Source: Candidatus Poribacteria bacterium
Lineage (GTDB): Bacteria; Poribacteria; WGA-4E; WGA-3G
Length of the DNA stretch: 64,000 nucleotides
NCBI GenBank assembly: GCA_022827625.1
Contig: JAJEIE010000022.1
Span: forward strand, 24,293 to 88,292
Direction of reading: 5' to 3'
The notes under the pieces: generated by a model
Database searches by the model: none
Told to the model about the DNA's origin: nothing
The model's input: the letters and a program-made list of their open reading frames with translations, nothing else
Shown: one piece after another, positions 1 through 64,000 of the stretch
Numbering within the stretch: the stretch's first letter is position 1
How the letters are laid out: the number at the start of each line of letters is the position of its first letter
Program-made: the position numbers and the translations under genes

Positions 1-207
1 ATCACACCATTGCTTTATCTCTGTATCTCTCATCGCTTCATCAAAAACAATTTGCGACATTTTCAACCGATCGTCCTTTATGAGTTCCTCAATTTTACGC
101 CACAAAGAAGGGAAATTTTCAATTGGATACCGTTCATGAAAGGCAGCAATCAGCGCGCTCGTATCAAGACTGTAAATTACCTGACCATAGTTAAGGAATG
201 AATTCAT
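1..207 (-). CDS. DUF4411 / PIN-like nuclease family protein, N-terminal part only (runs off left edge)
   Basis: Absent from ORF track (no stop in window). Minus-strand translation from ATG at 207: MNSFLNYGQVIYSLDTSALIAAFHERYPIENFPSLWRKIEELIKDDRLKMSQIVFDEAMRDTEIKQWCD. The YSLDTSALI start resembles DUF4411 N-termini. ATG overlaps the upstream stop (ATGA, 204-207). Confidence 0.6.
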   Translation of the reverse strand, partial: MNSFLNYGQVIYSLDTSALIAAFHERYPIENFPSLWRKIEELIKDDRLKMSQIVFDEAMRDTEIKQWCD

Positions 208-1376
208 ACGAAGATAGCACTCTCAATTTTAGTAAGATGTTTTGTGTCAGAATTGGAAAGAACGGAGGCGAGTTCAGCGCGTGTGATTTTCTGCTCATAA
301 TAAGCAGTAAAAGCGATGCGGGCGAAATGCTCGCCGGAGGTGTTAAGAAGCCGATTATGATAAGGGGCAGCACCACCGGTCCCTGCTGGAACATCCTTAT
401 ACTTTGCTAACCGGCGGTTTCTGTACGTTTGATAGTTCCGCTGCGAGATTTTTCCCAGTGTTAGCAATCGCCGCATGATAACCTCAGGACTCACGCGAAA
501 GTGTTTGGAGATTCTGGGTAGGTCTTCTTCAAGCATCTCCAAATTTACCATTTCTAACAATTCATTTTCCGGGACTAAGACCTCGGCAGCCACCCCATTG
601 CAAAAAGCTTCAATTGGATCCAGATTGGAGAGATTTACTTCTTCAAAATCCGTATTCTGAATGACGCTTTCACCCAGGACAATATGAACTAACTCGTGGA
701 TGAGTGTGAAAATACGACCGTACGGACTATCTTTAGGATTTACTACAATCACCGGAAAAGGCCTCTGCGCAATGCAAAATCCGCGCACTGTTTCCAATTC
801 AACAGAAAGATGTGTGTTAACAGAAGTCTGACAAACAAGAATTCCTTTTGCTTCCACAGTCTGTTTCCAGAACTTCAACGCCTCGTACGGATTTTTCGCT
901 TGTTGTAGCTGTACTCTTTTGAACTCAAGAAATTCGGTTACTTTTCGTGCTGCTTGTTTCGGATTTTCACGCTTATTGATACTCAACTCAACTTCAAGTG
1001 GTGGCTCCTCTAACAATTCATACAGTTCAATCAGCATTTCTCGTCTTTCAAATGCTTCAACGATATTGGCATTTAATCTATAAATTTGTTCCTCATTAGT
1101 CGCAATCCGTTCAGGCAACACCCGATAATCTGTAAGTGGCTGAAAATCGGTAGGGGGTTTCGGCAGATAGAAAATGGAGATATGGGTCTTATAGAGTTTC
1201 GCAATTTTCTTTAGCTGCGCAAAGGTGGGTTGCTCCGTCCCAGCTTCCCACGCCTCAAGACGTTTTATATCTACTTTTAATTTTTCTGCCGCGTAGTCGA
1301 TCTCTAATCTGATGCGTCTTTCACGCGCCCATTTGAGAACTTCCGGCGTAATGAGTGCTTTAACAGATTTAGCCAT
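204..1376 (-). CDS. XRE-family HTH fused to ImmA/IrrE (DUF955, COG2856) zinc metallopeptidase
   Basis: N-terminal HTH (TEQPTFAQLKKIAKLYKTHISIFYLP) and HEXXH motif HELVHIVLGE in the C-terminal half. Confidence 0.8.
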   Translation of the reverse strand: MAKSVKALITPEVLKWARERRIRLEIDYAAEKLKVDIKRLEAWEAGTEQPTFAQLKKIAKLYKTHISIFYLPKPPTDFQPLTDYRVLPERIATNEEQIYRLNANIVEAFERREMLIELYELLEEPPLEVELSINKRENPKQAARKVTEFLEFKRVQLQQAKNPYEALKFWKQTVEAKGILVCQTSVNTHLSVELETVRGFCIAQRPFPVIVVNPKDSPYGRIFTLIHELVHIVLGESVIQNTDFEEVNLSNLDPIEAFCNGVAAEVLVPENELLEMVNLEMLEEDLPRISKHFRVSPEVIMRRLLTLGKISQRNYQTYRNRRLAKYKDVPAGTGGAAPYHNRLLNTSGEHFARIAFTAYYEQKITRAELASVLSNSDTKHLTKIESAIFV

Positions 1377-1420
1377 GATCTGTATCCCTACGAAATTACA
1401 ATAAAGCCCAAAAATACGTG

Positions 1421-1490
1421 AACACTTGTAGCAAAAACTGTTAGTTTGTGTTTAGGGTTTGCCACGCAAACTAACAGTTTGCGGTACGAT
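1421..1490 (-). repeat. Repeat family B copy 1; contains a 14-bp perfect hairpin followed by a T-run on the minus strand (attenuator/terminator-like)
   Basis: Arms aaactgttagtttg (1435-1448) and caaactaacagttt (1467-1480). On the minus strand the 3' arm runs into TTTTTGC. Related copies at 35563-35620 and 38166-38194. Confidence 0.6.
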
Positions 1491-1628
1491 AGAAGTGTTC
1501 AATTAATTATGGAATTCACTATAATTGAAATGTTTTCAAATTGCGTAATATAGAACTCAAGGAATTTGTGAACGAATATATTATCGTGCAAAGATATACT
1601 TAATATATATTACTCAAAAGTAAATTAA

Positions 1629-1657
1629 AGTATACCACAAAAAACGCAAATTGTCAA
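1629..1657 (-). promoter_or_regulatory. sigma70-type promoter TTGACA-17-TATACT
   Basis: Minus strand: TTGACA (1657-1652), 17-nt spacer, TATACT (1634-1629). Implies a ~245-nt leader before the ATG at 1376. Confidence 0.55.
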
Positions 1658-1683
1658 AAGACGGTTGCAACTAAAAAACTAAA

Positions 1684-1700
1684 GGCGAGGTTAGGAAACC
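1684..1700. repeat. Repeat family A, half copy (ggcgaggttaggaaacc)
   Basis: Same 17-mer as 5493-5509, followed by degenerate echoes (ggtgagattggaaaatcc, ggttagcaataacggaaatcc). Confidence 0.5.
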
Positions 1701-1769
1701 CCACCTACCAATGTTAAGGAAATCTGGTGAGATTGGAAAATCCGGTTAGCAATAACGGAAATCCCATGT

Positions 1770-2369
1770 CTATTCTACCAACACAATTACACCACAACCG
1801 ATGCGTGCGCCGGCATCGCCTGAAGGTTGTGAGGTAAAGTCATCTGCGTCAGCGTGGACGATAATGCCTTTGCCGACAACATCTATATCGGAACCGGTTC
1901 CGATTTCCCAGAGATCGGTCGTCAATTCAATGCTGCCTGTGCCGTCCTCGCCGACGGTGATATTGCCGATGTCTCCGAGATGGAATTCACCTACGCCCCA
2001 TTTCCCGTGTGCGACACCTGTCGGATTCCAGTGACCACCTGCGGATGTACCGTCGGGTGCACTACAATCGCCACTCTCGTGGATGTGAACGGCGTGGAGA
2101 CCGGGAGTGGCGTTTTGGATGTCAATCAGGACTGTGATTTGGTCGCCGCTTCGCGTGAAAGTCACAGTTCCGGTCACGATGCTACCACTGGTTGGACCAA
2201 TTATTGCAATCGCCTGTATCCTTGCTGGAGCTGAAATCACATCTGTCACATCTGTCTGTTGCGGAATTCTCTCACAGCCTACCAAAGACAGAGAAACGCA
2301 AATCAGGAAAAGAAAAGAAGTTTTGATGCCAAAGGCAATTAAAGTCTGTTTCAACGTTGAATCCTCCAT
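1770..2369 (-). CDS. sodC: Cu/Zn superoxide dismutase, lipoprotein
   Basis: HAVHIHESGDCS, GGHWNP, HLGDIGNI and IVHADADD motifs; lipobox LSLVGC. Confidence 0.9.
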   Translation of the reverse strand: MEDSTLKQTLIAFGIKTSFLFLICVSLSLVGCERIPQQTDVTDVISAPARIQAIAIIGPTSGSIVTGTVTFTRSGDQITVLIDIQNATPGLHAVHIHESGDCSAPDGTSAGGHWNPTGVAHGKWGVGEFHLGDIGNITVGEDGTGSIELTTDLWEIGTGSDIDVVGKGIIVHADADDFTSQPSGDAGARIGCGVIVLVE

Positions 2370-2536
2370 TAAAGTCCGTTAATTTACAAGGTAATATTAC
2401 AGAAGTGGGATGGTGAATTCTCAAATCATTCACTCATCACAATTAATCATTAAAATAGTAAAACATTCGGCTGGAAAAGTAAAGTATAAATATTGAATAT
2501 AGCAAAAACTTGCTGGGATAACTGGAAAGATAAGGT

Positions 2537-2560
2537 GGATGAGGCACAGGGACCTCATCC
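2537..2560 (-). terminator. Hairpin downstream of the CRTAC1-like gene (possible intrinsic terminator)
   Basis: GGATGAGG (2537-2544) and CCTCATCC (2553-2560), 8-nt loop. Minus strand continues ACCTTATCTTTCC, a weak T-tract. Confidence 0.4.
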
Positions 2561-2591
2561 AACATCTGTGGAAGGCAAGTTAGGGACACAC

Positions 2592-4301
2592 CTACGGTGC
2601 GTCTTCTTCAATACGGATGTGTTGGTTGGGTTTGACATTCTGGCGTGTGCTGACGGTGCCGCTGGGCCAGCGGACTTCGATTGTCTCAATGGTGGTGTCG
2701 CTGTCTATACCGAAGATGGCAGTAAGTTCGCTCTGTGAACAGTAACTGGAACCGCTCTTGACTGTCCGTGTCTGTGTTCCGAGTGCGGAGGTTACGCGAA
2801 TCTCCGCGCCGATGCCGTCGCGATTGTTGGTGTGTCCGACGAGTTGTATTTTTATCCAAGCGTTACGGTTGCCACCGTCGTTTCGGAAAAGATACGCCGG
2901 TCCGTTGGAGGTGGTAATCAGTAAATCCCAATCGCCATCGTTGTCAATATCGCCGTAGGCGCCGCCCCTGCCAACCATTGGGGTCGCCAAGTCCGTGCCG
3001 ACTTCCCGGATCGCATCGGTGAATTTGCCTTGTCCATCGTTGTGAAATAGATGCGGGAGTTGGGCATAGGTAACTTGGCTCTGGATGGCGTTGATGTCTG
3101 TTTCAACGTGTCCGTTGGCAGTGAAAATGTCAAGGTTGCCATCGAAGTCAAAGTCGAAGAAGAAACAGGCGAAGGTGAGTGTTAGTAAGGTTGCGTTTCC
3201 GATATGCGCGGCGGGGGCATCGTCTATGAAGAAATCGCCTTCGTTGTGGTAGAGATTGAGCATCTCGTTGGAGAAGTTGCCGATGACGAGGCTCTCCCTA
3301 CCGGTGTGATCGTAGTCTGCGGCATCAATCCCCATTGCGCCGGTCGCGATGCCACTTTCGTTATAAGCAATTCCGGCGAGCATTCCGGCTTCAATGAAGG
3401 TGCCGTCGCCGTTATTTTGATAGAGCTTATTGGGTTGTGTATCATTTGCCTCAAAGATGTCAGGCAAACCGTCGGCATTGTAGTCGAAGATGCAAACGCC
3501 GAGCGATTTGCTTGTGCGATCCTCAATCCGTGCGATACGGGAGACATCCAGAAATGTGCCATCACCGCGATTCCTGAAGAGTTTGCTGGACTGACCGGTG
3601 TAGGATTCAGGGGTACAGTAAGATTTATTTGTGCCATCAAGGGTACAGAATATGTCGTTTTCTACAGTCCATTCGACATAGTTCGCGACATAAACGTCGA
3701 GGTGTCCGTCTTTGTTGTAGTCGAACCATGCGCAGCTCGTGCCGAAGCCGGGGTTATGGATACCGGCGGTTTCCGTGACATCAACGAAAGTGCCGTCACC
3801 ACCGTTTTGGAAGAGGCGATCGGTCTCAAGGGTGCTGATATAGATATCTGGGTCACCGTCGTTATCGTAATCGGCGACAGCGACTCCCATGCCGTAGAGT
3901 GGGACAGCGAGTCCGGCGGTTTCGGTGACATCGGTGAAAGTGCCGTCTTGGTTGTTGCGGTAGAGTGCCATCGTCTGCCGTTTCTGGGTCGGCTTACCCG
4001 CCCAATCCTTTCCGTTGACGAGGAGAATGTCCTGCCAACCGTCGGTGTCATAATCGAGGAAGGCGCAGCCGGACCCCATGGTTTCGGGGAGGTATTTTTT
4101 TCCGTAAGCCCCTGTATTATGGACGAAGTCGATTCCGGCTTCGCGCGTGATGTCGGTGAATTGGGGTAAGGCTTGTGCCGGAGCAGTTAGGGTTGCTATC
4201 CAACCGCAATAGCAGATCATAAAGAAGGCGCAATAAATTGCGCTATTACGAACCGAGGATCTTATCCAAGAGCGATAACAAAGAATGCGTGTCTGTTTCA
4301 T
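2592..4301 (-). CDS. CRTAC1-family protein (FG-GAP/VCBS repeats + ASPIC/UnbV C-terminal domain), secreted
   Basis: Repeated DxDxDGxxD FG-GAP motifs; C-terminus NRDGIGAEIRV...GSSYCSQSE typical of UnbV_ASPIC. Start trimmed to the ATG at 4301 (MKQTRIL..., signal peptide) to avoid overlap; track start is 4334. Confidence 0.85.
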   Translation of the reverse strand: MKQTRILCYRSWIRSSVRNSAIYCAFFMICYCGWIATLTAPAQALPQFTDITREAGIDFVHNTGAYGKKYLPETMGSGCAFLDYDTDGWQDILLVNGKDWAGKPTQKRQTMALYRNNQDGTFTDVTETAGLAVPLYGMGVAVADYDNDGDPDIYISTLETDRLFQNGGDGTFVDVTETAGIHNPGFGTSCAWFDYNKDGHLDVYVANYVEWTVENDIFCTLDGTNKSYCTPESYTGQSSKLFRNRGDGTFLDVSRIARIEDRTSKSLGVCIFDYNADGLPDIFEANDTQPNKLYQNNGDGTFIEAGMLAGIAYNESGIATGAMGIDAADYDHTGRESLVIGNFSNEMLNLYHNEGDFFIDDAPAAHIGNATLLTLTFACFFFDFDFDGNLDIFTANGHVETDINAIQSQVTYAQLPHLFHNDGQGKFTDAIREVGTDLATPMVGRGGAYGDIDNDGDWDLLITTSNGPAYLFRNDGGNRNAWIKIQLVGHTNNRDGIGAEIRVTSALGTQTRTVKSGSSYCSQSELTAIFGIDSDTTIETIEVRWPSGTVSTRQNVKPNQHIRIEEDAP

Positions 4302-4303
4302 TT

Positions 4304-5479
4304 TTAGACGGAAATCCATCGCTTCTCCTTCCATGAGGTTTGGATGGCGGTTTGCACATCGGCAACCGCGGCGGCTTCCCGGAAACCCGGATCTGCTTGC
4401 TTTCTTGCGTAAATGGCTTGTAAGAACTGCGATGCTTCAATCGTTTTCAGGTCGTCATAGCCTAATCCGACACCGGGACCGGGATTGAAATCGCTGTGGA
4501 AGGGATGGCTCGGACCGCTCAATATGCGGGTGTATCCGTCAGGGAAACCGTCCGCAGTGGGTAGGTAGATTTCCAGTTCGTTCATCTGCTCAAAATTCCA
4601 ACGTAAAGCACCTTCAGTTCCATGTACCTCAAACGCCATTTCACACTTGGGTCCATTAATAACCCTGCACGCTTCAAATGTCCCTCTGGCACCGTTCTCA
4701 AATTGGACTAACGCTCCAACATAATCCTCATTCGTCACGGACCCCATTTTGCCATCTGTGCTGAGCGAGAAGTGTGTGCCGGTGCCTGCTGTTGCCACGG
4801 GACGTTCTGGAATAAACGTCTCTTGTTGCGAGACGACGCTGTCAATACTTCCCATAATGAAGTGCGCCATATCAATGACGTGAGAAAGCAGGTCACCAAG
4901 CGTGCCGAGTCCTGCGACCTCTTTCTGAAAACGCCATGAAAGCACTGCACGGGGATGGCTGGCATAGCCCGCAAAAAATCTGCCGCGATAGTGGGTGAGG
5001 GTGCCGAGTTTTCCTTCTGAAATCAGTTGTTGTGCGTATTGAACGACGGGTGCCCATCTGTAGTTATAACCGACACCTGTGAGGACATCTGCTCGTTGTG
5101 CGGCGGCGTAGATCGCCTTCGTTTCAGAAGGATTCCGTCCGACGGGTTTCTCACAGAAGATGTGTTTTCCTGCAGCCGCCGCTGCCTCGACGATCTCAAG
5201 GTGCATGCTGTTGGGTGCGGCGATGTTGACAACGTGTACGTCTTCGTCTTCTATAACGTGTCGGAAATCCGGGGTTGTGCGTTCAAATCCGAAGCGTGTT
5301 TTTGCTTCGGTTGTGCGTTCGGTAACATCATCGGCACATACAATGAGTTTGGGTTGAAGGGGTCTGTCGTGAAATCGGTCTGCGATCTGACGATATGCGC
5401 GGGCGTGCGTCATACCCATCCACCCCATACCAACAATGCCGATGCCTATTGTACGTTTTTCCATTCTTTTACTTGTCAT
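4304..5479 (-). CDS. Gfo/Idh/MocA family oxidoreductase
   Basis: Rossmann N-terminus [19 protein letters not shown]. Track ORF extends to 5641 across repeat family A; trimmed to the ATG at 5479 (alternative 5464). Confidence 0.85.
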
Positions 5480-5492
5480 AATTCGGTAATTT

Positions 5493-5514
5493 GGCGAGGT
5501 TAGGAAACCTCGCC
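5493..5514. repeat. Repeat family A, full palindrome GGCGAGGTT-AGGA-AACCTCGCC
   Basis: Perfect 9-bp arms. Inverted copy at 35670-35691 (loop TCCT). Half copies at 1684-1700, 5611-5619 and 31861-31872, all followed by AGCRG. Confidence 0.7.
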
Positions 5515-5641
5515 AGCAGCCGGGGCCACCCATCTCGTGGTTAGGAATGCACGTTGCATGAATCAACGGTATGAATGCCGTGTGGCATTCCCCGGAGCGA
5601 GTACGCTGCAAAACCTCGCCAGCGGTGGCGGGCACGTCCAA

Positions 5642-6361
5642 CTACCGAGGTCTGATTGTGCTACCCTTTTTTAGGTCTCCCCACGTGGTTGTGAGTTTGG
5701 CTCGCGGTTCGACGGGACGTGCTTTTCCTGGGCCGCCATTCTTGATGTTTGCTCCCGTAATTTCGACATCATCGAAGTGCGCACGTCCATCAGCAACAAC
5801 GAGCCCAGCCTGTCCCCCTTTTAAGGGATCATCGTCAATAGCAGTAAACACCTCATCATCGACCTTGAATTCAATAGTGCCGTCCTCGTGAATAGTTGCG
5901 GTGAGTTCGTACCACGTATCAATTTCGGCTTCAAATGGGTAGACGACGGGGAACCAATCGTCTCGAAGTGCCTTTACAAGCCGGACGGTGCCGAAAACAT
6001 AATCAATAAAAAAGAGGTAGCGACTATCTTCTTCGCCTCTGTCGTGGAGTGTCAACCCGATGCTCGGTGGATCGTTCTTGTCCTCTACTAATTTTGCGCG
6101 ACAAGAGAAGGAGTAGTTTTTCCATGTGAGTTCGCCTGTGAGCCAGAGGCTCATAAAACCGGGCAGGAAGATTTCACCGACGGCTTCGCCGTCATCAATC
6201 CACCACTTTTCGACCTGTCGGTCGATATTAAAAATTTTCCATTCACGGGTATCTTTGTCTTCAAAATCGTCGCGCCATGTACCTGCGAGGGCGGATTGCC
6301 ACGTCTGTATTACAAAACAGGTAATTATGATGATTGCGATTGCTGGTGTTAAGCCTTTCAT
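5642..6361 (-). CDS. Secreted concanavalin-A-like lectin/glucanase-fold protein (DUF1080/LamG-like)
   Basis: Signal peptide MKGLTPAIAIIIITCFVIQTWQSALA; beta-sandwich-like sequence ending GQAGLVVADGRAHFDDVEI. ATG at 6361 overlaps the upstream stop (ATGA). Confidence 0.55.
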   Translation of the reverse strand: MKGLTPAIAIIIITCFVIQTWQSALAGTWRDDFEDKDTREWKIFNIDRQVEKWWIDDGEAVGEIFLPGFMSLWLTGELTWKNYSFSCRAKLVEDKNDPPSIGLTLHDRGEEDSRYLFFIDYVFGTVRLVKALRDDWFPVVYPFEAEIDTWYELTATIHEDGTIEFKVDDEVFTAIDDDPLKGGQAGLVVADGRAHFDDVEITGANIKNGGPGKARPVEPRAKLTTTWGDLKKGSTIRPR

Positions 6362-9300
6362 TTTTCTTCTCCTTGTGCTTCGGTAATTATGCATTGTCCA
6401 TCGGAATCCGCATAGGGACAAGAACAGCAGTGTTCAAGGTTTTTCTGGTAATCTTCTCGCTGCAGTGCCGAGATTTTTTCTGCCCACCGTTCCTGAGCTT
6501 CCTGCAATTGTGCTGCGTTGAAGTGTATTTGTTTGTCCTGACCGTGTTTGGTAAGGAAAAGATTAACGGTTACTGTCAGTTGCTCTGGATAACGCCGATG
6601 TCCGAGCAGCGCATAAAGTTCTATCTCTGGACGGTGTGTGTCTAAATCACATATTTCAGAAGTATTGTAAATGACAAGTTGATACTGTCCTGTTTCATCT
6701 GTAAAGAGCCTATCGAGTCTGCCCTCAATAATGTGTCCGTTGAGATTCGCGTGGATTTGCTGATTGACATAGGTTCGAGATGCATTAAAAAGTGTCTCTG
6801 TGATTTCAGAATTGAGGAAATTATTAGCATGTACACGTAATGCTCTTTTGGATTCACTGGTCATCTCCGGGTCATCCTCGGATACCTGTGCAACGAATGT
6901 GTCAAGATTTTCCGCATCTGAGTGTCGTCTGATTTGGGCAAGTACCCGATGGATGGGACTGTCAGTCTTCTCATCCGAATCTGTGTTGTCATTGATTGGC
7001 GGAATTTGCAGTAAATTTTGCAGTTTATACCTTAGCGGGCAGCGGGCGTAGTTCGCGAGTTCGGTGACGGAGAAGGCTGCGTTGATTGTTGTGGGCTGTA
7101 GTGCCGATGGCAGCGGATCTGGAAATTCGACCAGGGACGTATCATTGGAAGTCTCATCGCCAGGCACGAGGTCTGCCAGCGTCCGAGAAATCGGGATTTG
7201 GAGTTCACAGTTTTGGCGCGTTGTATGGTTGTTTGCAAACATCTCTAAGGCAACAGACAGACTCAAGTGATCCGCTTCATTGTCAATATGAAGATGTTTA
7301 TGGAGCCATCCAAGTGCTTGTTGGGGGTTCCCGTTAACTGGAAGGGTCCCTGATAGGATCAGCCGGTCCTCGGCACGTGTTGTCCCGACGTATAGGACCC
7401 GTTTTTTTTCTGCAACTCCTTTCGCATCTGCTCGATCTTTCATGCGTTCAACAATTGTTGGTGCAGTTTTCTCATAACCTTTTTTCGGGTTAAGTGGACT
7501 AAAACCGATACCAAGCGTGTCATCAATAAAAGGCTCCGTATCGGTTCGTCCCTTGCGTTCAAGACAAGGGAGTATGACGACTGGGAATTGCTTTCCCTTC
7601 GCTGCGTGGATTGTCATAATTTCGACGGCATCCGTACTTGATTCCATTGGTGCTTGTCCTTCGCGCGGCTCTTCATCAATCAAGATATTCAGAAACTCAA
7701 TGAAGTCTGTAAGGGTTTGTTTATCCTCATCGGCATCAAAGTTTCTGGCGAACTCCAACAGTTTTTGGTAGTTCGCCCACCGTTGTGGTCCCTGTTTCCC
7801 GGTTTTCAGTGTACCAATCATTCCTGTTTCATTAACGAGAGTAAGGATAAGTTGGTTTACAGACATGCGATGTGCGATTCGGATGTGCCTGTTTAGGGTA
7901 TCTATGGCGTTCCTGAGATGTTCAGTGGGTGCGGGGTATTTCTGCGCTTTTTCCCAGAAATCAGTTCCCTCTTGCAATGAAATTTCATAGAGTTCAGTGT
8001 CAGAAATACCGAAAGCGGGACTGCGGAGAACTCCAACGAGAGATGCGTGATTTTCTGTCGGTTTGTTAAGGAAGTTGAGGTAGTTCCAAATATCGTAAAT
8101 TTCTTGTCGTTGATAGAAACCGATACCCCCAGTGGTGAGGTACGGGATGCCTGCTTCAAGAAGTGCGTGTTCAATATTAGGAAGATGACTTCTATACCGA
8201 ATGAGGATAGCGATGTCCCCATACGCTATGGGACGCTCTCCTTCCTCCCCATTCTTGGGTGCCCACACCTTTTCTTTTTTTAGTCTCATGTTTTTGATAT
8301 GGCGTGCGATCAGTGCGGATTCATCAGCGGTTCCTTCCTCCTTTGTTCCAAACAGGCACTCAATACTGCCATTTGGCTGCATGGGGCGTGCTTTTTTCAG
8401 AGGTTCATACGGCACCTCAAATCTATTTGTGTCCCCGGTACCCATCAAACTATGAAAAAAATAGTTGACGAAAGCGATAACTGTAGACAAAGAACGGAAG
8501 TTCTCTCTGAGGGAGATAGCGAGCCCAGCATTTTCAACAATTTTGTTCCTCGTTTTCTCAAAGATACTGACATCCGCGCCGCGAAAGGCATAAATGCTCT
8601 GTTTCGGATCACCGACGATGAAGAGATTTGCGCTTTTGAGTTCGTTCGTGAGGTACATGACGAGGTTGTACTGTAATTCGTTTGTGTCTTGATATTCGTC
8701 TATCATGTAATACTTGTACCGAGATACCAATTCCTGTCGGATGCCCTCGTCGTTTTTGAGGAGGTCGCGAGTTTTAATTTGGAGATCACTGAAATCAAGT
8801 TTGGCTTGCGAGAGTTTGGTGTTTTGGTATTCTCTGAGGATTCGTTTGTATAGTGTGAACAAGTCATGGGTTGTGCTAATTAGAAAATCGTCATCTGTTA
8901 TATTTTCGCTATCGGTTCTAACGTCACTCCTTTTATCATCATCTTTTTCAAGAGTTGGAACGTCTTTAATCTTTTTCGCAGTTGATTCGAGAAGTTCAAT
9001 CTCATCTACAATTTCTGTCCTATCAATGCTTTTCGGGAGAAAGCTTGGCGTTCGAATTTCATCTTTTGTAGTTGTGACTATTTTCGCGATTTCTTTAAGC
9101 AAGTTCTGCACTTCAAGCGAATCCGGGTTCTGCTTATATAGTGGTTCTAATTGCGCTGTTAACTGCTTGGCTTCCTCTGCCTTCTTACCTTTTGCAATCT
9201 TCAAAACAGGATTTAGGCATCGGATGAATTCGGCAACGTTAATCTTTGACATGAGTCGGTTGATTGTTGCCATGGTTTCTACGCGAGTACTTTGTTCCCA

Positions 9301-9909
9301 GTTTCCAATTATTTCAGATGCGTTTCGATCGTCATAAATTTCCTGCCTTAGGTGTTCAATTACATCGCGTTGATTGACCATATCGGAGAAGAAATCGACC
9401 AACTTCTGCTGTCCGCCGTAGCGTTGCAGCAAGCATGTAAGTTCGGTACGGTGCCTATCCGAAGTGTTTGTCGCAATTTCTTTGAGGGTGTCCTTAATAG
9501 TTTGTTGTAGGAGCAGCTTCTGATCAATACCTTGTATGATGCTGAAGTTCGCAGGGACACCGGCTTGGAAGGGGAACTCTCTCAGGATACGTGAGCAAAA
9601 AGCGTGAATTGTTGAAATGTGCGCTGAACCCATCTCTTCACGAAAATGTCGAAGTGAATGGCTGTGTTCTATATCCTCACGCGTTTCTTGGGCAGCCAGT
9701 TCTCTGATAATCCGCTCTTTCATTTCAGCGGCGGCTTTCTCTGTGAAAGTGATAGCCACGATTTCTTGCGGTGCCTTCACCTTACCTTCACGCAGAATCT
9801 TGAGGTAACGTTCAACCAACACGGTGGTTTTTCCGGATCCGGCACCGGCGGTTACGCAGACGTGTCTTTCTATGTTAAGGGCTTCTTCTTGACTGGGTGT
9901 TAATCGCAT
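6358..9909 (-). CDS. UvrD/Rep-family helicase fused to a C-terminal Cas4/AddB-like PD-(D/E)XK domain with an Fe-S cysteine set (AddA-like helicase-nuclease)
   Basis: Walker A TAGAGSGKTTVLVERY, DEYQDT, later helicase motifs; C-terminus YARCPLRY ... HCCSCPYADSDGQC. Confidence 0.8.
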   Translation of the reverse strand: MRLTPSQEEALNIERHVCVTAGAGSGKTTVLVERYLKILREGKVKAPQEIVAITFTEKAAAEMKERIIRELAAQETREDIEHSHSLRHFREEMGSAHISTIHAFCSRILREFPFQAGVPANFSIIQGIDQKLLLQQTIKDTLKEIATNTSDRHRTELTCLLQRYGGQQKLVDFFSDMVNQRDVIEHLRQEIYDDRNASEIIGNWEQSTRVETMATINRLMSKINVAEFIRCLNPVLKIAKGKKAEEAKQLTAQLEPLYKQNPDSLEVQNLLKEIAKIVTTTKDEIRTPSFLPKSIDRTEIVDEIELLESTAKKIKDVPTLEKDDDKRSDVRTDSENITDDDFLISTTHDLFTLYKRILREYQNTKLSQAKLDFSDLQIKTRDLLKNDEGIRQELVSRYKYYMIDEYQDTNELQYNLVMYLTNELKSANLFIVGDPKQSIYAFRGADVSIFEKTRNKIVENAGLAISLRENFRSLSTVIAFVNYFFHSLMGTGDTNRFEVPYEPLKKARPMQPNGSIECLFGTKEEGTADESALIARHIKNMRLKKEKVWAPKNGEEGERPIAYGDIAILIRYRSHLPNIEHALLEAGIPYLTTGGIGFYQRQEIYDIWNYLNFLNKPTENHASLVGVLRSPAFGISDTELYEISLQEGTDFWEKAQKYPAPTEHLRNAIDTLNRHIRIAHRMSVNQLILTLVNETGMIGTLKTGKQGPQRWANYQKLLEFARNFDADEDKQTLTDFIEFLNILIDEEPREGQAPMESSTDAVEIMTIHAAKGKQFPVVILPCLERKGRTDTEPFIDDTLGIGFSPLNPKKGYEKTAPTIVERMKDRADAKGVAEKKRVLYVGTTRAEDRLILSGTLPVNGNPQQALGWLHKHLHIDNEADHLSLSVALEMFANNHTTRQNCELQIPISRTLADLVPGDETSNDTSLVEFPDPLPSALQPTTINAAFSVTELANYARCPLRYKLQNLLQIPPINDNTDSDEKTDSPIHRVLAQIRRHSDAENLDTFVAQVSEDDPEMTSESKRALRVHANNFLNSEITETLFNASRTYVNQQIHANLNGHIIEGRLDRLFTDETGQYQLVIYNTSEICDLDTHRPEIELYALLGHRRYPEQLTVTVNLFLTKHGQDKQIHFNAAQLQEAQERWAEKISALQREDYQKNLEHCCSCPYADSDGQCIITEAQGEEK

Positions 9910-9943
9910 ATTTTTATTTTTTTAACTATTAAATCTGGTCATC

Positions 9944-10004
9944 GTTCCACTACGTTTCACGATGGTTTTTGGTAAAGTTGAGCACCTACTTTAGGTTTTA
10001 TAGT
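9944..10004 (+). repeat. Repeat family E copy 1 (~60 bp)
   Basis: gttccactacgtttcacgatggtttttggtaaagttgagcacctactttaggtttta. Direct copy at 10148-10205, inverted copy at 38206-38266. Confidence 0.7.
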
Positions 10005-10032
10005 GGATTCTGCAATTAACTTTACATCTGAA

Positions 10033-10099
10033 CTGTAGGAGGGAACTCCGATTCCCGACTCACAGCGGTTGGGTCGCGATTCGGAGAGTGCTTCTACAG
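10033..10099. repeat. 67-bp imperfect palindrome between the two family-E copies
   Basis: Outer arms CTGTAG (10033-10038) and CTACAG (10094-10099). Inner arms aactccgattcccgac and gtcgcgattcggagag match at 12 of 16 positions. Confidence 0.55.
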
Positions 10100-10147
10100 A
10101 ATATATGTAAACTTATTTACATAATTTACTATAATTTGTCTTTGCTT

Positions 10148-10205
10148 TACACTACGTTCCATGATGGTTTTTGGTAAAGTTGAACATCTGCTTTAAGTTT
10201 TAAAA
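10148..10205 (+). repeat. Repeat family E copy 2
   Basis: tacactacgttccatgatggtttttggtaaagttgaacatctgctttaagtttta, about 85% identical to copy 1 by eye. Confidence 0.7.
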
Positions 10206-10252
10206 GGATTTAGATTTAGCAGTGCTCAGAAACTTATGGTTAGGAAATTTTC

Positions 10253-11332
10253 CTAATCTGGCAGTGGGATAACCGCCTCTGCTGATATTGTGAGTTGGAT
10301 CGTGTCTCCCGGTCGCTTCGCTTCGGTGCCGGGGTTGTAGTGGACTGCTTTAAGAGGGATATCTGCAGCCATCAGTTGGTATTCTTCTACTCTTCCCAAA
10401 TAATTGACGGCTGTAACCTTTGCGTCTATCCTGTTCTCAGCCCGGTTATTGCTGTTCTGAACACCATCAATGACCAATGCCTCTGGGCGGATTGAACACT
10501 GCACAGTTGCTCCGTGCGTTAGTTCGTGATACGCGGCTTCAGAACGGAGGGTTCCGACGGGTGTTTCGATTATAGTAGTGCCGTTTGACGTTTGCGCGAC
10601 CTTCCCGGAAATAAAATTGGTTTCGCCAATAAAACTCGCTACAAAAGCGTTTTTCGGGAACTGATAGACCTCGCGCGGCGTGCCGACCTGAACGATAACA
10701 CCATCCTGCATAATCGCCATCCGATGCGCCATTGAGAGGGCATCCACTTGGTCATGCGTGACGTAGAAGGTTGTGATATTCGTGCGGTCATGAATTTGTT
10801 TTATCTCGTCGCGCATCTGTTGTCGGAGGGCAGCGTCAAGATTGCTAATCGGTTCGTCGAGGAGCAGGACGCTCGGCTCAATGACGAGGGCACGGGCAAG
10901 TGCGATGCGCTGTTGTTGACCGCCGGAAAGTGTGTTGACGGCGCGATCGTGGTAGCTCTCCATTTGCACCATCTCCAGTGCGCGCCTGATTTTTTCTTCT
11001 CGTTCTGATTTTTCGAGTTTGCGAAGTGTTAGTCCGTATTCAATGTTTTCAGCGACAGACATGTGGGGCCACAAGGCATAGTTCTGGAACACCATGCCTG
11101 TGTTGCGCTGATGTGGTGGGATGTTATTCATAACGGTGTCATCAAACCGCAATTCGCCGGTATCGGGTTTATAGAAACCGGCAAGGATACGGAGAAACGT
11201 CGATTTACCGCAACCTGATGGCCCGAGGAGAAAGAAAAATTCGCCCTTTTCGACTGTCAGGCTTACGTCGTTGACAGCGAGCGTTGTATCGAACGCTTTT
11301 GTGACATGAATTAATTCAACTGAAACTGCCAT
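10253..11332 (-). CDS. ABC transporter ATP-binding protein (PotA/FbpC/MalK-like importer ATPase with TOBE-like C-terminus)
   Basis: Walker A GPSGCGKST, signature LSGGQQQRIALARAL, Walker B LLLDEP. No permease or binding protein adjacent. Confidence 0.85.
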   Translation of the reverse strand: MAVSVELIHVTKAFDTTLAVNDVSLTVEKGEFFFLLGPSGCGKSTFLRILAGFYKPDTGELRFDDTVMNNIPPHQRNTGMVFQNYALWPHMSVAENIEYGLTLRKLEKSEREEKIRRALEMVQMESYHDRAVNTLSGGQQQRIALARALVIEPSVLLLDEPISNLDAALRQQMRDEIKQIHDRTNITTFYVTHDQVDALSMAHRMAIMQDGVIVQVGTPREVYQFPKNAFVASFIGETNFISGKVAQTSNGTTIIETPVGTLRSEAAYHELTHGATVQCSIRPEALVIDGVQNSNNRAENRIDAKVTAVNYLGRVEEYQLMAADIPLKAVHYNPGTEAKRPGDTIQLTISAEAVIPLPD

Positions 11333-11335
11333 AAT

Positions 11336-11363
11336 GGTTATTGGTTGATGGTTGTTGGTTAAA
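11336..11363. repeat. Tandem heptanucleotide tract (4 units) 3 nt upstream of the ABC ATPase start
   Basis: ggttatt ggttgat ggttgtt ggttaaa; mRNA sense reads AACAACC-type. A complementary-flavour short tract (tgataac tgacaat) lies at 11393-11406. Confidence 0.7.
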
Positions 11364-11405
11364 AGAGGTTTCTGATATACATCACGAATCTCTGATAACT
11401 GACAA

Positions 11406-12242
11406 TTATTTTTCCAAATCTCTTACGCATCGAAATCCAATAGTACTGCCAGATGAGAGGTGATACCACCGATCTGCGACTCGGAGATCCTCGGGTGCTC
11501 CGCCCCATCCGCCGCCTCGTAGGATACGGAAATTTTCGTTATCGGGTGCGTGTTCTCTGCCGAAACGTGGATTATTTTCTGGACTTACACTATAGAATTC
11601 GCTGTTGTATTCGTCAAAACACCACTCCCAGACATTCCCTGCTATATCGTGTAGATTATAGCCGTTAGGTGGGAAGCTGCCGACGGGTGCTGTCCATTTC
11701 CATTTGTCTGTGCCACCTATCCCAGCCAAATTCGCATCTACATAAGTTATTATATCACTATTTGGGTATCGTTTGCCAACCAGACCGCCACGTGCGGCGT
11801 ACTCCCATTCTGCTTCGGTAGGCAACCGCTTATTTGCCCACGCTGCATACGCGGCAGCATCGCGCCACTTCACATGGACAACAGGGAAATCAGGGGCATT
11901 GAACCGCGGATTATGCGACAACGGCGGTTGCGGATAACCTGTGCTCTCAACGAATTTTTGATAGCGGGCATTGGTTACCTCATACACATCCATGTAAAAG
12001 GCATTGAGGGTAACGGTATGCACGGGTTGCTCGTCATTATCACCGATAGTAGAACCCATCTGAAAGGTCCCGGCAGGAATCAACACCATTGTGGCACCAT
12101 CGACTTCAGAGATGATTTTTGTAGATGGTTCAGTGGTAGACTGAGAATCCTGCCTGCACGCAAAGATACAGACGCTGCAGCAGCAAATCAGAAGTAGATT
12201 TGCTGCTGCACGCAAGTTGTGGGTTCTCGATACGACCCTCAT
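11406..12242 (-). CDS. Formylglycine-generating enzyme family (SUMF1/FGE-sulfatase domain) lipoprotein
   Basis: HTVTLNAFYMDVYEVTNARYQKF, WEYAARGG, NVWEWC, RILRGGGW. ATG overlaps the selA stop (ATGA at 12239-12242). Confidence 0.85.
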   Translation of the reverse strand: MRVVSRTHNLRAAANLLLICCCSVCIFACRQDSQSTTEPSTKIISEVDGATMVLIPAGTFQMGSTIGDNDEQPVHTVTLNAFYMDVYEVTNARYQKFVESTGYPQPPLSHNPRFNAPDFPVVHVKWRDAAAYAAWANKRLPTEAEWEYAARGGLVGKRYPNSDIITYVDANLAGIGGTDKWKWTAPVGSFPPNGYNLHDIAGNVWEWCFDEYNSEFYSVSPENNPRFGREHAPDNENFRILRGGGWGGAPEDLRVADRWYHLSSGSTIGFRCVRDLEK

Positions 12243-13678
12243 AGCATTTTTGCGACCTCTGTAGCGGTTTCAACGATCCAAGCCTGTTCTCTCTCATAGA
12301 TGGTGCGTAAATCCAGCCAAAAGAGATCGTTTTTGATTCTGCCGACCACAGGCACTGCGGCATCTCGGAAATGTGAGGCGAGCAGTTCAGCAGAAATATT
12401 CAGCGGTTCAAGAACAAGCGCGACACTCGGTAAGGTCTCAACAGGGAGCGCGCCACTCCCAATCTGCCCAAAGGTCTCTGCAACCTGAACCTCAACCTTT
12501 TCCCCCAAGAGGTCTTGGAGTTGCGCTTTAAGTTCTACTGCAAGGGTATGGAGCGTCTCCGTCGTGCGCGTGTAGCGATTCAGCATCGGGAACTGCTCTG
12601 TTATGGTTGCACTGTCGATAAGATAGCGTTGCAGTGTAGCCGACAAACCAGCGATAATAAGTTTATCTACCCGGAGTGCACGCATCATCGGGTTTTTACG
12701 CATCTTTTCAATCCATTCTGACTTACCAACAATGAGTCCCGCCTGCGGACCACCGAGTAGTTTATCACCACTAAAGGTGACGACATCAACACCACTGGCA
12801 ATGCGTTCTCCGACAAGCGGTTCATGCGGAAGCCCATAAACTGTCATATCAATGAGTGCGCCGCTTCCAAGGTCTTCCATTGTCGGGATGCCGTGCTGTG
12901 CGCCGAGTGCTGTCAATTCTTCCATCTCAGGCGTTGAAGTGAAACCGAGGATTTTATAGTTGCTCGGATGTACCTTGAGCAACAGCCCTGTGTTTTCATT
13001 GATAGCCTCGGCGTAATCTCGGAGATGTGTGCGGTTGGTGGTGCCGACTTCGCGAAGTATTGCACCGCTCGCTGCCATTACATCAGGGACACGGAATGCG
13101 CCCCCGATTTCGATTAACTCTCCGCGTGAAACAATGACCTCCTTGCCACGTGCCATCGTTTGGAGCGCGAGCAGTACTGCGGCGGCGTTGTTATTCACAA
13201 CAGTAGATGCTTCACAACCCGTTAACTGCTGTAGGAGTGGTTCGGTGATCCGATCCCGATGTCCCCTTTTACCGGTTGCGAGGTCGTATTCGAGGTTGAC
13301 ATAGTTTTCTGCTGCTTGCTGAATCGCTTCACAGGCAGCCGCGCTTAGCAACGATCTGCCTAAGTTGGTGTGTGTGACTGTGCCGGTTGCATTAACGACA
13401 AGACGCATGCGGGCGCCTATTTTTTCTATGATTTTCTGGCGTGTCTGTTCGGCGTATTCGGTGTGCTCTGGGAGTTGTGTGAGGTCTCCGCTTAGAATAT
13501 CGCTACGGAGGTCGGCGACGACGGTGCGGAGTGCTTCTGTCACGAGTGGGCGCGCATAGGTGTCTTGTAGGTCGAGCATCTCCTGGGTGTTCAGGAGGTT
13601 TTCTATGGCGGGTAATTGTCGGAGGAGGTTTTTATGTGCGTTTTGTGTCAACCGATTTCTCCATAAAGATGCATTCAA
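12239..13678 (-). CDS. selA: L-seryl-tRNA(Sec) selenium transferase
   Basis: LRQLPAIENLLN N-terminus and PLP-lysine motif FSGDKLLGGPQAG. Apparent TTG start overlaps the upstream stop (TTGA). Confidence 0.85.
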   Translation of the reverse strand: MNASLWRNRLTQNAHKNLLRQLPAIENLLNTQEMLDLQDTYARPLVTEALRTVVADLRSDILSGDLTQLPEHTEYAEQTRQKIIEKIGARMRLVVNATGTVTHTNLGRSLLSAAACEAIQQAAENYVNLEYDLATGKRGHRDRITEPLLQQLTGCEASTVVNNNAAAVLLALQTMARGKEVIVSRGELIEIGGAFRVPDVMAASGAILREVGTTNRTHLRDYAEAINENTGLLLKVHPSNYKILGFTSTPEMEELTALGAQHGIPTMEDLGSGALIDMTVYGLPHEPLVGERIASGVDVVTFSGDKLLGGPQAGLIVGKSEWIEKMRKNPMMRALRVDKLIIAGLSATLQRYLIDSATITEQFPMLNRYTRTTETLHTLAVELKAQLQDLLGEKVEVQVAETFGQIGSGALPVETLPSVALVLEPLNISAELLASHFRDAAVPVVGRIKNDLFWLDLRTIYEREQAWIVETATEVAKML

Positions 13679-13881
13679 AGTTTTCTTTCTTTTTTCAACT
13701 CGGCTTGAATCTCACGGTAGTCCCGAAAGTGGGTTTCACTCTTCGCTGCGGCATCCATGTCTAAAATGTCCTCTAAGTCTTCAAAGTGCTGCATGAGAAG
13801 ACGATACTCCTGCATTGATAGAACAGCAGCGGTTTTTTCACCTTTATGGTTAACAAGATATTGGGGATTGATATTCAGCAT
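13675..13881 (-). CDS. Small Phd/YefM-like antitoxin-fold protein (orphan, no toxin partner seen)
   Basis: MLNINPQYLVNHKGEKTAAVLSMQEYRLLMQHFEDLEDILD...; strong RBS TAGGAGGA upstream of the ATG at 13881. Track ORF extended to 13971. Confidence 0.5.
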   Translation of the reverse strand: MLNINPQYLVNHKGEKTAAVLSMQEYRLLMQHFEDLEDILDMDAAAKSETHFRDYREIQAELKKERKL

Positions 13882-13926
13882 GAACGTCCTCCTATCCAAT
13901 TTTTTAGGTTCTGGATTTTGGAGATT

Positions 13927-13955
13927 AGTATAGTATATTGTAGGAGCGTTGTCAA
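13927..13955 (-). promoter_or_regulatory. sigma70-type promoter TTGACA-17-TATACT
   Basis: Minus strand TTGACA (13955-13950), 17 nt, TATACT (13932-13927); about 40 nt upstream of the small gene/selA/FGE string. Confidence 0.55.
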
Positions 13956-14036
13956 ATGTATTTTGGAGCATCTTTTTTCTTGTGTAGATCTGAGATTTCT
14001 GCTAACATTTTAGCATGTCAGGAGACTTTATGAAAA

Positions 14037-14924
14037 ATGATTGCCAAACACTTTGCTCGCTCTAATCTATTCATCAAATCTATATGTTCTTCAACAGTGC
14101 AAAAATGCGCGCTCACAGTAGGGGTATCCGTCATCTTAAGCCTTTGCATAGGATGTGTTAGTCTTAACACCCTTGAGAATGCAGGCAATTCATTCATTAA
14201 GGAAGTCGGGGATATCAACATCTTCACGGATGCAGAGGAGTTACAGTTCGGGAGAGAATATGTTGTCCAACACGAAAAACAGGTGAGGCTTTATAGGGAT
14301 CCTGTTGTGACGGGTTACATCAACGACCTTGGGCAGTTACTTGCGCGGCATAGTAAGCGGAAGGATATCCCTTATATCTTTAAAGTTGTTGAAACGAAGG
14401 GCATAAACGCTTACGCCATCCCCGGCGGATTTATTTATATCCACCTGGATCTCATCCGTGCAGCGAAAAATGAATCGGAACTCGCTGCTGTGATTGGGCA
14501 CGAGATTGGACATATTGTCGGGCAGCACTCCATGAAGCGGCTTACCCAGATCTACAGTGTTGAGATTCTCAAACAATTGATTTTAGATGAAGACTCTGGT
14601 AAATTCAAGAAGTTGGTCGCTGATATACTCGCGGCGGGTTTACTTTTCCGATATAGCAGGGATCATGAACGAGAATCAGACGTTTATGGGGTGCGGAATG
14701 TTTACGATGCGGGCATCTCACCTGAAGGCGCTGTCACATTCTTTGAAACTCTACGTACGGTACAAAAGCGAGAACCATCTGCTTTGGAAAAGTTTCTATC
14801 CACGCATCCAGTCCCGAGCGAACGCGTGTTGAATGTTCGCACTCAGATTGCTGGATTGCCACTGAAGGCTGGGCTTCGGACAAATTCAGCAAGGTTCCAG
14901 CAAATTAAGCGGCGAATTCGCTGA
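14037..14924 (+). CDS. M48-family zinc metallopeptidase (BepA/YfgC-like), lipoprotein
   Basis: HEIGHIVGQH zinc motif, downstream RDHERESD, lipobox LSLCIGC, RBS AGGAGA. Confidence 0.85.
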   Translation: MIAKHFARSNLFIKSICSSTVQKCALTVGVSVILSLCIGCVSLNTLENAGNSFIKEVGDINIFTDAEELQFGREYVVQHEKQVRLYRDPVVTGYINDLGQLLARHSKRKDIPYIFKVVETKGINAYAIPGGFIYIHLDLIRAAKNESELAAVIGHEIGHIVGQHSMKRLTQIYSVEILKQLILDEDSGKFKKLVADILAAGLLFRYSRDHERESDVYGVRNVYDAGISPEGAVTFFETLRTVQKREPSALEKFLSTHPVPSERVLNVRTQIAGLPLKAGLRTNSARFQQIKRRIR

Positions 14925-15167
14925 ACGGTAACAAGTTATTGGATCATCTGTGTAAAATTCGTCCCACGCCTTTTCAATATCTGTTTGTGCCCCGGACATG
15001 ATTTCGGGTCTGCTGAGGACAAGCATATCCAGACAATTGTCTCGGCTCGCCTTGCCACGAGCGCATGAACAGGTTAGACAGACGGTTTCGATTTCTGGGA
15101 TTTCGGAGAAGAACTCGACAATCGTTTCAGCTGCGTGCTGATGTTCAGGGGTTGGGTAGTGGTTCAT
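14886..15167 (-). CDS. Small nucleotidyltransferase-fold (MNT-like) protein, possibly degenerate
   Basis: LTCSCARGKASRDNCLDMLVL resembles GSxARGx5SDxDLxV but the acidic residues are partly replaced. Overlaps both neighbours (23 nt and 39 nt). Confidence 0.3.
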   Translation of the reverse strand: MNHYPTPEHQHAAETIVEFFSEIPEIETVCLTCSCARGKASRDNCLDMLVLSRPEIMSGAQTDIEKAWDEFYTDDPITCYRSANSPLNLLEPC

Positions 15168-17826
15168 AACTATTGGTGTGTTCGTGAATCCGTTGGCGTT
15201 CGAGATTGACATTCGGGTCTGCGCGGCGCGGGATGCCTGTGATTGCATCGACGGATTCATCTGCCTTAAAACGTAGATAGAGTTTCTGCGACTTCGCGGC
15301 GAGTGAGGGGTTCTTGAGGGCGCGGTAACAGCGCATCATATTGTAATGGGCATCCAAGTCCTCTGGGTCCACCTCAAGTGTCTTTTGAAATTCAGCCAAT
15401 GCTGTTTCGTAGTTGCGCTTCAGGAAGTACATGCGTCCGAGTTTGTTTCGGACACGGGTATCGCGTGGGAATTGTGCGGCGGCGTGCTGGAGATGCTCGA
15501 TCGCTGTGTCGTAATTGCCGTACGTCTCCTGAACGAGGGCATAGAAATAGTGGACTTTGGCGCGATGCGGATTTTCAGGTGGCAAGGTTTTCTGAATTTC
15601 AAACGCTTTTTCGAGCATCGTTTCCGCACCTGACATATCGCCTTCCGCAATTCGGCAGCGGGCGATGTTCACCCATCCATCAAGGTATGTCGGTTCTATC
15701 TCCGTCACCTTTGAGAACGCAACTTGTGCGGCTTTCAGATCGCCTTGTAAAAGGAGACCGATACCGTAATCGTTCCAGCGTTCGCGTGTATTTTCAGGGC
15801 TTGGTTGGGAGTCTATAGGTCGGGAATCGGAGTTCCCGCCTACCGAAACTTTTAAGGTTGCTTCGGCAGATGCCATCGTGACAATCGGTAGGTTCGGAAT
15901 CGCTTTGATTTTCCCGGCGACATCTGAGGTATCACCCGTCCAGACCCATCTGCCGTCGTCGTAGCCTTTACCTACCTGAAAATCGGTGTCTTCCGGGTCG
16001 CGCACCCCGGCATAAGCCCATTGCGTGTGCCACCAGTTGAACTTGCGGTAGTGAAGTTTCGCTTCTAACGTTAGGGTGTCACCACAATCGGGTGGGATTT
16101 CGAGGCGGTAGCGGACGGTATCCGCAGCACCGGGTGGAATCGTGTTTGAATAGAGGATCGTCCGGGTTGCCCACGCGTTTCGTTTATTGATGAGGTTGCC
16201 GTGTTCATCAAGCATATAAGCCCGGTAAAAATGCGCGCTCGGATCAACGGGTCCATCCCCATCGGGTGCGGTGATTCTGCCGTTCCAGAAGACGATTTTC
16301 CCGTTTTCATCAGCGGCTTTCATCTCTAACCAGATGTCGAACGCATCAATCGTTCCGGCGGGAAAACGGTGACCGACCCCGCGCGTGCGCACCACGACAT
16401 CAACGCGTGTGCTTTCGCCGCGCGCGACTGCAATGCCGTCGCTTGGGATTGGCGCGCCATCTGCAAACAGATCTAACGTTACCACTTCATTTTGCAGAAA
16501 TTCTGTCACAATCCTCAACTGCTCTGCGTGCTGATTGACGAAAGGTAGTGCTGTGTTCGCGGCAGGGAAGCGATGGTCGTGAACCTTGCCGTTGATATTT
16601 CCTGCATCCTCGGAGTCAACAAGTGGCATGTGGCAATCGACGCATTTCTTGGGTGTTTCGGGGTAATAGAAAGATAACGCGCCTTGATGAGAAACACCGC
16701 TTTTCTGCCACTGGTCATAGTCGTTGAAGCCACGAAACCATCGAAAGTTGTTAACCGGTTCATCAAGATGTGCTTTATGACAGGTTGAACAGAATTCGGC
16801 GGTATTTTGCCGATGGAACGGCTTGAGGAAACTCTTTCTATGGGGTTCTGGGTCAAGCCGGATGAGGTAGTTGTGCAGATTGCGGATAATCGGGTTCTTG
16901 CTGGCAGCGATTTCATGGAGCGGCGGATATTTAATGACGTACCCGCTGTTGCCCATCGTATCTTTGACTTTTTCAATAGAATGGCACGCCGTGCAGGCGA
17001 GTCCGGCTTGCGCTGCAGGCGTATGGAGGTTCTCACGGATCGGTCTGTCCATCACACCGTTGAGTAAGATCGCAGGGTCGTGGCAGCCACCGCACCATTT
17101 AGAGGGTTGAATGCCGTTGACCTCTTGCATATAGATAATTGACTTCCGGTACCACTGGTTATTGAAGGAAGAGAAATGGTGTGCGGACTCGTTCCACTGC
17201 CGATAGATATCTGGATGGCACCCCTTTGTGGCACAGGTCTCCGATGTCAAAAAGAAATCGGTCGGAATCAGCCCACCTGTCTCCGTTTCAACAGATGCGG
17301 GGAAGAAGTGCCCCGTCGTGCCGCCGCCTTCCTCGTACATGCTCGTGGGAGGCAACGGCGGGTTTTCGACAAGGTAGGTTTCATTCGGCAGATAGTGCTG
17401 CGTGAGCCTCGCGCCAAGCGGGAAAAGAACAACACCTACGAGTACAGCAACGCCGACTTTTCTCAACGATGGCGTCAGAAGATAACTCTCTCGCAATAGG
17501 TGAACGCTGAAAAGGAGACTCCCCACACCGACACTGACGATATGTGTAATCAGGAGCCAACGATAGGGGGTTGTTGCCCCGACAATCATTAGGTAGCCCC
17601 CCGTGAAAATACCGACAGCTATCCCGATAACGCCCACGCGTCCGAGGGTTGAAATACGTCCGAACTGTTTATAGGTGTAGATACCGAAGGGAAGTATCAA
17701 GACGATACCGAGTCCAACGTGGAGAAGAACGTTGAAGATGTAAAAGAGCGTCGGTTCGCCGAAACTGAACAGATAGGCACTGTTGAGTAACAGAATGAGG
17801 AAAATAGATAAGGAAATTTTTCTCAC
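15145..17826 (-). CDS. Membrane-anchored multihaem c-type cytochrome with C-terminal TPR repeats
   Basis: About 5 N-terminal TM helices; haem motifs CGGCH, CTACH, CSTCH, CVDCH plus a CX4CH (CATKGCH); TPR-like C-terminal ~230 aa. Confidence 0.8.
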   Translation of the reverse strand: MRKISLSIFLILLLNSAYLFSFGEPTLFYIFNVLLHVGLGIVLILPFGIYTYKQFGRISTLGRVGVIGIAVGIFTGGYLMIVGATTPYRWLLITHIVSVGVGSLLFSVHLLRESYLLTPSLRKVGVAVLVGVVLFPLGARLTQHYLPNETYLVENPPLPPTSMYEEGGGTTGHFFPASVETETGGLIPTDFFLTSETCATKGCHPDIYRQWNESAHHFSSFNNQWYRKSIIYMQEVNGIQPSKWCGGCHDPAILLNGVMDRPIRENLHTPAAQAGLACTACHSIEKVKDTMGNSGYVIKYPPLHEIAASKNPIIRNLHNYLIRLDPEPHRKSFLKPFHRQNTAEFCSTCHKAHLDEPVNNFRWFRGFNDYDQWQKSGVSHQGALSFYYPETPKKCVDCHMPLVDSEDAGNINGKVHDHRFPAANTALPFVNQHAEQLRIVTEFLQNEVVTLDLFADGAPIPSDGIAVARGESTRVDVVVRTRGVGHRFPAGTIDAFDIWLEMKAADENGKIVFWNGRITAPDGDGPVDPSAHFYRAYMLDEHGNLINKRNAWATRTILYSNTIPPGAADTVRYRLEIPPDCGDTLTLEAKLHYRKFNWWHTQWAYAGVRDPEDTDFQVGKGYDDGRWVWTGDTSDVAGKIKAIPNLPIVTMASAEATLKVSVGGNSDSRPIDSQPSPENTRERWNDYGIGLLLQGDLKAAQVAFSKVTEIEPTYLDGWVNIARCRIAEGDMSGAETMLEKAFEIQKTLPPENPHRAKVHYFYALVQETYGNYDTAIEHLQHAAAQFPRDTRVRNKLGRMYFLKRNYETALAEFQKTLEVDPEDLDAHYNMMRCYRALKNPSLAAKSQKLYLRFKADESVDAITGIPRRADPNVNLERQRIHEHTNSYEPLPNP

Positions 17827-17934
17827 GACGTTTTTAAGTCCTCACAATTGGTCCCCAGTTAGGAAGTCTATAAAGTTCACATCACAGAAATCTAACTTTT
17901 AAACTCCATAACTTTAGAACACTTTCAAACTTTC

Positions 17935-18684
17935 TTATGCTGCGGTATAGCCGCCGTCAATCGGTAGAGCGATGCCTGTAACAAACGCAGATTCATCAGA
18001 AGCGAGGTATAATGCCCCGTAGGCAATCTCTTCAGGCTGCGCGAGACGGCGCATCGGATGTCTATCCGCAAGTTTGCGATACTCCTCTGGCGTTTTGACG
18101 ACCCCGGCGACCAAGGGTGTTTCAACAAAACCCGGACAGATGCAGTTAATTCGGATGTTCTCCTCGGCATAATCAAGTGCCATCCCCCGTGTGAGATTTG
18201 TCACACCCCCTTTGGAGGCGACGTACGCTGCACGGACATCTGCCCCGACGAGTCCGTAGATGGAGGACAAGTTGATAATAGAACCCCCGCCATTTCTCCG
18301 CATCGCCGGAATCGCAGCCTTCGCACAGAGATAAACCCCTGTGAGGTTGACATCCAAGCAACGGTGCCAGTCTGCCTCTGGTAAATCAGCAACAGGGAGA
18401 CGCATCGCAATTCCGGCACTACTGAGCAGAATATCCAGTTTTCCGTATGTGCTAACAGTCTCCGTTACCATTCGTTCGGTGTTGTCTGAAATTGTGACAT
18501 CGGTCTGGACGTAGATCGCTTCATTGCCTGCCTCGTGGATGTCTGTAAGGGTTTGGTTAGCACCGTTTTCATCAATGTCGGCGACAACGATTTTTGCACC
18601 GTGTTCAGCAAATAAAATCGCGGTGGCTTTTCCGATGCCGGATGCACCACCGGTAATGATGGCTACCTTGTCTTTTAGTCGCAT
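17935..18684 (-). CDS. SDR-family oxidoreductase (FabG-like)
   Basis: TGGASGIGKATA, NLSS...YVASK catalytic motif. Confidence 0.9.
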   Translation of the reverse strand: MRLKDKVAIITGGASGIGKATAILFAEHGAKIVVADIDENGANQTLTDIHEAGNEAIYVQTDVTISDNTERMVTETVSTYGKLDILLSSAGIAMRLPVADLPEADWHRCLDVNLTGVYLCAKAAIPAMRRNGGGSIINLSSIYGLVGADVRAAYVASKGGVTNLTRGMALDYAEENIRINCICPGFVETPLVAGVVKTPEEYRKLADRHPMRRLAQPEEIAYGALYLASDESAFVTGIALPIDGGYTAA

Positions 18685-18693
18685 TTTTTATGA

Positions 18694-18728
18694 GCAATTA
18701 GCCAATAGCGATTAGCCAATAGCCGTTA
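18694..18728. repeat. Tandem heptanucleotide tract (5 units) between the FAH stop and the SDR start
   Basis: gcaatta gccaata gcgatta gccaata gccgtta. Confidence 0.7.
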
Positions 18729-19667
18729 AAGCCCTTTCTCTGCCCACTCTGCAGGGTTCACTTCGGGTTCACCGATTCGGTTTCTGAGCATACCGATATT
18801 TTCAATTTCAAGTTCAATAACATCGCCGGGTTGAATCCAGCGATCGAGTTCCCATCCGCATCCTTTTCCGACGGTGCCAGAGCCTAAAAACTCGCCCGGA
18901 TAGAGTGTCTCTGCTTGCGAGACAAACGAAATCATCTCTTCAAACGAGTAATACATATCCGAGGTATTACCGTCCGCCCAGACTTCATCGTTAATTCTTG
19001 CAATCATTCGGAGGTTATAAGGATCTCCAATTTCATCGGGTGTAACGAGGCAGGGTCCCATAATGTTGCTATTATCAAAATCCTTACCTTTTGCGGGCCC
19101 GAGTGCCATCGTCATGTGGCGAAATTGGATGTCGCGGGCGCTGATGTCGTTGTAAATGGTATAACCGGCAATATATTCGCTTGCTTCTTCTATCGAGATA
19201 TTTTTCCCGGTTTTGCCGATGTAGACCCCCCACTCCAGTTCAAAATCGAGCTTTTGGGTGTAGTTGGGCCAGGTAACAACCGCCTCGTGTCCGGCGATAG
19301 AGGCTGGACTTGTGCTACCGCGATAATAGTTTGGTAGTTTGAACCATTCTGGGGAAATCTCTTTGCCGGTGATGCGCGCAGCGGCGTCCATGTGGGTTTT
19401 GAATACGCCGAAGTCTCGCAGGCTTGCCGGACGGGGGAAGGGCGCAAGGAGCTCCACATCAGCAACAGTATAAATCGCCTCGGTGGCATTCGCGCCGCCT
19501 TCAATCTGCTCAAGGCGTTCACGGGCATCCGAGAGGCTATTCTGCTCAAAGAGTTGCGTCATATCTGGAGCGATTGCGGTGAGATCGACGATCCGATCGT
19601 CAGCAATCCATGCCCCGATTTTCGCGACGGTATCTGTCGGTTTGGTTTTAAAGGTAACAAGTTTCAT
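18726..19667 (-). CDS. Fumarylacetoacetate hydrolase (FAH) family protein
   Basis: FAH-fold C-terminal motifs (GPCLVTPDEI, GDVIELEIENIG); size 313 aa. Confidence 0.8.
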   Translation of the reverse strand: MKLVTFKTKPTDTVAKIGAWIADDRIVDLTAIAPDMTQLFEQNSLSDARERLEQIEGGANATEAIYTVADVELLAPFPRPASLRDFGVFKTHMDAAARITGKEISPEWFKLPNYYRGSTSPASIAGHEAVVTWPNYTQKLDFELEWGVYIGKTGKNISIEEASEYIAGYTIYNDISARDIQFRHMTMALGPAKGKDFDNSNIMGPCLVTPDEIGDPYNLRMIARINDEVWADGNTSDMYYSFEEMISFVSQAETLYPGEFLGSGTVGKGCGWELDRWIQPGDVIELEIENIGMLRNRIGEPEVNPAEWAEKGL

Positions 19668-19722
19668 AAGTATTCTTTTTTAGATGGTTATGCCTCTTTA
19701 TTTAAATAGTTTTGCAGTATTG

Positions 19723-19751
19723 ATTATACGATAGATGCATTTAGAAATCAA
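19723..19751 (-). promoter_or_regulatory. sigma70-type promoter TTGATT-17-TATAAT
   Basis: Minus strand TTGATT (19751-19746), 17 nt, TATAAT (19728-19723); about 55 nt upstream of the FAH ATG. Confidence 0.55.
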
Positions 19752-19879
19752 GATTTTTTGGAAGTGGTTGTTATCGGGTTAATATTTTGCTTGTATATGC
19801 GATTGCGGTGTGGCATAATTATGATAGATGTTGGCATGAGATGGTTATCAGTTGTTAAAAGCATCATAAGGAGTCTGAC

Positions 19880-20611
19880 ATGGTGAGTCGGGAAGAAATT
19901 CAAGCAACATGTGATGCCATCGTGCGCGAGTTTTCACCGTTACAGGTTATACTCTTTGGCTCTTACGCCTATGGGGTCCCCAGGGAATACTCAGATGTTG
20001 ATCTGTTGGTGGTGATGCCGGTAGCGAAACCGGAAACCCGTCGGCAAGAGATAGAAATCAGGGACCGTATTCCGTGCCCTTTTCGCCTGCATGTGCTCGT
20101 GCATTCGCCTGAAGAACTGGCGCGTCGCCTCTCGTATAACGATTGGTTCCTGCACGAAATTACGGAAAAAGGCGAAGTGCTTTATGAATCGCCTAATTTT
20201 TTTCTCAAACCTGTGAAAAAGGAGCCGTGTGCTGTGAATCCATTGACGTTAGAGTGGGTAGAGAAAGCTGAAGGCGATTATGCCGTGGCACAACAATCTC
20301 AGCAGAGCCAGAATCCTGTAAATGATGTGATATGCTTCTTGACACAACAATGTGTTGAAAAGTATCTAAAAGCGTGGCTGCAAGAGGCGAATATCCCATT
20401 TCCGAGGACACACGATTTACAAAAGTTATTGAATTTGATTGTCCCGGTTCTTCCTGCTTGGGATGTGTGGCGGGAAGATTTTTCAAAGCTGTCGGAACAT
20501 GCGGTGGATCCTCGCTACCCCGGAAAATTCGCGAGCGCAGCGGAAACTGCACACGCGATGGGTATCTGTGATGAAGTTCGTCAAGCTGTTCGTGAGCAGT
20601 TAAAACTATAG
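19880..20611 (+). CDS. Single-chain nucleotidyltransferase (MNT) - HEPN fusion protein
   Basis: N-terminus FGSYAYGVPREYSDVDLLVVM (GSx10-13DxD NTase motif). C-terminal HEPN-like helices with FPRTHDLQKLLNL. Confidence 0.75.
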   Translation: MVSREEIQATCDAIVREFSPLQVILFGSYAYGVPREYSDVDLLVVMPVAKPETRRQEIEIRDRIPCPFRLHVLVHSPEELARRLSYNDWFLHEITEKGEVLYESPNFFLKPVKKEPCAVNPLTLEWVEKAEGDYAVAQQSQQSQNPVNDVICFLTQQCVEKYLKAWLQEANIPFPRTHDLQKLLNLIVPVLPAWDVWREDFSKLSEHAVDPRYPGKFASAAETAHAMGICDEVRQAVREQLKL

Positions 20612-20628
20612 CACGGTGAAGACGCGCT

Positions 20629-21603
20629 TTATGCCGTTAAGGAAAGGAATAACGCCTCCAACGACATCTCAGTTGTTTGCATTTCGAGGAGTTTCCATCC
20701 GTGTCCGACAACGGTTTCTGCGACTTCCGCCCGAATGTCGGTCTCTGGTGTCGCGTGAAGGTGAAATGTCAGGGTGTCGTCTGTCTGCGAAACGCCCTGC
20801 TCAACCCGAATCACATCTGGAATGTCCTTGAATGCAGCCAAGACATCATCAACCGGCGCGCCTGCGATTTCAACAGAAAGCGTTAGGGGTGCGACTTGTG
20901 CGTTCTCTGTATCATCAGAGAGAACGCCGTTCTGCTCGGATACGGCACGCCCATTTTCTAACCGGATATCCCCAGTGATTTTTCCCCTGCTGATAATAAT
21001 TAAGCGTTCGCACGTGAGACTCGCTTCAGGTAAGATGTGGGTGCTAAAGAGGATTGTTCGTTCTTTGCCAAGTGCCTTGATCAGCTCGCGGATTTCGACG
21101 ATTTGGCGTGGATCTAATCCAGAAGTGGGTTCGTCGAGAATCAAAACATCTGGCTCATGAATAAGTGCCTGTGCCAGACCGACACGTTGCCGGAAACCGC
21201 GAGACAATTGCCCGATGATCTGATGTCGACGTTCAGTAAGCCCACATGCTTCAACGGTTTTATCCAACTGTTCTTTGATATGACTACGGAGAACACCGCG
21301 GATCTTTGCCATGTACCTCAAGTACTTCGTCACGGTCATTTCCAGATAGAGGGGTACGTTTTCGGGGAGATAACCGACGCGTTTGCGGACTTCTCTGGAG
21401 GCTTTGAAAACGTCATACCCAGCAACAGTAACGTTTCCACTGCTTGCAGGCATAAAGCAGGTGAGAATCCGCATGGTTGTGGTTTTGCCAGCACCGTTGG
21501 GACCGAGAAAACCGACGATTTGCCCCTTGTCTACCTGAAAGGAGATGTCCTTGAGGGCTTGGAAGGGACCGTAATTCTTTGTAACATTCTGAACTTCAAT
21601 CAT
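20629..21603 (-). CDS. ABC-2-type transporter ATP-binding protein (CcmA/GldA/NatA-like) with C-terminal accessory domain
   Basis: GPNGAGKTTTMRIL, LSRGFRQRVGLAQAL, LILDEPTSGLD. No permease adjacent. Confidence 0.85.
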   Translation of the reverse strand: MIEVQNVTKNYGPFQALKDISFQVDKGQIVGFLGPNGAGKTTTMRILTCFMPASSGNVTVAGYDVFKASREVRKRVGYLPENVPLYLEMTVTKYLRYMAKIRGVLRSHIKEQLDKTVEACGLTERRHQIIGQLSRGFRQRVGLAQALIHEPDVLILDEPTSGLDPRQIVEIRELIKALGKERTILFSTHILPEASLTCERLIIISRGKITGDIRLENGRAVSEQNGVLSDDTENAQVAPLTLSVEIAGAPVDDVLAAFKDIPDVIRVEQGVSQTDDTLTFHLHATPETDIRAEVAETVVGHGWKLLEMQTTEMSLEALFLSLTA

Positions 21604-21723
21604 TTTTTTAATTTGCCCCTGACGGGAGCTGTTAGGTGAAACTTGGCATTCACAACTTTTTCAAGAACCCGCATCGCGCCGATGTTGCGATGCTGCTCGC
21701 AGTGGCTAAGGTCTTTCAAACCC

Positions 21724-22608
21724 TTAAAGGGAATCCCGTCGTTGGATACTGAAATTTAAATCCCGATCTCTGCCCAATAGATAGGGGTTATTATCCGGGG
21801 CGACCGCCTCTGACGCAGCAAGTACATCCGGAAGGTCAACCGTCTCACACCGGACATCAATTCTATCTGGGTAGACCAACACCTGCCGCCACATCATCGG
21901 ATAACAGATAATCCCGGACGAGACAACGCAGAGCATGCCCTGTTCTCGGAAAACGCGGTTGAGATGCAGGTGTCCACAGAAAAACGCCAAAATTTGTCTG
22001 TCAAAAGGGGTCATCACTTCAAGAAGCTCTGCGGAATTGGCGACTCTCGAACCGATCCCCTGAAACTCAACACTCGGAAACGGGAGTTGATGGGAAAAAA
22101 TGAAGACCTCTTGATCGTAATCCCTTGCCCGTTTTAATTCCCGTTCCACCCAGGCTAACTGGTTCGTGCTAATATATCCATGCGTCAAATCTTCCGGCAC
22201 TTCTTGGGAATCAAGGAGAATGAATCGGATATCTTCATGGATGAAACAGGTGGATCCCATGCCGTTTATACCGAATCGCGCCAGATAAGAATCTTTGACC
22301 CCGGTTTCAGGATGTAGGTCGTGGTTACCCGGAATATAATAACAAGGCGCATTTATCTGCTGACCGAGTTGTTGCGCCTTATCAAGTGTAGCCTCATATC
22401 CTTCGGCAGACATATCAAAACTGTTGCCCCCGCACACAATATCTCCACCATGAATCACAAAATCAGGTGTAAAGGCATTCAGTTGTTCAACCAGTTTCTC
22501 ATAGAGTAAAAGGCTATTTTTTTGTTGTTGCAGTCCGCTTGAGAAGTTTTGCGGCGCGTTTAGGTAGAGATGCGTGTCTGTAATAAAGGCAAATTTAAAG
22601 AGCGTCAT
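21724..22608 (-). CDS. Metallophosphoesterase (calcineurin-like)
   Basis: ITDTHL, HGGDIV, GNHD, GHLH motifs. Confidence 0.85.
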   Translation of the reverse strand: MTLFKFAFITDTHLYLNAPQNFSSGLQQQKNSLLLYEKLVEQLNAFTPDFVIHGGDIVCGGNSFDMSAEGYEATLDKAQQLGQQINAPCYYIPGNHDLHPETGVKDSYLARFGINGMGSTCFIHEDIRFILLDSQEVPEDLTHGYISTNQLAWVERELKRARDYDQEVFIFSHQLPFPSVEFQGIGSRVANSAELLEVMTPFDRQILAFFCGHLHLNRVFREQGMLCVVSSGIICYPMMWRQVLVYPDRIDVRCETVDLPDVLAASEAVAPDNNPYLLGRDRDLNFSIQRRDSL

Positions 22609-22661
22609 AGCATATCTCGTTTTCAGACAAGGTTAGAAACCACACCCCGAAAAGAGGACAT

Positions 22662-23417
22662 TTAATTAATTTTGTAGGAACGCGGCCGTTTCGTTAGAAT
22701 TGCAACATAAGTCGGCATCGTCTTCGCGTCGATATAGCGTTCAGCCCGCCACGCTGTCCCGTCAAGGATGTCCTCCATCTCAGGCTTTGAAACAAACAGA
22801 TAATCAAACCAGGGTGTAGCATACTGTCGGTAGCGGATCCGGAATCGTAACTGTCCACTCATTCGCCCCCGGTCCCGATTAAATTGATGATAAGCGAGGT
22901 GACAGGGATCTTCCGTTTGATAGGGGTCCATTGTTTCGGCTATAATTTTTGCGGTATCCGTTGTCATCGCGGCGAAGCGTCCCAATAGCCACTTCGCTCT
23001 TTTATAACTCCCGACGAGTCCGAAATTGTGTCCCATCATGAGGATTGTGTCAAAAGTGCCAATTTTGGAACTTAACTGCGTGATAGGCACGACGCGTGCG
23101 TTTTTGAGTCCACGCTGTTGACACGTCTTGATGGCTAATGGCGAATTGTCGGTTCCCAGAACAGCATGTCCCTGCTTTTGAAGATAAAGGGAGTGCCGTC
23201 CTGCGCCACACCCGATATCCAAAACACGTCCGGCAGCGTGTTCCATTGCGAGTTTTTGATGTTCAGCCCAATTCTCGTATTCAGCGAAATAGTTGAGAGG
23301 TCCCAACCGACTTGTATCAATGAAACCATCTTCCCTTTCTACAATCTCGCCGGTTTCGCGACCGTTGTGATAATCTGAAAGCAGATGTCCATAGGCATCT
23401 TGGTTGTCGGTTAGCAT
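22662..23417 (-). CDS. Class I SAM-dependent methyltransferase
   Basis: VLDIGCGAGRHSLYL motif I. Start trimmed to the ATG at 23417, 4 nt after the sulfatase stop. Confidence 0.8.
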   Translation of the reverse strand: MLTDNQDAYGHLLSDYHNGRETGEIVEREDGFIDTSRLGPLNYFAEYENWAEHQKLAMEHAAGRVLDIGCGAGRHSLYLQKQGHAVLGTDNSPLAIKTCQQRGLKNARVVPITQLSSKIGTFDTILMMGHNFGLVGSYKRAKWLLGRFAAMTTDTAKIIAETMDPYQTEDPCHLAYHQFNRDRGRMSGQLRFRIRYRQYATPWFDYLFVSKPEMEDILDGTAWRAERYIDAKTMPTYVAILTKRPRSYKIN

Positions 23418-23421
23418 GCCA

Positions 23422-24771
23422 TTACTCCTTGACGTAGCCGGTCGTTCCGTTCGGATTGACCCATTCCGTTTCCCAATGCGTTTCAATCCCCTCGCGCCAT
23501 GCCTGCGCCGCTGCTGTCAGTTCAGCGGTAAGTTCGGGATGTGCGTCTTTCAGATTTCTCGTTTCTCCCATGTCGGTTTCCAGATTGGCGAGGTGTACAT
23601 CGTCTTCGGGTGAAGCCCCTTCAACCAATTGACCGTTGAGAACCAATTTCCAATTATCACGGCGCACGGCGGTCTGCTTGCCCATCTCCCAATAGATTTC
23701 AGGATGCGGTGTAGGTTCACCGTCCACAACCATAGGTAGGACATCCCGTCCATCCAGTTCGTACTCGGATGGATCCCCACCGGCTGCGGCGAGGAAGGTG
23801 GGGAAGATATCCATTGCTGCCCCAATTTCATCAATGACTTGTCCGGCGGGAATCCGTTGGGGCCAGTTCATAATTCCGGGTGAACGGATACCCCCTTCGT
23901 AGAGGCTGAATTTGTGTCCTTTCAATTTACCAGCGGTACCGCCGTAATATGGATCTTGTGTGCCGTCCAACCAGTTTCGGGTTTCCCGCGAGGGACCATT
24001 GTCGCTCTGGAAATAGGAGAAGGTATTTTCTGCGAGTCCAAGCCTTTCTAATTCCGCAAAGATTTCACCGACGCTATCATCCACGGCACTCAGCATCGCC
24101 GCCATAATTTGCCTGTCCCAAGGCAAATCCGGGAAGCGATCGACGTACTTCTGCGGGGCGTGCATCGGATAGTGTGGCGCGTTGTAAGGCACGTATAAGA
24201 AAAAAGGCTGCCCGAGTTCAACTGACTTACGAATGTATTGAATTGCGTATTCTGTAATAAGTTCAGTGAAGTATTCGCCGTTTCGGTAAATTTCCTTACC
24301 GTTCTCCCAGAGGTCATGTGTCTGGTCCATGTCGGGTCGTGCCATTCCCCAATAGAAAATGTGGGAAAAGAAATCAATGCAGCCTGCCATAAACCCGAAC
24401 CAGTCGTCGAACCCGTGGTGCTCCGGTCGTGATCCATCTGCAAGCCCCAAATGCCACTTACCAGACATAGCAGTGTAGTAGCCGCGTGCCTTGAGTGTTG
24501 TTGCGAGGGTCGGAACAGAAGGCGGCAGTCCTGTCGCAGTGCGATGTCCAGCTAAAATAGAGCGGACCCCTGCATGGCACGGGTAGCGCCCAGTTAGCAG
24601 TGAGGCACGCGACGGGGAACAGACGGGTGAATTCGAGTACCAATCTGTGAACCGCACTCCGTCTGCTGCCATCCTATCGAGGTGGGGCGTTTTGAAATCG
24701 GTCGCTCCCATACAGGAGAGGTCCCCGTATCCTTGGTCGTCGGTTAAAAAGATAATAAAATTAGGCTGCAT
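23422..24771 (-). CDS. Arylsulfatase (formylglycine-dependent sulfatase family)
   Basis: LTDDQGYGDLSCMG and CSPSRASLLTGR (CxPxR FGly motif). Confidence 0.9.
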   Translation of the reverse strand: MQPNFIIFLTDDQGYGDLSCMGATDFKTPHLDRMAADGVRFTDWYSNSPVCSPSRASLLTGRYPCHAGVRSILAGHRTATGLPPSVPTLATTLKARGYYTAMSGKWHLGLADGSRPEHHGFDDWFGFMAGCIDFFSHIFYWGMARPDMDQTHDLWENGKEIYRNGEYFTELITEYAIQYIRKSVELGQPFFLYVPYNAPHYPMHAPQKYVDRFPDLPWDRQIMAAMLSAVDDSVGEIFAELERLGLAENTFSYFQSDNGPSRETRNWLDGTQDPYYGGTAGKLKGHKFSLYEGGIRSPGIMNWPQRIPAGQVIDEIGAAMDIFPTFLAAAGGDPSEYELDGRDVLPMVVDGEPTPHPEIYWEMGKQTAVRRDNWKLVLNGQLVEGASPEDDVHLANLETDMGETRNLKDAHPELTAELTAAAQAWREGIETHWETEWVNPNGTTGYVKE

Positions 24772-24908
24772 TTTTCCGTTTTTTTAGTTAGTCGCCAAGC
24801 GTAGGAGAAATGGCTATGTGCATGCACCATTCCTGCTCAGAATCCGCAAGCCTCCGTTGTTGACTTGCTGCTCGCTTTTGCTAATTCTAAAAACCTCTTT
24901 TTGTAGGA

Positions 24909-26447
24909 TTACTTTTTCCAGAAGCTTCGGTCAAGGCTCCGATATTGTATCGCTTCAGAGACGTGTACCGCTTCTATATTTGGGTTGTGATCTAAGTCGG
25001 CGATAGTACGTGCAACCTTCAAAATCCGGTCATAGGCACGTGCACTCAATCCTAACTGGTTAATCGCGACTCGGAGCAGTTCTTGTGCTTGGGCATCGAC
25101 CTTGCAATATTCTCGAATCTGTCTCGGTTGCATCGTTGCATTGGCGTGTATCGTTGTACCAGCGAAACGCTGTTGTTGGGCTTGGCGCGCTGCCTCAACC
25201 CTTCTTTGAACAATTGCTGAAGGTTCCCCAGTTGTCTCGTCAGCGAGTTCGGCGTATTTCACGGCTGGCACTTCAACCTGAATGTCGATTCTATCCAACA
25301 GGGGACCGGAGACACGGGAGACATAATTCTGAATCTGGGTCTGTGAGCATTTACAGTCTCGAGTCGGGTCGCTGAAGAACCCGCAAGGGCAAGGATTCAT
25401 CGCGGCGACAAGCATAAAATTAGCGGGATAAGTGAGGGATGCCGCTGCGCGGGAGATTGTTACCTGTCGATCCTCAAGCGGCTGCCGCATCACCTCAAGA
25501 ACGTTCCGTCGGAATTCGGGGAGTTCATCTAAAAAGAGGACCCCGTTATGGGCGAGGCTTACTTCACCGGGTCGCGGGATATTTCCGCCGCCGATTAAGC
25601 CGGCGTCTGAAATGGTATGATGTGGGGAGCGATACGGACGTGTTACAACCAAAGGTATGTCGCTTGGAAGGATACCGACGATGCTCTGAATCTTGGTAGT
25701 TTCTAAGGATTCCTCGGTTGAAAGTCTCGGCAGGATCGAGGGTATCCGCTTGGCAATCATCGTTTTACCAGAACCGGGGGGTCCAATCATAATGAGGTTA
25801 TGCCCACCTGCGGCGGCGACTTCAACAGCGCGTTTGACGTGTTCTTGCCCTTTCACATCAAGTAAATCAAAGAGGGTTTCTGGCGAAGTGCTATCGGTAT
25901 CAGTGCCGAGGGTATGGGGTTCTGGAGAGATCGCTTTCTCGGCATTAAGGAACGCGGCAGCCTCTGCTAAACTCGCGACGGGGTAGACCTTCACATCTTC
26001 CACAATCGCCGCTTCTCTGGCGTTCTCAGCGGGTAGGATGAGGTCCTGAACCCCATTTTCTTTTGCAGCGAGCGCGATCGGCAGCGCGCCTTGTATCCCG
26101 CGAACACTCCCATCAAGCGCGAGTTCACCCAAAACTATCGCATTTTCAAGCCGTGTCGGAACTACCTGATTGGTAGCAGCCATAACACCGATTGCGATAG
26201 GGAGGTCAAACGCTGAGCCTGCTTTTCGGATGTCCGCCGGCGCGAGATTCGCTGTGATTCGGGTTTGTGGAAAGTAGAACCCGGAATTTTTAATAGCTGC
26301 AGTAACTCGGTCCCTACTCTCCTTGATAGCACTGTCGGGTAAACCGACGGTGCTGAAAGACGGGAGTCCACCGGCAACATCGACTTCAACTTTCACAATA
26401 TAAGCATCAATTCCCAGCATTGCACTGCTCAGGACGGTTGCGAGCAT
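24909..26447 (-). CDS. YifB/ComM-family Mg-chelatase-like AAA+ ATPase
   Basis: N-terminal Lon-like domain [16 protein letters not shown]..., Walker [20 protein letters not shown]-terminal [18 protein letters not shown]. Confidence 0.9.
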
Positions 26448-26483
26448 ACACGTATTTCCTTCCTACAAATAAGTTCTGACCGC

Positions 26484-26513
26484 ATTATATCACGCTGAAA
26501 AATAAGGTGTCAA
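26484..26513 (-). promoter_or_regulatory. sigma70-type promoter TTGACA-18-TATAAT
   Basis: Minus strand TTGACA (26513-26508), 18 nt, TATAAT (26489-26484); about 35 nt upstream of the YifB ATG. Confidence 0.55.
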
Positions 26514-26523
26514 CGCTTTTCGA

Positions 26524-27543
26524 CTAATTTGGGTCTCCCGTGAGCTTGTGTAACATCTGTAGCTGCCTCTGGTTGGCTATGACTAACAAAGCATCACCGG
26601 CGACAATTTTCGTATCTCCCGGTGGATTATAGTGGAATGCGCCGTCTCTATCCTGGATTGCAATGACCACCAATCCGGTCTGTTCTTGAATGTTAGCGGC
26701 TTTGAGAGAAATCCCTTCCAACGGCGAGTTTTCTTGAATAATGGATTCCGTAAAGTGTGCGCCATCGCGATTTTGGGTCATATTTTCCAAGAACCCTACA
26801 AGCTGGGGTTGGAGTATACCGGTTGCGAGGCGGAGCCCCCCAATGTGGTCGGGTAGGACGACTTCGTCAGCACCGGCAGTGATAAGTTTTCCGGGTGAAT
26901 TATCCTCAACGGCTTTGGAAGCTATCTTTAAACGCGGATTCAATTTCCTCGCAGAAATCACAACGAAGAGATTGTCTTGGTCGCGGCTGAGACATGTGAC
27001 GAGTCCATGGGCGCGCTCAATCCCTGCCCGTATGAGCAATTCGTCATCAGTTGCATCGCCATGGAGATATGGAAAGTTTCGTGTGTCAGAAAGTTGGATA
27101 AGCCGTTCTTCATCGAACTCAATACCGACGAACTCTACTTCTGACCTTAGCATTTCGTCAAGTACATGTACGCCGGTGTCACCGAGTCCACAAACAATAT
27201 AGTGATTTGATAATTTATCGACAGTTCGGACCATTTTTTGTTGTCGGAAAAAGTTCTGTAATTGTCCTTCGATTAAAAAAGCAGTAGCGATAGTGACACA
27301 ATAGGTGAACACCCCAATTCCACCAATGAGGAGCAGTATTGTGAAAATACGTCCATTATCGCTCATTTCCAAATCATCGTGCCCGGCGGTTGTTAGGGTG
27401 ATGACAGTCATATAGATTGCATCAAGTAGCCGCCATCCGTGTTCCGGGTTGTTTCTTTCGATGACGAAGTACCCGAGCGTTCCCGTCAGAAGCAACCCCC
27501 AGAGCATAGCAAAAGCGATGATGATCTTACGTTGGTAATTCAT
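26524..27543 (-). CDS. 2-TM pore + RCK (TrkA-N/TrkA-C) cation channel, MthK-like, with non-canonical filter
   Basis: Pore region DAIYMTVITLTTAGHDD, RCK IVCGLGDTGVHV. Start trimmed to the ATG at 27543; the track extension translates a heptamer repeat. Confidence 0.8.
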   Translation of the reverse strand: MNYQRKIIIAFAMLWGLLLTGTLGYFVIERNNPEHGWRLLDAIYMTVITLTTAGHDDLEMSDNGRIFTILLLIGGIGVFTYCVTIATAFLIEGQLQNFFRQQKMVRTVDKLSNHYIVCGLGDTGVHVLDEMLRSEVEFVGIEFDEERLIQLSDTRNFPYLHGDATDDELLIRAGIERAHGLVTCLSRDQDNLFVVISARKLNPRLKIASKAVEDNSPGKLITAGADEVVLPDHIGGLRLATGILQPQLVGFLENMTQNRDGAHFTESIIQENSPLEGISLKAANIQEQTGLVVIAIQDRDGAFHYNPPGDTKIVAGDALLVIANQRQLQMLHKLTGDPN

Positions 27544-27550
27544 GAAAAAT

Positions 27551-27592
27551 GGCTGTTGGTTGTTGGCAATTGGTTGTTGATTGTTGGAAACC
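27551..27592. repeat. Tandem heptanucleotide tract (6 units) 7 nt upstream of the channel start
   Basis: ggctgtt ggttgtt ggcaatt ggttgtt gattgtt ggaaacc, followed by cgccatttgcca (27596-27607), also found at 41517-41528. Confidence 0.75.
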
Positions 27593-27647
27593 AATCGCCA
27601 TTTGCCATTCGCTATCCCCCGTCAACCCACCGTATGGATTTTTGAAT

Positions 27648-28703
27648 TTAATGCCGCTTTTTCGCACTGCGTTTGACAGCGGAATTTGGATCGTGTCGAG
27701 CAATGTCGAAAAGATCTTGGTGCTCAATTCTATCAAGGAGCGGTAGAAGCCTTGCGACTTCCATGCGGACGCACGCCGCAGCGTCTTTGAGACCGCGTTC
27801 AAACCAACGTTCGGGATCGTCGGCGTCGTGTTTCGCGAGCACCGCGAGCGCACCGGCACGGATGCGTTTATCCTGCGATCGGGCATACGGCAAAAGCGGG
27901 GCGGTGTATCCGTCATCGCAACGCTGCATAATTCGCAAAGCATTGCACACCACATCCACCGATTCGTCTTCAAGCTGCAAGACGCACCAATCAAAGAGCT
28001 CCTCTGTTCCGATTTTTTCGAGAGATTGAAGTCCGCGTATGCGTCGCTTCGGATTCTGCTCGGAAATGTCAACAATCGCTTTAATAGAGTCTTCATCCAT
28101 CTTCGTTGGTTGGCGCGATTCTTCGGGTGTATCCGGGTACAAGACGCGCACCACAATCGTATCATTCTGAAGATGCTGAATCGGTAGGACTTCAGGGTTG
28201 AAGGGCATCTTATCAAAGAACCCGGGTAACCACTGCTTGCCTTTCGTAAAAAACTCTTGCCAATCAATACGGCTGCCGGTGCCTGACCTCATCCGATTAT
28301 CCATCCAATGCGCCAAGCGAACGATACCCCAATGGTTTTGGCTCACGCCGTTGTGGGAATAGAGTCCAAGTTGACGGTTAATCCATTGCGACAGTGCAGC
28401 TGGATACGCAAGGAGTTCAAAAAAGTTAGATTGTAGGAGCTGAATAGACAGGTATTCGTTGATGGCTATAATGCCCCCTCGCAGATGGATTTTCCCTGGA
28501 CCGAGATGGTTACGCAGGTCTTCTGGTGCCAGTTGAGTTTGAAAGACGACCGGTCGATCATGTTTTCGGCGTGCCTTATGTTCGGCGCGGTTCTTCGCAT
28601 AGTTCCAATGGTTGGTGAACCAAATGGCACCGCCGCGTGGACGAAACCCGTTTTCAATGATGCCTCTCGCGCTCCTCAACGTTGTGCCGTGATAGAATTC
28701 CAT
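27648..28703 (-). CDS. ART-fold (PARP/Tpt1-KptA-like) N-terminal domain fused to C-terminal HEAT/armadillo-like repeats
   Basis: N-terminus MEFYHGTTLRSARGIIENGFRPRGGAIWFT...DRPVVFQTQL...IAINEYL parallels the HGT...G(F/L)...hydrophobic-aromatic...E pattern of PARP/Tpt1 NAD lobes. C-terminus DKRIRAGALAVLAKH..., VRMEVARLLPLL..., HDPNSAVKRSA is HEAT-like. Confidence 0.45.
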   Translation of the reverse strand: MEFYHGTTLRSARGIIENGFRPRGGAIWFTNHWNYAKNRAEHKARRKHDRPVVFQTQLAPEDLRNHLGPGKIHLRGGIIAINEYLSIQLLQSNFFELLAYPAALSQWINRQLGLYSHNGVSQNHWGIVRLAHWMDNRMRSGTGSRIDWQEFFTKGKQWLPGFFDKMPFNPEVLPIQHLQNDTIVVRVLYPDTPEESRQPTKMDEDSIKAIVDISEQNPKRRIRGLQSLEKIGTEELFDWCVLQLEDESVDVVCNALRIMQRCDDGYTAPLLPYARSQDKRIRAGALAVLAKHDADDPERWFERGLKDAAACVRMEVARLLPLLDRIEHQDLFDIARHDPNSAVKRSAKKRH

Positions 28704-28740
28704 AAATTATTCTCCTCAATAGTTTAATTAGGATTAACCC

Positions 28741-28755
28741 AATCTATAGCAGATA
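28741..28755. promoter_or_regulatory. Palindromic 14-mer AATCTATAGCAGAT (operator-like), copy 1
   Basis: AATCT-N5-AGAT(T) inverted repeat about 40-50 nt upstream of the ATG at 28703. Identical 14-mer at 60882-60895. Confidence 0.35.
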
Positions 28756-28781
28756 ATTCATGAAAACCTGATGGCTGTTGG

Positions 28782-29159
28782 CTAATTGCCATTCTCGGTC
28801 GGTAGGTCGTTTTCTTCAGCGGGTGTATCTTCTTCAGTTTGTCGTGCTGCTGTTTCCTCTTGGGCGGCGGCTTCATGCCGACTCAGCGCACGCACGTAGC
28901 CCATTCTGAGTTCATAGAGGGTATTCGCCAAGAAGTTAGCCTCCGGTGCAGTGAGATTCCCCTTGGTCTTTTCCTCAAGCATCTCAATGGTATCAATAAT
29001 ATGTTTGACGAGGGGAAGGTTGATGACCACTTCCTCCGTCTCGGGGTTAGGGATACCGTTTAAGTAGAGCCGCCCGGTTTCGACCAAGTTTGTCAGATAA
29101 CTAATAAAATCGACAGGTGGAAGGTGTTGCGTTTCTTCCTGAGCCGTAGTCTCTTCCAT
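28782..29159 (-). CDS. DUF1844 domain protein
   Basis: FISYLTNLVETGRLYLNG...IDTIEMLEEKTKGNLTAPEANFLANTLYELRMGYV matches the DUF1844 pattern as I recall it. Confidence 0.65.
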   Translation of the reverse strand: MEETTAQEETQHLPPVDFISYLTNLVETGRLYLNGIPNPETEEVVINLPLVKHIIDTIEMLEEKTKGNLTAPEANFLANTLYELRMGYVRALSRHEAAAQEETAARQTEEDTPAEENDLPTENGN

Positions 29160-29221
29160 TTATTATTATTGCTCCCGATTTGTTGCGATACGGCGTGCGG
29201 ATGTTCGTCCGAAAAATTCCG

Positions 29222-29593
29222 TTATTCGTCACCAAAAATAATGATTTGTGCGAGTAAGCTGCCGGCTTGATTATTGTTGCGTGGATTTTCGTTCATAGCG
29301 AGAAAAATAACACCGTCAGCAGGCGCCGGATTGTCGTAGCGTGAACCGACAGCAAAGACGGCGCCCTCAATTTTAGCAACAAGTGCCCCGATGTTCGTGC
29401 CGGGTAGCAGATAGTCGCTGGATCCGGGTGTCTTGGGGACACCATCTGCGCCACACCAGCCGGTCCGATTTTGTAAATCTGGGGACCACGCGCCCTCTGC
29501 ATCAATGATGAGCCGCTGCCCTTTTTTCACGCGCACGTAACTTTCTTGCCAAACGGGACTTGGACGTGCCGTTCGGATAACAGTTAATGCCAT
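29222..29593 (-). CDS. Small PA-IL/LecA-like beta-sandwich protein (putative lectin)
   Basis: GAWSPD...GWCGADG...PGTNIGALVAKIEGAVFAVGS...GVIFLAMNEN pattern typical of PA-IL-like domains. Confidence 0.45.
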   Translation of the reverse strand: MALTVIRTARPSPVWQESYVRVKKGQRLIIDAEGAWSPDLQNRTGWCGADGVPKTPGSSDYLLPGTNIGALVAKIEGAVFAVGSRYDNPAPADGVIFLAMNENPRNNNQAGSLLAQIIIFGDE

Positions 29594-29611
29594 CTATGCC
29601 TCCATCTAAGT

Positions 29612-29646
29612 AGTTATCAGTTTTCGGTTGTCGGTTATCGGTTAAG
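29612..29646. repeat. Tandem heptanucleotide tract (5 units), left arm of a ~145-bp palindrome
   Basis: agttatc agttttc ggttgtc ggttatc ggttaag. Confidence 0.75.
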
Positions 29647-29715
29647 AGGTTTCCTTGTAACAATTACCGTCTGCTTGGCGTACGCCGAGAAGCCGTGATT
29701 TGTTACATAAACTCT

Positions 29716-29750
29716 CTTAACTGACAACTGACAACTGATAACCGATGACC
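29716..29750. repeat. Tandem heptanucleotide tract (5 units), right arm (complementary flavour)
   Basis: cttaact gacaact gacaact gataacc gatgacc. Confidence 0.75.
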
Positions 29751-29752
29751 TA

Positions 29753-30355
29753 TTACTCTTTGTCTCGAATCGTAATATTCGTGATTGCATCACCAACAAC
29801 GATGCTGTCAACGACCTCCATGCCGCTGATGATGTTCCCGAAAATGGTGTACTCACTATCAAGAATTGCGTCTCCTCGACAGATAAAGAATTCGGATGCG
29901 TAGGAAACGCTTGCCCCCTCTTCTTTCGCCATAGCCACAACGCCCCGCGACATTTCTTGTGAACCGTTTTCAATGGGGAGCGTATCTCCAGCGGCAAGTT
30001 TCGATCCTGCTTGGATGAGGAGTTCTTCAGCGCGGTTAAACTTCTCACCCTTGTAATACATAACTTGCGCGTTTTTGATGAAATTCTTGGCAGTTTCTGG
30101 GGCTTCGGTTGCAAGAAATTCAAATTCAATAGTGCCTTTCGCCGTTTCAATGACGGCTACCACGGTTGCTGGGTCAATCTGTGGTTTCGCCGTAGGCTGC
30201 GCTGTGCCTGTACCTGCCCGGCGTGCGCGCGGTACGGGTGCTTGCCTATCTTCCTGTGCGCAACTGATCAGAAAAGTAGCGAAGAAACTCGCTAAAATCA
30301 AGAGTGCTGCAGCTGCGAAGGGTTGGTGTTGCTTATTCCGCTGTTGCCTTAACAT
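29753..30355 (-). CDS. Cyclophilin-type peptidyl-prolyl isomerase-like lipoprotein (divergent)
   Basis: IETAKGTIEFEFLATEAPETAKNFI...YYKGEKFNR...IQAG...VAMAK...FFIC...YTIFGNIISGMEVVD; lipobox LISC; QGG replaced by QAG. Confidence 0.7.
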   Translation of the reverse strand: MLRQQRNKQHQPFAAAALLILASFFATFLISCAQEDRQAPVPRARRAGTGTAQPTAKPQIDPATVVAVIETAKGTIEFEFLATEAPETAKNFIKNAQVMYYKGEKFNRAEELLIQAGSKLAAGDTLPIENGSQEMSRGVVAMAKEEGASVSYASEFFICRGDAILDSEYTIFGNIISGMEVVDSIVVGDAITNITIRDKE

Positions 30356-30959
30356 ATTTTGACTTCGCCTCCAATCGAATTCTTGTCATGACATCGTCTA
30401 TCTCTAAGCGATCAACGACATCCATCCCTTGAATGACACCACCAAAGGTCGTATATTGTCCATCAAGGTGGGGTTGGGGTTTGAAGCAAATGTAGAATTG
30501 GCTCCCGGCTGAGTTCGGCGCGTTTGCCCGAGCCATCGCCACAGTTCCTCTGACATGCGGACGTTGGTTCGGATTCGTGTACTCGTCGACGATATTCCAA
30601 CCGGGACCTCCTGTTCCATCGCCTTTTGGACACCCGCCCTGAATGATATTCAGCCCGGGTGCGTCGACTTTCCTATGAAATGTCAATCCATCGTAGAACT
30701 TCATGTTAATCAACTTGATGAAGTTATCTACTGCTACTGGCGCAGCGTCAGGATAGAACTCAAACACAAATATGCCTTTGTCCGTTGTAACGACCGCGAC
30801 TTGCTCTTCAGGCGTTAAGTTCCGGTTGAAGGGGAGCGCGCAGCCAGCTATAGTTAGTAGTAATAAGAATAGAAACGTTAAACTTTTGTATAGAGAAATT
30901 TGACTTTTTAATATTAATGTAGCTCCGAATTGTGTGAAAAGATTACGCGCTGTTTTCAT
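30333..30959 (-). CDS. Cyclophilin-type peptidyl-prolyl cis-trans isomerase, lipoprotein
   Basis: FEFYPDAAPVAVDNFIKL...YDGLTFHRKV...IIQGGCPKGDGTGGPG...GTVAMARA...SQFYICF...HLDGQYTTFGGVIQGMDVVD; lipobox TIAGC. Confidence 0.9.
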   Translation of the reverse strand: MKTARNLFTQFGATLILKSQISLYKSLTFLFLLLLTIAGCALPFNRNLTPEEQVAVVTTDKGIFVFEFYPDAAPVAVDNFIKLINMKFYDGLTFHRKVDAPGLNIIQGGCPKGDGTGGPGWNIVDEYTNPNQRPHVRGTVAMARANAPNSAGSQFYICFKPQPHLDGQYTTFGGVIQGMDVVDRLEIDDVMTRIRLEAKSKYVKATAE

Positions 30960-30981
30960 TAACTCTCCCTTGCTGTCTGAA

Positions 30982-31731
30982 TTATCTGGTTTTAAGGCGT
31001 GCCCAAACGGTTGCTAACTTGTCCTGTGCATCAACGTGCAGTGTGACAGGCTCTTCCATATCTTTGAGCAATTCATCCTTGGTTAAGGCGTAATTATACA
31101 TCTTGATTTCATCAAGCGCCCCAGTAAGAAAGCGTCCACTCCCGCCGCGGGCACCGATAAAAAGTGGATCGTTGTTCGGCACCAATTCCCCCTTACACGG
31201 CATCTCGGCTTCGAGTTCACCATCAATATAGAGTAGGATATCGTTACCGTCCCACGTGCCAGCGAGAAAATGCCACTCGCCATCTTGGATGCTCGGACCA
31301 ATATTGTCATCGTTACAGGCATCGGGTAAATCGAAAAATTGCAGGATTGTTCCGCCGTTGTAAAGTGCAGCGAGGTTATATAGACCCGAAACCCAAGCGA
31401 TTCCTTTTTCAACGCCACTCTGGATGGCTTCCCCACCTTTAACGATTGCCCAGAATTCAATGGTAATTCCGTCAACAATGTCGAGGCTGGCGTGGTCAGG
31501 AATCTGCCCAGAGGTCTTGCCATCAAACTCCAACGCTTTCCCGAAAACGCCATCAATTAATTTCGGATTGCCTTTAAAGGTTGCGTCGTTACCGAATTCG
31601 GACAGATCCTTTGCGACATCGCCGGCTAATTCATCAAAGGAGAGATGTAAGATCAGTTCTTGTGCCTCACCAACTGCTGTCATAGTTATCAATACGAAGA
31701 AAAGGCCCAAGAAAAAAAGGCTCTGTTTCAA
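30982..31731 (-). CDS. Secreted LamG (Laminin_G_3 / concanavalin-A-like) domain protein
   Basis: LHLSFDELAGD...GKALEFDG...WHFLAGTWDG...LYIDGEL...LDEIKMYNYALTKDEL. TTG start 7 nt after AGGAGG. Confidence 0.75.
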   Translation of the reverse strand: MKQSLFFLGLFFVLITMTAVGEAQELILHLSFDELAGDVAKDLSEFGNDATFKGNPKLIDGVFGKALEFDGKTSGQIPDHASLDIVDGITIEFWAIVKGGEAIQSGVEKGIAWVSGLYNLAALYNGGTILQFFDLPDACNDDNIGPSIQDGEWHFLAGTWDGNDILLYIDGELEAEMPCKGELVPNNDPLFIGARGGSGRFLTGALDEIKMYNYALTKDELLKDMEEPVTLHVDAQDKLATVWARLKTR

Positions 31732-31751
31732 CTTTGTACCTCCTAATATAG

Positions 31752-31780
31752 GATTATAAGCGACATTTTCTTAGATGTCA
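31752..31780 (-). promoter_or_regulatory. Perfect-consensus sigma70 promoter TTGACA-17-TATAAT
   Basis: Minus strand TTGACA (31780-31775), 17 nt, TATAAT (31757-31752), then AGGAGG and the TTG start at 31731. Confidence 0.7.
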
Positions 31781-31881
31781 ACTCAATTTAGGTCTAAACA
31801 GTTAATATGATTTTAAGATAGCAAGAGGTGAAAAAAAAAGCAAGGGTTTTCAACATTTTCGGAAACCTCGCCAGCGAGCGT

Positions 31882-31918
31882 AAAAAAACAGGGCAGCGAA
31901 CCGGAGTCCACTGCCCTG
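31882..31918 (-). terminator. Rho-independent terminator of the lamin-tail-domain gene
   Basis: Minus strand CAGGGCAG (31918-31911), 14-nt loop, CTGCCCTG (31896-31889), TTTTTTT (31888-31882); 38 nt after the stop at 31956. Confidence 0.8.
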
Positions 31919-31955
31919 ATAGGTTAGTTAGAATATCCCTGCGTCTAACTCGTTT

Positions 31956-34775
31956 TTAATCGGCTGCTTTCAAATCCGCCCACGTTGCTGTAACTTTACC
32001 CGCTGCCGTGACGTTGCCACGCAGGTGCGTGGTTGCCAAGGTCGTGCGCTTGCCGTCAAGGGAGACATCCTCTATCTGATAGTAGTAAACAACGTTGGGT
32101 TTCGCGGTGGTGTCTTTCCACGCGTAGGTATGCTTCTCAGACGTCGTGCCGTGACCGGCGATGATACCTTTGACGTTGATGACTTTGAATTCACCGTCCT
32201 TCGTCTCGCTCCGCAGGATGTTGAAACCGGCGTTGTTCAACTCAGATTCGGTGATCCATCGGATAACGACTTCACCCGTGGCTTTGTCGCGGACAGGACG
32301 GAAACTTGAGAGATTCACCGGCAGCGGACTCCCTTCACGATGTCCAGGTGAGCCGACATCATCACGGTCTCCGTAGTAGCTACCGACGCTTTGTGCTACG
32401 ATCCAAGACGACGCCAGCGTGCCAGGATTCGCGTCATCTGGCGTGCCGTCAAACGCAGGCGTCCCGAACCCACGGAGGATCGAATAACGCATCGCACCAC
32501 CCGTCTCCGGCAATGCCCATTGCACAGTGCGACGTGGGCCGTCAAGCATGACGTTACCCGCCGCGTCTACCGCATTACCGTCTTTATCACGGAGCGTAAG
32601 GTGGAAACCTTCACTGCTCAGAAGCACGCTCTTACGCGCTGAGAGACCGAGAGCATTGCGATGCTTCTGATACAGGTTATAGAGGCGGTTTTCCACAACA
32701 TCGCTCGCGCTGCTACGGTCAGAGACCAACAACAGCGTCTGGTTCGGCAGAACCACCGCATCGTCATCAAACTTGAACTTCGCATCAACATAAGACTCGA
32801 CATCCGTGTCTATGTTACGAATCTCAAACTCCCAATCCTTCAGGGCCGCGGCTTCCGTCATGGATGAGTTGTAGAGTTCGATCCACTGCGCGAGATTTCT
32901 AGTGGGACCGGCGTCGTACATAATCTCACTGATAACGATTTCACCTGTGATGTTCGCCGGGTTATCTTTCAACCCATTGTTCGGATACCCCGGCGTTCCC
33001 GGAGCCATCGCATGTTCTACGTTCGGATCATAACCCAAACCGCCTCTGAATTGAACATTAGGTTCCCAATCATCCTTATGTAGACGATTTTCACGACTCT
33101 TTTGCTCTTTACGAGCGTATGTTCTACCCGTATTCAATTCAAGGCTTGAGTAACCCCAGCGTGCCTCCTGCGCAGCAGCAGTACCACGATTGTCAGGAAC
33201 CGTCCACCCTCTCAGGGGCCAGACATCTGTTACGATTGCTTCATTCTCCACGGTAATAAACTGATTACCGGCGATGTCTACAATCTTCTCATGATTGTTC
33301 CTATCGTTGCCGTTTCTCAAAACCAGCATGAATCCTTCTTCAAGCATCCACTGGTTGGTTTTTGAGCCATCAGGTTGCTCGTTGTCGCCAGCCGTTTCAC
33401 TGCCGGGTTCGATAACGATATAAAGGTGGTTTGCCCCCGCTGGGAACTTATCGTTATTGGTATCATAGAGATCCACACCGCCTGCTAAGATACTATCAGC
33501 CGGATCCTTGTTCGTAATAACAAGAAACCCTCCGGGAGGAATCTTCGTGTCCTTGTTTGGAATTGCAAAGACACGTCGTAGATTCGCTGTAAAGGGATAC
33601 GCCGCTTCCATTTCCCAATTTTTGATGTCCACTTCAGTATCGCCAGTGTTGTGGAGCTCAATCCACTGCAGACCGTCTTCGCTAAAAAAATCGATGCCGT
33701 TGAAAATCTCGTTGATGATGACGGTGCCGACGGGGAGGGAGGCAGGCAACGTCTCTGACACGACTTGACCGCCATAATCTTGCTGAACGGCGCCGGGGGT
33801 GCCAATGTAAGGACCATCCATATTAATGCGTCCGACGGATGCTGCCCAAGAATCCACTTCACTCCCATCGCCGAACGATTTGTCGGATTTATATTGGGCG
33901 CGAGTTTCGTTAAGGTCGCGCTTCCGATACATAGAGACGAGATTGGTAACGGGTTCACCATTAGAGCCCACAGCAGTCCGACCGCTGCCACCGGGAGGCT
34001 CCCACCGGTGTCCAAAACGGTTGATGAGACTCACACGGTCGACGACGTAGAATTTGTTCGCTTCCTCATGCACATCCGGATCAAAGTCATCACCACTGTC
34101 CTGACCCCTAACCACGTTTATTGGTTTACCAATCCGGTCTTCCATCACATTTTCAGTGAATACAAATGCATATCCAGAGGTTACCAATTTCTCTGCAGCG
34201 GCACTTGAGTGATCGTTGTAGATTTCAATCCACTGTTTGCTTGCTTGCTCTGCTCCGGTAGCTGCGAGATCAAGTCCCCACATGATTTCGGTAATTACGA
34301 ATCGATGACGTATGTTTTCCAAAGTCAGGTCGTCAGGATCAATGACGAATTGATGACCGCTGGGTTGCGAAGCAGGATTGACGCTTCCGAACTTGACTGC
34401 CAGTTCGATCGTGCCTCCGAAACGTAGAAGTTCTTCCAGATTAACGAAATCTTCGGAACCACTTTGAATCAAAGTAGGGTAGTCACTTGAAGCACCTGGT
34501 GGTGCTTGTATAAAGCCAAGTTCTGGGCCGGAAACTACTGCTGCTATTATTCCGTTACTCATTGCGACTCTTTCCCCACTAAGTCCAGATGGAAAATCAG
34601 CGGATTGTTCGATGTAGAATCCGTTCTGATCAATTGGGTCTGGCGTCAGAGTGGGAGCATATGTTGCCGACACTGATACAGTTCTACGTTGGGCGGCGGC
34701 TGGTGTTGCAGTGGAAATAAGTCCAACAATCAAGATTAGGAGAAGCGTTAAAGAAGTTTTGATTTTTGACGACAT
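31956..34775 (-). CDS. Large secreted protein with three lamin tail domains (LTD)
   Basis: Signal peptide; three LTD signatures ITEIMWGL...QWIEIYN, IINEIFNG...LQWIELHNTGDTEVDIKNWE, ISEIMYDAG...AQWIELYNSS...LKDWEF; RBS GGAGGA. Confidence 0.75.
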   Translation of the reverse strand: MSSKIKTSLTLLLILIVGLISTATPAAAQRRTVSVSATYAPTLTPDPIDQNGFYIEQSADFPSGLSGERVAMSNGIIAAVVSGPELGFIQAPPGASSDYPTLIQSGSEDFVNLEELLRFGGTIELAVKFGSVNPASQPSGHQFVIDPDDLTLENIRHRFVITEIMWGLDLAATGAEQASKQWIEIYNDHSSAAAEKLVTSGYAFVFTENVMEDRIGKPINVVRGQDSGDDFDPDVHEEANKFYVVDRVSLINRFGHRWEPPGGSGRTAVGSNGEPVTNLVSMYRKRDLNETRAQYKSDKSFGDGSEVDSWAASVGRINMDGPYIGTPGAVQQDYGGQVVSETLPASLPVGTVIINEIFNGIDFFSEDGLQWIELHNTGDTEVDIKNWEMEAAYPFTANLRRVFAIPNKDTKIPPGGFLVITNKDPADSILAGGVDLYDTNNDKFPAGANHLYIVIEPGSETAGDNEQPDGSKTNQWMLEEGFMLVLRNGNDRNNHEKIVDIAGNQFITVENEAIVTDVWPLRGWTVPDNRGTAAAQEARWGYSSLELNTGRTYARKEQKSRENRLHKDDWEPNVQFRGGLGYDPNVEHAMAPGTPGYPNNGLKDNPANITGEIVISEIMYDAGPTRNLAQWIELYNSSMTEAAALKDWEFEIRNIDTDVESYVDAKFKFDDDAVVLPNQTLLLVSDRSSASDVVENRLYNLYQKHRNALGLSARKSVLLSSEGFHLTLRDKDGNAVDAAGNVMLDGPRRTVQWALPETGGAMRYSILRGFGTPAFDGTPDDANPGTLASSWIVAQSVGSYYGDRDDVGSPGHREGSPLPVNLSSFRPVRDKATGEVVIRWITESELNNAGFNILRSETKDGEFKVINVKGIIAGHGTTSEKHTYAWKDTTAKPNVVYYYQIEDVSLDGKRTTLATTHLRGNVTAAGKVTATWADLKAAD

Positions 34776-34852
34776 TCGTAATTTCCTCCATTTAGATTCA
34801 AATTAGGGTAGATTTTAGAACTACTTAGACACGCCACACTGGCGAGTTTTGT

Positions 34853-34909
34853 CTGGATGCCCCAACTTGTTGGGGAGAACGCACTTTTCCCGAACAAGTT
34901 CGGGCATCC
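34853..34909. promoter_or_regulatory. Double palindrome / long hairpin in the upstream region of the LTD gene
   Basis: ggatgccccaacttgtt (34853-34869) pairs with aacaagttcgggcatcc (34893-34909) with one mismatch. Each half is also self-palindromic (CCCCAAC-TT-GTTGGGG, CCCGAAC-AA-GTTCGGG). Confidence 0.5.
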
Positions 34910-35562
34910 AAATGTGAACTTATTTCTATAATTCAAACTAAAAACACTATCTAACATCATGGAACGATAGGGCGATCGCTCCTTGATACCTTAAAAGAAG
35001 GCACGAACAGTAGGTATTGCACAAAAATAGCCTGCGCTGTACGACTTGAAAGGGAATAAAGTCGCATGGGCAGGCATGAAGAAAGCCACACGGCGGCACT
35101 CAGTGCTGCGGCTGTTGCGTGAAGTAATTTACGCTGCAATATACTTGTTATACGTGGAGTTGAAGGGGGGGGTAAATCGCTATCGCTGACCTAAAATAGA
35201 CACACTGACGACGTTTGACACCGATAATCTCTGAAAATCCGCAGAACTCGCGGAGACTCATCCAAAAGTGAAATCCACAGTCCCTTGCGGATTTGATAGC
35301 GGCTTTAAGAATAGACAGAACGCGTCTGTTCATGTGCATTACCCAAAAAAGAAAGGTCAGATGATGAAATTTTTGTAGGTTTCCCTAAATGTTCCTATGT
35401 TAATTATATGCGCTATTACGCAAAAAATCAATAAAAAATACAAAAATAATCAATAAATCAATAAACTAAGCAATTTTATGTTTATTTTTTTGGGGTTACC
35501 ATAAATCCGGGCTTCCGGATGTAAATTATTGGAAAACTATAGTAAGGTCACAAAATATGTGG

Positions 35563-35620
35563 ACACTTGTAGCACAAACTGTCAGTTTATGCATAGTGGG
35601 CACGCAAACTATGGTAAACC
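35563..35620 (-). repeat. Repeat family B copy 2 (second arm degenerate)
   Basis: acacttgtagcacaaactgtcagtttatgcatagtgggcacgcaaactatggtaaacc versus copy 1. Confidence 0.6.
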
Positions 35621-35669
35621 AGATAAATAAACAGACATTTCAATGAAGACCGGTTGCCCTGCTGCCGCT

Positions 35670-35691
35670 GGCGAGGTTTCCTAACCTCGCC
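35670..35691. repeat. Repeat family A, full palindrome with inverted loop (GGCGAGGTT-TCCT-AACCTCGCC)
   Basis: Identical arms to 5493-5514; flank gccgctggcga is the reverse complement of the tcgccagcRg flank of the other copies. Confidence 0.7.
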
Positions 35692-35805
35692 AACTCAGAG
35701 TATCCAATTAATTCTAAGGTCTACCATAAATGAAGTTTCAGAAAATATTTCGGTAATTGACGGGCAATAATGCACTTCGCATTTGGGCGAGTACGCCGCA
35801 GAATT

Positions 35806-35851
35806 GCCCTACTACAAACCAACCCGTTCGTAGTAGTGCGATTTATCGCAC
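35806..35851. repeat. Repeat family C copy 1 (nested palindromes)
   Basis: gccctactacaaacc aaccc gttcgtagtag tgcgatttatcgca. The second half matches the reverse complement of 47677-47704 (gggttcgtagtagggcgattcatcgccc). Confidence 0.6.
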
Positions 35852-35958
35852 GTTTGAAAATTACCGAATTAATAAATTAATCTTCATACAGTTTGCGGTA
35901 CAAAAGAGGTGTTCAGGTAATTCTAAAATCTACTATAAATGGCTCTGTATGTAACGGT

Positions 35959-35987
35959 TTGACATAGAACATGCTAACTGATATGAT
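35959..35987 (+). promoter_or_regulatory. sigma70-type promoter TTGACA-17-TATGAT
   Basis: TTGACA 35959-35964, 17-nt spacer, TATGAT 35982-35987; about 50 nt upstream of the ATG at 36042. Confidence 0.6.
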
Positions 35988-36041
35988 AATACGCAGGGAA
36001 TTAATTGAGGCACCGCTTTTGAGAAACAGAAAAGGAATATT

Positions 36042-38090
36042 ATGCAGAAGTCACGAATTGAAGGAAAAACGCATACGAATTCACTCGGTATGCAGTTCGT
36101 TAGCATTGAACCCGGCACCTTCACGATGGGTTCAGAGAACGCCGCATTATCGGATGAATTGACCGACGGAAAGGCACACCTCCGAGACGGCGATTGGGAC
36201 GAAAAGCCGGTGCATCGGGTAACACTCACCACGCCGTTTTATATCGGTATCTTTCAGGTTACCAATGCACAATATGAGCAATTCCAGCCTGCACACAGCA
36301 AACTCCGTGGCAAGCTCGATTTTTCACAAGACGATGACGAAGCAGTGGTGTTTGTGGATTGGCACGAGGCGACGCGCTTCTGTGAATGGCTCTCTGAAAA
36401 GGAAGGTCTGCCTTATCGACTACCGACCGAAGCCGAATGGGAATATGTGTGTCGAGCAGGCACAACGACCCATTTTCATACGGGCGACACCTTACCCGCT
36501 GCGTTTCACAAAAACGTCGGAGAGAGTTGGTATCCAGACGCTGGACGGAGCCGCGGGAGGGAAGAGGTAGTGCCGCTGCATGTCGGACAGACACCTCCTA
36601 ATGCCTGGGGTGTCCACGATATGCACGGAAATGTAGAGGAGTGGTGTCAAGATTGGTATGGACCTTATGACTCGCAGCCGCAAGTCGATCCGGTGGGTGC
36701 AGAAACAGGGTTATATCGCGTTACACGCGGTGGTAGCCATTCGACGTTGCTCTGTTATTTACGGTCTGCGAACCGGATGGCAGCAGTGCCTACAGACAAA
36801 CACTGGTACATCGGGTTTCGCATCGTTTGTGGTGAAATGCCTCAAACGCCGCCTACACCTGCCCCGAAGGTCGCACTGTGGGGACGGGATGTCAAACAGG
36901 AATCCATAGTAGAAAGAAAACCCCCCAGCCCTCCTTATCAAGGGGGTAAACGTAACGCACCCTATTTTGCGGAACCGTTGACGTTCGTTAAAATTCCGGA
37001 AGGTTCAAACGGTCCGCTCTTCTCAGCACACAACCATGTGCCATCAATCGTTGAATGCTCAAACGGTGATATGTTCGCGGCGTGGTATTCGTGTGTAACA
37101 GAACGGGGGCGCGAGTTGACGGTCGCCGCAAGTCGGTTGCGATTTGGCGAAACGGCATGGGATCCCGCCGAACCTTTCTGGGGTCCGCCCGATCGGAACA
37201 ATCACGCAACTGCTTTATGGCGAAACGAAAACGGACGGATTTATCATTTTAACGGACTGTCTGCTGCCGCGACGTGGGGCCCTTTGGCGTTGGTGATGCG
37301 CTATTCTGATGATAACGGCGTGACGTGGTCGAAACCTCGCTTTATCTCACCGGAGCATCGTCTCCGACACATGCCGATTACCGCTGTCTTCCGGCGGCGT
37401 AACGGTTCTATACTCCTCGCCTGCGATGCGGTGAGTGGCGGAAACGGTGGAACCGCGATATGGCTTAGCGACGACGATGACGAAACGTGGTACGATCCGG
37501 GTGCGGGGCAGTCTATCCCCGAATTTGCGGCGGGAAAAAGCGGTGGGTGGATTGCTGGTATACACGCTGCTGTTGTGGAACTCACGGATGGGAGGCTGCT
37601 GGCTTACGGTCGTGGTGATACTATTGATGGACGGATGCCAAAAAGCGTCTCCGCAGATGACGGCAAAACGTGGCACTACAGTGCAAGCCAATTTCCAGTG
37701 CTTTCGGGTGGACAGCGATGCGTCCTTTTGCGGCTTCAAGAGGGACCTATCTTCTTTGCATCGTTCACAGGCGATCGGAGGGAGCCGACACCCATGCCGA
37801 TTGTTGATGCCTCTGGAAACGAACGTTTCGTTACGGGACTCTTTAGTGCGTTGTCCTACGACGATGGTGAAACATGGGAACACATCCGTCCGATTACAGA
37901 CGATGGTGCAGACCGAGAGATTGAAACACTCGATGGGCGACCCTTTACGATGGGGTTAAACAGTGCTGAACCCTGCGGTTACCTCGCTGTTCACCAAGGG
38001 CAAAATGGGATCATCCACCTGATTAGCAGCCGTCAACATTATCAATTTAATCTTGCGTGGTTGCAAAAACTGCCGTCATCGAAAAATTAG
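36042..38090 (+). CDS. FGE/SUMF1-domain - BNR/sialidase-like beta-propeller fusion protein
   Basis: N-terminus HRVTLTTPFYIGIFQVTNAQYEQF, WEYVCRAG, NVEEWCQDWY, RVTRGGSH. C-terminal Asp-boxes SDDNGVTWS, SADDGKTWH, SYDDGETWE. Confidence 0.75.
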   Translation: MQKSRIEGKTHTNSLGMQFVSIEPGTFTMGSENAALSDELTDGKAHLRDGDWDEKPVHRVTLTTPFYIGIFQVTNAQYEQFQPAHSKLRGKLDFSQDDDEAVVFVDWHEATRFCEWLSEKEGLPYRLPTEAEWEYVCRAGTTTHFHTGDTLPAAFHKNVGESWYPDAGRSRGREEVVPLHVGQTPPNAWGVHDMHGNVEEWCQDWYGPYDSQPQVDPVGAETGLYRVTRGGSHSTLLCYLRSANRMAAVPTDKHWYIGFRIVCGEMPQTPPTPAPKVALWGRDVKQESIVERKPPSPPYQGGKRNAPYFAEPLTFVKIPEGSNGPLFSAHNHVPSIVECSNGDMFAAWYSCVTERGRELTVAASRLRFGETAWDPAEPFWGPPDRNNHATALWRNENGRIYHFNGLSAAATWGPLALVMRYSDDNGVTWSKPRFISPEHRLRHMPITAVFRRRNGSILLACDAVSGGNGGTAIWLSDDDDETWYDPGAGQSIPEFAAGKSGGWIAGIHAAVVELTDGRLLAYGRGDTIDGRMPKSVSADDGKTWHYSASQFPVLSGGQRCVLLRLQEGPIFFASFTGDRREPTPMPIVDASGNERFVTGLFSALSYDDGETWEHIRPITDDGADREIETLDGRPFTMGLNSAEPCGYLAVHQGQNGIIHLISSRQHYQFNLAWLQKLPSSKN

Positions 38091-38165
38091 AAAATTGTGA
38101 GTCCGATAAAGAGAATTTGGTGTGCATATTGCGAGTACGCGGTATTTCTACCGTTCACTTGGCAC

Positions 38166-38194
38166 TGCACAAACTAACAGTTTATGCTACAAAG
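38166..38194 (+). repeat. Repeat family B, half copy in inverted orientation
   Basis: cacaaactaacagtttatgctacaaag approximates the reverse complement of 1424-1450. Confidence 0.55.
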
Positions 38195-38205
38195 AAATTT
38201 CATCC

Positions 38206-38266
38206 ACTATAGGTGCTCAATGGTTTATGACTTCACCAGAAATCATTGTGGAACGTAGTGGAACAA
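38206..38266 (-). repeat. Repeat family E copy 3 (inverted relative to 9944/10148)
   Basis: cactataggtgctcaa...cttcaccagaaatcattgtggaacgtagtggaac aligns with the reverse complement of copy 1, with indels. Confidence 0.6.
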
Positions 38267-38290
38267 TGCCCAGAGTTAATAGTTAAAAAT

Positions 38291-39181
38291 ATGAAACTCC
38301 CCTTTTTACATCAAGAAGTAGAAATCAGTACCGATTTACGAGAAAGCAACGACCTCCTTGACGATCCGGATGCCTTGAAAGAACGGATAGCAACGGACGG
38401 CTATCTCCTGATCCGAGGGTTACATGACAAGGAGACAATCCTCACAGCGCGTCGACAAATCCTGGAGCAACTCGAAACAAAGGGTATGCTCGCCCCAGGT
38501 ACCGCTTTGATGGACGGTATCTTCAATCCGGATTATCCTGAACCGACATCTACCGGCTCAATGGGCAACAAAGCGTTTACGGAACTACCGGCATTTAAAG
38601 CAGTCGTCGAAGGTAAACCGGTGATGGATTTCTTCAAGCACTTCCTCGGTGGTGAGGCGCGGACGTTTGATTTCAAATGGCTTCGCACGGCGGGACCTGG
38701 GTCGGGTTCTCCGATTCATTATGACATCGTCTTTATGGGTAGAGGCACACAAGATCTCTACTCTTGTTGGACCCCTTTCGGCGATGTATCGCTTGATATG
38801 GGTCCAATTGTTTTTTGTCTCGGTTCTAACAGATTTGAAAAGGTCCGAGCGACTTACGGGCAGTCGGATGTCGATCGAGATCTCATTGAAGGACATTTCA
38901 GCGATAAACCGCTTGAAATCGTCGAGAAATTCGGTGGACATTGGGCGACAACAACGTTTTCGGCAGGCGATGTTATTATTTTTAGCATGTTCCTGATGCA
39001 CGCCTCCCTCGTTAATACATCCAACAAAATTCGGATAACTGCAGATACGCGGTATCAACTCGCCTCGGAACCGATTGACGAACGCTGGATCGGCAAAAAA
39101 CCGAAAGGGCACTACGCATGGAAACAGGAGAACGCGCACATCGAAGCCTTGGCGGAATCTCGAAAACGTTGGGGAGTTTAG
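38291..39181 (+). CDS. Phytanoyl-CoA dioxygenase (PhyH) family Fe(II)/2OG oxygenase
   Basis: HxD motif PIHYD, distal MHASLVN, R-x-T/S (RITADTRY). Track start 38246 is a TTG inside repeat E; ATG at 38291 preferred. Confidence 0.75.
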   Translation: MKLPFLHQEVEISTDLRESNDLLDDPDALKERIATDGYLLIRGLHDKETILTARRQILEQLETKGMLAPGTALMDGIFNPDYPEPTSTGSMGNKAFTELPAFKAVVEGKPVMDFFKHFLGGEARTFDFKWLRTAGPGSGSPIHYDIVFMGRGTQDLYSCWTPFGDVSLDMGPIVFCLGSNRFEKVRATYGQSDVDRDLIEGHFSDKPLEIVEKFGGHWATTTFSAGDVIIFSMFLMHASLVNTSNKIRITADTRYQLASEPIDERWIGKKPKGHYAWKQENAHIEALAESRKRWGV

Positions 39182-39263
39182 GGTTGGGGGACCTAGGGGA
39201 AACACCCAAGCAAAAACACCCCTACGAAAACTGTTCACATGTTTTTAGGACTTACTATATTTT

Positions 39264-40346
39264 ATGGATAACGATTCAATCACGCATAATACTCCCACAA
39301 CACCCAAACCCAGCAAATCCAACCTATTTGTTCCCTTCCTTCTCATCTTGCTCTGTGCGGTTGCGATCGGCTTCGGTATCAGATACTATAGAAGCACTCG
39401 TGGGGCGACGACCGACACACCCTGGGAGGTCTACTTTAGCGAAGTCAATGCTGGTGCTACTCACTATTCTCTCGAAAAACGACTCGTTGCGAGGCTCACT
39501 GATGCTGCCGCGCGAATTGATGCTGCGCTCTACGATCTGGATTCTGTGCCGGTAGCCGATGCTCTCATCGAAGCACATCGCCGTGGATGCCAAGTGCAAA
39601 TCTTCACTGAAACCGACAATATTGAAGAACAAATTCGACGATTACAAGCAGCTGGGATTCCTGTCATGGACGACAAAGATCCTGACAGTTATATGCACCA
39701 CAAGTTTGTCGTGATTGACGAACGATACGTCTGGACTGGCTCCTATAATACGACCTACAATGGCGCATATAAGAACAATAACAACGTTATACTCATCGAC
39801 TCAGTCCAACTTGCGTATAACTTCACACAGGAATTCCGAGAACTGTTTTTGCGTGAACAGGTTGGGAAATCCTCTGATAGGTCTGCGGTCTATTCACAGG
39901 TAACGTTGCGCGACGGGACGCAGATTGCCACCTATTTCTCACCAGACACTGACACCATCTCACCGCTCCTCAAGGAAATCCAGTCGGCGGAAAAGTCAAT
40001 CCATTTTATGGCGTTCTCTTTCACACACGATACACTCGGTGCTGCAATACGCGACCGCTTTGAAGCCGGTGTTGACGTGCAAGGTGTCTTTGAGAAACGA
40101 CAAGCGAATAACCGATACGCCGAATATAAAAGTATGAAGGATGCGGGGTTATCAGTGGTGCTGGATGCAAATAGAGGGGCTATGCATCACAAGGTAATTG
40201 TGATTGACGGAGAGACGGTGGTGACGGGGTCGTATAACTTCTCGAAAAATGCAGAAACCCGTAACTCTGAAAACCTCCTGATTATCAAAGGGAATCAGGA
40301 GATTGCAGGGGCTTATATAGCGGAGTTTCAGCGGATAACGCGTTAG
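39264..40346 (+). CDS. Membrane-anchored phospholipase D-family protein (two HKD motifs)
   Basis: N-terminal TM LFVPFLLILLCAVAIGFGI; HHKFVVIDERYVWTGSYN and HHKVIVIDGETVVTGSYN. Stop overlaps the convergent HtrA stop (TTAG at 40343-40346). Confidence 0.85.
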   Translation: MDNDSITHNTPTTPKPSKSNLFVPFLLILLCAVAIGFGIRYYRSTRGATTDTPWEVYFSEVNAGATHYSLEKRLVARLTDAAARIDAALYDLDSVPVADALIEAHRRGCQVQIFTETDNIEEQIRRLQAAGIPVMDDKDPDSYMHHKFVVIDERYVWTGSYNTTYNGAYKNNNNVILIDSVQLAYNFTQEFRELFLREQVGKSSDRSAVYSQVTLRDGTQIATYFSPDTDTISPLLKEIQSAEKSIHFMAFSFTHDTLGAAIRDRFEAGVDVQGVFEKRQANNRYAEYKSMKDAGLSVVLDANRGAMHHKVIVIDGETVVTGSYNFSKNAETRNSENLLIIKGNQEIAGAYIAEFQRITR

Positions 40347-41461
40347 CGTTTCTCTCCTAATATTACTGTACAGTGCTGCGCTGTCCCGTTCCTATCGATT
40401 TTAAGCTGGACGCTCGTATCCGGTCGCTTGGTCACGACACATCTTAGCAATTCAGCATAGGAGCGTACAGCGGTTTTATCAAATTCAAGAATCACGTCTT
40501 TGGGCAAGAGTCCACTTTTGTGTGCCGGGCTGCCTTCAATCACACGGGTAACATAGACCCCAGCCTCACCGATATCGACCTCAACACCGAGCCAACCGCG
40601 CGCCACCTTGCCGTGTTCTATAATCTCTTTGGCAACCGTGCGAACTATCTCTATCGGCAGCGCAAAAGCGATCTCTTGATTACGAGTCCCTAAGGGTGAG
40701 GGTTGCACAAGAAATTGTCTAATGTTTATATCGTCTTGTTCCCCAAACAGGACGTTAGCCGGTGAATTAATGCCAGTCGGCTCTGTTAGAACGGCAAATA
40801 TCATTCCCACGATCTCACCAGATGTATTGACAACGGCTCCGCCGCTGTTTCCGGGCGTGATGGCTGCGTTGATTTTAATGAGTTCCCCACACATTTGATC
40901 CGGCAAGGTGTCCCACCCACCGACGATTCCCCAGGAAATAATTGGGCTATGCCCATAAGAGCTGCCTATTGTCACAGTCCACGACCCCGTGTCAATCTTT
41001 GAGGAATCTCCCCACTTGATAGATTCCGCTATCGCTTTAGGTGCAGTTGTCAGCGATGTATCAGCAACGCGAAGCACTGCAATGTCGGTGAGTGTATCCG
41101 TGCCGAGCAGTTTCGCTGCAGATACCTTTCCATCACTAAAGACGATCTCAATTTTATCCGGATTTTCTATCTCAAAAGTCGTTGTTACGACGTGTCCAGC
41201 GGTGTCAATCAGGATACCGGAACCGATATCTTGGCGGGTGAGTGCCAACCGCTTAGGATTCGGTTGGAGCCATACTGAATTGACCTGTGTCGCTACTACT
41301 TTAACAACAGCGGGACGAGCACCGGCGACGATCTTCTGAAAATCCTTCTCGAACATCTGTAGGATATTTTCGTTCGCAAAGCTGAAGGGGATTGCATAGA
41401 AAAGTAGACCGAACAGTCCGATTATCAAATTTTTAATTATTAAATCTGGTCGCTGTTTCAT
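40343..41461 (-). CDS. HtrA/DegP-family trypsin-like serine protease with PDZ domain
   Basis: GNSGGAVVN catalytic serine motif; PDZ WLGVEV...VIEGSPAHKSGLLPKDVIL. Confidence 0.85.
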   Translation of the reverse strand: MKQRPDLIIKNLIIGLFGLLFYAIPFSFANENILQMFEKDFQKIVAGARPAVVKVVATQVNSVWLQPNPKRLALTRQDIGSGILIDTAGHVVTTTFEIENPDKIEIVFSDGKVSAAKLLGTDTLTDIAVLRVADTSLTTAPKAIAESIKWGDSSKIDTGSWTVTIGSSYGHSPIISWGIVGGWDTLPDQMCGELIKINAAITPGNSGGAVVNTSGEIVGMIFAVLTEPTGINSPANVLFGEQDDINIRQFLVQPSPLGTRNQEIAFALPIEIVRTVAKEIIEHGKVARGWLGVEVDIGEAGVYVTRVIEGSPAHKSGLLPKDVILEFDKTAVRSYAELLRCVVTKRPDTSVQLKIDRNGTAQHCTVILGEKR

Positions 41462-41474
41462 TTGATTTTCCTTT

Positions 41475-41516
41475 GGCTGTTGGCTGTTGGCAGTTGGTTA
41501 TTGGTTGCTGGCTCAC
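41475..41516. repeat. Tandem heptanucleotide tract (6 units) filling the anti-sigma/HtrA intergenic gap
   Basis: ggctgtt ggctgtt ggcagtt ggttatt ggttgct ggctcac, then cgccatttgcca (41517-41528). Confidence 0.75.
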
Positions 41517-41530
41517 CGCCATTTGCCACC

Positions 41531-42127
41531 TCAAAGCCCGCCGCCTGTAGAGGTACTGGTGTAGCTCACCTGCTTTAAGACATAGTGCTGCTGCATCGGT
41601 TGTCGCGATGCCCGGATGACACCACCCGGCGAAAATGAACCCATACTTCTCACCCGACGCCGCACATCTACGGGCAGCTCAACAGGTGGGGGTCCGAGAC
41701 GGGAGGGCTCGGATGCCGGCGTTACTACGACAGCAGGCTGCGAGTCCCGATCAGATAAGAAGCCGTCTTGATAGAAGTAGCCACCAACTACGGCGATAAG
41801 AATCAAAGCAACGATACCCCTAAATGCCCATCTCGGACGGCGGAACCCGTCTTGTAGTCGATGCCAGCCGGTTGTGATAATATCTCTAATACCGTCGAAT
41901 TCTTGCCCTTCTTCAGCAAGCCGTTCCCTTAACTTCGGCATAAAGTTGGGGGATGGCTCAATCTGGGGCAATTGCCGGACGGCCTTAACAGATTCTTGAA
42001 ATCGGGCATATTCGTGTTGACATGCTCCGCACGTTGCGAGATGTGCCTCAAAATCGCGTAACGCCCGATAATCCAGTGTATCTTCAAAATAGGCAGAGAA
42101 GTGTTCCTCAGCCTGCAAGCAGTTCAT
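41531..42127 (-). CDS. Anti-sigma factor (zf-HC2), single-pass membrane protein
   Basis: HLATCGACQHEY zinc-finger motif; central TM GIVALILIAVVGGYFY. Confidence 0.8.
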   Translation of the reverse strand: MNCLQAEEHFSAYFEDTLDYRALRDFEAHLATCGACQHEYARFQESVKAVRQLPQIEPSPNFMPKLRERLAEEGQEFDGIRDIITTGWHRLQDGFRRPRWAFRGIVALILIAVVGGYFYQDGFLSDRDSQPAVVVTPASEPSRLGPPPVELPVDVRRRVRSMGSFSPGGVIRASRQPMQQHYVLKQVSYTSTSTGGGL

Positions 42128-42145
42128 AATCTCTCCTTATGCGCA

Positions 42146-42733
42146 TTAAACATAGGATTTCAATTTGTCCTTAAGCATGAGCCTCGCACGATTGATTCGG
42201 GATTTTGTTGTACCGCTACGGAGTTCAAGCGTCTCACTAATTTCATCGTAACTCAGTCCTTGTAGATCACGGAGGACAAGCGGAACCCTGTACTGTTCCG
42301 GTAATTCTGCGATCGCACTCTGGATCGCGTCGTGCAATTCTTTCCGTTCAAGTGCGACTTCCGGTTGGGAACTCGCATCAGCAGGTGTATTTTCAATGAG
42401 ATCAATCTGTTCGGAATCTCCATTACCCTCGACGACATTATCAACCCTATATCGATTTCGCCTTCCGCGATTTCGGAGTTCATTTTTGCAGAGATTTGAG
42501 GCAATGTGATACATCCACGTCTTAAAATGCGCCTGTCCGGGCTTGTAGCGCCGCGATGCTTTAAAAATGCGAATGAATGTCTCCTGTGCCAAATCCTCGG
42601 CACTGTCTCTATCATTGATATACCGAGCAATGAAATTGATGAGTGGTTGTTGATGCCGGCGCACAAGGAGCGTAAAAGCATCCTCATCCCCCGCTCGGTA
42701 GCGTTCCATTAATTCATCATCTAAATCAGGCAT
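42146..42733 (-). CDS. ECF-type RNA polymerase sigma-70 factor
   Basis: Region 2 (DSAEDLAQETFIRIF) and region 4 (LRDLQGLSYDEISETLELRSGTTKSRINRAR). Start trimmed to the ATG at 42733. Confidence 0.85.
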   Translation of the reverse strand: MPDLDDELMERYRAGDEDAFTLLVRRHQQPLINFIARYINDRDSAEDLAQETFIRIFKASRRYKPGQAHFKTWMYHIASNLCKNELRNRGRRNRYRVDNVVEGNGDSEQIDLIENTPADASSQPEVALERKELHDAIQSAIAELPEQYRVPLVLRDLQGLSYDEISETLELRSGTTKSRINRARLMLKDKLKSYV

Positions 42734-42846
42734 CAAGATCCTCCGGAGGTGCTTGTCTATAATATACACCAAACCGTAGATTTGGTTGCAACTTTTTTAA
42801 TAGCAATTAGGGCGCTTCGCTTCGCAATCAACTATCGACTACTTGC

Positions 42847-42875
42847 TTGACTTCAAAGTATATTTCGTGTATGAT
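42847..42875 (+). promoter_or_regulatory. sigma70-type promoter TTGACT-17-TATGAT
   Basis: TTGACT 42847-42852, 17-nt spacer, TATGAT 42870-42875. The ~125-nt leader includes the heptamer tract 42977-43004. Confidence 0.6.
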
Positions 42876-42976
42876 TGATTTTATGGCGGTCAACCATCAG
42901 GTCGCTACGCCTTCAGTTGTTAGCTAAGAGATCGTTGTAGCGGATGAAAACGATTGTAATATCGTCAACGCGTTAC

Positions 42977-43004
42977 TGATAGCCGACAACTGACAACTAT
43001 CAAT
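42977..43004. repeat. Tandem heptanucleotide tract (4 units) abutting the RBS of the O-methyltransferase gene
   Basis: tgatagc cgacaac tgacaac tatcaat, then caATGGAGGcttatATG. Confidence 0.7.
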
Positions 43005-43006
43005 CA

Positions 43007-43600
43007 ATGGAGGCTTATATGTTCGATCAGGTTTTACAAGACGTCGAGGCACAATGTAGAGAAGAGAGAATCCCGATGTTAGGCCCCGAAAAGGCAAAGT
43101 TTCTCGCCGCTTGCGTCGAAAAAGCAAAGCCGTCTCTTATTGTTGAATGCGGAACGGCTATCGGTTATTCTGGATTATGGATGCTACGCGTTCTGAAGAC
43201 CATCGGTGCCGGACGCTTGATAACAATTGAGATAGACGCGAACCGTGCCGCTCAAGCGCGGACAAATTTTGAACGTGCTGGACTCGCAGACCTCGTAGAC
43301 TCACGCATCGGTGACGCACAAGAAACCCTCAAAAGTATCCAAGACCCTGTCGATTTTTTGCTCCTTGACAACAACTTCGACAACTATTTCCCCTGTTTTC
43401 AGGCAATCGAATCGCAACTCACAAACCCGGCAACCGTCGTAGCAGATAACGTCGGTATCGGTGCAGATACAATGGCGGATTACCTGGCGCACGTCCGCGA
43501 GCGTTATGAATCTGAAACACACTGGTTTGACATCGACCTGCCGTGGGTGAAACAGGACGCAATTGAAGTGAGTATCTATCGCCATTCTTTAAACTATTAA
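43007..43600 (+). CDS. Class I SAM-dependent O-methyltransferase (family 3, catechol/caffeoyl-CoA OMT-like)
   Basis: IVECGTAIGYSGLWM motif I, LLDNNFDNYFPCF; RBS GGAGG. Confidence 0.75.
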   Translation: MEAYMFDQVLQDVEAQCREERIPMLGPEKAKFLAACVEKAKPSLIVECGTAIGYSGLWMLRVLKTIGAGRLITIEIDANRAAQARTNFERAGLADLVDSRIGDAQETLKSIQDPVDFLLLDNNFDNYFPCFQAIESQLTNPATVVADNVGIGADTMADYLAHVRERYESETHWFDIDLPWVKQDAIEVSIYRHSLNY

Positions 43601-43735
43601 ATTTGAGCTGCTGCGGACGTTGTCCTTGCAGATACATAATTGTTAAAAAACCTCTCGTAACCTGAAGTAGGTTCTTTATTAATTCCACACCGGTGTTAAC
43701 GAAGGAAACACCGATCAGGAGCGGTCGTTAAAAAA

Positions 43736-46420
43736 ATGGATTATAATTTTACCACTGTTGCGCGGTTGCCTGCCCCAGACGATAACGTCGGTATCGCTAC
43801 CCAAACACTCGAACGTGGCACACGCATCCGTCATAACGGACAGCAGTTTGAATTATCGCATACGATTTTAGAAGGACACCGATTCGCTATCCAACCGATT
43901 TCAGAAGCTGCCCCACTCCTATCGTGGGGACTGCCCTTCGGTTACGCCACTCGTGCCATTGCCCCGGGCGATTACGTGTGTAATCAGAAAATGATTGATT
44001 CGCTGTCCATTAGAAACCTCCCTTTCGTCCTACCAGAGACTCCCAATTTCAGTGACAAAATGGCACCATACAGGTTAGATGAAGCCGAATTCCGTCCAGG
44101 AAAACAGGTGTCGCGTCATACGAACGAACGCGGTTTCCTCGGTTATCGCCGTCCCGGCAATCGCGGTGTCGGCACGCGAAACTACATCGTTGTTATGGGA
44201 ACAACCTCACGTACTTCGGGTTTCGCGAGAAGACTCGCCGATATGTGTTCAGTGCGTACCGAAGCCTATCCTAACGTAGATGGTGTCGTTGCTGTAACAC
44301 ATACGGAAGGCGGCGAAGGGCGGACGCCGAATAACATTGATATGTTGCTCCGAACGCTTGCCGGTTTCACTGTTCATCCGAACATCGGCGCGATGCTGTT
44401 GGTTGACTACGGTACTGAAGCTGTGACAAACGAGATGCTCCAGTCATACATGCGGCGCGAAGGCTACGCCTTAGACGATGTTGTCCACCACTTCTATCGG
44501 TTACAAGGGAGTTTTGATGCGGATTTAGCCAACGGTGCGGAGATTATTAAGGGGTGGTTGGACAGCGTGAATAGCGTCCCACGCACTGAGCAATCTCTGG
44601 AAAACCTTAAAATTGCCTTACAATGCGGTGGGTCTGATGCCTTTTCGGGTATATCCGGCAACCCACTTGCTGCCTACGTTGCAAAAGAGGTTATCCGTTA
44701 CGGTGGATGCGCCAATCTTGCAGAAACCGACGAACTTATTGGATCAGAGGCGTATGTGCTTCAGAACGTCCGCGACTTGACGACTGCCCGGATCTTCCTT
44801 GACACGATCCAACGCTTCAAGGAACGCGTCTCATGGCATGGACACTCGGCAGAAGGCAATCCGTCTGGGGGTAACAACTTCCGTGGACTCTATAACATCG
44901 CTATTAAATCCATCGGTGCAGCGATGAAACGGCATCCTGATGTCTGTCTCGATTATGTTATCAATTACAGCGAACTGATGGAGAAACCGGGTTACTACTT
45001 CATGGACAGTCCGGGCAACGATTTAGAAAGCATTGCAGGACAAATTGCCTCTGGTTCTAACATGATTTTCTTTGTAACAGGCAACGGGTCAATTACGAAT
45101 TTCCCGTTCGTGCCGACAATTAAAATTGTTACGACGACTGGACGCTATGAGATGCTTACCAAAGACATGGACGTGAACGCGGGTGCGTATCTTGACGGCA
45201 CGCCGATGGAGGAACTCGGTGAAGCAATGCTCGACTTGACGGTGGATGTTGCATCGGGTGAACAGTCGGTCGGTGAGAAAGCCGGACATTCTCAAGTCTC
45301 GTTGTGGCGCGATTGGAAACAGACGGGGCCCGTGGATTTAGACCCGCTGTTGACAGCATCCGAATTGAAGCCCGGCGAACCGATACCCATTGAGACTTTG
45401 GGAGGCGGTGCTGTTAGGAAACCGCACCTACCAAGTCGGGGGGTTTTCCGCGCCCTCCAAACAGAAAATGGATACCGCACGGATCAGGTCGGGTTAATTT
45501 TGCCGACGAGCCTCTGTTCGGGTCAGATTGCGCAGATGATTGCCCACCGTTGCAATGAACAAGAGATCGGTAAAGAACAAGGTGTATCCCGCTTTGTTGC
45601 TCTCCCACATACGGAGGGGTGTGGTGTCTCCAGCGGACGTTCTGAAGAAATTTACACCCGTACGATGATTGGACACCTCACACACCCGACGGTTGCCCTC
45701 GGTCTACTCCTTGAGCACGGTTGCGAAAAAACACACAACGATCACGTCCGACACGAAATTCAGCAGCTCGGTATATCACCAGAACGCTACGGGTGGGCGA
45801 GTGTACAATTGGACGGTGGGATTGATGCCGTTATTGACAAGGTACAAGACTGGTTTTCGGAGTCGCTCGCGAATAAGCCGTCTGTTCCGGTTGTCAATGC
45901 GGGATTAGAACACCTCTGCATCGCTGTAACATCAACCGGTGAAGTGAGGGAAGAAGTCTCGGAGTCTCTGACGCAATTGACGCATAGGGTAGTCGCTGCG
46001 GGTGGAACGGTCATTGTGCCTGCAAACGCGACTTTTTTACGTTACGGCACACGCCGTGTGCCTACTACTTTGGCTTACGGACAAAGGGTTGAAAAGGCGG
46101 GTTTTCACGTCATGGAGAGTCCCACGGATCAGCCGACAGAGACGCTGACGGGATTGGGAGCGACGGGTGTGGATTTGGCACTTGCACATATTGTCGGTGC
46201 CCCGCTGCAATCGCATGTGATGGTGCCGTTGATTCAGGTATCCACAGATTCAGCAACGCGAACCAACTACGGTCCTGATTTAGATTTAGCGACTGCTGAT
46301 GTTGACGAGTTATTGGCGTTGATTGTAGAGGTCGCATCACGACAGTATACGCCGAAACTGCACGGTAAAGGGAATACGGATTTTCAGTTGACGCGAGGGT
46401 TGTTGGGGATCTCGATGTAA
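43736..46420 (+). CDS. Long UxaA/altronate-galactarate dehydratase family protein with a partial internal duplication
   Basis: SAF-like N-terminus (GHRFAIQPI), GYRRPGNRGVGTRNYIVV, QCGGSDAFSGISGNP, FVTGNGSITNFPFVPTIKIV. The extra ~360 aa repeat the Cys-containing subdomain (LPTSLCSG, PHTEGCG, LEHGCE). Confidence 0.7.
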   Translation: MDYNFTTVARLPAPDDNVGIATQTLERGTRIRHNGQQFELSHTILEGHRFAIQPISEAAPLLSWGLPFGYATRAIAPGDYVCNQKMIDSLSIRNLPFVLPETPNFSDKMAPYRLDEAEFRPGKQVSRHTNERGFLGYRRPGNRGVGTRNYIVVMGTTSRTSGFARRLADMCSVRTEAYPNVDGVVAVTHTEGGEGRTPNNIDMLLRTLAGFTVHPNIGAMLLVDYGTEAVTNEMLQSYMRREGYALDDVVHHFYRLQGSFDADLANGAEIIKGWLDSVNSVPRTEQSLENLKIALQCGGSDAFSGISGNPLAAYVAKEVIRYGGCANLAETDELIGSEAYVLQNVRDLTTARIFLDTIQRFKERVSWHGHSAEGNPSGGNNFRGLYNIAIKSIGAAMKRHPDVCLDYVINYSELMEKPGYYFMDSPGNDLESIAGQIASGSNMIFFVTGNGSITNFPFVPTIKIVTTTGRYEMLTKDMDVNAGAYLDGTPMEELGEAMLDLTVDVASGEQSVGEKAGHSQVSLWRDWKQTGPVDLDPLLTASELKPGEPIPIETLGGGAVRKPHLPSRGVFRALQTENGYRTDQVGLILPTSLCSGQIAQMIAHRCNEQEIGKEQGVSRFVALPHTEGCGVSSGRSEEIYTRTMIGHLTHPTVALGLLLEHGCEKTHNDHVRHEIQQLGISPERYGWASVQLDGGIDAVIDKVQDWFSESLANKPSVPVVNAGLEHLCIAVTSTGEVREEVSESLTQLTHRVVAAGGTVIVPANATFLRYGTRRVPTTLAYGQRVEKAGFHVMESPTDQPTETLTGLGATGVDLALAHIVGAPLQSHVMVPLIQVSTDSATRTNYGPDLDLATADVDELLALIVEVASRQYTPKLHGKGNTDFQLTRGLLGISM

Positions 46421-47599
46421 TTAGAATGAGATCCGCACCAATTCTACAGGGAAATCAGCCATAACAGTCGGCTTGCGGAGTGCCATGAAACCGAGGGTTA
46501 ACCATTTATCGATTAAAGGCAAGGAAACGGCAAACTTGTCTGATTTAGGTATGAGATGGTTTCTCGCAAATGGAGCTGTCTCTCCCCACCCGCGTGTCAA
46601 ACGGTGTGCCAGCCACATTCCTGCCGCTGATCCAAGAATACTCCCCATAACATACGGTTTATGGCTTTCCGCGTCCGCCATCATCGGAAAACTCATGCCG
46701 AACATGGCACCTGCATACGCGCCGACTTGTATCAAGGTTGCCCGACCATTTGTATATTCATCTCCAGCAGTCAATTTATAGCCAAGATATGTCCCCGCCG
46801 GCAAACCGAGCATCGCGGCCAATACGTAAGGTCTCAATGCCTCCACATCAGTTAATGACAGAATTCCGACGGCATAGGAACTACCGATACCACCGCCAAG
46901 CGCGAGTAAACTTGCCCTTCCCTCGTTAATCGGTTTATTGTGAATCAATTTTGCTGTCGTCCATACACTAGTGGGTATACCGATCATCGCCGATGTAACA
47001 TAGATTTTGGCTTGCGTCCAACCTTCAAGATCTTCAATATTGATAAGATATGGAATTGCCAGCCCGTACAGTCCGCCAACCAATCCGCCTCTGCTAATCG
47101 TGTGCGATTCGCCCTCATTAAACCACCTGTGAGAACTAAGACTATGTGCCAGCAGCCCGCCGATGGGTGTAGCGAACATCGCAGAAGCGAGGTAAGCCTT
47201 ATCATTCTCTGATTCAAATAACACAGGCAGTCCGAAACCGTATAGCGTGCCTGCCAGACTGCCCGTTAGGATTAGACTGGAGCGTCCCGCGCCGAGTCGA
47301 TGATTTCTTGTCGCGAGGAGTGCCCCCACAAAAGACCCGCCCCCAATCAACATCTCCAATCCCGCTATCTGTGATCCAGATTCAATTTCAAGTAGTCGAG
47401 CCGTCCCCGGTCCATACAACGCAAACCCATACAACGTTGCGGAGGCGACCAAGAGCGTTCTGCCTTCCTTCTGTTTTTCTACGGAAACACCTTGTTCGGT
47501 TTGCCCTTGAGCATAACCTTCAGGTACAAAGTGGAGAAAAATTAAAACCGCAAAACAAAAAATACAAACGCTTTTGTGAAATATAAAACGAATTTTCAT
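46421..47599 (-). CDS. Secreted/membrane Gly-rich protein with 4 internal ~55-60-aa repeats, unknown function
   Basis: Signal peptide MKIRFIFHKSVCIFCFAVLIFLHFVPEGYA. Repeated pattern G(R/E)(S/A)xL...G..G..YG..(I/L)P. Start trimmed to the ATG at 47599. Confidence 0.5.
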   Translation of the reverse strand: MKIRFIFHKSVCIFCFAVLIFLHFVPEGYAQGQTEQGVSVEKQKEGRTLLVASATLYGFALYGPGTARLLEIESGSQIAGLEMLIGGGSFVGALLATRNHRLGAGRSSLILTGSLAGTLYGFGLPVLFESENDKAYLASAMFATPIGGLLAHSLSSHRWFNEGESHTISRGGLVGGLYGLAIPYLINIEDLEGWTQAKIYVTSAMIGIPTSVWTTAKLIHNKPINEGRASLLALGGGIGSSYAVGILSLTDVEALRPYVLAAMLGLPAGTYLGYKLTAGDEYTNGRATLIQVGAYAGAMFGMSFPMMADAESHKPYVMGSILGSAAGMWLAHRLTRGWGETAPFARNHLIPKSDKFAVSLPLIDKWLTLGFMALRKPTVMADFPVELVRISF

Positions 47600-47676
47600 T
47601 TTTTCCTTTTGAATGACGGAGTACCCACTGCAGAATCCCCTGACTCGGAGGCCTGTGATTTGTTTCACATTGCGAC

Positions 47677-47704
47677 GGGCGATGAATCGCCCTACTACGA
47701 ACCC
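47677..47704. repeat. Repeat family C copy 2
   Basis: GGGCGAT-GA-ATCGCCC palindrome followed by tactacgaaccc; lies in the predicted 5' leader of 46421-47599. Confidence 0.6.
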
Positions 47705-47757
47705 ATTTACCTATAATTTAAAGATGGTTAGACCACTACGACTCTCATGGTGCACTG

Positions 47758-47786
47758 ATTATATCTGAAAATTGGGAGGCGGTCAA
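47758..47786 (-). promoter_or_regulatory. sigma70-type promoter TTGACC-17-TATAAT
   Basis: Minus strand TTGACC (47786-47781), 17 nt, TATAAT (47763-47758); about 150-nt leader to the ATG at 47599. Confidence 0.6.
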
Positions 47787-47892
47787 GCATTTTCCAAAGG
47801 TTATCAGTCGTCTGTTAAAAGAGTACGAGTAATCAGCCCATCCTTTCGCAAATTCCAGACAGAGATAGATTCTTACCAAAGCCCTTTTTAAC

Positions 47893-47920
47893 TGATAGCC
47901 AATAACCGACAACTAATGAC
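47893..47920. repeat. Tandem heptanucleotide tract (4 units) at the 3' end of the giant surface-protein gene
   Basis: tgatagc caataac cgacaac taatgac. Confidence 0.65.
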
Positions 47921-50900
47921 TATTTGCGTATCAGCATCTTACGTGTTGCCGTGAAATCGCCTGCGGTGAGGGTATAGAAATAGACTCCACTTGCGACAGG
48001 TTCACCGAATACATTTCTGCCATCCCAATAGGCGGCACGGCTGCGGGTCTGATAGGTTCCCGCGGGTTGATGTCCTAATACCAACCTTCTAACGACTTGT
48101 CCATCTATAGCGTAGACAGTGATCATAACCTCAGCAGGTTTTGCAAGTTGATACGGTATCCACGTCTCTGGATTAAACGGATTTGGGAAGTTTACCAAAA
48201 GCGCGTTTTCTCTAATTGCTGTAACGGTTACTTGCGCGGTGAGTGTCGGACCGCTATATCCTGCGATAGCATCTGATCCGACAGTGAAGGTAAGCACGCC
48301 ATCGGTATTCATATCTCCATCAAATTCAAGTTCAACAGTGATTTGTGTGTCACTTTTTCTGTCAGGTTCGTGCCAGGGTATTGTTACGCCGTCAATACCA
48401 GAGACAGACACGGCACCTCTGATGTCAAAGGTGGAACGTGCGTATTTTCTACCGCTGAGTGTGAGCGTGATGACGCTGCCATCCAGGGTCGCCTCTGTCA
48501 AGGGAGATTCTGTTGACGCGACGAGCGATTCATGTTCTCCGCTAACAGGTATCTGTGCGGTGAATGCCGGACCGTTGTATTCCGCGATAGCATCTGATCC
48601 AACAGTGAAAGTGAGCATGGCATCAGCATCAAGGTCGCCATCAAATTCAAGTTCAATAGTGATTTGTGTGTCGCTTTTTTTGTCAGGCTCGTGCCAAGGT
48701 ATTGTTACGCCATCAATACCAGAGACAGACACGGCACCTCTGATGTCAAAGGTGGAACGTGCGTATTTTCTACCGCTGAGTGTGAGCGTGACGACGCTGC
48801 CATCCAGGGTCGCCTCTGTCAAGAGAGATTCTGTTGATGCGACGACTGATTCCTTACTGCCAGTGACAGGGAGTTGTGCGACCAATGCGGGTCCGTCGTA
48901 TCCAGCCACGGCATCCGCTCCCACGGTAAAGGTGAGTGTGGTATCCGTGTCAAAATCGCCCTTGAAAGTCAATTCAACCGTCAACTCCGTATCGCTGACC
49001 CGGTCTACATCAAACCAGTGAACAGTGACACCAGCAATACCAGAGACCGCCACAGCATCTCTGAGATCGAAGGTAGATCGTTCGTAAGTGGCACCGTTGA
49101 GCGTGAGTGTGATGATGCTCTCATTCAACGTCGTTTCTGTTAAGGGGATAGGTGTTGATGCGACAACCGATTCCTTACCCCCGGTAACAAGTATTTGTAC
49201 AATTAGGGCGAGTTCCTCGTATCCCGCTATAGCATCCGCCTCTATAGTGAAGGTCAGCGTCGCACCGGTATCAAAATTGCCATCAAACGCAAGTTCAACT
49301 GCAAGTTCTGTATCACTGATACGCTCCACCCCAGACGTTTTAATAGTCACACCGACAATTCCCGACACAGTCACAGCATTTTCGATGTCAGCGTTAGATT
49401 GCACATAAGTCGCGTTGTTGAGCGCCAATAAGATGACACGCCCATCAAGGGTTGCTTCTGTAATGGGCTGCGGCGTTAGAAGCGTGAGTGTCGGTCTTTC
49501 TTCGATAACGGCGGTGACAGGTATTTCCGCGGTGAGTGGGGCCCCGTTATAGGCAGCGATTGCGCTTGGTCCAACCCTGAAAGTGAGTGCGGTGTCGGTG
49601 TCAAAGTTTGTACCGTCAAATGCTAATTTAACGGTCACTTGTGTATCACTGAGGCGCATTACATGCGAGTGAGGAAACGTAACACCGGCGATGCCGGATA
49701 CTTGCAGCGCACGGCTGATGTTAGAAATAGATTTCGCATATACACCGCTCGCCAGCGTAAGTGTGACAACACTTTCATTCAGGATTGCCTCTGTCAAGGG
49801 TCGTGGTGCGAAGGCAATAATGATCGGGTGCTTCTCTGCAACGGCGGTGACAGGTAATTGCGAGACGAGCTCGGCACCGTTGTATCCGATCACGGCATCC
49901 GCACCGACCTTGAAGGTGAGTGTCGCATTAGTGTCAAAGTCTGTCCCATCGAACATCAATTTGATATCCACCTGGGTATCGCTGATGCGTTCTACGTTAA
50001 ATCTATCAACCGTGACACCCGTAATGCCTGACACCGTCACGTTATTTCCGACAGTGTGGGGAGATTCGTAGGTTCTACCGCTTAATGTCAGTGTGACCAC
50101 ACCTCTGTTCAGCGTTGCCTCTGTTAGCGGCGCGATTGGCGAAGCGTTCACCGATTCAGTAACCGCAGTGACAGGTGCAGTCGCGGTGAGTGCAGGCCCG
50201 TTGTAACTCGCGATGGCATCCGCTTTGACGCTGAAGGTGAGGGTTGCGTTAGTGTCAAAGTCCGTCCCGTCAAATGTTAGCTGGACTGCCAATTGCGTAT
50301 CGCTCTTACGCGCTACATTGAAAGGTTTAACGGTTACGCCAGGAACACCCGTTACCGTTACAGAATCATTGAGCCAACTTTCATAGACTCGATTGTTCAA
50401 CTTTAGTGTCACTATGCTTCCATTTAGCGTAGTCTCCTTTAAAAGTTGTGAAGTCAACGCTATGGTTGGACTTTTTTGATCGTCCATGTCAATAACCTCA
50501 ACAGTAACAGCAATGGTGTCGGTGAGGTTCCCATCGGAGACAGTGACCTTTACGGTATAGGAGTGCTTGGTTTCGTAGTCAAGGGCAGCAAGGGTTCTCA
50601 ATTGCCCAGTTGTGCGGTCAAGATGAAACGCTGCCGCATCGGGACCGCTGAGGGTATAGGTTAGAGAATCGTTGTCGGGATCGGTCGCCGCTATCGGCTC
50701 GCGGATGTTCACCCCTCTCAGTGTATTCTCGGCTACTGCGCGACCGGTGTACCCACCATCTATGAAGCTCGGTGGGCTGTTTGTAGGTACTTCGACCACT
50801 ATATTAACAACAGTAATAATAACCGCGACTTCATCTATCAAACTGCCATCAGAGACAGTGACAATTACGGAATAGGAGGCTTTGGTTTCATGATGGAGTG

Positions 50901-52179
50901 CTGCCTTCGTTTTCAACTGTCCAGATGTACTATCAATGTCAAACGATGCTGCGTCAATACCACTTAGATGATAGGTGAGCGGCTCATTGTTGGCATCAGT
51001 AGCAACAATCGGACTCCCGATACTTACGCTTGCTGCTGTTTTCTCTGCCACCGTGCGTGTGATAACGGAGCCTTCGGTGAACACGGGTGCTTTGTTGATT
51101 GCCCATCCCATATCTTCAAGCATACCCAATGCAATAGGACCAGGGTCGTGAATGGCTTCTTGTTTGTCAAAATATGGTGTCATCAACGAATTAACATCGC
51201 CAGCCGGAAATATTGTCTCATCCAAGTGGGCGTACCCTGACCCTCTATCCCAAGTACTGGGCGCGTAAAGTTGTGGATGTCCGCCACCGTTTGCTGCAAC
51301 GCCCTTCGCGCCGCTCCAAAAGAGATTGTTACTGGTAAACTGTTCCAGCAGACGCTCGGATGGATCCCGAAACTCCGTGATAGCCGTCCCGGATCCATTG
51401 ACGACAAAGACATCATAAATATGAGGCAATTCAGGAACGCCGCCCCTCAGCTTACCCCGAACAGTAGAGAAAGAAGAAAAGGCTCCCATTGGAGAATCTT
51501 CCGCCCTGGCAGTACTAAAAAAACCGAGGCCGTGCCCAATCTCATGTATCACGACACTCACGAAGTCCATTTTACCGGCAGGTGTGTTGCCATCTGTGCC
51601 AAAATACCAATTGGCATCTTCGTGGCTGTTGAATCGGGTAATGATGTCCGGTTCACCCGCTTCCAGATTTCTGCCAGCCCTCTTATCAGCAAGGGCATCA
51701 ACGAACCACAGATTCAAGGATCCGGGTGATTTCCAGCCTGCTGGATAAGCACCCCCCAAAATAATCCGTCCGTCCTCATATCCACTGAAGTCCGTAAAAG
51801 TTGCGTCAATCCGGATGGGTACAGGCGACCGGATCAGCGAGTTCCAAATATCAACCGCATATTGGAACGCCAGCCTTGCTTCGTCTGTAAAACCCGTATA
51901 GGTTACCGTAAACTGCGGCTGTCCCATCCTAAAGTGATGCTCGCGTCCAGACAATTTCTGCCTCGGTGGTGGAAGACTTGTACCGGCATTTTCTTTGGTT
52001 CCATATAAAATAATCATCGGAATCCCTTCATTCTGATCCATTGGGTTTCCTGCTGACTGATTTTTAGATGTTACAGAGGGTTGCCCTTGGACTTCAATTC
52101 GGCTCATGACACGAGATCTCGGTCCAAGTAGCAAGTAAATAGAAAAGGAGAGTATGAATAGAATTTTGGCAAATTTCAT
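47920..52179 (-). CDS. Giant secreted surface protein: zincin metalloprotease-like domain, 2 cadherin repeats, 7 copies of a ~106-aa repeat, and a Por_Secre_tail/FlgD-Ig-like C-terminal domain
   Basis: HEIGHGLGF (leishmanolysin-like HExxHxxGF). Cadherin-like ATDANNEPLTYHLSGIDAASFDIDSTSGQLKT and ATDPDNDSLTYTLSGPDAAAFHLDRTTGQLRT. C-terminus FPNPFNPETWIPYQLA...YWDGRN...GEPVASGVYFYTL...ATRKMLIRK. Confidence 0.8.
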   Translation of the reverse strand: MKFAKILFILSFSIYLLLGPRSRVMSRIEVQGQPSVTSKNQSAGNPMDQNEGIPMIILYGTKENAGTSLPPPRQKLSGREHHFRMGQPQFTVTYTGFTDEARLAFQYAVDIWNSLIRSPVPIRIDATFTDFSGYEDGRIILGGAYPAGWKSPGSLNLWFVDALADKRAGRNLEAGEPDIITRFNSHEDANWYFGTDGNTPAGKMDFVSVVIHEIGHGLGFFSTARAEDSPMGAFSSFSTVRGKLRGGVPELPHIYDVFVVNGSGTAITEFRDPSERLLEQFTSNNLFWSGAKGVAANGGGHPQLYAPSTWDRGSGYAHLDETIFPAGDVNSLMTPYFDKQEAIHDPGPIALGMLEDMGWAINKAPVFTEGSVITRTVAEKTAASVSIGSPIVATDANNEPLTYHLSGIDAASFDIDSTSGQLKTKAALHHETKASYSVIVTVSDGSLIDEVAVIITVVNIVVEVPTNSPPSFIDGGYTGRAVAENTLRGVNIREPIAATDPDNDSLTYTLSGPDAAAFHLDRTTGQLRTLAALDYETKHSYTVKVTVSDGNLTDTIAVTVEVIDMDDQKSPTIALTSQLLKETTLNGSIVTLKLNNRVYESWLNDSVTVTGVPGVTVKPFNVARKSDTQLAVQLTFDGTDFDTNATLTFSVKADAIASYNGPALTATAPVTAVTESVNASPIAPLTEATLNRGVVTLTLSGRTYESPHTVGNNVTVSGITGVTVDRFNVERISDTQVDIKLMFDGTDFDTNATLTFKVGADAVIGYNGAELVSQLPVTAVAEKHPIIIAFAPRPLTEAILNESVVTLTLASGVYAKSISNISRALQVSGIAGVTFPHSHVMRLSDTQVTVKLAFDGTNFDTDTALTFRVGPSAIAAYNGAPLTAEIPVTAVIEERPTLTLLTPQPITEATLDGRVILLALNNATYVQSNADIENAVTVSGIVGVTIKTSGVERISDTELAVELAFDGNFDTGATLTFTIEADAIAGYEELALIVQILVTGGKESVVASTPIPLTETTLNESIITLTLNGATYERSTFDLRDAVAVSGIAGVTVHWFDVDRVSDTELTVELTFKGDFDTDTTLTFTVGADAVAGYDGPALVAQLPVTGSKESVVASTESLLTEATLDGSVVTLTLSGRKYARSTFDIRGAVSVSGIDGVTIPWHEPDKKSDTQITIELEFDGDLDADAMLTFTVGSDAIAEYNGPAFTAQIPVSGEHESLVASTESPLTEATLDGSVITLTLSGRKYARSTFDIRGAVSVSGIDGVTIPWHEPDRKSDTQITVELEFDGDMNTDGVLTFTVGSDAIAGYSGPTLTAQVTVTAIRENALLVNFPNPFNPETWIPYQLAKPAEVMITVYAIDGQVVRRLVLGHQPAGTYQTRSRAAYWDGRNVFGEPVASGVYFYTLTAGDFTATRKMLIRK
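48215..50480 (-). repeat. Coding tandem array: 7 copies of a ~318-bp unit (~106-aa domain)
   Basis: Consensus LTEATL(D/N)xSxVTLTLxGxxYxxS...AVxVSGIxGVTV...VxRxSDTxxTVELxFDGDFDTDxxLTFTVGADAIAxYNGPALTAQxPVTA. The two 3'-most units are offset by exactly 318 bp. Confidence 0.85.
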
Positions 52180-52193
52180 GACAATCTTTTGGG

Positions 52194-52219
52194 AGAGACC
52201 GAGTTTAAGCTCGGTCTCT
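52194..52219 (-). other. 10-bp perfect intercistronic hairpin between two surface-protein genes
   Basis: agagaccgag (52194-52203), loop tttaag, ctcggtctct (52210-52219). No U-tract on the transcribed (minus) strand. Confidence 0.5.
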
Positions 52220-52229
52220 GTTTACTGTG

Positions 52230-55200
52230 TTACTTAAGAATAACCATCTTGCGCGTGGCGGAATAATCCCCGGCGATCAGAGTGTAGAAGTAAACACCAC
52301 TCGCTACTCTATCGCCGCCCTCATTCCTACCATCCCAATAGATTGCTTTCGATCGACTCTCGTAGACTGAGGCGGTTTGGTGCCCAACATCCAACCTACG
52401 GACGATGTGCCCACGCGGGTCGTAGATCGTCAACGTGACGAAACCATCTTCTGCCAACCGATACGGTATCCAAGTCTCAGGGTTAAATGGATTTGGATAG
52501 TTCGGCAGCAGTTCGGTCTCCTTCGGAACCAATACAGACAGGAGTTGTTGTAAGAAAAAGATACCTCTTTGCCACCCCGGATCCGTCAGGTCTGAACCCT
52601 GCGATTGGATCAGCCATTCCCGGATGTCAGCAGCGGTGAGAAGTGAAAGTGCATCGGGATGTAGTACGGGTGCTGCCGGTACCTGATTAATTGCACTCGC
52701 CACTTTAATCAAGTCAAGGATACTGACCACGCCATCGCCGTTAACATCTGCGCTGTTTGGCCCAGATTGCCCGAAACGCCCAGCAACGAACACCAAGTCA
52801 AGAACGTTCACCACCCCATCCTGATTGGTATCATATTCGCCAAACTGTGAAGCGATATCGTTGATGATGATTCCAACACCTGGGGAACTGATGTCGTTTT
52901 CATCCCCGTAATAGGTGCGCTGATCCGTTGTTAAATTGGCATCCACGGCGGTAACCCAAGAAGCTGCTTGTGTGCCATCACGTGCCACACCATTGACATA
53001 ACGACGAATGAGTGAAGTCCGATTACCCGCTCTGGTTCTACCTCTGTTAAAACTGTAAGGTAAGTCCCAAAGCGTCTGACTTCCGTCGTAATTCCCCGCT
53101 TCATCCACCAAATTACCATCTTTATCGGTCAACCTTATGTGGAAACCTTCCCCACTCAGCCACGTAGTCCAGAAACTAATGTCTACGCTGCCTTTTCGCG
53201 CGCCTTCTATCCACCTGAGATCGTAAATTTGGTCCTCCATAAAGCCACCTGAGTTGTCATCACTGCTGGACGTCACTATCAAGAGAAAGTCATTTGGCCA
53301 TATCCGTGGCGCGTCCTCAAAAGTAGTGTCCCTAAACTTGATGCTCAGGGTCTGCGGTCCGAGCAGGTCCTCCGAGTCCACATTCTGGACAGTCAATGTC
53401 CATCCAGTGAGATCAATTGGCTTTGTTCCAGCATTGAATATCTCTATCCATTGCTTTGGTGTAAATCTTATCTCCGAACCATACATGATTTCACTGATGC
53501 TAACTTCACCCCCTACCGTACCAGGTTGAGGTGTTTCGTCCACAGTCGGTGGTGTCTCATCTACATCAATGATAGTGATAGCGACAATGATAGTATCGGT
53601 GTGAGTGCCATCGGAAACGTCGACGGTCACTGTATAGGCGTTTTTCGCTTCAAAGTTGAGCGGTGCGTGCGTTTTCAACTGTCCAGTGATGCTGACGATG
53701 CGAAAGGCTGCGGCATCCGTACCACTGAGTGTATAGGTCAGCGTGTCATCATCCGCATCTGTCGCAGATACCGGACTGCCAATGTTTACACCCGAAGGGG
53801 TGTTCTCGGCTATCGAACGCGTCGTCTGATTCCCCGTAAAAACCGGCGCATGCGTCTGTGGCGTCTCGTCCACCTCAGGAATGACAGTACCCTCAATGAC
53901 TGGCACAATAGCCTCGTTCTTGTCAGTGACACTTATAGTAACACCGATAGTGTCGGTGCCGCCATTGCCATCGGAAACCAAGATTGTCACCGAGTAGGCA
54001 TCCTCGGTTTCATAGTCGAGAGGTGTCCGGGTTTGTAACTGACCAGAACTCCCCACAACGCCAAACGCTGCGGCATCTACACCACCGAGAATGTAGGTCA
54101 AAGTGTCGCCATCCTCATCTGTCGCAGATACGGGGCTGCCAATGTTTACACCTGCCCCCGTGTTCTCGGCTACAGACCGCGTTGTGCTATCGCCCTCTAC
54201 GAAAATCGGATCATCGTTCTCGTCAGTGACACTGATAGCAACACCGATGGTATCGGTGCCGCCATTACCATCGGAAACCAGGATCGTCACTGCGTAAGAG
54301 TCTTTGGTTTCATAGTCCAGTTCTGCTCGGGTTTGTAACTGACCAGAGGTACCGATAATACCAAACGACGCTGCATCTACACCACCGAGCGTGTAAATCA
54401 AGGGATCGCCATCCTCATCTGTCGCTGACACTGGCGCGCCAATATTGACACCCACAGATGTATTCTCGGCTACAGACCGCGTTGTGCTATCGCCTTCTAT
54501 GAAAATCGGATCCTCATTTTCATCAGTGACATTGATAACAACGCCGATAGTGTCGGCACCACCCCTACCATCAACAACCGTAACCACCACTGAGTAGGTG
54601 TTCCGTGTTTCATAGTCCAGTTCTGCTCGGGTTTGCAGCTGCCCCGTCGTCCCGACAATGCCAAAGGATCCTGCATCTGCGCCACTGAGACTATACGTCA
54701 AGATGTCGTCATCTTCATCAGTCGCAGCTACGGCTCCCCCTATGTTTACACCTGCGAGCGTGTTCTCTGCTACTGAACGCATCGCGCTGCTGCCCTCTAT
54801 GAAAATCGGGGCATGGTTCACATTAGGTTCATAGTTAGGACGTGGGATACCCAGAGCAAAAATGAGCGAGTTATCACCCCCTACAGCACTCGGTTCAAGG
54901 AGACTATAGCCGTAATGTCCGGTAGGTAATGCTGGCAAAATGACAATATCCACGGCGATAGGATCCGACGTGCCAGGCGTGCGAGTCACCGTGAGCGGTT
55001 GGCTTTCTACACTGCCAGCGGGGATCTCTATAGTGGTTGCTCCCCCATCAATAGTCCCATTCACAACACTCAGCGGCAGAACAATATTAAAGGGAGCACC
55101 AGTGGGTACAATTGCTTTGAATTGGTTATCTTCAATCTGTTCTAAAGACACAGTAATGGATAGGTTAACTGCGTTGTTCCCTAAGTAAAATGAACGTAAC

Positions 55201-55922
55201 GAGGATATGTCTGAAAAGATACCGGCGGGCAAACTGCTTAATTCGTTGAAAGACAGGCTCAGCCAATTCAGCGATGGGAGCCCAGAAAAGATATCAGTAG
55301 GCAAATCGCGGAGCTGATTAGAAGACAAGTTAAGCGTGTTCAATGAGGAAAGCTCAGAAAAAGTGTCCGCAGGTAGGCTGCTTAACTTGTTGTAAGATAA
55401 ATTAAGTGTCCTTAAGGCGGAAAGCCCGGAAAAAATCCCTGCGGGCAAACTACTGAGTTGGTTGAAAGATAGACTCAGCCACTCCAGAGAAGAAAGCTCA
55501 GCAAAGAGGTCCGCAGGCAAGCTGCTCAACGCGTTGTTCCCCAAGTCAAGCCGATTCAGGGAAGATAACCCGGAAAAGAGGTCCGCTGGTAGCTGACTCA
55601 GATTGTTTCTATATAGAGCCAGCGAATTCAGCGCAGTCAATCCATCGAGATCGCCGGCTTTCAGTGCTGTAATATTCTGGTCGCTCAGATTAAGGTTAGT
55701 AATCAAAGCCAGATGCGCTGCGGTCACATCCTTGCAATCATCCACCCCAGGTACTATTGCTACAATTGCATCTCGGACTTGGGGTGTCCGATCACAGACC
55801 GGAGTGAACACGGGAGGGTTTTCTCCCAGCTGCCCGTAGCTTGTACTTTGTATGCCATATATTAACAATATTACAATGATAACTGATACTACGATTTTTC
55901 GATTCAGGACCGACGTTTTCAT
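52230..55922 (-). CDS. Giant secreted surface protein: LRR, 5 cadherin repeats, lamin tail domain, dockerin, Por_Secre_tail/FlgD-Ig-like C-terminal domain
   Basis: LRRs (LxxLxLxxNxLSSLPADxFSxLSSL, about 8 units). Cadherin repeats (ATDEDDDILTYSLSGADAGSFGI...GQLQT etc.). LTD ISEIMYGS...KQWIEIFNAG...LTGWTL. Dockerin DTNQDGVVNVLDL...DVNGDGVVSILDL. C-terminus NYPNPFNPETWIPYRLA...YWDGRN...VASGVYFYTL. Start trimmed to the ATG at 55922. Confidence 0.8.
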   Translation of the reverse strand: MKTSVLNRKIVVSVIIVILLIYGIQSTSYGQLGENPPVFTPVCDRTPQVRDAIVAIVPGVDDCKDVTAAHLALITNLNLSDQNITALKAGDLDGLTALNSLALYRNNLSQLPADLFSGLSSLNRLDLGNNALSSLPADLFAELSSLEWLSLSFNQLSSLPAGIFSGLSALRTLNLSYNKLSSLPADTFSELSSLNTLNLSSNQLRDLPTDIFSGLPSLNWLSLSFNELSSLPAGIFSDISSLRSFYLGNNAVNLSITVSLEQIEDNQFKAIVPTGAPFNIVLPLSVVNGTIDGGATTIEIPAGSVESQPLTVTRTPGTSDPIAVDIVILPALPTGHYGYSLLEPSAVGGDNSLIFALGIPRPNYEPNVNHAPIFIEGSSAMRSVAENTLAGVNIGGAVAATDEDDDILTYSLSGADAGSFGIVGTTGQLQTRAELDYETRNTYSVVVTVVDGRGGADTIGVVINVTDENEDPIFIEGDSTTRSVAENTSVGVNIGAPVSATDEDGDPLIYTLGGVDAASFGIIGTSGQLQTRAELDYETKDSYAVTILVSDGNGGTDTIGVAISVTDENDDPIFVEGDSTTRSVAENTGAGVNIGSPVSATDEDGDTLTYILGGVDAAAFGVVGSSGQLQTRTPLDYETEDAYSVTILVSDGNGGTDTIGVTISVTDKNEAIVPVIEGTVIPEVDETPQTHAPVFTGNQTTRSIAENTPSGVNIGSPVSATDADDDTLTYTLSGTDAAAFRIVSITGQLKTHAPLNFEAKNAYTVTVDVSDGTHTDTIIVAITIIDVDETPPTVDETPQPGTVGGEVSISEIMYGSEIRFTPKQWIEIFNAGTKPIDLTGWTLTVQNVDSEDLLGPQTLSIKFRDTTFEDAPRIWPNDFLLIVTSSSDDNSGGFMEDQIYDLRWIEGARKGSVDISFWTTWLSGEGFHIRLTDKDGNLVDEAGNYDGSQTLWDLPYSFNRGRTRAGNRTSLIRRYVNGVARDGTQAASWVTAVDANLTTDQRTYYGDENDISSPGVGIIINDIASQFGEYDTNQDGVVNVLDLVFVAGRFGQSGPNSADVNGDGVVSILDLIKVASAINQVPAAPVLHPDALSLLTAADIREWLIQSQGSDLTDPGWQRGIFFLQQLLSVLVPKETELLPNYPNPFNPETWIPYRLAEDGFVTLTIYDPRGHIVRRLDVGHQTASVYESRSKAIYWDGRNEGGDRVASGVYFYTLIAGDYSATRKMVILK

Positions 55923-56035
55923 AATAAACTCCATTTTACGGTTTTCGATTGCGAGATCCAATCAGATTCTTAGACAGAAACATGGCAGTGTGCCATCTTC
56001 TATCCCTCCATTTTATCATATTTATTTGATAAATG

Positions 56036-57733
56036 TCATTTTCTTATTACCATCTTGCGTGTGGCGGTGAAATTGCCTGCTATGAGTGTGTAGAAATAGA
56101 TGCCACTTGCCACAGGTTCACCGAATGCGTTTCTGCCATCCCAATAGGCAGCACGGTTGCGGGTCTGATATATACCCGCGGGTTGATGCCCGAATGCCAA
56201 CGTTCTAACGACGTGTCCATCTATGGCGTAGATAGTGAGTGTGACATCGGCATCTTTTGCTAAGTGATACGGTATCCATGTCTCCGGATTGAACGGATTC
56301 GGATAGTTTGCCAACAACGCTGTCTCTTTTGGTGTCAATGCTGCGAGGAGTTGCTCTAAGAACAGGACCCCTCTTTGTGAAGTTGCGTCTGTTAGGTTCA
56401 GCTGCTGTGCTTCAGAAATCCACTTTTTGACATCCGCAGTGGTGAGAGTTGATAGCACTTGAGGATTCAGGGACGGTGCAGCAGCAGCGTTGCCGAGTGC
56501 TCCAGCGACCTTGACGAGATCTCTAATATCAACAACACCGTCGCCGTTGACATCTGCGGTGTTTTGCCCTGCCTGCCCGAGATTTGCAGCAACTAACACG
56601 AGGTCTTGGATGTTTACACTCCCATCACCATTGACGTCTGATGCAATCCGCGAGGGTTTGTCTTCCATTCGTGGAGGGTTCCCTGTGTTCGTAGAAGTGG
56701 TAAAGTCAGCCTCGTCAAGATAGATTTTAAAGAACATTCCCCAATTTCCTGAGTACTCGCTGACTTTAACTAAGAGGAGGTTGTTGCCGGCTTTCAGTTG
56801 TGTGTCGAACCGATTTTGGATGCCCGTTGTTCTCCTGCTGGTTTTCCTTCTGAAAACTACCGTTCCATTGAGCCAAACCTTGACAGAATCATCACTCCCC
56901 ACACCCATTTTCACATTATTTTGATCGCGCGGTGAGACAATGTTAATAAGGGCATAAGCCGTATAGTTACTGAGATTCTTAACTGTGCTGAGCCCAGCTG
57001 CATTTACGACATGCTGGACATTATTTGAGGCACAGAGGAACCAGCCGCAGTGGGTGGAAGGATAGATGCTCTCGCTCGTCCATTGTAATTCGTCTAAAGT
57101 ATCTCCCGCGTTTACACCCTCTTGAGCAACTTGGGTTTCTGTAATCGCGCCATCACTTAAGTGTTCGAGATAATCTATATCTATATCTGAACCTGGCGCG
57201 ATCATCCAGAGCCAGGGGCCTTGGAGATAGTCATACGTCGGAGGCAGCTCTGTTTCCTCTGGCTCCTCTTTTGGGGTATCCTGCTCGTCCTCTGGTGACT
57301 CCTGCTCCATTGATGCCGTCACGGGTATTTGCGCGGTAAGGGCGGGGCCGTTGTATTCTGCTATAGCATCCGTCCCCACGGTGAAGGTCAGGATGGAATC
57401 AGTGTCAAAATCGCCTTCAAATCCCAGTTCAACGGTGATTTGCGTATTACTTATACGATCGACGCCAAACCATGCGGGTCCGAACGTGCCAATCGTTACA
57501 CCAGGAATACCGGACACATCCAAAGCATTTCCGATATGGATTTCAAATCTTTCCCAAATGTGCCCGTTGAGTGTAAGTGTGACAATACTCTCATCTAATG
57601 TCGCCTCGGTTAATGGGGATGCAGCGGACGCGGTTAGGATCTGGGCATAAGTAGTGCCCTGCACACCGAGTAATAACAGGACTATTATGAGAATTGGAGT
57701 GATACTCTTGCAACTCATAATTTTGATTCGCAT
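56036..57733 (-). CDS. Secreted surface protein: 1 copy of the ~106-aa repeat, beta-sandwich (PA14/galactose-binding-like) domain, dockerin, Por_Secre_tail/FlgD-Ig-like C-terminal domain
   Basis: LTEATLDESIVTLTLNG...FEGDFDTDSILTFTVGTDAIAEYNGPALTAQIPVTA; GSDDSVKVWLNG...LLLVKV; DVNGDGSVNIQDL...DVNGDGVVDIRDL; NYPNPFNPETWIPYHLA. RBS AAGGAG before the ATG at 57733. Confidence 0.8.
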   Translation of the reverse strand: MRIKIMSCKSITPILIIVLLLLGVQGTTYAQILTASAASPLTEATLDESIVTLTLNGHIWERFEIHIGNALDVSGIPGVTIGTFGPAWFGVDRISNTQITVELGFEGDFDTDSILTFTVGTDAIAEYNGPALTAQIPVTASMEQESPEDEQDTPKEEPEETELPPTYDYLQGPWLWMIAPGSDIDIDYLEHLSDGAITETQVAQEGVNAGDTLDELQWTSESIYPSTHCGWFLCASNNVQHVVNAAGLSTVKNLSNYTAYALINIVSPRDQNNVKMGVGSDDSVKVWLNGTVVFRRKTSRRTTGIQNRFDTQLKAGNNLLLVKVSEYSGNWGMFFKIYLDEADFTTSTNTGNPPRMEDKPSRIASDVNGDGSVNIQDLVLVAANLGQAGQNTADVNGDGVVDIRDLVKVAGALGNAAAAPSLNPQVLSTLTTADVKKWISEAQQLNLTDATSQRGVLFLEQLLAALTPKETALLANYPNPFNPETWIPYHLAKDADVTLTIYAIDGHVVRTLAFGHQPAGIYQTRNRAAYWDGRNAFGEPVASGIYFYTLIAGNFTATRKMVIRK

Positions 57734-57880
57734 GAGAAACTCCTTTAAGTTCGTTTTCACCACAATCTCCTTCTTGGTAAACGTTTGGAATCTTACGCTC
57801 ATTCTCTGATCCTTCAAGAGCTTGCAGCAATTGTAGGAGGGATGTAACCATTTCCGCAAAAAACACAGAATTTTCCGTTT

Positions 57881-58942
57881 CTATAACGGTAAGGAGATCG
57901 GGGCACCGATTTGGGAGGAACGATACGTCGCCTCTGCTAACGCAATACCATCTCTACCGATACGTCCATGCGTTGTTGGCTCCGCCTCACCGGCGATGCA
58001 CTGGAGCCAATGATCGATGCTTGTGCCTTTCGCTGCGACTCCCCAATATCGCTGCTGCCGCCGTTCCGCTGGCATATTGCGATAGGTGTCGTCGTCTGGG
58101 ACCGGTGCTGTGAACTCTTCTGCGTCTGCCATATCGTGCGTTTTCCAACGGAGACCGTGCCGAATCAGCGTCGCGGAACCTTTGCTCGTGACGAGACCGT
58201 TTCCACTATTTCCGATCTCAGCCGCCCAACTTTTAATCATCATTCCGACACCGCCGTTCTTGAAATGCACTGTTAACACGGCGTTGTTCTCAACGGCTTC
58301 GTCAGGTGGCGGATAGGTGCCGCCGAGTGGGACATGGCTTGTAAACCCATAGACAGTAGAAGCGGGACCATAAAGCCATAACCAGATATCGAGATTGTGG
58401 ATGGCTTGCTCCACGAGCATACCTCCAGATTCTGCCTTGACGAAGAGCCACGGGTGTCGTTCCGGTGAGAACCAACCGACCTGATTGGAATACGCCATCT
58501 GCAGCGTGCCGAGTGTGCCATCGTCCAATAGCGATTTCAGCTTCATGTACCCCGGATCGAACCGCATCATATAGGCGACCATCAGGAGAACACCCGCATT
58601 TTCAGCAGCGGTTATCATTTCGTCCCCTTCTGCGACGTTGCAGCACATCGGCTTCTCTATCAAGATGTGTTTGCCAGCATCGGTCGCAGCACGGGTAATT
58701 TCAAGGTGCGGACGCGGATGGGCACAGACATCCACTGCATCTATATCCTGCCTGTCGAGCAGCGCGCGGTAGTCTGTATAGGCATCTGCTCCGAACAGGT
58801 CCGCTTGTTCACTCGCAGATGCTTCATTGATGTCAGCAATCGCGACAATGTCTGCGCGTCGTGTCAATTCTTGGTAATAGGGTGCGTGGAGGTTGCGGAA
58901 AATACCGCCACATCCGATAATACCAACTCTAAGCTTATCCAT
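57881..58942 (-). CDS. Gfo/Idh/MocA family oxidoreductase
   Basis: MDKLRVGIIGCGGIFRNLHAPYY Rossmann N-terminus, EKPM motif; RBS GAAGGAG. Confidence 0.85.
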   Translation of the reverse strand: MDKLRVGIIGCGGIFRNLHAPYYQELTRRADIVAIADINEASASEQADLFGADAYTDYRALLDRQDIDAVDVCAHPRPHLEITRAATDAGKHILIEKPMCCNVAEGDEMITAAENAGVLLMVAYMMRFDPGYMKLKSLLDDGTLGTLQMAYSNQVGWFSPERHPWLFVKAESGGMLVEQAIHNLDIWLWLYGPASTVYGFTSHVPLGGTYPPPDEAVENNAVLTVHFKNGGVGMMIKSWAAEIGNSGNGLVTSKGSATLIRHGLRWKTHDMADAEEFTAPVPDDDTYRNMPAERRQQRYWGVAAKGTSIDHWLQCIAGEAEPTTHGRIGRDGIALAEATYRSSQIGAPISLPL

Positions 58943-58985
58943 GCGTTTACTCCTTCAAGGCTCATGTTTTTAGTAGGGAGACCAT

Positions 58986-59738
58986 TCATTGCCCGTCCCC
59001 ACCACGGAATGTATCAACCACTTTAAGAATAGGAGGTTCCGCCGTATCCTCTAAGAGCGCGAGTGCTTCGGCGATGATTGCGTGCTGCAATTCTGGGTTG
59101 TTCGGTTCACCGAGTGGATGCCCGAAACCATACGGTACTGCTAACGCGCGCGGTGATCTTACCTTCCTCGTAATATCTTCAATCAGCGTAATTGAGACTG
59201 TAGAAATTCCTGCTGCTTCAACAGCACGTTGTATCAGCCCCACGGACTGATTGCACATCGGTCAGACAGGGGTTAAAAAAGCAACGTCTACACCATCAGT
59301 TTTCAGCATCCGTCCGACCTCAGGCGCGAATTGCGTAATCAGACGGTCTGGTTTTGTAATGGACCCCATAAAACTGAAATGTCTATGGTTTAGCGATCCG
59401 ACTTTACCTTGGGTCTCTAACTCCTTGAATCTGTCAAGTGGAAACGCGAGATTTGGATCCGTTTCGAGACCGCGTTCATCGTAAGCCGCACTTTTATGTC
59501 CATTTATGAGGGCTTGTATTTGAATTGAATTGGGAATTTCGCGGTAGGAACAATCTCCGTTCCCAAAGGGTTCCTGTCCATCGAGAAAAAAACCGGCGGT
59601 TGTAATAAGCGCGACTTTACATTCAGGCAACGGCAAACGTAAAGGTGTGTGAGGCGTCGTTTCATAGTGCTTGCCGCGGTAAAGTTTCATAAAGAATCGA
59701 GAAAGGGAATCAAGTTTACGTAAGGGTGCCATACACAT
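58986..59738 (-). CDS. Glycine/sarcosine/betaine/D-proline reductase B-type (GrdB/PrdB-family) selenoprotein, UGA-Sec at 59262-59264
   Basis: Track ORFs 59262-59738 and 58986-59258 share one frame, separated by TGA plus CCG. The joined product (250 aa) reads ...VDVAFLTPV-U-PMCNQSVGLIQRAVEAAGISTVSITL...; UxxC motif; family-like blocks KVALITTAGFF and AFPLDRFKELE. Confidence 0.75.
59233..59251 (-). promoter_or_regulatory. Candidate bacterial SECIS hairpin
   Basis: Minus-strand RNA AUCAGUCC-GUG-GGGCUGAU (8 bp including one G.U) starting 11 nt after the UGA; G/U-containing apical loop. Confidence 0.5.
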
Positions 59739-59744
59739 CTCATA

Positions 59745-60770
59745 TTAGCCGTTTGCGAAGATGAGCCGTTCCCTATTTTCACACGGGAGCTGTATCGTCT
59801 GGCCGGTGATGCCGCTCTCAATCGTAGCAAATCCAATTTCGTTGACAGCAGTATAATCATCACGCGCACAGTGCGGTACGGGTCCGCCATCCAAGTAATC
59901 CGTAATCTGTTTATACGCAACTTTGAAGGGACTGGCGTTTTCAGGCAGATCGAGCGTAGCATTATCAACCAACTTTCCTTCTTTATGGACGGTTGTGCTG
60001 CTATAGAATCCCGTCTGAACGCTCCCCTCACTGCCGAGAACATCCACAGAAAATCCGCCGCGCGTCCCGTGATTCCCGACATGGAAACCGATAACGCCGC
60101 TTTCATATTGAATGGTTGAACCGACAATCGCAGGTTCAGGTTCATAAGGCTCCGGTACATCTCCACTCCCTTCAACAAACCCTGTTACCGAAATCGGATC
60201 ATAACCGGCAAACTGACAAATCATATCTGTCGTGTGGATAGCGAAAGAGAGGATACCACCCCCACAATACCCGATGACAGTCTGCACCTCACCGATGAGA
60301 CCATCACTGATAAGCGATTGGAGACGGACGAGGTGTGGTCCCCAGTGACGTGTATAGTCAACAACGATTGGGATACCTTTTGCGTCAGCACCTGCGGTCA
60401 TAGCATCGACTTCTTGAAGCGAACATCCAGCGGGTTTTTCGAGGAAAATGGCTTTAATGTCTGCCTTCAAGACGTTCTGCATTACCTTGAAATGGTGCGG
60501 TCCGCGGACGCAGACAGCCACGATGTCTAAATTTTCACTTTCAAGCATCTGCGTATCTGTTTCGTAATAGTTTATAGAATTGTCTGGGAAAGCGGGTCCC
60601 CACACCTGTTGGAATTCTGCTTGGCGGTCCGCAGACATATCTGCAACTGCGACCAATTCAGTCGTTTCACAAAAACGGATACCGCCTGTATGGCAATAGG
60701 GATAAGCGTCGTCTGGTGTTGAATAACGGGAGGCGATACTGCCTAACCCGATGATACCGACACGATACAT
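59745..60770 (-). CDS. Gfo/Idh/MocA family oxidoreductase
   Basis: MYRVGIIGLGSIASRY Rossmann N-terminus, EKPA motif. Start trimmed to the ATG at 60770; stop is 6 nt before the selenoprotein ATG. Confidence 0.85.
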   Translation of the reverse strand: MYRVGIIGLGSIASRYSTPDDAYPYCHTGGIRFCETTELVAVADMSADRQAEFQQVWGPAFPDNSINYYETDTQMLESENLDIVAVCVRGPHHFKVMQNVLKADIKAIFLEKPAGCSLQEVDAMTAGADAKGIPIVVDYTRHWGPHLVRLQSLISDGLIGEVQTVIGYCGGGILSFAIHTTDMICQFAGYDPISVTGFVEGSGDVPEPYEPEPAIVGSTIQYESGVIGFHVGNHGTRGGFSVDVLGSEGSVQTGFYSSTTVHKEGKLVDNATLDLPENASPFKVAYKQITDYLDGGPVPHCARDDYTAVNEIGFATIESGITGQTIQLPCENRERLIFANG

Positions 60771-60881
60771 TGGCACTGCTCCTTTTTGAACGTCTTTAAT
60801 GTCATAGTATAGCAAAAGGATTGTAGCAGGTAAAGGATTTTCTTATCATTGAAATAAGTTATCGATTAAGAAAATGTTGCT

Positions 60882-60896
60882 AATCTATAGCAGATT
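60882..60896. promoter_or_regulatory. Palindromic 14-mer AATCTATAGCAGAT (operator-like), copy 2
   Basis: Lies in the divergent region between 60770(-) and 60984(+), overlapping a possible + strand promoter TTGCTA-18-TATTAT. Confidence 0.35.
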
Positions 60897-60983
60897 GTGC
60901 TATTATTAATGTTAGTGTTAATGCAAGGCTGCGCAACAAAGTAAGGTACCACATCCATAACAAAGCAGGAAATACCCCAAAAA

Positions 60984-61397
60984 ATGGAACACACAACCTC
61001 CGTCGAACTCACAAATTTAGCAGATATCATTTTAGCAAAAGCAGGCGTTATCGATCCTGGAAAAGTGCGCCGCCTTACCGTCGAAAACGCACTCGTCGAC
61101 ACGGGTGCAACAGGCCTCTGCTTACCTACACCCCTCATAGAAAAGCTTGGACTCACGCCGGTAGGGACCTCCACGGCAGAAACCGCCAACGGCATCGTAG
61201 AGCGCACTATCTATTCAGAAGTGGAATATACTATATTGGAACGTACCTATTCTATTCGGGTGACAGACCTTCCAGAATACGCCCCTGTTCTCCTGGGTCA
61301 CATGATATTGGAAGCACTTGATCTCTGTCTTGACATCAAGAAAGGATTAATCCACAACCCTGCACACAATGGGGCATGGACGGTTCGGATACTCTGA
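60984..61397 (+). CDS. Stand-alone retropepsin-like (clan AA) aspartic protease
   Basis: ALVDTGATGLCLP (D-T-G active-site motif) and a hydrophobic-hydrophobic-G (LLG) motif, ~137 aa, typical single-lobe size. Confidence 0.7.
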   Translation: MEHTTSVELTNLADIILAKAGVIDPGKVRRLTVENALVDTGATGLCLPTPLIEKLGLTPVGTSTAETANGIVERTIYSEVEYTILERTYSIRVTDLPEYAPVLLGHMILEALDLCLDIKKGLIHNPAHNGAWTVRIL

Positions 61398-61439
61398 ACG
61401 TTATTGGGATGTCCTGACCCGGAAATAACGACACGCCTA

Positions 61440-64000
61440 ATGCGATTCTTAATATCAATACTTCTTACTTTTTACGCCGTTATCAACTTTGTGTCCGCAG
61501 ATACATGGCTGTGCGGAACACCACTTCTGCATCAAGAACACCCACCACAACATCCGCCCGAAGCAATTGCCGCTGCTCCTGCCGCGCCCGTTCAGATTGG
61601 ACAGACAGAACGTTTTTTTATTCACATCCCCGAAGCAGAAGTAACAGCTACCTGTATCGCTAAGAGCGAACACCTCTACGTCTATGTTGATAATTCAGTG
61701 CGCGACATGCTCACAGCTGCCGAAGCAGCCGCAATCACAAGAGAATTTGACACACGCATCTATCCAAGCGTCCGAGAGTGGATGGGAAGTGAATGGAAGC
61801 CCGGGCTGGATAGGGACAACCGTATAACACTCCTGATGCACGATGTCGGTATGAATAATTCTGGAGAGGACTACGGCGGCTATTTCGCGTCCACCGATCA
61901 GATACCTACAGCACCGAATAGCAATCGTCGCGAAATGCTCTATATGGATATCTTCCAGTTCAAAGAACGCTCAAGACACACCTTTTACAGCAGTCTCGCA
62001 CACGAATTCGCACATCTCATCAATTGGTTTCAAAATGGTGGAACATCCGATCAACGGTGGTTAGAGGAAGGTACGGCATCCTTCGTAGAGTGGGCAGTTT
62101 ATGGAACGGTACACACCCTCTTTGTTGACGGCTACCTGTCCAACCCGAGCATTTCGCTCGTCTACGCAAACACATGGGAGGTCTATTACGGTGCGGCTTT
62201 CATGCTCATGCTTTATCTCTACGAACAGCATGGCGAAAAAGAACTCATTCACACCCTCGCAGCATCAGACGCACTCGGTGAACAGGCGATAAATGCTGCT
62301 TTGGCAAGCAGGGTTACAAACCCTTCCAACCCGAATGTTCGCTTTCCTGAAGTCTTCTTGAATTGGGGTCTCGCGAATTGGACGAACACGCAAGCGAGAA
62401 ACAGACAACTCGGCTATGCCAACCTTCGCGACCGAAGAGTGAATGCCGCGGTGCCGCGCGTTTCTAATTATCCAAACAGAGCAAACAATCTCCCGATTGA
62501 CCGGTGGAGTGTCCACTACACCGTCTTCCAGAATCTACCAGAAACCTTAGATCTGTCGGTGACCGGTGCCAATACGGGGAACCTCTATGCGACAACCCTC
62601 TATCTCACACCTGATGGACAGACAGTGATTACACCCATCCCATTCGATACCGAGAATAGAGGGCATATCCGACCAGAAGGACTCCAGCGGCGTGGGGAAC
62701 TTGTGTTGATGGTAACAACGGATACCTCAGGAACGTTCCATTACGTCGCTGCAGCTCCACCCGATATCAGTGATGCTGAAAGGGCAATAGGTCCACTTCG
62801 CCAACGTGTATCAGACGTTATCCCCGATGCTGTAACTTTTGCCCTCAAAAACCATACGCAACCCAGCTACCGACTCACAGATCTCACGCCGAAAAAGTAT
62901 CTTGAACCGAAGACGCAGATCCATCTCGCAAGCGACTATACCGATGTCGAAATAGGGGGTATAGACGAAGACTATCTCTACGCAGCAAGTCACTGGGGAC
63001 TTGAAATTTTTACGCTCATTGAACCGACAAAACCGACGCACGTCGGTGAAATCGCGACACCTGGGCAGGCGAGAGCCGTCGCTGTTGATGGTGAAACGGC
63101 TTATATTGCCGATGGTGCCGCAGGTGTACACGTTATCGACATCGCTGTACCAACGGATCCAAGTATTACGAAGACGATCCGTGGTTTCACAGACGCAAGT
63201 CAAGTTCATATCACTGATGAACACCTGTATGCTCTTGATAGGGACCGCGGGATGTTGGCTTTCAATCTCCGAGATGTTCACAACGTCCTAACACCACAAC
63301 CCCGACGTTTCTTTCGCACGGCAGGCACACCGCTCAATGTCACAATTTATGAGGATACCGTCTATTTCAGCGACGACAGACACGGACTTTTTATTCTTGA
63401 TCCAAGCCCATTCGGTGACTTTGTCGTCCGGAGCACCGTCCCAATTTTAGCCACGGCGTATCAGATCGCCCAAGTAGGAAATGCCTCTTACGCCTACGTT
63501 GCTTCAGGTAATCTGACTTTAGTCGATGTTACAGACCCCCAAAATCCGCAAACAGGTCTCAGATTAAACACGCCAGGGTTCGCAACTGGCATCCAGTTCC
63601 AAGACAATATCGTCTATCTCACTGACCAACAAGCCGGTTTACATATCATTGACGTTCGTAACCCACAACAACCGCAACGCCTCTCTTCACAACCGACATT
63701 TGGCAATGCAAAGCATGTGGCACTTCGGGACACACTCGCCTACATCGCCGACGGAAAAGGTGGTATCCAAACTATTGATATAAGTCAACCGAAATCGCCG
63801 AAGTGGTTACACCGATATGCCTTCGGTGATAGGGCTTATGGACTTGATGTCGTCAAAGCTGGAATAGACACCCGAACCATCTACGTCGCTAATGGCACAG
63901 GTGGACTGAAGACGCTCGAATTCACAACGCCTTATCAAGGGACGATGACAGAAAGCCTATCATTTTCTACGAACCCTCGGATCTCTGGCGATTCACTTGA
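61440..64000 (+). CDS. Secreted zincin metallopeptidase-like domain + LVIVD-repeat beta-propeller protein, 3' end beyond window
   Basis: Absent from ORF track (no stop in window). Frame open from the ATG at 61440: MRFLISILLTFYAVINFVSA (signal), HEXXH = LAHEFAHLINW...EEGTASFVEW, then LVIVD-type repeats (AYIADGAAGVHVIDIAVPTDP, GLHIIDVRNPQQP, GGIQTIDISQPKSP). Confidence 0.7.
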   Translation, partial: MRFLISILLTFYAVINFVSADTWLCGTPLLHQEHPPQHPPEAIAAAPAAPVQIGQTERFFIHIPEAEVTATCIAKSEHLYVYVDNSVRDMLTAAEAAAITREFDTRIYPSVREWMGSEWKPGLDRDNRITLLMHDVGMNNSGEDYGGYFASTDQIPTAPNSNRREMLYMDIFQFKERSRHTFYSSLAHEFAHLINWFQNGGTSDQRWLEEGTASFVEWAVYGTVHTLFVDGYLSNPSISLVYANTWEVYYGAAFMLMLYLYEQHGEKELIHTLAASDALGEQAINAALASRVTNPSNPNVRFPEVFLNWGLANWTNTQARNRQLGYANLRDRRVNAAVPRVSNYPNRANNLPIDRWSVHYTVFQNLPETLDLSVTGANTGNLYATTLYLTPDGQTVITPIPFDTENRGHIRPEGLQRRGELVLMVTTDTSGTFHYVAAAPPDISDAERAIGPLRQRVSDVIPDAVTFALKNHTQPSYRLTDLTPKKYLEPKTQIHLASDYTDVEIGGIDEDYLYAASHWGLEIFTLIEPTKPTHVGEIATPGQARAVAVDGETAYIADGAAGVHVIDIAVPTDPSITKTIRGFTDASQVHITDEHLYALDRDRGMLAFNLRDVHNVLTPQPRRFFRTAGTPLNVTIYEDTVYFSDDRHGLFILDPSPFGDFVVRSTVPILATAYQIAQVGNASYAYVASGNLTLVDVTDPQNPQTGLRLNTPGFATGIQFQDNIVYLTDQQAGLHIIDVRNPQQPQRLSSQPTFGNAKHVALRDTLAYIADGKGGIQTIDISQPKSPKWLHRYAFGDRAYGLDVVKAGIDTRTIYVANGTGGLKTLEFTTPYQGTMTESLSFSTNPRISGDSL

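Follow-up and report, generated by a model that had tools for sequence, protein, structure and literature searches.

A PrdB-like selenoprotein gene with a probable Sec-encoding UGA, located between two Gfo/Idh/MocA oxidoreductase genes in Poribacteria

Two open reading frames (ORFs) on the minus strand of a Poribacteria contig, separated by little more than a TGA, raise the question of whether this codon terminates one gene ahead of another or encodes selenocysteine (Sec) within a single, longer gene. They occur at 59262-59738 and 58986-59258 of a 64-kb stretch of DNA (hereafter, the window), in the same frame, and inspection of the minus strand confirmed an observation of the earlier note on this DNA, namely that the gap between them consists of just the TGA (59264-59262) and one CCG proline codon. 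Translation through the UGA yields ...VDVAFLTPV-U-PMCNQSVGLIQRAVEAAGISTVSITLIEDI..., with the peptide AFLTPV-U-PMCNQSVGLIQR across the junction. Read in this way, the complete PrdB-like selenoprotein gene (58986-59738, minus strand) is a single frame of 250 codons with one internal TGA (59262-59264), which would specify Sec159 (U159), the first residue of a U-P-M-C motif whose cysteine, C162, is encoded at 59253-59255; its true stop is the TGA at 58988-58986. Since nearly all the listed orthologues (156 aa) begin at MAPLRK, translation may start from the ATG 59732 (59732-59730) instead of from 59738. We consider it highly probable (~0.93) that the region from 59738 (or 59732) to 58986 constitutes a single gene, with its internal UGA read as Sec, and that the product of ~250 residues is a GrdB/PrdB superfamily selenoprotein from a stand-alone "PrdB-like" subfamily.

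Automatic gene callers split this gene, as had been anticipated: in a 99%-identical relative the calls are a 156-aa product that matches GRDB and a 90-aa product without any Pfam match. More than 115 database relatives or clusters end at the same residue, nearly all of them 156 aa long and a few 142-173 aa. All the close Poribacteria database entries examined are stored in truncated form with an orphan 90-aa ORF behind, and the same holds for many Acidobacteriota loci. Among the 29 TGA junctions that join two open stretches in the window, only the one at 59262-59264 has a redox-motif context.

Position within the GrdB/PrdB superfamily

The best family match of the fused protein was the NCBIfam profile TIGR04483 (PrdB), with an E-value of 2.3e-45 over residues 30-233 and 203 of the 238 profile positions; its 154.9 bits are about half of the 300-bit equivalog cut-off. 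TIGR01918 (various_sel_PB, "various selenoprotein B") matched residues 84-230 with 50.0 bits, below its cut-off of 65.45. Both matches run across U159 and thereby provide the bridging profile match that the earlier note had expected. The Pfam domain GRDB (PF07355) was found above its gathering threshold of 22 bits both in the fused protein (35.8 bits) and in the N-terminal fragment (37.7 bits), with a match that reaches model position 345 of 347 and leaves off two residues short of the Sec. The matches to the GrdB-type profiles cover only positions ~272-421, and U159 falls at about position 149 of TIGR04483 and about position 349 of TIGR01918, as placed indirectly, by profile coordinates. PrdB and GrdB carry a UxxC motif with Sec (PMC1088965, PMC2398784, PMC9312934), and in Clostridioides difficile PrdB the Sec is U151, whose U151C variant is inactive (PMC11229817). 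The Sec site that the earlier note had named for B-type reductases agrees with these reports and with the profile coordinates.

The protein shares several features with PrdB of C. difficile and Clostridium sticklandii, including a length of ~240-250 residues, homology over nearly the full length (E 2e-45), Sec as first residue of UxxC and, if the hairpin described below is functional, Sec insertion via a SECIS within the coding region. However, the poribacterial gene has no prdA (pyruvoyl proprotein), prdC, prdD, prdE, prdF or prdH nearby, its flanking genes encode Gfo/Idh/MocA oxidoreductases, and its host is a Poribacteria-like aerobic sponge symbiont, whereas PrdB hosts are anaerobic amino-acid fermenters. 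With GrdB, GrdF and GrdH (PF07355, TIGR01917/01918), it has in common the C-terminal catalytic region and a Sec at the homologous place. GrdB is much longer, with ~435 residues, ~270 of them extra N-terminal ones, whereas the protein studied here has 250 and lacks the N-terminal two-thirds of the GRDB domain. The GrdB motif is UxxCxxC (PMC13188914), whereas the third Cys is missing in the U-P-M-C-N-Q-S found here, and no grdA, grdE, grdC or grdD occurs in the 64-kb window.

The protein is a member of the superfamily but, judged from its sequence and from the genes of the window, no bona fide PrdB or GrdB: neither curated cut-off is reached, the third Cys is missing, and genes for PrdA, GrdE and GrdA are absent from the window. 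The original assignment to the GrdB/PrdB family is thus retained at the level of the superfamily, given the Pfam GRDB match above threshold, and abandoned for GrdB or PrdB proper. Placement inside the superfamily is loose because of the scores below the PrdB (154.9 vs 300) and TIGR01918 (50 vs 65.45) cut-offs.

In particular, the protein is unlikely to be a genuine PrdB that works in a D-proline reductase, or in a related pyruvoyl-dependent reductase, together with a PrdA-like partner whose gene lies elsewhere in the genome. Although PrdB is the best family match and both the ~250-aa size and the UxxC are the same as in PrdB (PMC1088965, PMC11229817), a score at about half of the equivalog cut-off argues against it. 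A Pfam scan of the ~40 ORFs of the window gave no GrdA, GrdE, PrdA (Gly_reductase), GRDA or PrdC-type match, and no PrdA/pyruvoyl partner was evident in the inspected neighbourhoods of Poribacteria, Acidobacteriota and Cys-form loci. Moreover, the window also encodes a Cu/Zn superoxide dismutase, sulfatases and secreted adhesin-like proteins, which fit an aerobic heterotroph and not a Stickland fermenter.

The AlphaFold model of a Cys homologue (pLDDT 95) is one compact fold covering both halves of the protein, with the Cys/Sec residue between a strand (154-158) and a helix (164-177). A Foldseek search with this model against the PDB gave nothing significant (best E 0.02, TM 0.32) and, therefore, the fold provided no functional clue; a search of the PDB by sequence found no solved PrdB or GrdB relative in the copy searched. 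Thioredoxin-fold UxxC/CxxC selenoproteins (Trx-like, Prx-like, DsbA-like) also have UxxC at the N-terminus of a helix after a β-strand and show Sec/Cys interchange. Nevertheless, the fold here is unrelated, with no significant Foldseek PDB match and a Pfam thioredoxin match (E 0.12) that we discarded as noise.

A "Proline reductase PrdB" family with similar characteristics was reported from ocean metagenomes (Zhang, Fomenko and Gladyshev 2005; Zhang and Gladyshev 2008), with 42 genes in the Sargasso Sea and 235 Sec vs 110 Cys forms in the Global Ocean Sampling (GOS) (PMC1088965, PMC2398784). It is likewise assigned to pfam07355, has a UxxC Sec motif and occurs in Sec and Cys forms, in marine, largely aerobic communities. 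Most probably the poribacterial protein belongs to the same broad stand-alone PrdB-like group, to which we matched it by description. Those reports differ from the present case in giving counts and no functions or gene contexts. The searchable literature has no description of members from Poribacteria and Acidobacteriota, of the SECIS of these members or of a location flanked by two Gfo/Idh/MocA genes, and for "PrdB-like" or "GrdB-like" we found only the Synergistota fluoroacetate papers.

Decoding of the internal UGA

We compared 80 related genomic loci, 43 of them from Poribacteria and the rest from Acidobacteriota and others, which had been collected via the peptide pattern LNHRHFSF and, hence, independently of the TGA codon. 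The orthologue is also carried by complete Poribacteria chromosomes, for example OZ246958.1 and OZ242310.1. At the matching codon, 79 of the 80 loci have TGA, whereas L053 and P0118, the latter a full-length Cys homologue that aligns end to end with the fused protein, have TGC. These rare Cys forms read V-C-P-M-C, vs V-U-P-M-C here. A search of a representative library with the natural Cys homologue P0118 as query gave ~2,000 clusters. Among the 70 representatives covering the position, 51 have Cys in the U159 column. The question posed earlier, whether homologues have Sec or Cys in this column, can therefore be answered with both. The frame 3' of the TGA is open for 82-99 codons in all loci, and differences at codon positions 1, 2 and 3 number 414, 293 and 1412 downstream of the TGA and 253, 241 and 944 upstream; both sides are under purifying selection, and the downstream part evolves as coding sequence does. 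The claim that the two called ORFs are one protein is upheld by their common frame, by the profile matches across the TGA and by Cys homologues that exist as single polypeptides.

The proposed SECIS hairpin, AUCAGUCC-GUG-GGGCUGAU (59251-59233, minus strand), has an 8-bp stem and a 3-nt GUG loop (59243-59241) and is located within the codons for N-Q-S-V-G-L-I. It is separated from the UGA by 10 nt, so that the stem begins at the 11th nucleotide as previously described, and it is present in the minimum-free-energy fold. Its stability alone is weak evidence, being unremarkable (66-nt fold with z = -1.7; 11 of 200 shuffles equally stable), and the support beyond chance is comparative. In an analysis of 80 sequences, pairing was observed in 88% of cells, vs 77% after shuffling and 20-56% with the partner columns slid, and none of 500 shuffles reached the observed covariation score. 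Pair 18-28 is GC in 37 sequences, GU in 19 and AU in 18, with zero mismatch; pair 19-27 is UA in 38 and AU in 32, one split between two clades accounting for part of this covariation; and pair 15-31 is UA in 48, CG in 13 and GC in 6. Loop positions G22 and U23 are invariant, the loop taking the forms GUN or NGUNG. No such hairpin is present in the DNAs of the Cys forms L001/L002 (P0118) and L053. None of 4227 Rfam families matched the hairpin, and the whole window had no match at the gathering threshold, with only noise (E > 1) near the hairpin. With a SECIS defined as a stem-loop just past the UGA whose small apical loop includes a G (PMC1088965), the comparative data support the 59251-59233 hairpin as a bacterial SECIS.

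The window also contains selA (selenocysteine synthase; 12239-13678, minus strand), recognized already in the earlier note and verified by Pfam matches to SelA (E 9.3e-156) and Se-cys_synth_N. Neither SelB nor SelD had a Pfam match among the ~40 ORFs of the window, and ARAGORN detected no tRNA or tRNA-Sec in its 64 kb and no tRNA-Sec in 84 related loci. Sponge-symbiont bins are enriched in SelA and SelB (PMC5649159), and a Sec-containing hydrogenase has been reported from Poribacteria (PMC13582414). During translation, the UGA would be decoded as Sec with the hairpin serving as bacterial SECIS, which would recruit SelB·GTP·Sec-tRNA(Sec), as deduced from the established bacterial mechanism, and tRNA charging would go through the SelA encoded in the window. 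Sequence comparison supports such Sec decoding at 59264-59262.

It is very improbable that the UGA is instead read as a standard amino acid (Trp, Cys or Gly), by near-cognate decoding or an altered code. UGA followed by C is a leaky termination context, and a C does follow in all but one of the 79 loci. However, UGA is a stop in these genomes, since the gene studied here ends in a functional TGA (58988-58986), as do 32 of 82 homologues. Furthermore, the covarying hairpin at the canonical SECIS position and selA point to Sec, and the catalytic Sec of a known selenoprotein family occupies the equivalent position.

Even less credible is the TGA as a true stop, with an N-terminal protein of 156-158 residues and a separate 90-residue protein produced from two genes. 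Gene callers do annotate it so, and an ATG is found two codons past the TGA in 65 of the 80 loci, but in 11 of the 80 the codon matching the ATG of the downstream ORF is TTA, CTA, CTT or ACC, none of which is a possible start. In addition, neither the two-codon spacing nor the frame varies between phyla, profile HMMs take both halves as one domain, and the full-length Cys homologues are single polypeptides, with a single compact fold in the AlphaFold model. The 11 loci devoid of a start codon and the third-position changes in both halves gave no sign of the two independently conserved genes that had been considered as a counter-indication. Finally, the possibilities that the gene is a pseudogene or that the stop is an artefact of sequencing or assembly have nothing beyond the internal stop itself in their favour and a negligible probability. 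Both are refuted by the comparative data, since 79 genomes, assembled independently and representing at least two phyla, have the identical TGA, with purifying selection on both sides.

Gene neighbourhood and possible function

The selenoprotein gene lies between two genes of the Gfo/Idh/MocA oxidoreductase family on the same strand. The upstream one (59745-60815, minus strand; Pfam GFO_IDH_MocA) has its stop six bases (59739-59744) from the selenoprotein start at 59738, and the downstream one (57881-58942, minus strand; Pfam GFO_IDH_MocA plus C-terminal domains) begins 43 nt past the selenoprotein stop. Orthologues of the upstream gene are found on the same strand and likewise upstream of the selenoprotein gene in ~40 of the 43 Poribacteria loci, directly adjacent in ~31 of them, and orthologues of the downstream gene, with 78-95% identity, are located downstream in ~39 of the 43; gene order is identical in the 99%-identical relative. 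The three genes probably form an operon headed by the upstream Gfo/Idh/MocA gene, the selenoprotein being co-transcribed with both flanking genes in Poribacteria. The association appears as synteny within one phylum only. In fact, the neighbours in Acidobacteriota vary (RecX-like, methyltransferase, amidase, IspG, acetyltransferase and permease, as judged by eye from N-terminal sequences), and those of Cys forms are a PHO4 transporter plus a pyridine-nucleotide-disulfide oxidoreductase, or a sigma factor. We thus rejected a family-wide Gfo/Idh/MocA linkage, the acidobacterial and Cys-form homologues having unrelated neighbours.

Since no pyruvoyl proprotein or GrdA gene accompanies the selenoprotein gene in the window, the protein does not represent the B subunit of a D-proline or glycine reductase of the classical type. 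Its chemistry would be analogous to that of PrdB and GrdB, with the selenol of U159 attacking as nucleophile and the adduct then being resolved by C162 as a selenenylsulfide; the U159-P-M-C162 motif sits at the junction between a β-strand and the N-terminus of a helix. The flanking NAD(P)-dependent Gfo/Idh/MocA oxidoreductases may, speculatively, provide substrate or reducing equivalents. A more specific, and rather doubtful, possibility is that stand-alone PrdB-like selenoproteins are the catalytic core of a reductase without PrdA/pyruvoyl. In Poribacteria, the place of the pyruvoyl partner would be taken by the two co-transcribed Gfo/Idh/MocA enzymes, which could oxidise a substrate resembling a sugar or amino sugar to a carbonyl and thereby activate the neighbouring carbon for selenol attack and reductive C-N, C-O or C-S cleavage. 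If true, this chemistry would be related to the Stickland type, but aerobic and linked to carbohydrates, and one of the most abundant selenoprotein families of the ocean would acquire a function.

The selenoprotein family itself is already known, having been recognized as abundant in ocean metagenomes since 2005, and the poribacterial gene is a further member, with nothing that would surprise a selenoprotein specialist. Once its halves are joined, the protein regains the catalytic UxxC centre and the C-terminal third that are lost in the truncated database entries, and the family gains a covariation-supported SECIS and two phyla. The searchable literature gives it no function beyond clostridial proline reduction, and its conserved site between two Gfo/Idh/MocA genes in Poribacteria is one concrete functional lead. 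The gene also lends support to the view that sponge symbionts actively use selenium.

A single reading frame across an internal TGA

Translation of the minus strand from 59738 to 58986 yielded 250 codons with a sole internal stop, a TGA at 59264-59262, with CCG (Pro), ATG (Met) and TGC (Cys) as the next codons; the read-through product around this site is ...VDVAFLTPV-U-PMCNQSVGLIQRAVEAAGISTVSITLIEDI... A mechanical ORF listing splits it into an upstream ORF of 158 aa (59262-59738, minus strand) and a downstream ORF of 90 aa (58986-59258, minus strand), which, as the earlier note had claimed, share one frame and are parted only by the TGA and one Pro codon. We consider with a probability of about 93% that they encode one selenocysteine (Sec)-containing protein. 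The start may be the ATG at 59732, because nearly all the listed orthologous products (156 aa) begin at MAPLRK, two codons past 59738. The gene terminates with TGA (58988-58986, minus strand) and, therefore, UGA is both a stop and a recoded codon in the source organism, a single mRNA carrying the recoded UGA with its SECIS and, 91 codons on, the terminating one.

A protein database search retrieved >115 clusters with 73-100% identity, almost all of them of 156 residues and ending in ...FLTPV; those bearing a name were all Candidatus Poribacteria. P0118, a homologue of 253 residues from a soil metagenome, has VCPMCNQS at the junction. Scanning one genome per species with the peptide LNHRHFSF, independent of the Sec codon, we found 80 loci, 43 in Poribacteria and the others in Blastocatellia, Terriglobia, other Acidobacteriota, and MAGs labelled Heliomicrobium or Clostridia. 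The column proposed to hold Sec contains TGA in 79 of the 80 loci and TGC in the other (L053), and Cys in P0118. Past the TGA, every locus keeps an open frame for a further 82-99 codons, and the three stops close it in similar numbers (TGA 32, TAA 26 and TAG 24 among 82 homologues). Differences between the Poribacteria and the window sequence at codon positions 1/2/3 amounted to 414/293/1412 after the TGA and 253/241/944 before it, with amino acid identities of 82% and 81%, respectively; both halves are thus under the same purifying selection. A separate downstream gene cannot be general, since the codon aligned to the ATG of the downstream ORF is TTA, CTA, CTT or ACC in 11 of the 80 loci. In the wider family, P0118 matched 2,079 clusters in a library of 50%-identity cluster representatives (E <= 0.001). 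Among the best 150, 51 stop just short of the Sec column, 70 cover it (51 with Cys, 7 with Ser, the remainder with other residues) and 29 are fragments.

The SECIS hairpin and the Sec machinery

The hairpin described in the earlier note, AUCAGUCC-GUG-GGGCUGAU (59251-59233), which starts at the 11th nucleotide past the UGA, is present in the minimum-free-energy fold. In E. coli, a minimal upper stem-loop is needed ~11 nt from the UGA, a spacing that the window gene matches. Fold stability was not significant by itself (z = -1.7; 11 of 200 shuffles equally stable). In a gap-free alignment of 80 TGA-bearing sequences, 88% of the cells were paired, compared with 77% in shuffles and 20-56% when partner columns were slid, and none of 500 shuffles reached the observed covariation score. 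Pair 18-28, joining a Gln third position with a Leu first position, comprised 37 GC, 19 GU and 18 AU without any mismatch; since the alternatives are synonymous at either position, independence would have predicted ~9 A·C mismatches. At pair 19-27 (UA 38, AU 32), a Ser to Thr replacement is offset by a synonymous GGA to GGU change, and this compensation may represent one event, since the two states largely divide Poribacteria from Acidobacteriota. Pair 15-31 showed 48 UA, 13 CG and 6 GC, and loop positions G22 and U23 were invariant. The Cys-form DNAs (L001/L002, corresponding to P0118, and L053) encode N-Q-S/A-S-D-L-I in place of N-Q-S-V-G-L-I, and the hairpin cannot form in them. An Rfam search matched no family to the hairpin.

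The selA gene already reported in the window (12239-13678, minus strand) was recovered with Pfam SelA (E 9.3e-156). Within the 64-kb window, a tRNA gene search found none and Pfam scans of the ORFs detected neither SelB nor SelD. Indirect support for Sec machinery comes from sponge-symbiont bins, most of which have SelA and SelB together (PMC5649159), and from a Sec-containing [NiFeSe] hydrogenase variant reported in Poribacteria (PMC13582414). An unusual neighbour of selA, with which it may be co-transcribed, encodes an FGE-sulfatase domain protein (11406-12242, minus strand) and overlaps the selA stop by 4 nt. A second FGE-sulfatase domain protein (36042-38090, plus strand) is fused to BNR/sialidase-like repeats, and a sulfatase lies at 23422-24771 (minus strand).

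Genomic surroundings

The selenoprotein gene sits between two minus-strand Gfo/Idh/MocA genes: the upstream one (59745-60815) ends six bases ahead of its start at 59738, and the downstream one (57881-58942) starts 43 nt past its stop. Orthologues occur on both flanks in about 39-40 of the 43 Poribacteria loci, the upstream one being directly adjacent in about 31. In five Poribacteria genomes (L025, L030, L031, L032, L034; about 2800-6000), extra sequence of ~3.2 kb lies between the selenoprotein gene and the Gfo/Idh/MocA gene upstream of it. In a simple consensus scan, all promoter-like sites lay upstream of 60815 and no intergenic terminator appeared, with counts not above chance. Outside Poribacteria, the neighbours are variable and unrelated. 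Beside another Cys-form homologue, P0121, overlapping same-strand calls (L083:6731-8136, minus strand; 280 aa Pyr_redox_2 and 195 aa Pyr_redox_dim) resemble one split pyridine-nucleotide-disulfide oxidoreductase; a frameshift, a misassembly or a further recoding site could account for the split.

Other genes in the window, encoding Cu/Zn superoxide dismutase, a sulfatase, formylglycine-generating enzymes and LRR/cadherin proteins that bear sorting tails, are consistent with a Poribacteria-like symbiont that is aerobic and degrades polysaccharides. The ORFs at 52230-55961, 56036-57859 and 47920-52179 (all minus strand) encode secreted proteins of very large size, in which LRR, cadherin and lamin-tail domains occur and which are eukaryote-like adhesins of the type usual in sponge symbionts; the C-terminal tails of the first two (…NYPNPFNPETWIPY…TLTIYD…) are nearly identical, and the corresponding genes in a relative are FlgD_ig/Por_Secre_tail-like according to Pfam. 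An 893-residue protein (15145-17826, minus strand) carries a long TPR array together with matches of the multihaem cytochrome type (Cytochrome_C554, MtrC/MtrF domain). One ORF (19880-20611, plus strand) joins nucleotidyltransferase and HEPN domains, which more often form a two-gene toxin-antitoxin pair. In an 894-residue ORF (43736-46420, plus strand), altronate/galactarate dehydratase domains are confined to the first ~530 residues, the C-terminal ~360 having no Pfam match at E <= 1e-8.

Family assignment and putative function

We scanned the fused protein, with U replaced by C, against family profiles. NCBIfam TIGR04483 (D-proline reductase PrdB) matched residues 30-233 to profile positions 20-222 of 238 (E 2.3e-45, 154.9 bits; curated cut-off 300) and TIGR01918 (glycine/betaine/sarcosine/D-proline reductase selenoprotein B) matched residues 84-230, under its cut-off of 65.45 bits; as anticipated, both bridge the two halves across residue 159. 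Pfam GRDB (PF07355) scored above threshold (35.8 vs 22 bits), its match ending at residue 156 (model position 345 of 347), and the 90-residue C-terminal ORF alone had no Pfam match. The GrdB/PrdB assignment of the earlier note thus holds for the superfamily but not for PrdB or GrdB proper, and the protein is better called PrdB-like. On the PrdB model, U159 falls near position 149, in agreement with Sec U151 of Clostridioides difficile PrdB (PMC11229817). Published tables list the Sec motif as UxxC for PrdB and GrdB (PMC1088965, PMC2398784, PMC9312934) and as UxxCxxC for GrdB (PMC13188914), whereas the window protein, with U-P-M-C-N-Q-S, lacks the third Cys.

The AlphaFold2 model of P0118 (40-sequence alignment) is one compact α/β domain (mean pLDDT 95.1, pTM 0.93) in which C161, aligned to Sec, lies in a loop joining strand 154-158 to helix 164-177, the usual setting of a redox CxxC/UxxC motif. 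Neither sequence search nor Foldseek (best E 0.02, TM 0.32) found a solved relative, so the fold gives no functional information. We infer a stand-alone PrdB-like selenol/thiol redox enzyme; by analogy with PrdB, whose U151C variant is inactive (PMC11229817), Sec159 would act as nucleophile, with Cys162 as the resolving residue. Pfam scans of the 64-kb window detected no PrdA/GrdE-type pyruvoyl proprotein, GrdA or PrdC, and our literature search found no paper on the function of the stand-alone form. In Poribacteria, synteny, seen within this one phylum, makes it plausible that the protein works together with the two Gfo/Idh/MocA oxidoreductases.

This kind of object is already known, since "Proline reductase PrdB" (pfam07355, UxxC) ranked third in abundance among known selenoprotein families in the Sargasso Sea data (42 genes; PMC1088965) and was one of the most abundant in the Global Ocean Sampling data, with Sec in 235 forms and Cys in 110 (PMC2398784), and several truncated Poribacteria products already bear a name at NCBI. 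What is new is the membership of Poribacteria and Acidobacteriota in this PrdB-like family, the covariation-supported SECIS, the systematic mis-annotation of the gene as two ORFs and its Poribacteria-specific placement between two Gfo/Idh/MocA genes. Specialists will not be surprised, but these results soundly correct the annotation and offer a modest lead on a family long listed as "function unknown".
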